Shown: positions 1 to 32,000 of the stretch, piece after piece
How the letters are laid out: the number at the start of each line of letters is the position of its first letter
Position numbering within the stretch: the stretch's first letter is position 1
NCBI RefSeq assembly: GCF_014396165.1
Contig: NZ_CP060715.1
Coordinates: 2,100,001 to 2,132,000 of the forward strand
Reading direction: 5' to 3'
From: Erysipelothrix inopinata
GTDB lineage: Bacteria; Bacillota_I; Bacilli_A; Erysipelotrichales; Erysipelotrichaceae
DNA length: 32,000 nt
Notes under the pieces: generated by a model
Told to the model about the DNA's origin: nothing
Seen by the model: the letters and a program-made list of their open reading frames with translations, nothing else
Database searches by the model: none
Made by a program: the position numbers and the translations under genes

Positions 1-951
1 ACGAATGGATACATTCATATCTTTTTGACGATAACGGAATTTTGCAGTACATTTCATATCTTCTTTTTTATCTGCAAACCAGTTTACATCAGCAATTTCA
101 GCTTTTGAGGCATAGAGTAAGCGATGATCACTTCCCTTACCAACATAAATTATATTTTTAGAAAGGTCTTTGCCAACTACGAACCAAGGTCCTACAGCTG
201 TGGAAATATCCAACCCATGACGTTGTCCGACTGTATAGAACATAACACCTGAGTGCTTTCCTAATACCTTTTGCGTATCAATATCAACAATGTCGCCTTC
301 CACATCTTTAAGATAATTCTTAAGGAAATCACGATATTGACGTTCACCAATGAAGCAAATTCCTGTTGAATCCTTTTTCGTTGCAACGGGTAAATCTAAC
401 TTCTTTGCAATCGCTCTTACTTCAGGTTTATCTAAGTCACCGAGTGGAAAGATAACTCGTGGTAATACATCTTTATTAACACGACTTAAAAAGTATGTTT
501 GATCTTTATTTAGATCTTTTGCACGATACATCTTACCATCACGAGTATTCGCATAGTGACCCGTAGCAAGTGCTTCAAAACCATTTGCCGCCATGAAGTC
601 ATAGAATGCATCGAATTTTACATAACGATTACAGAGAATATCTGGATTCGGTGTATTTCCTCTTTGAGTCTCCTCTAAAAAGAAAGTAAACACATTATCC
701 CAATATTCCTTAACATAGTCTACGCGTAAAAGAGGCAAGCCTAAATGGTCTGCCACTCTTTTTGCATCGTCATAATCAACTTCTTGAGAACACATATCAT
801 CTTTGATGGTTGGGTTTCCTAATATGTCATTATTTGCAAATGAGTCCCAATTTCTCATAAATGCACATGTTACGTCGTGGCCTTGTTCTTTTAAAAGATA
901 TGCAGCAACTGCACTATCAACGCCACCTGATAAACCTACTAATATTTTCAT
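1..951 (-). CDS. mnmA: tRNA-specific 2-thiouridylase MnmA (first 317 codons; 3' end runs off the window)
   Basis: Minus-strand frame open to the window edge, so it has no in-window stop and is absent from the ORF track. My translation from the ATG at 951 reads MKILVGLSGGVDSAVAAYLLKEQGHDVTCAFMRNWD...NPDILCNRYVKF...ATGHYA...KDQTYFL. It carries the PP-loop SGGxDS and typical MnmA blocks. Confidence 0.9.
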   Translation of the reverse strand, partial: MKILVGLSGGVDSAVAAYLLKEQGHDVTCAFMRNWDSFANNDILGNPTIKDDMCSQEVDYDDAKRVADHLGLPLLRVDYVKEYWDNVFTFFLEETQRGNTPNPDILCNRYVKFDAFYDFMAANGFEALATGHYANTRDGKMYRAKDLNKDQTYFLSRVNKDVLPRVIFPLGDLDKPEVRAIAKKLDLPVATKKDSTGICFIGERQYRDFLKNYLKDVEGDIVDIDTQKVLGKHSGVMFYTVGQRHGLDISTAVGPWFVVGKDLSKNIIYVGKGSDHRLLYASKAEIADVNWFADKKEDMKCTAKFRYRQKDMNVSIR

Positions 952-1379
952 TTTTTTTCATCTTTCATTTCTAATCTGTCATTATCAAACATTTGATTCA
1001 CTGAAAAACTGCGATTACTACTTCTCATTTCTGGAGGTAGAAAGGCATCAATTTCTTCATCATCATACCCTACTAGGAAAGATTTATCATTCATAATGAT
1101 TGGTCTTTTTAGGATAGATGGATGACGCTGAATAAATGTCACTAATTCACTAATGGATAAATCATCCAAGTCAATTTGAGATTCTTGCATAACTTTGGAA
1201 CGTTTTGAAATGATGTCTTCGGTTCCATTTTCACTACGCATTAAGATATGCTTAATCTCTTTCTCACTGAGAACAGATGTAAAAATGTTTTTTTCTATAA
1301 ATTTAAGATTCCGATCCTTGAGCCATTGACGTACTTTACGACATGACGCACAACCAGGGGATGAATAAAGTATGATCAT
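948..1379 (-). CDS. spx: Spx/ArsC-family redox-sensing transcriptional regulator with a C-terminal extension
   Basis: 143 aa. N-terminal CxxC (YSSPGCASCRKVRQWL), then RSKV...RHPSILKRPIIMNDKSFLVGYDDEEIDAFLP, collinear with B. subtilis Spx. SD GGGAGG lies upstream of the ATG at 1379. The TGA stop overlaps the mnmA ATG (ATGA). Confidence 0.85.
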   Translation of the reverse strand: MIILYSSPGCASCRKVRQWLKDRNLKFIEKNIFTSVLSEKEIKHILMRSENGTEDIISKRSKVMQESQIDLDDLSISELVTFIQRHPSILKRPIIMNDKSFLVGYDDEEIDAFLPPEMRSSNRSFSVNQMFDNDRLEMKDEKK

Positions 1380-1485
1380 AATGTATACCTCCCTTGCGTT
1401 ATCATTATTATACTGTTTTTATTTCATTAATAAAAGTCTTTCTTGAAACAATTGCAAGGGAATTTTCACATTTTCTGAAAATGTT

Positions 1486-2472
1486 TTACCAAATCATTCC
1501 CATCTTTTTTTCCACTTTTGCTAGAGTTTCCTGAGCTGTAGGACGCACTGCATCCGCTCCTTCTTTTAATATTTCATCAATGATTTCGCTCCCTACGAAC
1601 TCATCGTATTTGCTTTGTAACATCTCTAATTCTTCACAGACGCAATCTGCAACTGCCTTCTTAAAGGTTCCGTATTGTGCATCTTTAAATTCTGCACATG
1701 CTTCTTCAATGGTAATTTCTTTGAGTGATGCATAGATTGTAAGTAAGTTCGCAACTCCAGGTTGATTCTCAGGATCATATTGAACAATACCCACACTGTC
1801 TGTCACAGCAGACATAATTTTTTTACGAGCTTGTTTTAAATCATCACGAAGGTAAATAACACCTTTCTCACCTTCTTTATCCGATTTACTCATCTTCTTT
1901 GTTGGATCTTGAAGTGAATAAATTTTACTTCCCACTTTTTGAATAACAGGTTCCGGAACGACAAATGTCTCTCCGAATCGATTGTTGAAACGTTCTGCAG
2001 TATTACGTGCAAGTTCAACGTGTTGTTTCTGATCTTCGCCAACCGGAACATAATGTGCTTGATGAATTAAAATATCAGCACTCATCAGTGCAGGATATGT
2101 ATAAAAGCCACCGCTTAATGAAATACCCGTATCTTTTTTATCTTTGAACTGAGTCATACGATTCAATTCTCCCATGGGTGTTAAACAAGCCATAATAAAT
2201 CCAAGCTGAGCAATCTCGTGTACATCAGTCTGTAAGAAGATTGAACAACGCTTAGGATCAAGACCACTTGCAAGATAGAATGCCAGCGCATCTCTTAAGT
2301 TTGTTCTTAATTCTTCAGGTTCAATTGGCATGGTGACACAATGGAGGTTTGCTATAAATACTTTCAAATCATAGTCATCTTGTGATGCCACAAAAGGTTT
2401 TAAAGCCCCAATATAATTCCCTAGTGTTAATTGTCCTGTTGGTTTAATACCGCTTAACATAGTTTTTCTCAT
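1486..2472 (-). CDS. trpS: tryptophan--tRNA ligase
   Basis: 328 aa. N-terminal GIKPTGQLTLGNYIGAL and a verbatim KMSKS (PTKKMSKSD). SD AGGAGA overlaps the stop codon of the upstream gene. Confidence 0.95.
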   Translation of the reverse strand: MRKTMLSGIKPTGQLTLGNYIGALKPFVASQDDYDLKVFIANLHCVTMPIEPEELRTNLRDALAFYLASGLDPKRCSIFLQTDVHEIAQLGFIMACLTPMGELNRMTQFKDKKDTGISLSGGFYTYPALMSADILIHQAHYVPVGEDQKQHVELARNTAERFNNRFGETFVVPEPVIQKVGSKIYSLQDPTKKMSKSDKEGEKGVIYLRDDLKQARKKIMSAVTDSVGIVQYDPENQPGVANLLTIYASLKEITIEEACAEFKDAQYGTFKKAVADCVCEELEMLQSKYDEFVGSEIIDEILKEGADAVRPTAQETLAKVEKKMGMIW

Positions 2473-2482
2473 TTAATTTCTC

Positions 2483-3196
2483 CTACTTATATTCAATATC
2501 AATTTCATAAATCTCATCAGCACGTTCTCGTGTTAATTGTTTTTCTTCAACCATCCGTGCTAATACATGTTTCTGTCGTTTTTTAGCACCTTCTAAGTTG
2601 GTGCTTAAAGCATAGTAAGATGGCGCTTGAGGTAATCCCATTAGCAATGTTGCCTGGCCGTCATTCAATTCATTTGGGAAGACATTAAAGTAACCTTCAC
2701 TTGCTTGGTAGATTCCATAGAATCCGTCACCATAATAAATAATGTTTAAATATAATTCTAATATTTCTTCTTTTGTATACTGATTGAGTAAATCACGGGT
2801 AACAAAGTACTCTGATATTTTTCTTACAAAAGATGCTGAATGATCAAAGTATATATTTTTCGCAACTTGTTGGGGAATTGTAGATCCCCCTTCAACCAGT
2901 CTAAAGGATGTAATGTTACGCCAGGTTGCACGGCCAATTGCCCAAAAATCCAAAACCGCATGACGCTCAAATAAACGATCATCTTCAGTCGCAACCATTG
3001 CTTGAGGAGCAATCGGATTCATTTCCGACAACGGTACATAGTCTTCACGTTGTCGTATCTCATCAATTGCGACATTTAGAGGTACCGTTTGGATGACTTC
3101 CTTATACTCTTTATGACCAAAATACACAACGACGCCACCCACGGAGATTGCGATTATCAGAGTATAAAGTATCAATTTTTTAAGTAATTTTTTCAT
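2483..3196 (-). CDS. mgt: monofunctional peptidoglycan glycosyltransferase (GT51, no transpeptidase domain)
   Basis: 237 aa. N-terminal membrane anchor (LILYTLIIAISVGGVVVYF). GT51 motifs ATEDDRLFERHAV and GGSTIPQQVAKN. The ORF ends before any SxxK module. Confidence 0.8.
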   Translation of the reverse strand: MKKLLKKLILYTLIIAISVGGVVVYFGHKEYKEVIQTVPLNVAIDEIRQREDYVPLSEMNPIAPQAMVATEDDRLFERHAVLDFWAIGRATWRNITSFRLVEGGSTIPQQVAKNIYFDHSASFVRKISEYFVTRDLLNQYTKEEILELYLNIIYYGDGFYGIYQASEGYFNVFPNELNDGQATLLMGLPQAPSYYALSTNLEGAKKRQKHVLARMVEEKQLTRERADEIYEIDIEYK

Positions 3197-3203
3197 ATTT
3201 ATA

Positions 3204-3227
3204 AAAAAAACACAGTCGCCTGTGTTT
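3204..3227 (-). terminator. intrinsic terminator after yneF
   Basis: Minus strand reads TAA-AAACACAG-GCGA-CTGTGTTT followed by a U8 run. The hairpin starts right after the stop codon. Confidence 0.65.
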
Positions 3228-3452
3228 TTATTGTCCCATCGACTTCATGATTTGACGAATTTGTGCTTCTGAAGGTTTTCTACCCATTTGCATATACATA
3301 GCACGAATCATCTTTTCGTTTACGGGTGGATTTTCTTTCAATTGTTTTTCAAACATACGTTTAGAAATAAAAAATGCTGCGATACCACCAACTAATGCGC
3401 CCCCTAGGAAACTCCAAAGGCTTGACCAAAATGCGTTTAATAATACGAACAT
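3228..3452 (-). CDS. yneF: UPF0154 family small membrane protein (YneF-like)
   Basis: 74 aa. One N-terminal TM segment, then KENPPVNEKMIRAMYMQMGRKPSEAQIRQIMKSM, which closely parallels B. subtilis YneF. Confidence 0.8.
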   Translation of the reverse strand: MFVLLNAFWSSLWSFLGGALVGGIAAFFISKRMFEKQLKENPPVNEKMIRAMYMQMGRKPSEAQIRQIMKSMGQ

Positions 3453-3529
3453 GACTTCACCATCCTTAATTCATTCTTATTTTATACTGTTTAGGCCCTA
3501 AACACAACCTAAAGATTGTAACTTTTAAA

Positions 3530-3755
3530 AGACCCAGAAGGGTGATATATTGTCCCTGTTTCTTACAGGTGGGTATCCTGTTCACTAATTTCTGGGATTC
3601 TGATATAAATACCAGTATTCACACTGTTAGTGGTACGTCCGGATTCCCTTATATCAAAGTGTCGGAAAAATATTTAGACCTTCTAGGTACTACTATTATA
3701 TCACACTTTTTTGTCTTTCGTGATATACTATATAAGAAAAATAACGAGGTGACGT
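3530..3755 (+). promoter_or_regulatory. possible T-box-like leader of proS (uncertain)
   Basis: The gap upstream of proS is 303 nt and non-coding. It has a Stem-I-like hairpin, CCCAGAA (3533-3539) paired with TTCTGGG (3590-3596), with a CCU Pro triplet at 3577-3579 on its 3' side. A motif UUAGUGGUACGUCCGG (3627-3642) resembles the T-box core AAUUAGGGUGGUACCGCG, including UGGU. No canonical terminator or Stem III was found. Confidence 0.35.
3695..3703 (-). promoter_or_regulatory. candidate extended -10 promoter (TGATATAAT) pointing toward yneF
   Basis: The minus strand reads TGATATAAT, an exact TGnTATAAT. The -35 is weak (TCACGA at 3718-3723). The transcription start would fall near 3688, about 236 nt upstream of the yneF ATG. 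Confidence 0.4.
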
Positions 3756-5444
3756 ATGAAGTTAAGTAATAGTTTTTTCTATACCATTCGTGAAGATGTA
3801 AAAGACGAAGATTCAACGAGTGGCAATTTATTAGTTAGAGCTGGGTATATCCGCAAGACATCTGCTGGTGTCTATATGTTCATGCCTTTAGGTCTAAAAG
3901 TTAAGGATAAAGTTGAAAATATTATCCGTGAAGAAATGAATGGTGTTGGTTCACAAGAAATGACCATGCCGACATTAATCCCTGAAGAAGTATATATTGC
4001 ATCAGGCCGTCGTGACATTATTGGTTCAAATATGTTTACACTTAAGGATAGATATCAAAAACCTTACGTGCTTGGACCTACCCACGAAGAATTGTTTGCG
4101 CAAGCAGCACAAATGAAAATTCGCTCTTACAAAGACATGCCGTTTAGCCTCTATCAATTCCAAACTAAGTTCCGTGATGAAACGCGTCCACGTTATGGAC
4201 TGATTCGTGTCCGTGAATTTGTTATGAAGGACTCTTACACATTTGATTCTACGGCTGAAGGTGCTGAAGTTTCTTACAACGGAATGTTTGAAGCTTACAA
4301 ACGTATTTTTGATCGTACACATTTAGATTATCGAATTGTGAAAGCTGATACTGGAATCATGGGCGGATTGCTATCCGAAGAATTCCAAGCAGTAACAGAT
4401 ATTGGAGAAGATATCTTAGTTCTTGGGGAAGAAACAGGCTATGCATCGAACATGGAAATCGCTGCGAATGTACACCGCATCATTTCTGAAGAAGATGCAC
4501 TATCCAGCGAAAAAATCTACACTCCAAATGTACGAACCATCGAAGAAGTTGCGGAATTCCTAAAACAACCCAAACAAAAATTCGTTAAAACACTTATCTA
4601 CCGTCTTGACGATAAATATGTAGCAGTTTGTGTTTCCGGAGACCGTGATGTCAACGAAACAAAACTTTCTAAATTATACGGAGCACTTGAAGTTGAACTT
4701 GCAGACTTCGAACATGTTCAATCAATTACCGGTGCTGATGTTGGATTTGCTGGTCCAGTAGGTCTTAAAGATATTGATATCGTTGTTGATCACGAAATTG
4801 AAGGACTTAAGAACTTTATTGTTGGTGCTAACGAAGATGACCATCACTATATCAATGTTAATCACTCTGATTTTGAAGCAACTCACTTTGCAGATATCAC
4901 GAATGTTAAAGAAGGCGATCCTAACCCAGATGGTAAAGGTGTTCTTACATTCTCACGTGGTATTGAAGTAGGGAATACATTTAACCTAGGTGTTAAATAT
5001 TCACAAGCAATGGGCCTTGAGTATCTTGATCAAAACAACAAATTACAAGACGTACATATGGGTTCATATGGAATCGGACTGGGACGTACAATTGCTGCTA
5101 TCGTTGAACAAAACAATGATGAAAATGGTATTGTATGGCCATTCAATCTTGCTCCATACCAAGTTGCTATTGTCCTAATTAACTACAAAAATGAAGAGCA
5201 TGTTGCTTATGCAAATGCACTTTATGATGAACTTACTGCAGCTGGTGTTGAAGTCATCTTGGATGATCGTCAACAAAGACCTGGTGTTAAATTCAATGAT
5301 ATGGACCTCATTGGTGTTCCTTTAAGAATTACAGTTGGACGCGATGTTGAATCAGATCAAGTTGAATTCAAAGAACGAAATAAAGATGAAGCAATCAAGC
5401 TTGATCGTAAAGATGTTCTCGCTAAAGTTAAATCATTCTATTAA
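3756..5444 (+). CDS. proS: proline--tRNA ligase (bacterial type with editing insertion)
   Basis: 562 aa. The N-terminus MKLSNSFFYTIREDVKDEDSTSGNLLVRAGYIRKTSAGVYMFMPLGLKV is typical of ProRS, and class II motifs are present (FRDETRPRYGLIRVREFVMKD). SD GAGGTGA upstream. Confidence 0.95.
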   Translation: MKLSNSFFYTIREDVKDEDSTSGNLLVRAGYIRKTSAGVYMFMPLGLKVKDKVENIIREEMNGVGSQEMTMPTLIPEEVYIASGRRDIIGSNMFTLKDRYQKPYVLGPTHEELFAQAAQMKIRSYKDMPFSLYQFQTKFRDETRPRYGLIRVREFVMKDSYTFDSTAEGAEVSYNGMFEAYKRIFDRTHLDYRIVKADTGIMGGLLSEEFQAVTDIGEDILVLGEETGYASNMEIAANVHRIISEEDALSSEKIYTPNVRTIEEVAEFLKQPKQKFVKTLIYRLDDKYVAVCVSGDRDVNETKLSKLYGALEVELADFEHVQSITGADVGFAGPVGLKDIDIVVDHEIEGLKNFIVGANEDDHHYINVNHSDFEATHFADITNVKEGDPNPDGKGVLTFSRGIEVGNTFNLGVKYSQAMGLEYLDQNNKLQDVHMGSYGIGLGRTIAAIVEQNNDENGIVWPFNLAPYQVAIVLINYKNEEHVAYANALYDELTAAGVEVILDDRQQRPGVKFNDMDLIGVPLRITVGRDVESDQVEFKERNKDEAIKLDRKDVLAKVKSFY

Positions 5445-5451
5445 TATTAAG

Positions 5452-5477
5452 AAAACTCCCTTACGGGAGTTTTTTTT
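5452..5477. terminator. bidirectional intrinsic terminator between convergent proS and the 5'-nucleotidase gene
   Basis: AAAACTCCC-TTAC-GGGAGTTTT with a T run on the plus strand and an A run on the other side. Confidence 0.7.
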
Positions 5478-7566
5478 ATTGTTTACGTTTTCTTTCTAAA
5501 TAGATTGCTGCACTACCTAATGATAGTGTTGCGGCACCTACAATCAAGGAAGCATTAATCGGATCAACACCTGTTCCAGGAAGTTTTCCTTTATCCTTCT
5601 CTTTATCTTTTTCTACTTCTGGTGTTGGATCTTCTGGTTTTTCTGTTTCTGGATCCTTAGGTTCTTCTATTTTCTTGAGATCAACAATGCTTTGTTTTAA
5701 TTGAGTTGCTGCATCATCGATCATTTCTTGAGTAATAATTTCATCTTCATCAATATTGTCGAGTAAGAGTGTCTTCGCATGCTCAAGGTTTTTAATGACT
5801 GCATCATAACTTTCTTTCGTATACAATGTTGCATCAAGTGCCTCTGCTTCTTTAATCAACTGATCAAGAACATCATAATCTAAGAGTGCATGGTTGTAGT
5901 CTCTTTCTAACATCGTCAGTAAACGATAAGGTTTTAACTCAGCATCATACAATTCCCAATCAACAGCGTTATTGTTCTTGAGATAGTCTACAAAAACTCG
6001 ATCGAGTGAAGGACCTTCTTCACGTGCTCCACCCAGCATGCTATATCCATCTCCACCTGCTGCTAAGAAATCATTGGTTGCCATATAATAAGTTTTGTTT
6101 AAATCAAGAGGTAAGAACTCGTCGGCTTTACCATCATAGATATATACACCCAGTACACGACTTCCTGGTTCTTTCGTTGTATCATAAATAACACGAATCG
6201 TATTTGATACATGCAAGTATCCACCATTAGGTGAAATTAATGGCATGCCATGTGCGTCAAGTTCTTCGGTTGTTGTCGTTCGAACAGAATGTTCAAACAT
6301 TTGTAAGATTTGGGTACCCGTAACTTGAATCTGACTGGTGATATTTCCAAACGGTAGGACACCAATGATATCTCCTTCAGTCACAACACCTGGTTTAATA
6401 TCTTTACGAATTCCCCCACCATTAATCATTGCGAAATCAGTAGGATTTCTAAATCCTTCTTTACCATACGCTACCATTGCATCTGTAATAACATTTCCAA
6501 GGTTTGTTTCACGAGTTCTTACGAATTCACGCTGTCCGTTAAAATGAATCTTATTGTCATTAAGGACAACCCCTGATACGGATTCCTTAAATCCTTCGTA
6601 AGCATCATCAATTAATCCTTTCACGACAGGATCCGGTTCTGCAAGATCTTTCGTGATTGGTATGAGTTTTGCGGTAGAGTTTTTAAAGTTTGTAAGGTTT
6701 AAATTCACAACACCTAAATTGTTGAGATGTTCTCCTGTTTGAACAAGAATTACATTATCACCTTTGAAGATTCCTTTTTCAATTGGAGTATGTGAGTGAC
6801 CGTCTACAATAATAATTGGTTTATCTTTCAACTTAGGATTTGCTGCAAGACTTTCTGCAAGTGTGTCTGAACGCCATTCTGTTTTGGTTTCTTTATCGAT
6901 TCCAAGATGCGTTAAAACAACAAAGAAGTCAGCATCTTGATGTTCCGCTTTTTCAAGCTCTTCTGTTACAGCCGGAATCGGCTCTTTCCATTTAATTCCT
7001 TCAATATTCTTAGGGTGTGTTTTAGTGTGTGTTTCAGGTGTTGTTGCACCTGTTACCACAATTTTATAATTATCCTTCATTAAAGTTTGTGATTGACCGT
7101 TTTGAATATCTAAAGTAACCGTTGGTTTAAACAAAAGTGAATTATCATTATACACAGTATTCGATGAAAGTAATGGGAAGTCGAGTACTTTTCCAAATCC
7201 ATCTTCTTTACCAAGAGCGACTGCCGAACCGAAATCAAATTCATGATTTCCTACGACCATAGCATCATACCCAACTTCATTCATAATTCGAGCCATATCA
7301 GCTCCCTTACTTGCATTAGAAATTGGTAACCCTTGGAAGGCATCCCCACCATCAAACATTAGCAGAGGTTTAATATTGTCTTTATATCCCTTAACTCTCG
7401 CCAGGGCATACAAGCCATCACTTGGCTCAATACGTCCATGCATATCATTCGTATGCATGATCGTTACAATATCATCCTCTGATGCACCCACAGCCATTGG
7501 GACTGCCGATGTACCAAACAGAAACAATACTAAAATAAGTACTAAACTCTTAAAGCTTTTCTTCAT
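5476..7566 (-). CDS. cell-wall-anchored 5'-nucleotidase / 2',3'-cyclic-nucleotide phosphodiesterase family protein (LPXTG)
   Basis: 696 aa. Signal peptide present. Calcineurin-like metallophosphatase motifs (HTNDMHGR, GGDAFQG, GNHEFD). The 5'-nucleotidase C-terminal domain is followed by a Pro/Glu/Lys spacer and LPGTG plus a hydrophobic stretch and a KRKQ tail. Confidence 0.85.
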   Translation of the reverse strand: MKKSFKSLVLILVLFLFGTSAVPMAVGASEDDIVTIMHTNDMHGRIEPSDGLYALARVKGYKDNIKPLLMFDGGDAFQGLPISNASKGADMARIMNEVGYDAMVVGNHEFDFGSAVALGKEDGFGKVLDFPLLSSNTVYNDNSLLFKPTVTLDIQNGQSQTLMKDNYKIVVTGATTPETHTKTHPKNIEGIKWKEPIPAVTEELEKAEHQDADFFVVLTHLGIDKETKTEWRSDTLAESLAANPKLKDKPIIIVDGHSHTPIEKGIFKGDNVILVQTGEHLNNLGVVNLNLTNFKNSTAKLIPITKDLAEPDPVVKGLIDDAYEGFKESVSGVVLNDNKIHFNGQREFVRTRETNLGNVITDAMVAYGKEGFRNPTDFAMINGGGIRKDIKPGVVTEGDIIGVLPFGNITSQIQVTGTQILQMFEHSVRTTTTEELDAHGMPLISPNGGYLHVSNTIRVIYDTTKEPGSRVLGVYIYDGKADEFLPLDLNKTYYMATNDFLAAGGDGYSMLGGAREEGPSLDRVFVDYLKNNNAVDWELYDAELKPYRLLTMLERDYNHALLDYDVLDQLIKEAEALDATLYTKESYDAVIKNLEHAKTLLLDNIDEDEIITQEMIDDAATQLKQSIVDLKKIEEPKDPETEKPEDPTPEVEKDKEKDKGKLPGTGVDPINASLIVGAATLSLGSAAIYLERKRKQ

Positions 7567-7586
7567 TTGTATTTCCTCCTATTCTC

Positions 7587-7615
7587 AAGATACACTGTAA
7601 ACGCTTTCAAATCAA
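7587..7615 (-). promoter_or_regulatory. candidate sigma-A promoter of the 5'-nucleotidase gene
   Basis: Minus strand reads TTGATT (7615-7610), a 17-nt spacer, then TATCTT (7592-7587). It lies about 20 nt upstream of the AGGAGG SD. Confidence 0.3.
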
Positions 7616-7752
7616 GTCCTTCTTTAAATGTTTCATAATCTGTCTATTAAAAAAAAAGATAAATGAAGATGGAAAATGTGAAAAATAACACGCCTAACTC
7701 GTTGATATAGTCACTATAATATGTTAATCTAGTTTTAGAAACTAGGTGACAC

Positions 7753-8283
7753 ATGAAAGAACAAGAAATCTGGATAAAAGATCTCGAAAATTTGCATTTG
7801 CCTCGTTTTAACGAACTACCGCAAATACCTTTATATTTAGATCAAGTTATCGAATATACTAACACTCAATTGAATGTTTTATTTCAGTTTGAGGAATCAA
7901 TTTTAACACGGTCAATGGTTAATAATTATGTTAAACACAAGATGATGCCTGCTCCGCAAAAGAAGCGATATCAGCAAGAACATCTCGTCTATATTATTAC
8001 CATTTCGATTCTAAAATCGATATTTAGTATCGGAAACATATCGAGTGGGATTGAGGGAGCATTAAATCAGTACGATATTGATGTTGCCTACGATATGTTT
8101 GTGGAATCCATTGAAGAGAGTTTAAAAATGTTGGTCAATGAATTGTATCAATATGACTTAAAGCTTGAAACAACTGAGCGCATTCGAACCCCACTAAAGG
8201 CAGCAACTCTTGCATTTGCTGCGAAAATTCTTGCCAATTATACATTTAATGCCTATGTGCAAAAGGAGAACACTCATGAGTGA
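7753..8283 (+). CDS. DUF1836 domain protein
   Basis: 176 aa. The blocks LPQIPLYLDQVIEY...LTRSMVNNYVKHKMMPAPQKKRYQQEHLVYII match what I recall for DUF1836. It sits in the usual position immediately upstream of a DegV gene. Confidence 0.75.
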   Translation: MKEQEIWIKDLENLHLPRFNELPQIPLYLDQVIEYTNTQLNVLFQFEESILTRSMVNNYVKHKMMPAPQKKRYQQEHLVYIITISILKSIFSIGNISSGIEGALNQYDIDVAYDMFVESIEESLKMLVNELYQYDLKLETTERIRTPLKAATLAFAAKILANYTFNAYVQKENTHE

Positions 8284-9127
8284 AAAAATAGCTATCGTCG
8301 TTGATTCAGGATCCGATGTAAACAAGAAATTTAAAGATCAATATAATATCAAAAGCTTGCCCCTACGAATCAATATTGAGGGAAAAGAATATATTGATGG
8401 TGTTGATATTGAAATGGCAGAAGTTTTAAGAAGACTTGAAGAAACAAAAGTAACTACTTCCCTTCCTTCCGGTCAAGACATTGTGGATGCTTTAGAAGCA
8501 CTCAAAAACGAGGGATACACTCATGTGATTGTCGTTACGATTTCTTCGGGTTTAAGCGGAACTTACAATGCAATCCGTAATATAAGTAATGATATTGACG
8601 GACTTACAGTATCCGTATTTGATACTAAAAACATCAGCTTGGGTAGTGGTCATCTCGCAATTCGCGCTGCACAAAACGTTGAAAAAGGCATGTCATTTGA
8701 TGACGTTGTTAACGACTTGCATGCGTCAATCAATCAATCAAAAGTATTCTTCACTGTCGGATCTCTTGATTACCTCATTCGTGGTGGACGTATTGGTCAT
8801 GTAGCAGGAACAGTTGCGAACATCTTAAATATTAAACCAATCATCTCATGTAACGAAGAAGGAATTTATCATACTGTAGATAAAGTACGTGGTGAACGAC
8901 GTGTTATTAAGAAAATGATCGAAGCATGTGTTAGCTTTGCAGAGAATGCAAGTACAAGTAAAATTGAATTACTTACGGCTAATCCAGAAACAAACTATGA
9001 TGAATTGAAAATTTCATTAAAGGAAGCAATTCCATCACTCACAGAGATTGGTATCACCGTTATCTCACCCGCACTTGCAATCCATACAGGACCTGAAGTA
9101 CTTGGTATTTCAATTATAATCGACTAA
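8276..9127 (+). CDS. degV: DegV family fatty-acid-binding protein
   Basis: I prefer the ATG at 8276, with SD AAAGGAGA 7 nt upstream, giving MSEKIAIVVDSGSDV. This start overlaps the DUF1836 stop by 8 nt. The track ORF start at 8210 lies inside the upstream gene. Confidence 0.9.
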   Translation: MSEKIAIVVDSGSDVNKKFKDQYNIKSLPLRINIEGKEYIDGVDIEMAEVLRRLEETKVTTSLPSGQDIVDALEALKNEGYTHVIVVTISSGLSGTYNAIRNISNDIDGLTVSVFDTKNISLGSGHLAIRAAQNVEKGMSFDDVVNDLHASINQSKVFFTVGSLDYLIRGGRIGHVAGTVANILNIKPIISCNEEGIYHTVDKVRGERRVIKKMIEACVSFAENASTSKIELLTANPETNYDELKISLKEAIPSLTEIGITVISPALAIHTGPEVLGISIIID

Positions 9128-9136
9128 TTAAAAAAT

Positions 9137-9185
9137 AAAACTGTAACCATAGAGACATCTCAAGAGTCCTTATCGTTACAGTTTT
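9137..9185. terminator. probable bidirectional terminator between degV and ftsK
   Basis: An 11-bp stem, AAAACTGTAAC paired with GTTACAGTTTT, flanked by A and T runs. The loop is unusually large at 27 nt. Confidence 0.45.
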
Positions 9186-9193
9186 TCTTTTAT

Positions 9194-11491
9194 CTAAATT
9201 TCTTCTTCATCTGGTTTAACATAAACATCACGGGGTTTGCTACCATTCGCAGGTCCAATAACCATGTTTGTTTCGAGTGCATCAATGAGGTTTGCAGCTC
9301 GGTTGTAACCAATTTTAAAGCGACGTTGTAATAAAGATGTCGACGCTTTTTGTTCAAGAATTACAAAATCAAACGCTTCCTCATAAAGTGGATCATCATT
9401 TTTACTCACAAAACCATGATTTCCTTCGACACCATTCAATTGAATGAAAGCATCATCGAAGATTGGTTTAGCTTGTGAGCTGGATCGTTCTGTAATTTTC
9501 TTAACTTCTTCATCACTAACATAAACACCTTGAACACGAGTTGCGTTGGGTTCTCCCATTGGGATATAGAGCATGTCTCCATAACCTAATAACTTCTCAG
9601 CACCTTGAGTATCAAGTATTGTTCTTGAATCAATGGCTGATGAAACTGCAAATGCAATTCTTGACGGAATATTAGCCTTAATAATTCCTGTCACAACATC
9701 CACAGAAGGACGTTGTGTCGCAACGATTAAGTGAATACCAGCAGCACGAGCAAGTTGCGTAATTCGTTGAATACTAGTTTCAACTTCTTTACCAGCAACA
9801 GCCATGAGGTCTGCAAGCTCATCGATAATGACTACAATCCAAGGCATCGGTGAAAGTCCCTCTTCTGGGAAAGCTTTGACCTTCTCATTGAAACTTGCGA
9901 TATTTCTAACGCCTGCTTTTGAGAATGCATCATAGCGCGATTCCATTTGTTCAACAACTACTTTTAATGCCCCCGAAGCTTGTACAGGATCTGAAATAAC
10001 AGGTCCCATTAGATGAGGGATATCAGTATAAGGTGTAAATTCAACCTTTTTAGGATCAATCAACAATAACTTTAATTCATCCGGTGTTTTAGTAAGAAGA
10101 ATGGATGTGATAATTGCATTCATACATACTGATTTACCACTACCGGTTGCCCCTGCCACAAGTAAGTGAGGCATTTTATTCAAGGAAACGATAATTGGAT
10201 TCCCCATCAAATCTTTTCCCAATGCAACTTGAACGTTATCTTTATCTTCAAACTTCGTACGGGCTTGAGCAATAACATCACGCATTCTTACTGGCATCAT
10301 TTCTACGTTTGGAATTTCAATTCCAACTGCAGATTTCCCAGGAATTGGTGCTTCAATTCTTAATGTTTTAACTGCAAGTTCCATCATCAAGTTATCTTGA
10401 ATCGAAACAATTTTACTAATTTTCACATTACTATCCGGTTTCAATTCAAACTTAGTGACGGCTGGTCCAATATGGATGTTAACGAGTGTCGCATCAATAC
10501 CAAACTGTTTTAGCACTTCAATAAGGCGTTGGCCTTTTTCTTTTGCTGAAGAATCATTTTGAGCCGATCGTGATGAACCTTTTGTTCCTTCTAATAAAGA
10601 AAGTGATGGCACCTTGTACTTCTCGTAAGTCGTAGGACGTTTATCATCCTTTGGCTTTTCAGGAGCTGGAGCTGATGTTTCTGAAACAATGGTTTCTTCT
10701 TCACCAATCTCATCCGGTTCTAGAAATGCAATCTGACCATTATCCTTAGTAATAGTGTTCTCAGGTAAATCATGATTGACATGTTGATCATCTAGATTTA
10801 AGAATTGTGCTTTTGTTTTTTGTGGTTGGTAATTCTGTTCAATCATCTCATCAACAGAATTAAGATTTTCTTCTTTTTTCTCTGCCTTCTGTTTTTGTTT
10901 TTCTTGTTTATTTTCTTTCATCTTCTCAAATAAAGATTTTGTTTTCTCAGTTTGAGTCGATGCGGTGGATAACATTCTTTGTGGTGTCACAATCAATGCT
11001 AATCCAATCAATCCAAAGACAACTGTAAAGACAATGACGCCTTCACGATCCAGTAGATACGATAACAGTCCGTAAATTAAAGATCCAATAATACCGCCAT
11101 AAGCAGGAACTGTATCATCACTAAATATCTTCGGAATATCTTTAAGATATGCTGTAAAGACATTAAAACCAATGACGTCCGTTTTGAACGTTAGGCTTAG
11201 GATAAGTACCATCGCAATAAAGAGAAGTCCTACTCCAAACCATACTCTAACCGTTTGCTTAAATACCTGAGGTTTAAAGATCAGTAAGCCACAAACGACA
11301 ATAATTAATACATAATAAGGGATGACATATTGCCCCACAAGAACACGTAAAAGGCTATTGATGAAGACCCCTATGATTCCAAATTTAAACCATCCAACAA
11401 GTGAAAAACCAATAATTGCTATCGCTGATATAAAGCGAATGAGCTCTTTTTGTTTTGCTTGTTCTTTTTTAGTATTCCCCTTTTTTGCCAA
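9194..11491 (-). CDS. ftsK: DNA translocase FtsK/SpoIIIE
   Basis: 765 aa. N-terminal multi-TM region and a charged linker, then the motor domain with Walker A (VAGATGSGKS). The C-terminal winged-helix gamma domain reads LLQRRFKIGYNRAANLID. TTG start with a GGAG SD. Confidence 0.9.
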   Translation of the reverse strand: MAKKGNTKKEQAKQKELIRFISAIAIIGFSLVGWFKFGIIGVFINSLLRVLVGQYVIPYYVLIIVVCGLLIFKPQVFKQTVRVWFGVGLLFIAMVLILSLTFKTDVIGFNVFTAYLKDIPKIFSDDTVPAYGGIIGSLIYGLLSYLLDREGVIVFTVVFGLIGLALIVTPQRMLSTASTQTEKTKSLFEKMKENKQEKQKQKAEKKEENLNSVDEMIEQNYQPQKTKAQFLNLDDQHVNHDLPENTITKDNGQIAFLEPDEIGEEETIVSETSAPAPEKPKDDKRPTTYEKYKVPSLSLLEGTKGSSRSAQNDSSAKEKGQRLIEVLKQFGIDATLVNIHIGPAVTKFELKPDSNVKISKIVSIQDNLMMELAVKTLRIEAPIPGKSAVGIEIPNVEMMPVRMRDVIAQARTKFEDKDNVQVALGKDLMGNPIIVSLNKMPHLLVAGATGSGKSVCMNAIITSILLTKTPDELKLLLIDPKKVEFTPYTDIPHLMGPVISDPVQASGALKVVVEQMESRYDAFSKAGVRNIASFNEKVKAFPEEGLSPMPWIVVIIDELADLMAVAGKEVETSIQRITQLARAAGIHLIVATQRPSVDVVTGIIKANIPSRIAFAVSSAIDSRTILDTQGAEKLLGYGDMLYIPMGEPNATRVQGVYVSDEEVKKITERSSSQAKPIFDDAFIQLNGVEGNHGFVSKNDDPLYEEAFDFVILEQKASTSLLQRRFKIGYNRAANLIDALETNMVIGPANGSKPRDVYVKPDEEEI

Positions 11492-11506
11492 TCCCTATCA
11501 CTCCAA

Positions 11507-13165
11507 TCAAACTCTAATTTCAATAATTACAGGTAAAATCATTGGACGTTTTCCTGTTTGTTTATATACAAATTTTGACATTAAGTCACGTGCTTCATTA
11601 CGAGCTGTGATGTTGTCATATTTCTTTTCTTTAACCATTTCCGCAATTTTATTTTCTAAAATATTGCCAACTTCTTTCATCACGTTATCTGCGTCTTTAA
11701 GATAAATAACGCCACGTGATTGAATATCAGGACCACCAATAACTTCTTTAGTTTTATTATTTAAGACGATACCCACAATAATTGCACCATCAGTAGCTAA
11801 TGTTTGACGATCACGTAAAACAAGTCCTGATGTATCTAAATGATCTTTACCATCAATCAGTAAATCTTCGAGTTTCACGATTTCTGATGTAGACTTCAAG
11901 CGTCCATCCACAAACTCTGCAACTTGACCATTATCTAAAATTACGATATTAGCGGCCGAGATTCCCATATCAGTTGCGATATTTGCATTCGCAACAAGGT
12001 TCTGGTACTCACCTTTCACGGGAACATAGTAACGAGGTTTGAAAATTGATATCATCATTTTCAAATCTTCAATTGAAGCATGCATCGATAATACTTCTTT
12101 ATAGTTCATGGTTGTGACACCCACGCCATCTTTAAAGAGTTCATTGACCATAAGCCCTGCTTCCGCTTCCGTACCAGGTACTTCAGGGGATGCAACGATT
12201 ACATGATCGGTTTCTTTAATATCAACGACTTGATCTTCGCCCATAGCAATACGGGTCATTTTTCTGAAGACAGTTGGTCCGACGTCAGAAACGATAATAA
12301 TAACGTTTTTAATATCATTGTTAAATTCTTCAGGTGCTATTTCCAAGTTCTTAGGTAATTTAATGTAGTTTAATTTTTCTAAGTGACGCACTAAACGACG
12401 TTGTTTTTCTCCATAGAAGAAAATGCGACGTTTGAATTTTTGAGCTGTTTCGATTACTTCCATTAAACGATAAATATTTTGTTCATACAAAGTAACAAAT
12501 ACGCGTTCTTCTGTATCTTCAAGCACACGTTCAAGGCGTTTATCAATACGATGGTTTGGGGATGTAAATCCTGTACGTTTCGCACCGACTGATTCTGCAG
12601 TGAGTAAGAAAACACCACGTTTTCCAATCTCTGAAATGCTTGCAATATCACTTTCAAACGATGCATTTTTCACATTGAAATCAATGATGTATTCCGAACC
12701 GTGAACAATATATCCTTGATCAGAACTGATTGCTATCCCAAATGAATCAGGAATGGAATGTGTAACACCAAACGCAACACATTCTCGGCTATTAATTCTA
12801 AAACGTCCATTACGTTTAATTCTAAAAATACTGGTATTGCGAATTTTATTTTCTTTGAAGATATCTTCAATCATTAAAGCGATAAGTGGTGTTGTGTAGA
12901 TGGGTGCATTAACTTCCTTGATTAGGTAAGGAAGAGCTCCCATGACATCATCATGACCATGTGTAATAAAGATCCCTTTAACACGATCAGCACGTTGTTT
13001 TAAGTAACTCATATCAGGAATAACTGTTTCTACTCCTAATTGATCTGTTTGAGGGTATTTTAACCCTGCATCAATAACGTAAATTTCGTCATTGATTTCA
13101 ACTAACGACATATTTTTGCCGTCTTCATCGAGTCCTCCTAATGCGAGAAAACGAATTTTATCCAT
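11507..13165 (-). CDS. rnj: ribonuclease J family protein with degenerate active-site motifs (J2-like)
   Basis: 552 aa. N-terminus IRFLALGGLDEDGKNMSLVEI...VIDAGLKYP, with metallo-beta-lactamase/beta-CASP architecture. Motif 2 reads THGHDDVMG instead of HxHxDH. Confidence 0.85.
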   Translation of the reverse strand: MDKIRFLALGGLDEDGKNMSLVEINDEIYVIDAGLKYPQTDQLGVETVIPDMSYLKQRADRVKGIFITHGHDDVMGALPYLIKEVNAPIYTTPLIALMIEDIFKENKIRNTSIFRIKRNGRFRINSRECVAFGVTHSIPDSFGIAISSDQGYIVHGSEYIIDFNVKNASFESDIASISEIGKRGVFLLTAESVGAKRTGFTSPNHRIDKRLERVLEDTEERVFVTLYEQNIYRLMEVIETAQKFKRRIFFYGEKQRRLVRHLEKLNYIKLPKNLEIAPEEFNNDIKNVIIIVSDVGPTVFRKMTRIAMGEDQVVDIKETDHVIVASPEVPGTEAEAGLMVNELFKDGVGVTTMNYKEVLSMHASIEDLKMMISIFKPRYYVPVKGEYQNLVANANIATDMGISAANIVILDNGQVAEFVDGRLKSTSEIVKLEDLLIDGKDHLDTSGLVLRDRQTLATDGAIIVGIVLNNKTKEVIGGPDIQSRGVIYLKDADNVMKEVGNILENKIAEMVKEKKYDNITARNEARDLMSKFVYKQTGKRPMILPVIIEIRV

Positions 13166-13220
13166 AATAAAAATCTCCTTTTTGTTTTAAATTTATGATT
13201 TATGCTTTATTCTTATTTAT

Positions 13221-13249
13221 ATTATACACTAGAACGAATAAAGTTAATA
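13221..13249 (-). promoter_or_regulatory. candidate promoter of rnj
   Basis: A perfect TATAAT on the minus strand (13226-13221), about 55 nt upstream of the rnj ATG. The -35 is poor (TATTAA at 17 nt, or TTAACT at 15 nt). Confidence 0.3.
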
Positions 13250-13384
13250 ATACGAACACCTAAGCATGATCATTGAGTTTTGTACTCAATATAATAGAGA
13301 AACACTCTGTAATACATTGTATCACAATAATAAGCTCACACATAATTAATTAACCGTCATTTAGGAAAGTTTTATATTAAATGA

Positions 13385-13413
13385 AACACTCTCCATCACT
13401 GATGAAGAGTGTT
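13385..13413 (-). terminator. intrinsic terminator of the adhesin operon
   Basis: Minus strand reads AACACTCT-(13 nt)-AGAGTGTT, starting 3 nt after the stop codon and followed by a T-rich tail (TCATTTAATAT). Confidence 0.55.
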
Positions 13414-13415
13414 CT

Positions 13416-16400
13416 TTAATCTCGTTTTCTTGTCCATTTTGAGAGGAAGTACAAAACAATTCCCATCAGTGACAATTCAAATCCTAGGGATTGAATCCTT
13501 CCTGCAATTCCTGTATTAGGAAGGATATCCTTTGTATTTGAGTGCGGACTCTTATTTGCACCCAGTACATAGGGGTTATTGGGATTTCTTGGATCAAATG
13601 GTGTATTCGAATGATTCGTGTTAGAACCCTCTTTTCCATTGAGCCATTCTTGGTATTCCTCGGGCGTCATTTCACTGACATCAATATCAGAGCGTGTGAA
13701 TTTGTGAGTTACTTGATTTCCTTGGATGTTTCTTTGATAACCTGGCAAGTATGTGAGAACTTCGATTCGATATTCAAAAGGATTGCCACTCTTATCATTA
13801 GTTGGCAAATAAGACCATGTGTAATGGGAGAGCCCCTCTTTCAACCAAATCGGATTGCCAAAGGGTTCTTCATTTTGGAGTAGTTGAATTTCAATATCGG
13901 GTTTCTGTTTAAAATCACCCAACCATTGACTGAAAACTGTGTAATCTTTCAACTTAGGAATGTATGTATTGATTACCAGATTGTTGTAGATACTTGTTTT
14001 AAAGTCAGGATGTTCATTTACTTGGATAACATGATACTCATAGCGATTTCCTTCATAATCTTCTTTAGGAATGTTATGCCATTGATATTGACTCATCTCA
14101 TTCGAAATCTCCACAACATCACCGTAAGGATTATTATTACGCATTAATTGAAGCTTGATCACTGGTTTTGTTTTAGGACTGTTAACCCAAATCAACTTAG
14201 CCTCATAACTTGTTACTTCTTTTCGATAGGTATTAGTAATGATATTTTCATGAACTGATTTTTGATATCCATGAGGTACATTCACTTCATCAACATGATA
14301 GCGGTACTTCTTACCTTGTTCATCTTGTAAAGGTAAATCTTGCCATTGGTACTCTAATATACCAGATTTTAATGTTATAGGTTTTCCGTAAGCAACATCA
14401 TCACGATAAAGTTGAACTTGAATATCCGGTTTAAGTGTGGGTCCGCCCTGCCATTTTTTAATGACTGTGTAGTTTGTTTTTAAGTTTCGAAGTGAGTGTA
14501 CAAAGGTTACATCATGATTACCGCGAGTGATGACTCCCTTTATTACGCGACTGTGCGGTATTGGACTATATGTATCATTTGCTAAAACTTCAACTTGATA
14601 GTTCATTCCTTGAGTCAATCCCAAAATCTCAATAGATTCATAGCTATTAAAGAATACCAATCCTGAATCAGTATCCATTTCTTGGTTAAAATGTGGATTA
14701 CGAATATCTTTCTTAACATAAGATCCTCTGTAAGGCTTACCGTTAATTAAAATTCGATATACGAAGTTATCATTGTTAAAGTAAAACTTTTGATCAGTAT
14801 CACGAAGCTTGTTATGAATGGTTAAACGTGATGATTCAACATAAAAACCACCATTAATTGTGTCTGTCATCGTTTCTTCATCAAGATTAATGCGTTCTGA
14901 GATTCCCGCATGATCGATAGTTGATCCATTCACATCAATGTTTTTATCCGTAACATGATATCCGTCAGGAACTTCAAAAACAACCCTGTAAGCTCCCTTT
15001 GTGTACACTGGAAGTGTATACTTCCCTAGAGAATCCGTTTGAGTTTCATACACGTTGCCCCATGGATCCAAGGTCGGGTTAAGTTCTTCATCAACTAACT
15101 TTACATTGAGATTAGATAAAGGAACATCATTGGTATCAAAAACACCATTACGATTCGTATCCTCGAAAGCCAACCCATTGACACTGTATTTTACGTAACG
15201 AACTTCAGATATGTTTGATTCAAAGAAATCTAAAGTAGGGGTTGTCGCAATCGCATAAGAGCTTAATGCCCGTGAGCCTTCATCATAATCACCAATGGTA
15301 CGTAGTTTGATTTCAAAATCGATATTCGTGACTTTTCCAAGTGACGCCGAATCTTTTAATTCAATTTTGATTGCCGTTGCCTGTGTGTAATCATCAAGAC
15401 TTTGTTGCCAGTGAGCCTCTCTAACAAAATCACTTTCATCTTGGGTGTAAGCATCTTGGGTATACGATACAGTAAATCCGTCAGGAACACTTACGGGTTC
15501 TGCGAGCCGAAGTGTCATTTCTGAGTAAAAGGTATTTGGATCTAAATTACGATCAATCATGGCTTCGTTCACACTCAATTGACCTTCGGTTGGAAATACT
15601 TTTAGAAGAGTAAATGTATCAATCGGGTCTTCTGAATTATTAAATACTGAAAGAAGATATGAAATGTCTTGGTCTTGCTCGGTTCGTGCTTCTCCTGGCG
15701 GAAGCAGATGATGTTGGTCAAGATTCCCACGAACTCTTTGCGTAAGAATGACTTCTCGCGTCGCTATATAACGAATCGTTCGGCGACTGCTTGAAATTTG
15801 TGCTTCTTGATTTAAGTTGAGTTTGTAGATATCGTCAGTTACATTCATATTATTGCTGTTTGACTGATAGGGTTTAATGACATCACTATTCGTCCAGGTC
15901 AGATACGATTCGTTTTCATTATCACCCATAGCCGTCATTTTTCCAATTTGAAGTTGATACGTAACTTCAGAAAATGTAGAAAGAGATGTTGACAAGAGTC
16001 CCGTATGTTCAACAGTTTCCAAGTTCCAAACTAATGCGGTTTTACCACTGTTTTTATAGTTAGGAATAACTGTGGGTTCTGATTTAACCTTACCGTTACT
16101 TTTTACTATATTAAAGAATTTCACACTTCCTGAGCCTTCTACATAGCTCATACCTTGTGGAATAAAATCCACGACAGTTAAATTATCGAGAGTCTGCTTA
16201 TTGTCTAACATGGTTCCTCGAATTTTCAACTTATAGGATACAGTATCATTCAGAAAATAACTAATTTGTGGCATATCAATTTCTTTTTGAATTCCAACTG
16301 ATGGATCAACCTTCATAATCGTTAAGGTATCGCTACTACTTTTGGATACCATTTGTCCATTTTGGAGTCTTCCAGTAACAGCAGCATAGTTATGAAGTGA

Positions 16401-17228
16401 ACGACGTGACTCATGTTGGGATAAAATGTTTGATGCCGTATCTCTGAAGTCAGTGAGAACATAAAATTCTATATTTTTACCACCTTCAAGAAAACTGCCT
16501 TCTGTAAAACTAATTTCTATCGAATCAATATCATCATTCTGAAATGATACAGTTTCTTTTCCTGTCGGATACCAATTAGACTTCACACGAGTTTTTCTTT
16601 GGTCTTTAGAGATGACATCAATATTAAAACTACCAATAAATCCATTCAATGAATTACTATCAAACTGAAGACCCGTATATTTTAAATGACTATCGAGATT
16701 GTAATCACGAATAATGACATCGCGTAAACGGTTGTTTGGGGTAGGCTGGGCACTGTTATTCAGTCGGATACGCCATTGCCCTACTTTTTCCTTTGACTGC
16801 GTAGCATCAAAGTATGTGCCTGCTCCATACTTATAAAAACTAATCGGATCTTGTACTGCTGGAATATCCGCCTTTAATCGAAAGGTTGACGGTGTTTCCC
16901 AAACAAGTGGCGCCTCATTCATACCTCTGTCTTTTTGGTAAGCTGTAATTTTCAAACTTCCTTCTATCGTTGAATCAATTTTTCCGTTGGGAAACTTAAG
17001 ATTTAGAGGTTCTGTACTCGATTTTGACTTAGAACCCATAACAATCGGAGATTGAGGTTCATCAACATAGGTAACAGTTCGTTTCTTTTCATCATAGCTC
17101 CAATTTTTATTAGCTTCTTGGCTAAAGAATGCTCCATCAGGTAATTGATATTCAATCACAATTTTTTCAAACTCCCGATTTCCCCAAGTATTTGATACAT
17201 TGGGTGAAAGTTGGTAGGCAAACTTCAC
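13416..17228 (-). CDS. LPXTG cell-wall-anchored adhesin, C-terminal 1270-codon fragment (no signal peptide of its own)
   Basis: C-terminal sorting signal: LPNTG (13509-13523), a hydrophobic stretch, then KWTRKRD. It has three Cna-B-type repeats, an SdrD-B-like block (NGLAFEDTNRNGVFDTNDVPL...TDSLGKYTL) and a DUF11-like block (LTVVDFIPQGMSYVEGSG). The track start is a GTG, and the frame is actually open upstream to 17294. Confidence 0.85.
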   Translation of the reverse strand: MKFAYQLSPNVSNTWGNREFEKIVIEYQLPDGAFFSQEANKNWSYDEKKRTVTYVDEPQSPIVMGSKSKSSTEPLNLKFPNGKIDSTIEGSLKITAYQKDRGMNEAPLVWETPSTFRLKADIPAVQDPISFYKYGAGTYFDATQSKEKVGQWRIRLNNSAQPTPNNRLRDVIIRDYNLDSHLKYTGLQFDSNSLNGFIGSFNIDVISKDQRKTRVKSNWYPTGKETVSFQNDDIDSIEISFTEGSFLEGGKNIEFYVLTDFRDTASNILSQHESRRSLHNYAAVTGRLQNGQMVSKSSSDTLTIMKVDPSVGIQKEIDMPQISYFLNDTVSYKLKIRGTMLDNKQTLDNLTVVDFIPQGMSYVEGSGSVKFFNIVKSNGKVKSEPTVIPNYKNSGKTALVWNLETVEHTGLLSTSLSTFSEVTYQLQIGKMTAMGDNENESYLTWTNSDVIKPYQSNSNNMNVTDDIYKLNLNQEAQISSSRRTIRYIATREVILTQRVRGNLDQHHLLPPGEARTEQDQDISYLLSVFNNSEDPIDTFTLLKVFPTEGQLSVNEAMIDRNLDPNTFYSEMTLRLAEPVSVPDGFTVSYTQDAYTQDESDFVREAHWQQSLDDYTQATAIKIELKDSASLGKVTNIDFEIKLRTIGDYDEGSRALSSYAIATTPTLDFFESNISEVRYVKYSVNGLAFEDTNRNGVFDTNDVPLSNLNVKLVDEELNPTLDPWGNVYETQTDSLGKYTLPVYTKGAYRVVFEVPDGYHVTDKNIDVNGSTIDHAGISERINLDEETMTDTINGGFYVESSRLTIHNKLRDTDQKFYFNNDNFVYRILINGKPYRGSYVKKDIRNPHFNQEMDTDSGLVFFNSYESIEILGLTQGMNYQVEVLANDTYSPIPHSRVIKGVITRGNHDVTFVHSLRNLKTNYTVIKKWQGGPTLKPDIQVQLYRDDVAYGKPITLKSGILEYQWQDLPLQDEQGKKYRYHVDEVNVPHGYQKSVHENIITNTYRKEVTSYEAKLIWVNSPKTKPVIKLQLMRNNNPYGDVVEISNEMSQYQWHNIPKEDYEGNRYEYHVIQVNEHPDFKTSIYNNLVINTYIPKLKDYTVFSQWLGDFKQKPDIEIQLLQNEEPFGNPIWLKEGLSHYTWSYLPTNDKSGNPFEYRIEVLTYLPGYQRNIQGNQVTHKFTRSDIDVSEMTPEEYQEWLNGKEGSNTNHSNTPFDPRNPNNPYVLGANKSPHSNTKDILPNTGIAGRIQSLGFELSLMGIVLYFLSKWTRKRD
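13689..14474 (-). repeat. three tandem ~87-aa Cna-B-type domain repeats inside the adhesin (protein-level repeats, diverged at DNA level)
   Basis: Repeat 1 is NYTVIKKWQGGPTLKPDIQVQLYRDD...YRYHVDEVNVPHGYQ. Repeat 2 is SYEAKLIWVNSPKTKPVIKLQLMRNN...YEYHVIQVNEHPDFK. Repeat 3 is DYTVFSQWLGDFKQKPDIEIQLLQNE...FEYRIEVLTYLPGYQ. Confidence 0.7.
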
Positions 17229-17242
17229 AAAACTAAGCTCAT

Positions 17243-18283
17243 TTAAATCAAGACTAAGGTAACCTGGGTTAGATTTACTTTCAATCCCCCGACACTATCC
17301 CGACCATTAAGATTATTATTGATTCGACTTGTAAGGTTGAGTGATTGAGTTTGTAGTGTAATTGTTTCTGTTGTTTCAGCTAAGATGCTTTGATCTGCAT
17401 CATTTTTAAGGGTAGCTTCAATGTTTAACGAATGCTTGTCAGGAGTTTTTCCATTTAACATTTTAAATTTGAACGGTAAGTCCATAGAAACACCGGACGC
17501 TACTGGAAAGTTCCAATATCGTATTATTACAAATTCTTCTTCAATACGTACCTTTTTTTCATGCTCACTGTTCATATCTGAAATAACAAGAGATTCCACA
17601 TCTAAATAAGTTTTTGGAATTTTTATCTCAAGTGTTGCATGATTCATGGTTCCACTATCGCGTCCCAAAGACATGCCCACATACATAAGAATTTCTTCCC
17701 CAGAATAATAAGTATCTTTAGAAGCTTCAGGTTTAAGAGTAAAACGCGAAATCTTCACGGGTAAGTCTAAGTGTGTTTCATCTTGATCATCAAGAGTTGG
17801 AAGTGAAATGCGAAAAGGTTCAAACTCTTTGGAGATTGAACTCAAATCTAAAATTAAATTATCTTGATCTAAGAACTCGTCACTGAGGTGTGCACTCAGT
17901 AATATTGTTCCAGATGTTATTTTTTCCTTTAAATTTAAAGAAACACTAAGCTTATTTTCAACTAGCTGAACACCTGAATCCGATTCCTTAAGTTTTACGT
18001 TAATTAATGACTTAGGTAACGCGACTTCATAGTATGAATCGGATTCGATGGCTTTAGAAGTATCGTCATCTAAGTTCCATTTAAGTTCTATTTCTAAGTG
18101 TGCATCCTTATGGTCATCTTCAACCACATCAATTTTATACTCTTTAAATAAAGAACGCTGTAAGTCATTAATGTCTTGAGTACTATTTTTATTTTCATCT
18201 GCATAAACACTGATATTTGCTGTGAAAAGTGCCACAATTAGCGTGAAAATAAGCAAACTTCTGCTCTTTTTAAAATGCTTCAT
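17243..18283 (-). CDS. N-terminal fragment of the same adhesin (signal peptide plus ~300 aa)
   Basis: I prefer the ATG at 18283, with SD GAAGGGGA upstream, giving MKHFKKSRSLLIFTLIVALFTANISVYADE, a typical signal peptide. The track start at 18358 would overlap the sigma gene. The fragment ends in a short out-of-frame tail (LKVNLTQVTLVLI*). Confidence 0.75.
   Translation of the reverse strand: MKHFKKSRSLLIFTLIVALFTANISVYADENKNSTQDINDLQRSLFKEYKIDVVEDDHKDAHLEIELKWNLDDDTSKAIESDSYYEVALPKSLINVKLKESDSGVQLVENKLSVSLNLKEKITSGTILLSAHLSDEFLDQDNLILDLSSISKEFEPFRISLPTLDDQDETHLDLPVKISRFTLKPEASKDTYYSGEEILMYVGMSLGRDSGTMNHATLEIKIPKTYLDVESLVISDMNSEHEKKVRIEEEFVIIRYWNFPVASGVSMDLPFKFKMLNGKTPDKHSLNIEATLKNDADQSILAETTETITLQTQSLNLTSRINNNLNGRDSVGGLKVNLTQVTLVLI
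17286..17290 (-). other. G5 (C5 on plus strand) homopolymer at the junction of the two adhesin reading frames
   Basis: The two frames are both open only across 17243-17294. The G5 run is the only homopolymer there, and adding one G fuses the frames (...NGRDSVGG-IESKSNPGYLSLDLNELSFVKFAYQL...). Confidence 0.6.
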
Positions 18284-18299
18284 AGTCATCCCCTTCATC

Positions 18300-19931
18300 T
18301 CATTGATCCCAGTGTATTGCATCGTTACCCAAATAGTTTTTAAGGTTGAAGGATGCATCTTTAGAAACTGCTGATGTTACATCGAGATTATCACTTGATT
18401 CGATTGGAATCTTAACAAGTATCCCTAAGTAAACTGGTATCGTATTTGCGTCAATTTGATATTCCACATAACCATATCGATATTTTGAATCTGTACCAAT
18501 ATGAGTTGTCATTTTTCGATAAGTACTTCCTGCATCAAAAGTAAGTAAATTCCCTTCAACATCACGTTGATTTTGATTTAGATACATCTCTAATATGCTT
18601 GTGTCGGACAAGTAAGCATCTACAAAATTTTTAACATCTTTAACATATGAAATATCACCACTCGGCTTCGATGATGTGACTTGATTATTTTCTTTTAAAT
18701 TTGAAACAGTATAATCCCATGTTTTTTTCTTCAGTACATAATTTTCATGTGCTGGAGCTTGAGCCTCAAAGGAAATCGTTTCGTTATTTTTTAGTTTTGT
18801 ATTTTTATTTGAATTTATTTTAATTGATTGTAAATATTGATTTAAACCAACATCTTGAGTTGGTTTAAGGGCAAGCGCCAATACCGCATTACCACTCGTT
18901 CCAGTAATACGAATGTCTAGGTATTCGATAAGGTTAACTTCTGATTGTGTCATTAAAGTAACCGGCTCATCGGGGGAATGATGAGTTATCGTTGAATTAT
19001 TCGTAGTACTGGGGAGCGATTGATCGTCATACACTTCCTGGTTATCTGAAAGTGTATTCTCGTATGACGTTTTTGTATCGATATAAGGCAATGAGAATGG
19101 ATCATCTTGCGGCATTATCATATTCATAAACAATGTTAAGGAACAAGCAGTGACAACAAATGTCTGAACTGTCTGACTGAATTGATTTGAATTGTGCTTA
19201 AGAATTAAATTATCAGTCGCACCAGACATCGCGCCATTCAAACTCTGAGTTATGTTTTGAAAGACCATACCTGAATCAAAGGGAATTATGTTTGGAGAAG
19301 CCTTCATACCTGCTATGAAGAACACAAGTGGATTGAATCCATAGAGATGGAAGCCATCGCCTTCTGCTGCTTCTAAAAGGTGCTTAATCTTTTCTTTAGC
19401 ATACCGTAATCGGCTTTTAATTGAGTTCTCACTTACATTTAAAGATTCAGCTATTTCACGTGTCGTCATATCCTCAAAATAGAACATCATCACACATAAA
19501 CGTTGGTCTTCAGGAATTTGAAATAATACTTCTTGAATTACATTGGTAACTTCTTGGTTTCCAGCAAAAATATCAGGTCGATCAAAAGTATGAGTGTCTT
19601 TAACTTCATATGTATAATCTTGATCGGATTCTTTAACAAGATCTGTAAACAGGTTCGGTTTTTTCTTCTTTAAGAAATCCTTTGCTTTATTAGAAGCAAT
19701 ACGATTCACCCATGCTTGGAAATTATCGAGATCATCGAGTTGATCAATATTTTCAAACGCACTGATATAAGTATCTTGGACAAGGTCTTGTACAGTATGG
19801 TGATTACGTACGAGTCTCGAAATAATATAAAATACCATTTTGTGTGTTTCATTATAAAGTTCTTCAAAGTCTTTTGGTCTATCAGATTTAATACTCTTTG
19901 CATCCTTGGAAACTGACATTCTTATCCCCAT
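18300..19931 (-). CDS. ECF-type sigma-70 family factor fused to a transmembrane segment and a C-terminal extracytoplasmic domain of unknown family
   Basis: 543 aa. Region 2 reads DLVQDTYISAFENI...FQAWVNRIASNKAKDFL. The region 4 HTH reads EDMTTREIAESLNVSENSIKSRLRYAKEKI. There is no region 3. A hydrophobic helix TVQTFVVTACSLTLFMNMIM covers aa ~254-273, followed by ~270 Asn/Ser/Thr-rich residues. Confidence 0.8.
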   Translation of the reverse strand: MGIRMSVSKDAKSIKSDRPKDFEELYNETHKMVFYIISRLVRNHHTVQDLVQDTYISAFENIDQLDDLDNFQAWVNRIASNKAKDFLKKKKPNLFTDLVKESDQDYTYEVKDTHTFDRPDIFAGNQEVTNVIQEVLFQIPEDQRLCVMMFYFEDMTTREIAESLNVSENSIKSRLRYAKEKIKHLLEAAEGDGFHLYGFNPLVFFIAGMKASPNIIPFDSGMVFQNITQSLNGAMSGATDNLILKHNSNQFSQTVQTFVVTACSLTLFMNMIMPQDDPFSLPYIDTKTSYENTLSDNQEVYDDQSLPSTTNNSTITHHSPDEPVTLMTQSEVNLIEYLDIRITGTSGNAVLALALKPTQDVGLNQYLQSIKINSNKNTKLKNNETISFEAQAPAHENYVLKKKTWDYTVSNLKENNQVTSSKPSGDISYVKDVKNFVDAYLSDTSILEMYLNQNQRDVEGNLLTFDAGSTYRKMTTHIGTDSKYRYGYVEYQIDANTIPVYLGILVKIPIESSDNLDVTSAVSKDASFNLKNYLGNDAIHWDQ

Positions 19932-19933
19932 TC

Positions 19934-20077
19934 CTAATTTCCACCGTTATCCGGTTCTAACATTCTTTCAAGGGCCGCTAATATTTCTATCCACATTTGT
20001 TGGCGATAATCATCACTGACTTGGAATTCAGCAAGATCCTCTAACAATAATGCTTTAATTGCATCGTCATTCATCAT
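19934..20077 (-). CDS. 47-aa acidic hypothetical protein, first gene of the sigma/adhesin operon
   Basis: Too short for the ORF track. My translation is MMNDDAIKALLLEDLAEFQVSDDYRQQMWIEILAALERMLEPDNGGN*. A perfect AGGAGG SD sits 2-5 nt upstream of the tandem ATGs. The TAG stop lies 2 nt before the sigma-gene ATG. Confidence 0.45.
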   Translation of the reverse strand: MMNDDAIKALLLEDLAEFQVSDDYRQQMWIEILAALERMLEPDNGGN

Positions 20078-20232
20078 GGCCTCCTATCGATACACTAATA
20101 TAACGATTGGAGTTTGCAAATAGTTTTAAAAATAGTCAAAATATTTAAAATAATTACAAAATAATAACATTTAACCCTAATAGTTATTAAAATAGCATAT
20201 TTCACCTAAGGAAACACGCTTTTTGCTTGTAT

Positions 20233-20257
20233 AAAAAAAACGGTACCGAAGTACCGT
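20233..20257 (-). terminator. intrinsic terminator, probably the original rny-ymdB terminator displaced by the IS
   Basis: Minus strand reads ACGGTAC-TTCG-GTACCGT followed by T8. It lies 6 nt from the left end of the IS. Confidence 0.7.
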
Positions 20258-20263
20258 TGGCAC

Positions 20264-20284
20264 TGACCTAGTTTAGTGGGACAC
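20264..20284 (+). repeat. IS left inverted repeat
   Basis: TGACCTAGTTTAGTGGGACAC. Confidence 0.8.
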
Positions 20285-20361
20285 AATAAAAAAAGAAGCA
20301 CCTTGTATTCGTACAATCGTTGTTAGACAATGACAAGTACAATAGGAGGTGCTTTTATATT

Positions 20362-20682
20362 ATGGCTAAGAAAAACAATTATTACCCTCTAGAGGTTAAA
20401 CTAGAAGCAATCAAGCTCAAAGAAGAGGGATACAGCGTAAAAGAAATTCAGGTGATGTTAGATATTAAAAGTGAATCGCAAGTATACACTTGGTACTACT
20501 GGTATCGTGATGGTGAAATTGAGAGATTGTCACAGTCACCTGGACAACAATATAGTTATGGTCATGGACCAACTGACAGGTCGAAAGAAGAAAGTTTAGA
20601 AATTAAAAACAAAATATTGGAGAATCAAATAAAGATATTAAAAAAGTACAAAGAGAAGGAAAGGAAGTGGTACCACAAATAA
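20362..20682 (+). CDS. IS3-family transposase OrfA (HTH)
   Basis: ATG at 20362 with AGGAGG upstream, giving MAKKNNYYPLEVKLEAIKLKEEGYSVKEIQ... A leucine-zipper-like C-terminus follows. The track start at 20320 is a TTG inside the IS leader. Confidence 0.85.
   Translation: MAKKNNYYPLEVKLEAIKLKEEGYSVKEIQVMLDIKSESQVYTWYYWYRDGEIERLSQSPGQQYSYGHGPTDRSKEESLEIKNKILENQIKILKKYKEKERKWYHK
20640..20646 (+). other. programmed -1 ribosomal frameshift site A AAA AAG
   Basis: The heptamer is in the correct phase with orfA (TTA AAA AAG). Reading in the -1 frame gives KKVQREGKEVVPQIIIE..., continuous with orfB. Confidence 0.75.
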
Positions 20683-21524
20683 TCATTGAGATTGTAAATG
20701 AATTCAAGGATTTGATGCCAATTAAGTTAATTCTAGAGTTATTTGATATTCCTCGATCAACATACTACAGATGGAAAAACAAAATAGAAGTAAATGAAAT
20801 TTCTTATAATGAGAGAATAGTAATATCAAAATGCAAAGAAACGAATTATGAATATGGTTATCGTACAATAAAAGGAATACTTAAAGACGAAGGAAACCAT
20901 TTAAATAAAAATACTGTTCAGAGAATTATGCAAAAATTCAATCTACAATGTAGGGTTAAACCTAAGAAAGTTAAACACGTTAAAGGAAAAGAATCGATTG
21001 TTGCCAGTAATATAATTGATCGTGACTTTACCGCAAATCGTCCATTAGAGAAACTGTCAACGGATATTACATATCTTCCATGGGGAGAAAAAACATTATA
21101 TTTATCTACTATTATGGATCTTTATAATGGCGAAATTATTGCTTTTTCGTTGGACGATACACAGGATACAAATTTTGTGCTGGATACCTTAAATCAACTT
21201 CCTGAAATAAAGCATAGGTGTATACTTCACTCGGATCAAGGAACCGTGTATACATCAAAAATCTATCAGGAAACAGTATATAAAAAGAGCATTACCATGA
21301 GTATGTCCCGAAAAGGCACACCTGCAGATAACGCTCCAATCGAATCGTTTCATTCCACCTTAAAGTCTGAAACGTTCTATCGATATCCAGAACTGAAAAG
21401 TTCCAATGAAATTATATCACAAACTGTGATAAACTTTATTAAACATTATAACAACACACGAGTACAAGCAAAACTGGAATTTAAATCCCCGGTAAAGTAT
21501 CGAGAATCTAGAATCCTAGGTTAA
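20667..21524 (+). CDS. IS3-family transposase OrfB (DDE catalytic domain; expressed as an OrfAB fusion, 20362..21524)
   Basis: Blocks LSTDITYLPW...YLSTIMDLYNGEIIAFSL, HSDQGTVYTS and ADNAPIESFHSTLKSE give the D, D, E spacing typical of the IS3 family. Confidence 0.85.
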   Translation: MVPQIIIEIVNEFKDLMPIKLILELFDIPRSTYYRWKNKIEVNEISYNERIVISKCKETNYEYGYRTIKGILKDEGNHLNKNTVQRIMQKFNLQCRVKPKKVKHVKGKESIVASNIIDRDFTANRPLEKLSTDITYLPWGEKTLYLSTIMDLYNGEIIAFSLDDTQDTNFVLDTLNQLPEIKHRCILHSDQGTVYTSKIYQETVYKKSITMSMSRKGTPADNAPIESFHSTLKSETFYRYPELKSSNEIISQTVINFIKHYNNTRVQAKLEFKSPVKYRESRILG

Positions 21525-21536
21525 TTTTTTTTATGA

Positions 21537-21557
21537 GTGTCTCACAAAACTAGGTCA
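21537..21557 (-). repeat. IS right inverted repeat
   Basis: The reverse complement reads TGACCTAGTTTTGTGAGACAC, matching the left repeat at 19 of 21 positions. Confidence 0.8.
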
Positions 21558-21564
21558 CTTCCGT

Positions 21565-22332
21565 TTAACCAATTTGTATACGTTCAATTTTTTCGGATTT
21601 CATCGTTTCATCATTCACAGTTACGACAACTGCATTGATGAAGGATTCACCCTTCGCAACCGTATAGTATGTTTTTTCTTGAAGAATTACATTTTCGTAT
21701 ATCTCTTCAACATCGCGTCCAATGATACTATCTTTCGCACCACACATACCAACATCTGTAATATAAGCGACTTGACCAATCAAGCGCTCATCTGCAGTTT
21801 GAACATGAGTATGTGTTCCGACACAAACATCAATATCATTTTGGTATACATGAGCAAACAGCATTTTTTCACTGGTGGACTCAGCATGGAAGTCAACGAA
21901 ATAGAAATCACAGTTTGTATTTTCAAGAAGTTCATCCATGAATGGATAAGGGCTTCCCCCAACTCGATTCATAAATGCTTCACCATACATATTTGCTACA
22001 CAGACTGATTTTCCTTTAACATCAAAAATCTTGTAGTAGTTCCCAAACTCAACCGGTTCAATATTTGCTGGAACCAATAGATTCGGACAATACTCATAGT
22101 CATCGAATATTTCTCTTTTAGCAAAGGTATGATTTCCCATCGTAATACATTCAACACCAGCTTCAGTGAGTTGATTGTATATCTTACGAGTAATCCCTTT
22201 CCCATGCGCAGCATTTTCACCATTCGCTATGGTAAAATCAATGTCATATTTTTCCTTCATCATAGGTAAGTGGTCGACAACAATTTGTCGACCACTCGCT
22301 CCTACGATATCACCTATAAACAAAATCTTCAT
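21565..22332 (-). CDS. ymdB: 2',3'-cyclic-nucleotide 2'-phosphodiesterase YmdB (metallophosphoesterase)
   Basis: 255 aa. MKILFIGDIVGASGR...ANGENAAHGKGIT...MGNHTF. The ATG overlaps the rny stop by 1 nt (TAATG). Synteny with rny matches Bacillus. Confidence 0.9.
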   Translation of the reverse strand: MKILFIGDIVGASGRQIVVDHLPMMKEKYDIDFTIANGENAAHGKGITRKIYNQLTEAGVECITMGNHTFAKREIFDDYEYCPNLLVPANIEPVEFGNYYKIFDVKGKSVCVANMYGEAFMNRVGGSPYPFMDELLENTNCDFYFVDFHAESTSEKMLFAHVYQNDIDVCVGTHTHVQTADERLIGQVAYITDVGMCGAKDSIIGRDVEEIYENVILQEKTYYTVAKGESFINAVVVTVNDETMKSEKIERIQIG

Positions 22333-23891
22333 TACTTCGCAATCTCCTGAGCACGAAGTTCACGGATAACATTCACTTTAATTTGACCTGGATAAGTTAG
22401 TTTTTCTTCGATTTCTTCACGAATTTCTCGTGCTAACTTAACGGTTTCGAGATCACTTACTGCATCGGGAATAACCATAACACGGAGTTCACGACCCGCT
22501 TGGATTGCGAATGCACGTTGTACGCCTTCTCGAGTCGTAGCGATAGCTTCAAGTTCTTCGAGTCTTTGAATGTAGTTTTCAAAGCTTTCGAAACGTGCTC
22601 CTGGTCGTGCAGCACTTAATGTATCTGCAGCAGCAACTAAGACAGCAATAGCACTTGTAGCTTCTGTATCACCATGGTGAGATGCAATCGCGTTGATAAC
22701 CACCGGATGTTCGTTATGCTTCTTAGCAAGACGCACTCCCAATTCAACGTGAGATCCTTCCATTTCAAAATCTAAACCTTTTCCAATATCATGTAAGAGA
22801 CCTGCACGTTTTGCAAGTTTTTGATTTAAGCCAAGTTCAGCTGCCATCATTCCTGCAAGGTTTGCAACCTCAATACTGTGGGCCAAAGCATTTTGACCAT
22901 AGCTATAACGATATTTCAAACGTCCTAATACCGTTACAATTTCTTTATCCATCTTACTGATACCTAAATCAAATAAGGTATCTTGACCTGTTTTTTGAAT
23001 GACTTGATAGAGTTCTTTACGCGATTTATCTACAACTTCCTCAATACGTCCTGGTTGAATGCGACCATCCACCATGAGTGTTTCAAGTGACATTCGTGCG
23101 ATTTCACGACGAATTGGATCAAAACATGAAAGTGTAATTATTTCTGGAGTATCATCAATTAAGAGATCCACACCCGTAGCATTTTCAAATGCACGAATGT
23201 TACGACCTTCACGACCAATAATACGTCCCTTCATTTCTTCACTTGGTAGTGTAACCACTGAAGATGTTCTTTGCGTAGTTTCTTCTTGTGCATAACGTGA
23301 AATAGCCAAAGAGATTATGTTTCTTGCGACGTCTTCAGCTCTTTGATGAGCCATCTCTTCACGATCACGAATATATGCGAGTACTTCTTGTTCCATTTGT
23401 TTTTCAACAATATCAAAAAGTTCTTCTTTAGCTTCAGATGCTGGCATGGAAGCAATTCTTTCAAGCTCTTGTAACTGAACTTCAGTACGTTCACTTAAAA
23501 CTTGTTCCATCTTTGTAAGTTCGAGACTCTTTGAATCCAGTTCTCGTTCTTTATGCAACATTTCTTTATCACGAATTACAAGATTAGCATCACGATTGTT
23601 TAAGTTTTCTTCACGACGATCTAATTTTCTTTCATATTCTTGCATTTCATGTTGTTGATTCTTAAGTTCTTTTTCAGCATTTAGCTTAATTTCATAGGCT
23701 TGCGTTTTAGCTTCTAGTTGTGCTTGACGCATTGAAGTTTCAGCTTTTTCTTCTGCTTCTTTAATGATGTTTTTTGATAATTCTTTAGAACGATTTAAGC
23801 CATTTTTGTTGATAACGACCATCGCAAGAATCGTTACCACTAAAACTATAATACCGGTCGAGATGGAATATAGTAGAATTGTTGTATTCAT
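22332..23891 (-). CDS. rny: ribonuclease Y
   Basis: 519 aa. N-terminal TM helix and a coiled-coil region. KH domain (GRIIGREGRNIRAFE) and HD domain (AGLLHDIGKG). Confidence 0.95.
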   Translation of the reverse strand: MNTTILLYSISTGIIVLVVTILAMVVINKNGLNRSKELSKNIIKEAEEKAETSMRQAQLEAKTQAYEIKLNAEKELKNQQHEMQEYERKLDRREENLNNRDANLVIRDKEMLHKERELDSKSLELTKMEQVLSERTEVQLQELERIASMPASEAKEELFDIVEKQMEQEVLAYIRDREEMAHQRAEDVARNIISLAISRYAQEETTQRTSSVVTLPSEEMKGRIIGREGRNIRAFENATGVDLLIDDTPEIITLSCFDPIRREIARMSLETLMVDGRIQPGRIEEVVDKSRKELYQVIQKTGQDTLFDLGISKMDKEIVTVLGRLKYRYSYGQNALAHSIEVANLAGMMAAELGLNQKLAKRAGLLHDIGKGLDFEMEGSHVELGVRLAKKHNEHPVVINAIASHHGDTEATSAIAVLVAAADTLSAARPGARFESFENYIQRLEELEAIATTREGVQRAFAIQAGRELRVMVIPDAVSDLETVKLAREIREEIEEKLTYPGQIKVNVIRELRAQEIAK

Positions 23892-24021
23892 CTTATTCCT
23901 CTTCCTTCTTTAAATCATTATATTAGTTTCCTAACATATATATAATACTGTATTTAGCACATTTTCACAAGAACTAAATCATGACCACTCGGTTCATGAA
24001 ACCACTTCCAACCAAGAAGGC

Positions 24022-24047
24022 AAAGAAAAACAAAGCATTACGCTTTG
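24022..24047 (-). terminator. possible recA terminator
   Basis: Minus strand reads CAAAGC-GTAAT-GCTTTG followed by TTTTTCTTT. The recA TAA stop lies in the loop. The stem is only 6 bp. Confidence 0.4.
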
Positions 24048-25069
24048 TCTTTTGTTTCTTCAATATTTTCACTATCTCTTTTTGGCATGATGCGCTCACG
24101 AATTTGTGATGCAATTTCTTCCGTAATCTCAGGATTATTTTCTAAGAATACACGAACTGCTTCGCGTCCTTGACCAATTTTTTCATCTTTGTATGAATAC
24201 CATGATCCACTCTTATTAATAAGATCAAAGTCTACACCCATATCAATGACTTCACCTAAGTAACTAATTCCTTTACCATAGATAATTTCAACTTGGACTG
24301 CTTTAAATGGTGGAGCAACCTTGTTTTTAACAACTTTAATATTTGCTTTATTACCAACAATGTCACTACCCTGTTTAATTTGTTCAGAACGACGAATATC
24401 AAGACGAACGGATGAATAGAATTTCAACGCGCGACCACCTGGTGTTGTTTCAGGGTTACCAAACATAATCCCTACTTTTTCACGTAATTGGTTAATGAAG
24501 ATTGCGGTACAATTACCACGGTTCATCCCACCAGATAACTTACGCATTGCTTTTGACATCATACGTGCTTGAAGCCCTACTTGAGCATCAGACATCTCAC
24601 CATCAAGCTCAGCTTGCGGAACAAGAGCAGCTACCGAGTCAACAACAATAAGATCAACAGCACCACTTCGAACCAAGACATCCACAATTTCAAGACCTTG
24701 TTCACCACTATCAGGTTGACTCAAGATTAATTCATCAATGTTAACGCCTAAGTTGCGAGCATAAATGGGATCAATCGCGTTTTCCGCATCAATAAATGCA
24801 GCTTTTCCGCCAGCTTTTTGTACTTCAGCAATAGCATGTAATGCAAGTGTTGTTTTCCCACTTGATTCAGGTCCATATATTTCTATAATACGACCCTTAG
24901 GATAGCCACCTATACCCAATGCTGCATCCAAGCTCAATGATCCTGAACTGATTGCATCAACATCAACAGCGGAGCGTTCTCCTAATTTCATAATGGAACC
25001 TTTACCAAATTGTTTCTCAATTTGTTTTATTGCATCATCTAAATCTTTGTCTCTTTTATTTTGTTCCAT
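24038..25069 (-). CDS. recA: recombinase RecA
   Basis: Walker [10 protein letters not shown] and highly conserved RecA blocks throughout. I prefer the ATG at 25069 (MEQNKR...) because the SD GAAGGAG ends immediately at the track ATG at 25075 (0-nt spacing) but 6 nt before 25069. Confidence 0.95.
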
Positions 25070-25082
25070 AAGCATCTCCTTC

Positions 25083-25100
25083 TAACGTTAGTATACGTTA
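25083..25100. promoter_or_regulatory. perfect palindrome TAACGT-N6-ACGTTA abutting the recA SD (candidate operator)
   Basis: Seen directly in the 40-nt pgsA-recA spacer. A TATACT -10-like hexamer (minus strand, 25095-25090) sits in the palindrome centre. Confidence 0.3.
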
Positions 25101-25115
25101 AGTTTTGAATAAACC

Positions 25116-25709
25116 CTAGATTGTCTCACTGATGTAAGCACGGCTTTGAATAACATAAGATGCACCACTAAGAAGTGACATTAATGTAGCAAACCATACT
25201 GCAATGGATGAAACTGGGATATTATACAATTCAAATGGTAAGTTATTAAGTAACACTAAAATAATTGCAATCATTTGTGCTGCTGTTTTAACCTTACCTA
25301 AATAACCAGCAGCCATTACGAGACCTTTTTGTGATAGAAGCATTCGAACAGCATCCACCACAGTATCGCGCCATATCATAATTAGTACAGCCACGACAGG
25401 CACAACACCTTGTACAGCAAAGATAATAAATAATGTATTCACTAATAGTTTATCAGCAATTGGATCTAAGAATTTTCCAAATACTGTAATTTGATTACGA
25501 CTTCTTGCTATGTAACCATCTAAGAAGTCAGTGAAAGATGCTACTGTAAAAAGCACCAACACTGCAATATTTTTATACGATAATGTCACAAAATCAATTG
25601 AGATATAAGGTATAGAGATATTGAAATATGCATAGGGGAATAATTCCACCAACACAATAATTGGTATTAATATAATTCTAAACACTGTTAGTTTATTCGA
25701 TAAATTCAT
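25116..25709 (-). CDS. pgsA: CDP-diacylglycerol--glycerol-3-phosphate 3-phosphatidyltransferase
   Basis: 197 aa. CDP-alcohol phosphatidyltransferase motif DGYIARSRNQITVFGKFLDPIADKL. Multi-TM. Confidence 0.9.
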   Translation of the reverse strand: MNLSNKLTVFRIILIPIIVLVELFPYAYFNISIPYISIDFVTLSYKNIAVLVLFTVASFTDFLDGYIARSRNQITVFGKFLDPIADKLLVNTLFIIFAVQGVVPVVAVLIMIWRDTVVDAVRMLLSQKGLVMAAGYLGKVKTAAQMIAIILVLLNNLPFELYNIPVSSIAVWFATLMSLLSGASYVIQSRAYISETI

Positions 25710-25712
25710 TGC

Positions 25713-26606
25713 TTACTCCTCTACAAACTTGAAATTTAGTTTTGCTTTTCCTGCGAGACCTGAAACAGATTCATCAACTTCGACCGTTTCGCCATCGATG
25801 GTGAGCCCATTTCCTTGTGCATAACCAAATAGAATTTCTACAAATGTATCCTTTTGTGGTTGAACGATAACTTTTACTTCTTCATTGGGTTGGTATACCT
25901 TAGGAACCGGATTGGCCATACGTTTGGTATTTTCGTAGACTTCAATCCAGGAAGCATTCGCAATCTTCAAATCAAATACCACATTTTCGCCAGGCTTAAA
26001 TCCAGAAACTTCATAGTTTTTAGCGTCAATCTTTTTAATGACGACTTTCTTTGCAGTTTCTTCAGGTTTTTTCTCTGGTTCTTTAGTCTCAGTTTCCGTA
26101 TCATTTTCATCTTGTGGACGAACAATGACTTCTGGTTTATTGATTGGATCTTGAGCATCTTGAATCATGGGTAGAATCTTTGTAAAGAATGCGAACACTA
26201 AGAGTCCACTAATAATGATTACAAATGAGACCAGCCCAAAACTCTTTAAATCCAAACCTTTCGATTTCTTAACTTTTGTAGGTACAACACTCTTCTTAAC
26301 TCGATTTTGAATATTATTATTAATATCCTCATTTTTTTGAATTTGTGTCACACTCATCGTATGTGTAAACTCATTAATCGTTTCATCAAGTGAATCTCGA
26401 AGTTCATCATAATTTAAGTCTAGAGCATTCGCATAGTAACGAACAAAGTAACTCAAATACGATAAGTCATCTTTAAAAAATTGAATGTTCCCCTCTTCAA
26501 TTGCATTAAGTTGAATCGTTGACAATTTCGTTTTAATACTGACATCTTCAAGTGAATATCCAAGCTCTTCACGGCGGTTTTTTAATATTATTCCAATGTT
26601 TTCCAA
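25713..26606 (-). CDS. rodZ: RodZ-like cytoskeleton/shape protein (XRE-type HTH, TM segment, C-terminal beta domain)
   Basis: HTH reads IGIILKNRREELGYSLEDVSIKTKLSTIQLNAIEEGN, with a single TM (LVSFVIIISGLLVFAFF). Its position upstream of pgsA matches ymfM in B. subtilis. I prefer the TTG at 26606, 8 nt after a perfect AGGAGG. The longer track ORF (to 26657) would contain its own promoter. Confidence 0.7.
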   Translation of the reverse strand: MENIGIILKNRREELGYSLEDVSIKTKLSTIQLNAIEEGNIQFFKDDLSYLSYFVRYYANALDLNYDELRDSLDETINEFTHTMSVTQIQKNEDINNNIQNRVKKSVVPTKVKKSKGLDLKSFGLVSFVIIISGLLVFAFFTKILPMIQDAQDPINKPEVIVRPQDENDTETETKEPEKKPEETAKKVVIKKIDAKNYEVSGFKPGENVVFDLKIANASWIEVYENTKRMANPVPKVYQPNEEVKVIVQPQKDTFVEILFGYAQGNGLTIDGETVEVDESVSGLAGKAKLNFKFVEE

Positions 26607-26637
26607 ACCTGCAACCTCCTTAATGTCATTCATTAAG

Positions 26638-26666
26638 ATTATAACAATCATCACCAACTTTTACAA
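26638..26666 (-). promoter_or_regulatory. sigma-A-type promoter for rodZ-pgsA
   Basis: Minus strand reads TTGTAA (26666-26661), exactly 17 nt of spacer, then TATAAT (26643-26638). Confidence 0.55.
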
Positions 26667-26691
26667 TCTTAATTAAACTGTGGATAAAAAC

Positions 26692-26713
26692 AAAAAAAGG
26701 ACCGAAGTCCTTT
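26692..26713 (-). terminator. intrinsic terminator after rnpB
   Basis: Minus strand reads AAAGGAC-TTCG-GTCCTTT followed by TTTT. Confidence 0.7.
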
Positions 26714-26715
26714 AA

Positions 26716-27066
26716 TGCATTAACACTCAATAAGCCATGTCCTGTCGTGATAATCATTTATCTGTGAAATATATATTTCACCCTGCTTAATCTTGAATTC
26801 GATCTTGCAAGCTCCCCTACCAATTTTGGGTTTCTCGCTTATGGGGTTTACCTCGTTCCACTTTCACTCTTTCGAATGAAACTTCGTCACTGTGGCACTT
26901 TTATAGTCTCGATCCATAGTTTCCCTTAGGATGTTGATCCGCCGTTATAGATGCCTCTATACCTTGGCTTATTTTTTCACCAAGCACAAACACTACAACC
27001 ATCTCAGATTGTGCGAGCATGGACTTTCCTCTACATTTACATGCAGCGATTATCTTTCGTGTTATT
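26716..27066 (-). ncRNA. rnpB: RNase P RNA (bacterial, Bacillus/type B-like)
   Basis: The minus strand contains the universal blocks GAGGAAAGTCCATGCTCGCAC, AGTGCCACAGTGACGAAG, GTGGAACGAGGTAAACCCC, AGCGAGAAACCCAAA and ACAGGACATGGCTTA, in the same order as B. subtilis rnpB. The P1 helix pairs TAACAC (27064-27059) with GTGTTA (26726-26721). Ends are approximate to about 5 nt. Confidence 0.85.
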
Positions 27067-27069
27067 TAA

Positions 27070-27387
27070 TTATTGATTATTTCCTTCAAATACAGCTTGT
27101 TCTAAACGTGAGATACGTTTAAGAATATCAACATGACTGAATTGACTTGGAAATTCTTGTGAAACCCGGTTCTTACTCTCCAACTCAAGCAAACTACGAC
27201 GTTGTTGAGCTAAAGTTTCTTCATACTTATCTAACAATTCTTGTTGTTGTTCAATAATTGATTGAAAAAACTCATAATCTTGAATAACATCATCAAGGAA
27301 TTCATCAACTTCAATAGCGTTATAGCCCTTAAAGTCTACATGAAATTCTTTGTCGAAAATAGTTTCTTTTGTTAACTTTTGTCCCAT
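27070..27387 (-). CDS. gpsB: cell-cycle protein GpsB (DivIVA-domain)
   Basis: KETIFDKEFHVDFKGYNAIEVDEFLDDVIQDYE and the C-terminal VDILKRISRLEQAVFE parallel B. subtilis GpsB. I prefer the ATG at 27387, 7 nt after SD GAGGTG. The track start at 27396 is a GTG inside that SD. Confidence 0.85.
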   Translation of the reverse strand: MGQKLTKETIFDKEFHVDFKGYNAIEVDEFLDDVIQDYEFFQSIIEQQQELLDKYEETLAQQRRSLLELESKNRVSQEFPSQFSHVDILKRISRLEQAVFEGNNQ

Positions 27388-27589
27388 AAATTTCACCTCG
27401 TTATTATTATCTCAAATAACCGTTAGGACTGCAAGCACCTTATTTAATTCTTATCAATAGAAGATGGTATCTTTCACAAAATCTACATAAACCACATGTT
27501 TAGTTAGTTTTCATGTTATATGGATGGTGTCTAAATGGATATTTTGTGATATTTTCCCTTGTTTATAGTATAATAACCATGGTGATTGC

Positions 27590-28177
27590 ATGATACAGTA
27601 CCCTAGTGGGAAAAAAGTGAATTCCAAACAAAAAAGTCTTGGAATAACCAGTCGACGTGGAATGAGTCTGGAAGAAGATATCAACAAAACAAATGAAGCC
27701 TATCTCTTTAAAGATAGAGCTGTCGTTCATAAAAAACCGACACCGATTCAAATTGTGAATGTTGACTATCCTTCTCGAAATAAAGCTAAGATAACAGAAG
27801 CTTATTTCCGCCATGCCTCGACGACAGATTATCAAGGCGTTTATCAGGGGTATGCCCTTGATTTTGAAGCCAAAGAAACTAAAAATAAGACGTTATTTCC
27901 TTTAGCTTCATTACACGAGCATCAGCTCAATCACATTAAGGCCGTCAAACGCCATGGTGCCATTGCATTCTTAATCATTCGATTTAATGCATTGGATGAA
28001 ACCTATTTAATCTTCGCTGAAGATTTAATTAAACATATTAATCAAGATGATGTACGTTCATTGAGCATCCAATGGATTCGGTCTGTTGGATATGAAGTCT
28101 CTGGTACCTATCAAGTACCTTGCGATTATATTATGATCATTGATGATTACATTAAAAGGAGTAGTTATGACAAATAA
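27590..28177 (+). CDS. recU: Holliday junction resolvase RecU
   Basis: 195 aa. RGMSLEEDINKTNEAY...VVHKKPTPIQIV...TTDYQGVY.GYALDFEAKET matches RecU blocks. The recU-ponA arrangement matches Bacillus. Confidence 0.9.
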   Translation: MIQYPSGKKVNSKQKSLGITSRRGMSLEEDINKTNEAYLFKDRAVVHKKPTPIQIVNVDYPSRNKAKITEAYFRHASTTDYQGVYQGYALDFEAKETKNKTLFPLASLHEHQLNHIKAVKRHGAIAFLIIRFNALDETYLIFAEDLIKHINQDDVRSLSIQWIRSVGYEVSGTYQVPCDYIMIIDDYIKRSSYDK

Positions 28178-31100
28178 CAAAAATGAAATGGTTCCTAACG
28201 GGAAACGATCAGAAGTTGTGAATGCATCAAACTCTGATAATAACCCAAAGAAAACCAAGAAAAAGATTGTTAAAAAGAATAAGCCCAAAAAAGAAGGTCC
28301 TCGTGCCCAACGCATTGTTGCTTATATCTTAATCACAATCGTTTCCATTGGACTTATCGGAACGATGGTTGTCGGTGCCTTTGCATGGAAGAACATTCGC
28401 AACGCACCTGAAGTTACAAGCAGTTCGTTTATTCCAACAGCGTCTTCAACAATTCTCGATGATAAAGGGGAAGTAATCGCTAATACAGGTATGGTTCAAC
28501 GTAATAACGTTAAATATGATGAACTACCTGTTTCATTAGTTGATGCACTTGTATCTATTGAAGACTCTCGATTCTTTGGACACAATGGATTCGACGTTCC
28601 TCGTTTTACTAAAGCAGCGTTCTCAAACTTATTTGATTCGCTAAAACGTGGTCGTATCTCATTTGGACAAGGTGGATCGACACTCACCATGCAATTAATT
28701 AAAAACTCATTGTTTGTGAATGATGGTGATAAAGAAGGTGCTATTACAGGTGCTGCTTCTTCAGGTTCTGGTGGTATTTCTCGTAAGATTCAAGAAATTT
28801 ACCTTGCTGAAAAAGTAGAACGTAATAACATTCTTTCAAAAGAAATGATATTAGAACAATATCTAAACCGCATTGATTTTGGTGCTGGACGAGGCGGACA
28901 AATGGTTCGTGGTGTTGGTCAATCAGCAAAGGCATACTTCGGTAAAGAAGTTTCAGAACTCTCTTTAGTTGAATCAGCATTCCTTGCTGGAGTTCTCAAC
29001 GCCCCTTATGGTTACTCACCTTATTACAGTAGCTCTGAAACAGTAAACAAACGTACGCAAGAAGTTCTAAGCTTGATGGAGTATCACGGATACATCACTT
29101 CAGAAGAACGAGAATTAGCACGTAATGTTAAAGTTGAAAACTTACTTGTTGATAACTCAACGAACAATGTTGATTCAGTCGGTACACCTTACTTAGCATT
29201 TACTGACCAAGTCATGAAAGATGTTAAGAAGTTAACAGGTAAAGATCCTGCAACAACAACAATGATTATTCATACAACGATGAATAAAGAAGTACAACAA
29301 GCTATTGATAAAGTTCAAAACCGTGAAGTTGCTAATTTAAATCATGGTAAAGACCGTGAAATACAAATGGGATCTGTTGTTATTGAAAATGCTACTGGTG
29401 AAATAAAAGGTATTGTCGGAGGTTATGACTATGTTAATGCCTTAAGTAATCCACGTGGTACACAAACATTGAAACAACCTGCTTCTACAATCAAACCAAT
29501 TGTTGACTATGCACCTGCATTTGAATATCTCGGATGGGCAACTAGCCATGTCATTACTGACGAACCAATCGCATATACCAATAGCGGTGGAACGCTTTAT
29601 AACTATGACCGTGCCTTCCAAGGTGAAATCGAATTGAAGCAAGCAATCGGTGATTCACGAAATATCCCTGCTGTAAAAGCATTAAAAGGGGTTGTTGAGA
29701 AAATCGGTGAAGATGCGATGGTTGATTATCTTTATAACATAGGGTTCTCATCTGTTAAGAATAAAGATCAACAATTTAACCTTGGTTACGGAATTGGGGG
29801 ATCATTCCCTGCGAGTCCTGTACAAGTTGCTGGTGCTTATACCGTCCTCTTTAATGAAGGTAAATATATTGAACCACATACAGTAACTAAAGTTGAATTC
29901 CCAGATGAAAATACACCACCACTGATTCCAGAATACCCTTCAACACAAATCCTATCAGACGGCGCTGCTTACCTTGCAACACGAGGAATGTTAGATGTTA
30001 TGCAACAACCTCAAAACTGGACAGCAAACCCAATGAAACGTGGCTATCCAATCTTTGGTAAGACGGGTACACAACGTTGGGAACAAACTGATGGATCACT
30101 CTATGGTATCCCAGCTGGTAATCAAAAAGAACGTTGGATGGTTGGTGCTTCAAGTAAATTTAGTATTGCTACATGGACTGGATTTGATTTACCATCCAAA
30201 GATAACCGTCCTTACTTTACATCAGCAGAACACCAGTTCAACCTTGCTGGTAAGTTAAATGGTTACCTATTCAATGAACTTGATAAACAATATGGACCAG
30301 GTACTGATATTCCCGTACCAAGTTCTGTAACACAAATTACACATATTAAAGGACCATTCCCTTATCAATCACCACTTCCTGATATGAATAAGGATTTAGT
30401 AACAACAGGATACATTAAGAAAGAATTCGCATCACTTAAAGAAGCTACTGCACAATCACTCGATAGCTTATCAAGCCAAAAAGTAACTGCATCAGCATCT
30501 AAGAATACAATTAAATTTGATGTCGCATTATCCGCTTATCCAAACCCTGAAAAACTTAAGGTAGCAGATAGCAAACTAACCATGACAGCTCCTGATGGTG
30601 CAGTTTATACTGGTGCTAAGATTTATGATGAAACATGGATCTATGGTGCTGTACGTTATAAAACAGAGATACGTGTAAACGGTAGCCCTGTAAAAGAAGA
30701 ACTTTCAGAATCAGAAAACATCTCACTCACAATCAGTGCTCCTAAAGCAACTGACAAAGTACAAGTATGTTCATACTATACCTATGATAAAGCACCAAAT
30801 ATGAAGTCTAATGAAGTCTGTGAAGACATTGATGTTGGAGCACTTCCAGTATCTCAAGACTTTAGTCGCTTCATTGGGGATTCAATCTTCTCATTCAATG
30901 AGTGGTTAAAATCAATCGGCTCTACGAAAGAACCAAAAACTTCTTACCAATTCAGTGACAAGTACAATTACGATACAATTATGAAAATCAATCCTGATTA
31001 TTCAAACCAAAATGTAACGCAAAAACAAATGGCTGAAACTGAATACAACGTAACACTTGCTGATCGTGAAGTTAAAGCAGATGGTAAACAATCTGCCGCT

Positions 31101-31259
31101 AACTATAAAGCAGCGTACGGTAAGATTGTGACATTCCAAAATCCCTCAAACGATGATTCCAAACTTGTAAAAGGATTCATCGTTGATGGAAAAACAGTTA
31201 CTTCCTTCCCACTATCAAGTCAGAGTGGAAAAACAGTAACCTTAGTAATTGCTGACTAA
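28167..31259 (+). CDS. ponA: class A penicillin-binding protein (PBP1A-type, GT51 plus transpeptidase) with a long C-terminal extension
   Basis: GT51 motifs IEDSRFFGHNGFD and GGSTLTMQLIKN. Transpeptidase motifs ASTIKP (SxxK), SRN and KTGT. I prefer the ATG at 28167 with SD AAAGGAG upstream, which overlaps the recU end by 11 nt. Confidence 0.9.
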   Translation: MTNNKNEMVPNGKRSEVVNASNSDNNPKKTKKKIVKKNKPKKEGPRAQRIVAYILITIVSIGLIGTMVVGAFAWKNIRNAPEVTSSSFIPTASSTILDDKGEVIANTGMVQRNNVKYDELPVSLVDALVSIEDSRFFGHNGFDVPRFTKAAFSNLFDSLKRGRISFGQGGSTLTMQLIKNSLFVNDGDKEGAITGAASSGSGGISRKIQEIYLAEKVERNNILSKEMILEQYLNRIDFGAGRGGQMVRGVGQSAKAYFGKEVSELSLVESAFLAGVLNAPYGYSPYYSSSETVNKRTQEVLSLMEYHGYITSEERELARNVKVENLLVDNSTNNVDSVGTPYLAFTDQVMKDVKKLTGKDPATTTMIIHTTMNKEVQQAIDKVQNREVANLNHGKDREIQMGSVVIENATGEIKGIVGGYDYVNALSNPRGTQTLKQPASTIKPIVDYAPAFEYLGWATSHVITDEPIAYTNSGGTLYNYDRAFQGEIELKQAIGDSRNIPAVKALKGVVEKIGEDAMVDYLYNIGFSSVKNKDQQFNLGYGIGGSFPASPVQVAGAYTVLFNEGKYIEPHTVTKVEFPDENTPPLIPEYPSTQILSDGAAYLATRGMLDVMQQPQNWTANPMKRGYPIFGKTGTQRWEQTDGSLYGIPAGNQKERWMVGASSKFSIATWTGFDLPSKDNRPYFTSAEHQFNLAGKLNGYLFNELDKQYGPGTDIPVPSSVTQITHIKGPFPYQSPLPDMNKDLVTTGYIKKEFASLKEATAQSLDSLSSQKVTASASKNTIKFDVALSAYPNPEKLKVADSKLTMTAPDGAVYTGAKIYDETWIYGAVRYKTEIRVNGSPVKEELSESENISLTISAPKATDKVQVCSYYTYDKAPNMKSNEVCEDIDVGALPVSQDFSRFIGDSIFSFNEWLKSIGSTKEPKTSYQFSDKYNYDTIMKINPDYSNQNVTQKQMAETEYNVTLADREVKADGKQSAANYKAAYGKIVTFQNPSNDDSKLVKGFIVDGKTVTSFPLSSQSGKTVTLVIAD

Positions 31260-31270
31260 ATAAAAATGAA

Positions 31271-31299
31271 CCGTTCCTTAAATAAGGAGCGGTTTTTTT
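31271..31299 (+). terminator. intrinsic terminator of ponA
   Basis: CCGTTCCTT-AAAT-AAGGAGCGG followed by T7. Confidence 0.7.
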
Positions 31300-31310
31300 A
31301 ATATAAGAAA

Positions 31311-31334
31311 AGAGCACATGAATCCATGTGCTCT
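31311..31334 (-). terminator. intrinsic terminator of alr
   Basis: A 10-bp perfect stem, AGAGCACATG paired with CATGTGCTCT with a 4-nt loop, followed on the minus strand by TTTCTTATATT. Confidence 0.65.
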
Positions 31335-31337
31335 CGT

Positions 31338-32000
31338 TTATTTAATTGGGTTTACATAAATTCTTGGAACAGTATAACGAATTAGACTAATTAATTCATT
31401 AATAGATTGTCCTGTAATTTGGATGTAATCATAGATAGTTTGATCTTCATGACCAAATATCATAACCTTATCCTCAACTTCACAATCGATGCCTGTAACA
31501 TCAATCATAAACTGTGACATTGCGATATCTCCAGTAATAGGGCAATGATGTCCATTTACCATAACGCCACCACCATTTAAGGATAGACTCTTCATAACAC
31601 CATCACAATATCCTGCAGTGACTGTCGCAAGTTTCATATCTTGTGTTGCAGTAAAGGTACGTCCATAGCCTACGAACTCACCTTTCTTAATCTCTTTAAC
31701 CATACAGATACGTGCTTCCATGCTAAGGACAGGTTTGTATCCATCATGAAGAGATTCGTTTAATTGTGATGGATGGTAAAGGCCAAACATGACCATACCA
31801 CAACGAACAGCTGAATACCCTAGATCACCAAAATGAATGATGGAAGGACTGTTTTGCATGTGAGTCATCTTCGTATCAATACCTTCATCATGAAGTTTTT
31901 CAAGAACTTCATTAAAACGACGAATTTGATTTTTTGAAAATTCTGTAGCATCGCCATCATAGCTTTGAGCTTCGACAAAGTGAGAATAAATACCTGTAAT
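31338..32000 (-). CDS. alr: alanine racemase (C-terminal part; 5' end outside the window)
   Basis: The frame stays open beyond the track ATG to the window edge. My translation of 31869-32000 is ITGIYSHFVEAQSYDGDATEFSKNQIRRFNEVLEKLHDEGIDT, continuing into HMQNSPSII...VGYGRTFTA...ATVTAGYCDG. These are typical alanine racemase blocks. Confidence 0.85.
   Translation of the reverse strand: MTGIYSHFVEAQSYDGDATEFSKNQIRRFNEVLEKLHDEGIDTKMTHMQNSPSIIHFGDLGYSAVRCGMVMFGLYHPSQLNESLHDGYKPVLSMEARICMVKEIKKGEFVGYGRTFTATQDMKLATVTAGYCDGVMKSLSLNGGGVMVNGHHCPITGDIAMSQFMIDVTGIDCEVEDKVMIFGHEDQTIYDYIQITGQSINELISLIRYTVPRIYVNPIK

Follow-up and report, generated by a model that had tools for sequence, protein, structure and literature searches.

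A putative self-driven operon in Erysipelothrix inopinata links a membrane-tethered ECF sigma factor fusion to a sortase-anchored surface protein

Results

The 32-kb stretch of Erysipelothrix inopinata DNA analysed here (the window) carries, amid housekeeping genes, a three-gene minus-strand operon of approximately 6.7–6.9 kb. It comprises a small acidic ORF of 47 aa (19934–20077), a gene for a 543-aa sigma–transmembrane (TM)–ectodomain fusion (18300–19931) and a gene for an LPNTG-anchored surface protein (13416–18283). The first two ORFs and the 2-nt gap between them are as given in an earlier annotation made from the DNA letters without database searches (the sequence-only reading), whereas the gap between the sigma and adhesin genes is 16 nt rather than the 17 nt given there. 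No internal terminator stands out above chance within the operon, which ends, as read earlier at 13385–13413, in its own terminator, a hairpin immediately behind the stop codon of the adhesin gene, with a stem of 14 bp (13414–13384, minus strand).

The genes around the cassette are conserved core, with rnj and ftsK at one end and ymdB, rny and recA at the opposite end, in agreement with the sequence-only reading. In three other species, E. rhusiopathiae, Erysipelothrix sp. HDW6C and E. larvae, the block is absent and ymdB is directly followed by rnj; the cassette block is therefore an insertion into a conserved backbone. An IS3-family element (20259–21562, plus strand) abuts it, with orfA (20320–20682), orfB (20667–21524), imperfect inverted repeats (52 nt) and a 3-bp duplication, GTT. 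This element separates the stop codon of ymdB from the ymdB terminator and is present in another assembly (L087). A related MAG (L001) lacks it at this position, and it is a later, secondary insertion; the adjacency noted earlier thus stands, but the element is not part of the cassette. A strong terminator at 20233–20257 had also been taken as the upstream boundary of the unit. The terminator-like hairpin exists (20239–20258, minus strand), but it belongs to the ymdB/rny unit and lies outside the cassette's transcription unit: in L001 it comes immediately after the stop codon of ymdB, from which the IS separates it in the window. It was accordingly rejected as a cassette-owned boundary.

A putative ECF-type operon promoter (20130–20094, minus strand; TTTAAAACTATTTGCAAACTCCAATCGTTATATTAGT) is located 20 nt upstream of the small ORF, with AAAACT as the −35 element, a 16-nt spacer and CGTTAT as the −10 element. 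Across genera, the family motif AAAAC(T/C)-N16-(C/T)GT(C/T) precedes the small ORF or the sigma gene at about half of 50 family loci. Scored with a matrix built without the window site and without L001, the window promoter reaches 17.3 bits, the best match in the 32-kb window and a value attained by one of 60 shuffles; the weight of this call comes from its position and its near-identity to the sites in Globicatella (L003) and at L006. The corresponding sites of E. anatis (best score 7.8) and of a metagenomic contig, L092 (10.6), match the motif poorly and weakly, respectively. Additionally, the motif precedes neighbour genes at L033 (10286), L034 (3350), L003 (9943 and 7434) and L026 (13484). 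In this genome the scan covered the 32-kb window, in which no second site was found before the adhesin gene. One family-conserved promoter before the small ORF and none before the adhesin fit a single self-driven operon, which upholds the one-operon layout proposed from the letters. Sigma-70-like hexamers occur within the sigma gene at chance frequency.

The small ORF likely starts at its second ATG (20074), because AGGAGG lies 5 nt 5′ of it, and would then encode a 46-aa protein with 11 D/E and 3 K/R residues. This protein is predicted to form two helices, and searches of Pfam, NCBIfam and PDB gave no match to it; its ORF differs from that of L001 at 2 of 141 nt. Homologous ORFs of 38–62 aa abut or overlap the sigma start at at least 24 family loci; the 24-to-4 contrast is partly circular, as adjacency was the criterion by which the training ORFs of the small-ORF profile had been chosen. 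The charge of the small protein varies by clade, being acidic here and lysine-rich in Clostridia.

The fusion may alternatively start at M5 (19919), a residue that is invariant in the family alignment. Pfam searches identify Sigma70_r2 and Sigma70_r4 domains in it and hydropathy shows one hydrophobic segment, in agreement with the sigma and TM parts assigned earlier. Specifically, its ECF sigma core (19380–19859) consists of sigma2 (aa 25–91; Sigma70_r2, 4e-14), a disordered linker and sigma4 (aa 132–184; r4_2, 8e-13), lacks a sigma3 region, scores 99 bits against TIGR02937 (sigma70-ECF; cut-off 42.9) and has SigL, AlgU, SigW and sigmaE as its best Foldseek matches. A post-sigma4 hydrophobic motif follows (19299–19343; aa 197–211, YGFNPLVFFIAGMKA), which has the family consensus G.KLY.LAP.PF...LL in alignment A1, shows the strongest conservation in the fusion outside the sigma domains and is modelled as a helix at aa 201–211 (pLDDT ~80). 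A linker of ~45 aa connects this motif to a single TM segment (19113–19169; aa 255–273, VQTFVVTACSLTLFMNMIM; Kyte–Doolittle 1.60), which is not modelled as a helix by AF2. K244 before this segment and an acidic stretch after it imply an N-in, C-out topology, and the fusion is thus predicted to be a type II membrane protein with a cytoplasmic sigma core. Between sigma4 and the TM segment there is neither a recognisable anti-sigma domain (ZAS, RsgI_N, FecR or DUF4179) nor a Cys or His motif; no cleavage site was found, nor does the cassette have a linked protease gene.

On the predicted extracellular side, a putatively disordered linker (18945–19112; aa 274–329; pLDDT 24–39) leads to an unannotated repeat domain, a beta-module (18702–18944; aa 330–410; AF2 pLDDT ~65–89), and to a C-terminal alpha+beta domain (18312–18656; aa 426–540). 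A profile search with the beta-module recovered 322 protein clusters with 1–6 copies each, in many of which an N-terminal zinc ribbon precedes the repeats; no copy across these clusters matches a Pfam domain. The alpha+beta domain, which is confined to the adhesin-linked subfamily, has weak NTF2/VirB8/PsbP-like fold matches, none of them at E ≤ 1e-3, and is paired with the beta-module in only 6 clusters. Between the window and L001, the ectodomain is 85–92% identical with 30/28 synonymous/non-synonymous codon differences, versus 95–99% and 15/5 for the sigma core, a faster ectodomain divergence that is expected for a surface-exposed part.

The surface protein contains, in order, a signal peptide, a ~1030-aa N-terminal region, SdrD_B, DUF7601, three Cna_B domains and an LPNTG sortase motif (13509–13523, minus strand), behind which come a hydrophobic segment and the tail KWTRKRD. 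Its N-terminal region has no reliable domain match (Collagen_bind scores 17.5 bits, below the 27.5 cut-off), and the putative adhesin function is assigned by domain type only. The sequence-only reading described a ~1620-aa adhesin as one ORF. In this assembly the range 13416–18283 measures 4868 nt, which is not a multiple of 3 and rules out a single ORF; the gene is split into 17243–18283 and 13416–17294 by the loss of 1 nt from a run of Gs (G5, 17286–17290, minus strand). Two independent assemblies, L087 and L088, have G6 and an intact gene for 1622 aa.

The trio of small ORF, sigma–TM–ectodomain fusion and SdrD_B/Cna_B sortase substrate recurs at three further loci, namely L001 (same site), L002 in E. 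anatis (different site) and L092. The co-occurrence of sigma and small ORF with Cna-B genes envisaged earlier is thus found as synteny at three other loci, two of them off-site. Counting the window, all four loci with a window-type ectodomain and visible context have the SdrD_B/Cna_B sortase substrate next, after a gap of 2–16 nt, and two of the four lie outside this chromosomal site. The E. anatis and window adhesins are 30% identical over their full length.

These fusions belong to a large Firmicutes family defined by an ECF sigma factor, the conserved hydrophobic motif, one TM helix and a variable ectodomain, with which an upstream ORF of 40–60 aa and the ECF-type promoter are co-conserved. 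Among 47 complete relatives from species-representative genomes (409–859 aa), 45 have the sigma core and one TM segment (aa 240–380) and two have two hydrophobic segments. The family TM consensus is Gly-rich, and the preceding linker is Ala/Gly-rich in clostridial members; such TM segments and linkers suit site-2 cleavage, as known from RseP and RasP substrates. Outside the Erysipelothrix-like subfamily, neighbour genes are heterogeneous and the downstream genes share no Pfam family. The proposal that the adhesin is a dedicated cargo therefore fits the window-type subfamily loci but does not extend to the wider family.

Discussion

Beyond the observed gene order, domain architecture, conserved promoter, synteny and insertion, we consider it on balance probable that the cassette encodes an autoregulated, membrane-tethered sigma factor that is released by proteolysis and has the adhesin as its operon cargo. 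The three genes would form one ~6.7-kb minus-strand transcription unit, from the promoter at 20130–20094 to the terminator at 13414–13384. The tethered sigma core would be inactive or poorly active, perhaps under additional restraint from the juxta-sigma motif and/or the small protein, until an extracellular event on the ectodomain turns the fusion into a substrate of an intramembrane (site-2) protease. The freed core would bind RNA polymerase and read its own promoter, so that small protein, sigma factor and adhesin would be raised together in a positive feedback. The dependence of the promoter on the sigma factor of the fusion is presumed, and proteolytic release is proposed by analogy: it has a precedent in IutY (PMC5411451) and is predicted for ECF48, ECF52 and ECF53 (PMC8999054).

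It is also conceivable, if rather unlikely, that the sigma factor works uncut and membrane-held, like ToxR/CadC-type regulators, with the small protein or the juxta-sigma motif setting its activity. In such a scheme, the small protein would be a dedicated anti-sigma factor or co-factor, or the motif would fold back on sigma2/sigma4, and the ectodomain would only modulate these contacts. The chain has no canonical anti-sigma domain, and another inhibitor would thus be needed; candidates are the small ORF, which accompanies the fusion throughout the family and in many cases is coupled to it in translation, and the strongly conserved motif, modelled with a pLDDT of ~80. However, the small protein shows no match to any known anti-sigma family, its clade-dependent charge would be odd for a conserved interface, and all fused sigma factors studied to date are released by proteolysis (PMC5411451). 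That the adhesin is a passenger, expressed by read-through from the sigma gene or from a sigma-A-type promoter within its coding region while the true regulon, e.g. envelope-stress genes, lies elsewhere, appears distinctly improbable. The heterogeneous downstream genes of the wider family, the restriction of the motif scan to 32 kb of the genome and the hexamers inside the sigma gene, at their chance frequency, would be compatible with it; yet the sortase substrate follows at four of four context-visible loci, and in other family members the motif directly precedes adjacent secreted-protein genes, such that local cargo appears to be the rule.

Very improbable, finally, is a decaying or phase-variable adhesin gene that a real G-run frameshift inactivates or switches on and off. 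Homopolymer slippage is a known switching mechanism, and G5 here faces G6 in two otherwise identical assemblies. Nevertheless, these assemblies show no other difference over 11 kb (100% identity), a tract of 5–6 nt is short for a contingency locus, L001 has GTGGGTGGG in its place, and the frame is fully open for 1292 codons downstream; an assembly or consensus error at the homopolymer is the simplest reading of the missing nucleotide.

Among known systems, SigW/RsiW, SigV/RsiV and sigmaE/RseA are nearest to the proposed tethered sigma factor in the sequence and fold of the sigma core, and share an AAC/CGT-type promoter and the autoregulation proposed here. They use a separate anti-sigma protein with a class I anti-sigma domain, whereas the sigma factor of the window carries its membrane anchor in the same chain, without a recognisable anti-sigma domain. 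The surface protein resembles Cna/Sdr-type MSCRAMM proteins, such as RspA and RspB of E. rhusiopathiae, in its signal peptide, long N-terminal region, stalk of SdrD_B and Cna_B repeats and LPXTG signal, and differs in the N-terminal region without a reliable match; to our knowledge, such adhesins have not been described with a dedicated sigma gene directly upstream.

In Bacilli and Clostridia, SigI/RsgI (PMC10556640, PMC9732909) is a Firmicute trans-envelope signalling system with a single-pass membrane protein whose extracellular side has a disordered stretch and sensor domains that vary, as predicted for the window fusion. Its autoregulated operon, site-2 proteolysis and control of surface and extracellular proteins would likewise be shared with the window system. 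It is built from two proteins, with an RsgI_N anti-sigma domain, an autocleaving SEAL domain and a non-ECF SigI, none of which was detected in the window fusion.

The single-chain union of sensor and sigma factor, not recognised as a described system in the sequence-only reading, is ruled out as an undescribed principle by IutY (PMC5411451) and by the predicted actinobacterial fusions ECF48, ECF52 and ECF53 (PMC8999054); our literature search returned no description of this fusion family, its small partner or the adhesin link. The actinobacterial fusions, e.g. SCO4117 of S. coelicolor (PMC5826349, PMC8999054), share a long C-terminal extension with TM helices and an extracellular domain, and proteolytic activation is proposed for them as for the window fusion. 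Their anti-sigma module is a ZAS-like zinc finger and their ectodomain is Pro-rich or binds carbohydrate, whereas the window fusion, from another phylum, has no Cys/His motif and none of those domains. Pseudomonas putida IutY, a sigma/anti-sigma hybrid of group ECF243 that Prc and RseP activate (PMC5411451), likewise has its ECF sigma domain, single TM helix and extracytoplasmic domain in one polypeptide; it controls an adjacent surface-protein gene, as the window fusion would. Its sigma part is freed by site-1 and site-2 proteolysis, which for the window fusion is presumed. IutY acts in cell-surface signalling of Gram-negative bacteria, with a periplasmic domain of the FecR type and a TonB-dependent receptor as partner, whereas the window system is found in a Firmicute and has different, unannotated ectodomains in place of a FecR domain, a conserved small upstream ORF and a sortase substrate as its putative cargo.

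Gene layout and the interrupted adhesin gene

The cassette of Erysipelothrix inopinata, a species to which NCBI assigns a protein 100% identical to the 543-aa product, lies on the minus strand and consists of a small ORF of 47 aa (19934-20077), an ORF of 543 aa encoding a sigma-TM-ectodomain fusion (18300-19931) and the gene of an LPNTG surface protein, the adhesin, which is called as two fragments in two different frames (17243-18358 and 13416-17228). The small ORF and the sigma gene are separated by 2 nt, and the sigma gene and the adhesin gene by 16 nt; the sequence-only reading had given 2 and 17 nt, of which only the former agrees. It had also taken the adhesin gene as a single ORF at 13416-18283, a stretch of 4868 nt that is indivisible by three and proves to hold two frames instead. 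As for the sigma gene, the ATG at 19931 adds MGIR ahead of M5, an invariant Met in the family protein alignment (A1), and the true start may be 19919, leaving a 14-nt gap after the small ORF.

The junction itself, and an alignment with the unbroken orthologue of a related MAG that carries the cassette at the same site (L001), locate a 1-nt deletion at 17286-17290, in a run of five G (G5). Two independent assemblies with exactly the same sigma protein, GCA_965139835.1 (L087) and the Logan assembly of SRR11123319 (L088), match the window over 11,078 and 10,986 nt; one base differs, in the G run, where both have G6 and an uninterrupted adhesin gene of 1622 aa. Because these assemblies are identical to the window save for this base, the split is most simply explained as a homopolymer error in the window's assembly. 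Real slippage at the run is a less simple, still conceivable explanation, against which stands a tract that lacks the features of a phase-variable contingency locus, being just G5/G6, not conserved in L001 and variable between assemblies only.

Insertion between ymdB and rnj

Alignment of the window with L001 breaks into two blocks (22500-21561 and 20258-12906), between which lies an IS3-family element (20259-21562) with orfA (HTH), an overlapping orfB (rve DDE integrase), imperfect terminal inverted repeats of 52 nt and a 3-bp duplication, GTT. The element is absent from L001, and L087 starts inside it, so that it is present in that assembly as well. The element can be ruled out as the vehicle of the cassette, since L001 has the cassette without it; the cassette itself holds no mobility gene. 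Of the two hairpin terminators proposed earlier to bound the cassette, both are found, and the upstream one (20258-20239) changes owner: as the IS3 element is placed between the ymdB stop codon and this hairpin, the hairpin is the terminator of ymdB and not of the cassette.

In E. rhusiopathiae (L089), Erysipelothrix sp. HDW6C (L090) and E. larvae (L091), rnj directly follows ymdB, with spacers of 144, 117 and 65 nt, respectively, that contain a terminator and the conserved rnj promoter. The adjacency of ymdB and rnj in these three species identifies the ~6.9-kb three-gene block as inserted DNA, with the ymdB terminator on one side and the rnj promoter on the other, and answers the check proposed earlier, whether relatives lack the block. 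On this sequence comparison, the insertion is specific to the E. inopinata lineage.

Near the empty site of E. rhusiopathiae, a gene for a 1992-aa SpaA/FctA/Cna_B surface protein lies right behind ftsK (L089, 12112-14765), and in E. larvae a large MucBP/Flg_new protein and a Mga-type regulator are encoded upstream of rny. Surface-protein genes seem to accumulate in this neighbourhood across the genus Erysipelothrix. Elsewhere in the window, Rfam matches at gathering score mark 6S RNA (3527-3692, minus strand), RNase P RNA class B (26728-27062, minus strand) and an rli23-like antisense RNA within the IS3 transposase gene (21322-21419, minus strand).

Architecture of the sigma-TM-ectodomain protein

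The N-terminal part of the fusion protein contains Sigma70_r2 (aa 25-91) and Sigma70_r4_2 (aa 132-184) by Pfam, and no sigma3. This core passes the ECF models Sigma70_ECF of Pfam (25.3 vs 21.1) and TIGR02937 (99 bits vs 42.9), and the top PDB matches of the AF2 model in Foldseek are the ECF sigma factors SigL, AlgU, SigW and sigmaE. The protein belongs to the ECF (group 4) sigma-70 family. Sigma4 is followed by a hydrophobic juxta-sigma motif (aa 197-211), which forms a helix in the AF2 model and is separated by a low-confidence stretch from the only TM-like segment (aa 255-273; Kyte-Doolittle 1.60). Beyond this segment, AF2 predicts an acidic disordered region (aa 274-329), a beta-module (aa 330-410) and an alpha+beta domain (aa 426-540), and the charges on either side of the TM segment point to an N-in, C-out topology. 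Pfam and inspection of the sequence revealed neither an anti-sigma domain of any known type nor a Cys or His motif.

A comparison of the window with L001 gives identities of 95-99% for the sigma core and 85-92% for the C-terminal part; the synonymous and non-synonymous codon differences are 15 and 5 in the core and 30 and 28 in the C-terminal part. This pattern fits a cytoplasmic core with an exposed ectodomain. An ectodomain-only word-index search gave no matches, and an exhaustive profile search was used in its place. By that search the two-domain ectodomain, beta-module plus alpha+beta, is limited to six protein clusters; the beta-module alone, which has no Pfam model, is a repeat in 322 protein clusters, many of which carry a zinc ribbon at the N-terminus. 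A ribbon of this kind (CxxC...CxxC), which heads many non-sigma proteins with the extracellular beta-module, also precedes the sigma core in some clostridial family members (P0011 and P0026; A1 columns 5-30).

The fusion defines a large Firmicutes family

Protein searches returned homologues of 350-800 aa that share the sigma core, the motif "G.KLY.LAP.PF...LL", an Ala/Gly-rich linker and a TM helix, followed by C-terminal regions unrelated to one another. A species-level scan, with one genome per species, yielded at least 494 confirmed relatives, and a complete ORF of 409-859 aa is present in 47 of the best 50 loci. These 50 loci come almost all from Lachnospiraceae, Oscillospiraceae and other Clostridia, plus E. 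anatis. Among the 47 complete ORFs, 45 carry one hydrophobic segment, at aa 237-395, and two (L028 and L053) a second one over the juxta-sigma motif. Since 45 of 47 complete loci combine the sigma core with a single hydrophobic segment, the fusion is the norm in this clade rather than an accident; conservation in more than 45 loci also rules out a gene-fusion artefact. The window protein has the features of the family: the ECF core, the G.KLY.LAP.PF motif, a single TM segment within aa 240-380, a variable ectodomain and a small two-helix ORF immediately upstream.

Plasmid and phage collections returned distant sigma factors only. One family member, together with a 62-aa ORF, sits on an apparent integrative element (L005, 2108-12525) with an HTH_3 repressor on the opposite strand, a NERD protein, ArdC and two integrases, which indicates that the family can travel on mobile DNA. 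A 12.5-kb contig (L006) encodes two paralogous fusions of 632 aa (267-2165) and 549 aa (7523-9172), with divergent promoter copies between them (6968-7070).

A conserved small ORF precedes the sigma gene

In many of the best 50 family loci, an ORF of 38-62 aa abuts or overlaps the start of the sigma gene. The aligned small ORFs share a two-helix pattern with amphipathic-type hydrophobic spacing, a conserved acidic position and an aromatic residue; those of the window, L001, the metagenomic contig L092 and L021 are acidic, and a Lys-rich tail ends most clostridial versions. When 5667 small ORFs from the same family loci were searched with a profile built from 23 of them, 24 adjacent ORFs scored at E<0.01 vs 4 non-adjacent ones, a contrast that is supportive and not independent, because most matches are training members; the profile also recovered four adjacent ORFs left out of training. 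The small ORF has no relative in Pfam, NCBIfam or PDB, and no anti-sigma family matched it. In the window, AGGAGG precedes its second ATG. Its conservation relative to L001 is similar to that of the sigma core, with differences at 2 of 141 nt, both non-synonymous, a number for which dN/dS is uninformative. From these sequence features we take the small ORF to be a real gene.

In the metagenomic contig, an extra hydrophobic ORF of 29 aa (MELITRFIYGVRPLVIFSVALYATLKYKG) with its own ribosome-binding site, GGGAGGGG, separates the weak promoter match from the small ORF (L092, 430-520). In Globicatella sulfidifaciens (L003), the sequence places the small ORF downstream of the sigma gene: there, a 40-aa ORF matches the small-ORF profile (E 1.4e-5) and is followed by a gene for a 123-aa secreted protein.

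A shared ECF-type promoter lies upstream of the small ORF

Across many genera, the region upstream of the small ORF contains the common sequence TATAAAAC(T/C)TTTT-N13-(T/C)GTC(T/A)TA.TAGT, that is, an ECF-type -35 AAC and -10 CGT/TGT set 16 nt apart. The window promoter, TTTAAAACTATTTGCAAACTCCAATCGTTATATTAGT (20130-20094, minus strand), ends 20 nt before the likely small-ORF start codon at 20074, and the sites of Globicatella and L006 have nearly the same sequence. With a matrix built without the window and L001, this site scores 17.3 bits, the best value in the 32 kb and one reached anywhere in 1 of 60 shuffles. A monofunctional transglycosylase gene (2483-3196) begins ~50 nt downstream of the next-best site, TAGAAAACCTTCAGAAGCACAAATTCGTCAAATCATG (3246-3282, minus strand; 13.2 bits), which may be recognized by this ECF sigma factor or by a different one, or may match by chance. 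The motif match is poor in E. anatis and weak in the metagenomic contig.

More copies precede neighbouring genes in L033 (10286), L034 (3350), L003 (7434 and 9943), L026 (13484), L007 and L011, and the genes behind them often encode secreted proteins, as would be expected of an autoregulated sigma factor whose regulon is small and local. The two Globicatella copies (9943-10164 and 7434-7933) flank the sigma gene, one before a gene for a 133-aa lipoprotein and the other before the 40-aa small-ORF-like ORF; in BLAST the lipoprotein showed no significant similarity to the ectodomains (E 0.35), and this comparison is no part of the case for the topology. In the window no second copy precedes the adhesin gene, so the adhesin would be expressed from the third gene of the operon.

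The adhesin cargo is specific to an Erysipelothrix-like subfamily

The repaired adhesin consists of a signal peptide, an N-terminal region of ~1030 aa with no reliable domain match, SdrD_B, DUF7601, three Cna_B and an LPNTG sorting signal. Its N-terminus starts with MKHFKKSRSLLIFTLIVALFTANISVYA and holds the signal peptide, its C-terminus ends in LPNTGIAGRIQSLGFELSLMGIVLYFLSKWTRKRD and comprises the LPXTG motif, a hydrophobic segment and a basic tail, and Pfam detects the stalk repeats Cna_B (1.7e-28, three copies) and SdrD_B (5.7e-10). These signals and repeats characterize it as a predicted LPXTG (sortase-anchored) Cna/Sdr-type surface protein; as for a ligand-binding A domain, Collagen_bind reaches 17.5 bits, under the 27.5 cut-off. 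The adhesin evolves fastest in the region, with 81-91% identity between window and L001 vs 91-99% for core genes.

The sequence-only reading had asked whether sigma and adhesin genes co-occur elsewhere, and they do so in three loci and not across the wider family. The L001 adhesin is 85% identical to that of the window. In E. anatis, a 1650-aa protein, 30% identical over its full length, follows the sigma gene, and the pair is flanked by choline-kinase-like and 2-hydroxyacid dehydrogenase genes. The metagenomic contig encodes a 53-aa acidic ORF, a sigma protein (34% identical) and a 741-aa SdrD_B/Cna_B protein with LPSAG. A metagenome profile scan found no further adhesin-linked members. Among 36 downstream neighbours in the wider family, Pfam shows no common cargo family; among the products are BspA-LRR, Big_2, dockerin and amidase proteins as well as many secreted proteins with no annotation. 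These mixed neighbours rule out that the sigma family always drives LPXTG adhesins, and because they lack a shared family, the adhesin link is a property of the Erysipelothrix-like subfamily rather than of the whole family.

A model for control of the tethered sigma factor

Starting from the observed gene order, protein architecture, conserved promoter, synteny and insertion, we propose that the sigma core would be held at the membrane until an event at the ectodomain triggers regulated intramembrane proteolysis, and that the freed core would then read its own promoter. The Gly-rich TM consensus and the preceding Ala-rich linker are compatible with site-2 cleavage and Clp trimming, as established for RseA, RsiW and RsgI. 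A precedent for release is the sigma/anti-sigma hybrid IutY, whose sigma domain is set free by site-1 and site-2 proteolysis through Prc and RseP (PMC5411451), and the same release has been proposed for ECF48, ECF52 and ECF53 (PMC8999054, PMC5826349). The main gap is how the tethered sigma factor is silenced in a chain that lacks an anti-sigma domain, and candidates for this role are the juxta-sigma motif and the small protein. Both candidates also fit the main rival to release by proteolysis, namely that control of the tethered sigma factor works without cleavage.

A more specific and tentative reading, which we regard as rather unlikely, is an undescribed three-part contact-sensing module of Gram-positives: a tethered ECF sigma factor without an anti-sigma domain, a ~45-aa cytoplasmic inhibitor or chaperone encoded first in the operon, and a self-amplifying promoter, so that engagement of the ectodomain would induce a specific wall-anchored adhesin, or other surface cargo elsewhere. 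If so, the mini-protein and the unannotated beta-module would define a new, very widespread signalling family of gut Clostridia and Erysipelotrichia.

Comparison with known systems

Sigma/anti-sigma proteins made of one chain are known from work on a single Pseudomonas protein and from predictions in Actinobacteria. The Firmicutes family appears to be much larger, with hundreds of matches in species-representative genomes, mostly gut Lachnospiraceae and Oscillospiraceae, and fusion is its rule. Its interest lies mainly in this size, in a conserved promoter motif from which each member's local regulon can be read, and in a locus that is a minimal testable example; its conserved mini-protein is mostly missed by annotation pipelines. 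The Erysipelothrix subfamily offers a simple test case, with a single promoter, sigma factor and cargo adhesin, and with relatives whose site is naturally empty. Such a system could reveal what keeps a sigma factor silent when it lacks an anti-sigma domain, and how an outside cue is coupled to surface adhesin expression in Gram-positives. Full-text literature searches and reviews on fused or membrane-tethered Gram-positive sigma factors yielded no description of this Firmicutes family, the small ORF or the adhesin link; an ECF group number may already exist for the sigma core.

The cassette would work like IutY (ECF243), whose FecR-type periplasmic anti-sigma domain is not found here: aa 190-543 match neither FecR nor any other Pfam model. 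It would likewise work like ECF52, yet the zinc finger of ECF52, ECF48 and ECF53 is missing, as aa 186-254 contain no Cys and no HxxxCxxC-type module lies between sigma4 and the TM segment. The likeness to SigI/RsgI is looser; RsgI_N and the juxtamembrane SEAL domain have no Pfam match in the protein, and the ectodomain model has no significant PDB match. Finally, whereas a canonical ECF sigma factor is paired with a separate anti-sigma factor, no co-transcribed anti-sigma gene is present at this locus, and the sigma factor itself carries the membrane anchor in a fusion.

Follow-up and report, generated by a model that had tools for sequence, protein, structure and literature searches.

A predicted single-pass membrane ECF sigma factor encoded beside an adhesin gene in Erysipelothrix inopinata, and its relatives in Bacillota

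The window analyzed here, a 32,000-nucleotide stretch of the Erysipelothrix inopinata genome, contains an open reading frame (ORF) of 543 codons with an ATG start (18300..19931). A short ORF for an acidic product lies before it and the gene for an LPXTG adhesin after it; these genes, the protein segments and the terminator-like sites described below all lie on the minus strand. The 543-residue product is 100% identical to an E. inopinata protein in NCBI, where the annotation is only "sigma-70 family RNA polymerase sigma factor". From the N- to the C-terminus, the protein consists of an extracytoplasmic function (ECF) sigma domain, a linker, a hydrophobic segment, a spacer and two domains, which we term D1 and D2.

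An ortholog of 93% identity, from an independent assembly, retains the same uninterrupted 543 codons with zero indels. Relative to this ortholog, dN/dS is 0.16 for the whole ORF, and 0.08 for the sigma domain, 0.07 for the linker, 0 for the transmembrane (TM) segment, 0.27 for D1 and 0.16 for D2. Every segment of the ORF is under purifying selection, and this, together with the indel-free ortholog, leads us to reject a frameshift artefact. The initial annotation had raised the concern of a hidden stop codon or frameshift; the concern is laid to rest by the ortholog and by a motif following region 4 that is in frame across the family described below.

The N-terminal domain comprises sigma region 2 (19659..19859, residues 25–91; Pfam PF04542 Sigma70_r2, E = 4e-14) and region 4 (19380..19538, residues 132–184; PF08281 and PF04545, Sigma70_r4_2/r4, E = 8e-13). 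These are separated by around 40 residues, and no match to region 3 was found in the 543-residue protein with Pfam or NCBIfam. The TIGR02937 sigma70-ECF model, whose cut-off is 42.9 bits, covers residues 21–185 with a score of 99. With regions 2 and 4 present and regions 1 and 3 absent, the protein is an ECF (group 4) sigma-70 factor, and the Pfam and TIGR02937 matches bear out the first description of a normal-size ECF sigma domain. Its nearest solved sequence relative is Bacillus subtilis SigW (E = 3e-21), and in structure comparison the fold resembles SigW, AlgU and sigmaE. The protein is not a SigW ortholog, since it scores 88 bits against the NCBIfam equivalog cut-off of 209; SigX gives 59 bits against 260, and the best scores to the named Bacillota ECF orthologs (SigW, SigM, SigX, SigY, SigZ and others) fall far below their cut-offs.

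Directly after region 4 lies an aromatic and proline-rich motif, GFHLYGFNPLVFFIAGMKASPN (19293..19358, residues 192–213), identified from the family alignment and family table, with the family consensus G-x-K-L-Y-x-L-A-P-l-P-F. AlphaFold places a helix at residues 201–211 (pLDDT of around 75). The Wimley-White octanol scale favors partitioning of the motif into the membrane; on the Hessa scale it is not TM-like. The motif has a dN/dS of 0.07, indicating strong constraint. The linker of around 65 residues that leads from region 4 to the TM segment is long and of low AlphaFold confidence.

A single TM segment is predicted at residues 254–273 (19113..19172) from hydrophobicity, position within the family and flanking charges. 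It is the sole hydrophobicity peak of the 543-residue protein, with a Kyte-Doolittle 19-mer value of 1.60, a Wimley-White octanol value of -7.1 kcal/mol and an uncorrected Hessa sum of +3.2, and was left unmodelled by AlphaFold (pLDDT of around 23). A TM segment occurs at the equivalent position in every family member, and that of E. inopinata is the weakest (family range 1.6–2.6). Thus, the single span of the initial annotation holds, but its description as strongly hydrophobic does not. The segment shows zero non-synonymous changes relative to the ortholog. Its N-terminal flank carries a net charge of +1 and its C-terminal flank -3; across the family the N-terminal side is nearly always positive and the C-terminal side mostly neutral or negative. 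From these charges and the family conservation we predict an N-in/C-out topology. The family TM segments each contain 4–8 small or helix-weakening residues, a composition compatible with that of site-2 protease substrates.

The region predicted to lie outside the membrane begins with a spacer of around 55 residues rich in Ser, Thr, Asn and Asp (residues 274–328, 18948..19112), which, from its composition and pLDDT below 50, is probably disordered. It is followed by D1, which AlphaFold models as β-rich (residues 329–412, 18696..18947; pLDDT 76–90), and by D2, modelled as two helices and an antiparallel sheet (residues 426–543, 18303..18656; pLDDT 60–82). Hence, what had been described as one outer domain of about 270 residues is a spacer and two domains; that it matches no known family still stands. 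The C-terminal region, D1 and D2 gave no match in Pfam, NCBIfam or PDB sequences, and a D1–D2 profile found nothing in the PDB sequences. The C-terminal 270 residues alone returned no match, not even themselves, from a word-indexed database. When 1.8 billion representative sequences were searched exhaustively with phmmer, only the protein itself and one Fn3 repeat protein were returned. We rejected this eukaryote-like protein as spurious, its score being inflated by repeats. For D2, the Foldseek matches (PsbP, DUF1795, DcrB and NTF2-like folds) were weak, reaching E = 0.012 at best.

Hidden Markov models (HMMs) of the two domains gave different distributions. The D1 HMM finds one copy in the E. 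inopinata sigma factor and two in each of three relatives (P0003, P0004 and P0007), and also matches small secreted proteins encoded next to the sigma gene in Globicatella and close to that of locus L006. Matches to the D2 HMM are confined to sigma factors of the Erysipelothrix clade, all of which have an adhesin neighbor. No similarity was detected between the sigma factor ectodomain and the adhesin.

The small acidic ORF encodes 47 residues, MMNDDAIKALLLEDLAEFQVSDDYRQQMWIEILAALERMLEPDNGGN (19934..20077), has an AGGAGG ribosome-binding site and ends 2 nt before the sigma ATG. Such an ORF usually precedes the sigma gene in the Erysipelothrix clade. An HMM built from five sequences matches upstream of fused sigma genes at six loci, these being the five training sequences and one new locus (L004), and additionally finds one independent ORF that follows the sigma gene of Globicatella in both contigs (L002 and L003). 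The small-ORF loci cover Erysipelothrix relatives and a Lachnospiraceae genome. The ORF extends up to or into the start of the sigma gene in the window, L004, L088, L006 and L008, lies 33 nt upstream in L090, and was not detected upstream of the sigma gene in about half of the examined loci (L001, L005, L007, L009, L011 and L012). The 47-residue protein has no Pfam match and no detectable similarity to known anti-sigma families; it could be a soluble partner of the sigma factor. A soluble partner, as suggested by this conserved ORF, is unexplained by the proteolytic release of the sigma domain that we consider below. The initial annotation had overlooked the small ORF, the motif after region 4 and the adhesin frameshift.

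The adhesin gene (13416..18283) begins 16 nt after the sigma stop codon and is thus the next gene, as originally stated. ORF and Pfam analysis indicates a signal peptide, an SdrD_B domain, three Cna_B domains and an LPNTG motif. As also originally stated, no conventional anti-sigma gene follows the sigma gene; the conserved 47-residue ORF is found upstream. The adhesin gene is split into ORFs of 371 and 1270 residues by a 1-nt deletion near 17288, beside a run of five G residues, which we mapped as a single indel against the ortholog in L004, a single ORF of 1622 residues. Given its position beside the G run, the frameshift could be a sequencing error or mark a phase-variable tract. As the adhesin is frameshifted in the E. 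inopinata genome, the circuit may not work at present. A Cna_B/SdrD_B LPXTG adhesin adjoins the sigma gene in all five Erysipelothrix-clade loci (the window, L004, L001, L088 and L090), representing at least two documented genomic contexts, L088 and L090 being short contigs that show a gene order of their own. The pairing of sigma factor and adhesin, first regarded as unusual, is therefore conserved in the close clade.

A terminator scan placed terminator-like hairpins on both sides of this gene set. The hairpin of the upstream gene ymdB (20239..20258), which is conserved in L004, is the upstream edge of the operon control region, and one that comes straight after the stop codon of the adhesin gene (13384..13414) marks the operon end. 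Weaker internal hits lie inside the adhesin gene, and the scan found no terminator-like site in the 16-nt sigma–adhesin junction. Because such sites flank the genes and none separates them, the sigma factor and adhesin are probably encoded in one operon, and the arrangement suggests that this operon comprises the small ORF, sigma and adhesin genes. We found no Rfam elements or riboswitches in the operon and no shared promoter motif upstream of the family operons; in the promoter comparison the sole z score above 3 belonged to an AT-rich stretch. A similarity seen by eye around GTTATATTAGTG in three loci failed pairwise local alignment against shuffled controls. A possible TAAAAC-N17-CGTTA element lies upstream of the small ORF, to which the other loci give no support.

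The architecture of the E. inopinata protein had been regarded as an oddity. We found at least 33 Bacillota proteins with the same organization: a sigma domain, the aromatic and proline-rich motif after region 4, one TM segment and an outer domain that differs between members. Their sources are Erysipelothrix, Globicatella, Lachnospiraceae, Oscillospiraceae and Clostridia metagenome-assembled genomes. Among the matches listed from a scan of a genome collection, most were generic ECF factors and the best five loci belonged to the fused family. A profile search with the family alignment, covering 8000 candidates, added no further members. The E. inopinata protein has the architecture of the one-component transmembrane ECF class, namely a sigma domain, a predicted span, a substantial outer domain and no separate anti-sigma gene. 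These fused sigma factors are an unstudied Bacillota family of one-component transmembrane sigma factors, with genes that neighbor those for surface proteins. Besides the adhesin loci and the D1-containing secreted proteins of Globicatella, the gene next to the sigma gene encodes an LRR_5/Big_2 surface protein in L007 and, in L009, a lipoprotein that is 52% identical to the ectodomain of that sigma factor.

We compared the protein to characterized systems. IutY from Pseudomonas putida, an ECF243 sigma/anti-sigma hybrid, is similarly a single chain, in which the ECF sigma domain at the N-terminus is followed by one membrane span and an extracytoplasmic C-terminal domain; it is cleaved by Prc and then RseP to free the sigma part. 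However, IutY has a FecR-type anti-sigma part and a TonB-dependent outer-membrane receptor, and acts in Gram-negative iron signalling, whereas the E. inopinata protein has no FecR match in Pfam, no outer membrane to work across, and a partner gene that encodes an adhesin, with housekeeping genes as the other neighbors. ECF52 (SCO4117 from Streptomyces coelicolor), ECF48 and ECF53 also have a sigma domain that continues into a TM region and a large outer domain, and the model proposed for them combines positive autoregulation with release by an unidentified protease. They are found only in Actinobacteria and are set apart by a ZAS zinc-finger anti-sigma module, a stretch rich in proline and a carbohydrate-binding module. 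The HxxxCxxC motif is absent from all of the family proteins P0001–P0029, the E. inopinata protein contains two Cys residues (146 and 263), and neither zf-HC2 nor other ECF52-type Pfam domains match it.

Among Bacillota systems, B. subtilis SigW, the nearest sigma domain by sequence and fold, is an envelope-stress ECF factor, held by the single-pass membrane anti-sigma factor RsiW until this is removed by regulated intramembrane proteolysis; there, sigma and anti-sigma are separate proteins. In Clostridia and Bacilli, the outer sensing domain of the single-pass protein RsgI controls SigI, which drives genes for secreted and surface proteins. The likeness is the control of a sigma factor for surface proteins by an external sensor. 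However, SigI does not belong to the ECF factors, and RsgI, encoded separately, carries an RsgI_N anti-sigma domain, for which Pfam gave no match in the E. inopinata protein. The soluble extensions of ECF41, ECF42 and ECF56 do not fit either, with no SnoaL or TPR matches found and a hydrophobic span present. ECF262, with an example from Ruminococcus albus, is listed in ECF classification 2.0 as a Bacillota group with a regulatory extension of unknown mechanism. The E. inopinata protein is likewise a Bacillota ECF factor with an extension and, going by this listing, may be a member.

We propose, with about even confidence, that the protein is a single-pass membrane sigma factor, with a cytoplasmic sigma domain and an outer D1–D2 sensor, that belongs to a mobile three-gene module, most likely drives that module and is released by proteolysis. 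The module would consist of the small acidic ORF, the fused sigma factor and the sortase-anchored Cna_B/SdrD_B adhesin, and the sigma factor would drive transcription of all three genes, adhesin included. The sigma domain would be kept inactive at the membrane, to which the aromatic and proline-rich motif may contribute. An external cue sensed by D1–D2 would lead to cleavage outside the membrane, a RasP/RseP-type site-2 protease would then cut the glycine-, serine- and threonine-rich TM segment, and the released sigma domain would bind RNA polymerase and turn on the operon. We infer the regulatory link from sigma factor to adhesin; as the regions upstream of the operons yielded no shared promoter motif, both autoregulation and adhesin control stay proposals. 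Proteolytic release is probable by analogy with IutY and ECF52. Pfam searches and inspection of the family TM segments and motif did not turn up a protease gene, a motif for a cleavage site or an anti-sigma domain. The fusion had been taken to imply activation by cleavage; cleavage is one reading, based on this analogy, and the data are also compatible with activity in the tethered state.

In that alternative, which we consider rather unlikely, the sigma domain is never released, and the linker of around 65 residues, long and of low confidence in the model, allows RNA polymerase to be recruited at the membrane, much as membrane-bound regulators of the ToxR/CadC type act. The ectodomain would tune activity through conformation or oligomerization, and adhesin transcription would be coupled to the export site. 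Finding neither a cleavage motif nor an anti-sigma domain would fit such a mechanism, and the homology of ectodomains to neighboring secreted proteins suggests protein–protein sensing over degradation. However, IutY, the characterized fused example, is processed, and the conserved hydrophobic motif beside region 4 is more suggestive of an element for inhibition or docking. We know of no membrane-tethered sigma factor that acts without release.

We think it improbable that control lies chiefly with a soluble switch, in which the 47-residue acidic protein acts as a mini anti-sigma or anti-anti-sigma factor (compare the NepR-type two-helix proteins) together with the post-region-4 motif, while the TM segment and ectodomain mainly localize the factor or set its level. 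The conserved position of the small ORF at the sigma start in five loci and the strong constraint on the motif would agree with this, but about half of the examined loci gave no such ORF upstream, the Globicatella copy sits downstream of the sigma gene, and the product lacks detectable similarity to known anti-sigma families.

It is more improbable still that the module is a decaying relic in this E. inopinata strain, its sigma gene having no working role. The split adhesin gene would accord with decay, as would an IS3-type element just upstream (20259..21560) that is missing from the ortholog locus. However, the element sits beyond the ymdB hairpin, on its upstream side, and has not altered the control region of around 160 nt, the frameshift beside the G run may be a miscall or a phase-variable tract, and purifying selection acts on a sigma ORF that is still intact. 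That a sequencing or assembly error joined separate sigma and anti-sigma genes, with the unusual length as the sole point in favor, is refuted for practical purposes by the unbroken 543 codons of the 93% ortholog from an independent assembly and by more than 30 relatives from many sources that share the fusion with an in-frame motif after region 4.

Within ECF signalling, the least understood branch is that of sigma factors carrying a membrane sensor in the same chain, and to our knowledge only IutY, from a Gram-negative bacterium, has a demonstrated mechanism among them. The general principle of a membrane-fused sigma factor is already known, so the family described here is a variation on a known design and not a new concept. 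It would supply a Gram-positive model with a readable output in the adhesin operon. The genus includes the animal pathogen E. rhusiopathiae, and many relatives of the family occur in gut Clostridia. In the literature that we searched, the post-region-4 motif, the small partner ORF and the sharing of ectodomain modules with neighboring secreted proteins are all undescribed, and these three features provide concrete experimental handles.

More tentatively, it is possible, if doubtful, that the proteins represent an undescribed Bacillota-wide family of surface-sensing cassettes, each with a small acidic partner, a sigma factor with a new built-in control motif after region 4 and a cognate surface protein, through which the cell gauges its own surface protein or its ligand and adjusts expression directly, with no separate anti-sigma factor. 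The sensing of a cell's own surface protein or ligand state is proposed because the ectodomain is often paralogous to, or shares modules with, the neighboring secreted protein.

The sigma gene is a single minus-strand ORF running from an ATG at 19931 down to 18300, and its 543-residue product is identical to a protein whose NCBI annotation goes no further than "sigma-70 family RNA polymerase sigma factor", in agreement with the initial annotation, which had read the sigma domain, transmembrane (TM) segment and outer region as one chain. Pfam places sigma region 2 at residues 25–91 and region 4 at residues 132–184, with no match to region 3. A match of 99 bits to the general ECF model TIGR02937 (cut-off 42.9) confirms the ECF-type assignment made from the same regions. 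The protein falls far under the cut-off of each named equivalog (SigW, SigX, SigM, SigY, SigZ and others) and, judged from its sequence, has no ortholog among the named Bacillota ECF factors. Its nearest solved relative is Bacillus subtilis SigW (E 3e-21), and the N-terminal part of the AlphaFold model superposes on SigW, AlgU and sigmaE.

We compared the gene with its ortholog in a MAG assembly (L004, 93% protein identity), which has the same 543 codons and zero indels across the sigma gene. Nei-Gojobori dN/dS between the two copies was 0.08 for the sigma domain, 0.07 for the linker, 0 for the TM segment, and 0.27 and 0.16 for the outer modules D1 and D2. Since dN/dS in this comparison is low in every segment, selection keeps the whole reading frame. 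A second look for a hidden stop or frameshift had been advised around nt 19300–19400; this stretch encodes the motif following region 4, which is conserved in frame in all relatives. On these sequence data, we consider the sigma-TM-ectodomain fusion to be genuine.

The motif after region 4 is aromatic and proline-rich (residues 192–213, GFHLYGFNPLVFFIAGMKASPN; family consensus G-x-K-L-Y-x-L-A-P-l-P-F), and AlphaFold places a helix within it at residues 201–211 (pLDDT about 75). By the Wimley-White scale its membrane partitioning equals or beats that of the TM segment in several relatives; the translocon (Hessa) scale does not score the motif as a membrane span, and we read it as a putative interfacial or docking helix. 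A variable linker and then the TM segment follow. The pLDDT is below 50 throughout residues 213–327, and the TM region is unmodelled. Residues 254–273 (nt 19113–19172) form the sole real hydrophobicity peak (Kyte-Doolittle 1.60; Wimley-White octanol -7.1 kcal/mol). The segment first described as strongly hydrophobic is a hydrophobic peak, but only a moderate one, and is the weakest span in its family. Net charge is +1 before the segment and -3 (acidic) after it; across the family, the preceding flank is positive in all listed members but one and the following flank is mostly neutral or negative.

Between the TM segment and two folded units lies a Ser/Thr/Asn/Asp-rich spacer (residues 274–328). 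AlphaFold models D1 (residues 329–412) as beta-rich (pLDDT 76–90) and D2 (residues 426–543) as a pair of helices leading into an antiparallel sheet (pLDDT 60–82). The outer region had been called unassignable, and residues 190–543 indeed found no match in Pfam, NCBIfam or PDB sequences. An exhaustive phmmer search of 1.8 billion representatives returned only the E. inopinata protein itself and one Fn3 repeat protein, rejected as a homolog because its score was repeat-inflated. Foldseek searches of the PDB gave no significant match for the D1 or D2 fold; weak D2 matches (E 0.012 at best) group in alpha+beta folds of the PsbP, DUF1795, DcrB and NTF2-like kinds, only a hint that the modelled module may resemble them.

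The first homolog search recovered 28 proteins (350–808 residues) that share the N-terminal sigma domain and carry long tails, including those of Erysipelothrix anatis, Globicatella sulfidifaciens and many gut metagenomes. Among the matches listed, a genome scan added members in Lachnospiraceae, Oscillospiraceae and Clostridia MAGs. All family members found carry the post-region-4 motif, one hydrophobic span 60–150 residues further on and 100–500 residues beyond it. The tails differ widely: the Erysipelothrix clade has D1/D2 modules, loci L009 and L010 have BspA-type leucine-rich repeats, P0024 has Cys-rich repeats and P0028 Thr-rich stalks. Since the architecture is common to these relatives, it is a recurrent Bacillota design, not peculiar to the E. 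inopinata genome. An N-terminal zinc ribbon (CxxC...CxxC) precedes the sigma domain in family proteins P0011, P0012 and P0026 and at loci L008, L011 and L012. One 12.5-kb metagenomic contig (L005) holds two paralogous fused sigma genes (1–643 and 6001–7650), which suggests several fused sigma factors per genome in some cases. At L006 the sigma gene sits amid mobile-element-like genes (ArdC-N, an integrase-like gene, NERD and an HTH repressor), therefore some sigma cassettes may travel on integrative elements.

A sigma domain, TM segment and external domain in one chain are already known from IutY in Proteobacteria and from ECF52, ECF53 and ECF48 in Actinobacteria. However, the window family lacks the FecR domain of IutY and the ZAS zinc finger and carbohydrate-binding module of the actinobacterial groups; the HxxxCxxC zinc-finger motif of ZAS anti-sigma domains is absent from every family member checked. 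The absence of all three features sets the family apart, and what is new is a Bacillota family without the defining features of those groups. According to a review, the Bacillota group ECF262 (Ruminococcus albus) also bears an extension, its mechanism listed as unknown; the family described here may belong to that group. In the literature searched, no membrane-anchored sigma factor with an adhesin partner was described for Bacillota.

The adhesin gene (13416–18283, minus strand) is the next gene, as initially noted, its start codon lying 16 nt past the sigma stop. It encodes a signal peptide, SdrD_B, three Cna_B domains and an LPNTG sorting signal. A terminator scan found none at the sigma-adhesin junction, a terminator-like hairpin directly past the adhesin stop (13384–13414) and weaker internal matches inside the adhesin gene. 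The pairing had been thought unusual, yet it recurs in close relatives. The sigma gene precedes a SdrD_B/Cna_B protein of 1622 residues at L004 and of 1650 residues in E. anatis (L001, in a different chromosomal context); the order is small ORF, sigma, SdrD_B/Cna_B protein at L088, and Cna_B-type LPSTG protein, small ORF, sigma at L090. D2-bearing sigma factors are found at exactly these four loci and the window, the five that are adhesin-paired. At distant loci the product of the gene downstream of sigma likewise tends to be exported: it is an LRR_5/Big_2 surface protein at L007 and bears a signal peptide or TM segment at L008 and L012. In a Clostridia MAG (L009, 6901–8100 and 8211–8864), the downstream lipoprotein shares 52% identity with the leucine-rich-repeat ectodomain of the sigma factor itself (E 4e-49), and this identity makes sensor and neighbour paralogs. 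In Globicatella, D1-bearing small secreted proteins or lipoproteins flank the sigma gene on both sides (L002, 7520–7930 and 10139–10534). The D1 module also occurs in a 386-residue protein at L006 (6652–7827), three genes downstream of sigma.

We propose that the protein is most likely a one-component transmembrane sigma factor controlling its own operon, including the adhesin gene, because a cytoplasmic ECF domain, membrane span and external domain occur with no anti-sigma gene, the linkage to exported-protein genes is tight and the module moves as a unit. The ECF domain would lie in the cytoplasm, joined through the span to the external domain, and proteolysis would release the sigma part for transcription of the operon. 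A mechanism has been demonstrated for just one fused sigma factor, IutY of Pseudomonas putida: Prc cleaves it first and RseP second, and truncated IutY is constitutively active. A similar mode of action is proposed for ECF52 SCO4117 and for groups ECF48 and ECF53. Proteolytic release would follow by analogy with these proteins, and the Gly-, Ser- and Thr-rich TM segments of the family are compatible with site-2 protease substrates, without proving it. A first rival reading is that the sigma factor acts while still tethered to the membrane. Since no shared promoter motif was established upstream of the family operons, we infer autoregulation and adhesin control from gene layout.

A second rival builds the switch on the post-region-4 motif and a small ORF that the initial annotation overlooked. 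This unannotated 47-residue acidic ORF (19934–20077, minus strand) has a strong ribosome-binding site (AGGAGG), stops 2 nt short of the sigma ATG and contains no TM segment or Pfam match. Similar ORFs precede the fused sigma genes at L004, L088, L090, L006 and L008. An HMM was built from five ORFs (window, L088, L090, L006 and L008), to which matches are expected by construction; its independent matches are L004 and one Globicatella ORF downstream of the sigma gene (L002, 10036–10161), present in both contigs L002 and L003 (E 7e-7 among 20,341 ORFs). In roughly half of the examined loci the small ORF is missing or cannot be recognised. Its product is possibly a soluble partner, either anti-sigma or helper.

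The last rival, a decaying locus, draws on two lesions; an intact control region and the selection on the sigma frame speak against it. A 1.3-kb IS3-type element (20259..21560; two overlapping plus-strand transposase ORFs, terminal inverted repeats TGACCTAGTTTnGTGnGACAC), missing from L004, is inserted between ymdB and its terminator-like hairpin (20239–20258), just upstream of the control region. The roughly 160-nt control region ahead of the small ORF is intact. Relative to L004, where the ortholog is one ORF, the adhesin gene lacks a single nucleotide next to a G5 run near 17288, which splits it into ORFs of 371 and 1270 residues. A true mutation making it a pseudogene, phase variation or a miscalled homopolymer could each account for this. 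The IS3-type element contains an rli23-like antisense RNA (Rfam, 21322–21419). Elsewhere in the window are two housekeeping RNAs unrelated to the sigma finding, class B RNase P RNA (26728–27062, minus strand, 264 bits) and 6S RNA (3527–3692, minus strand, 52 bits).
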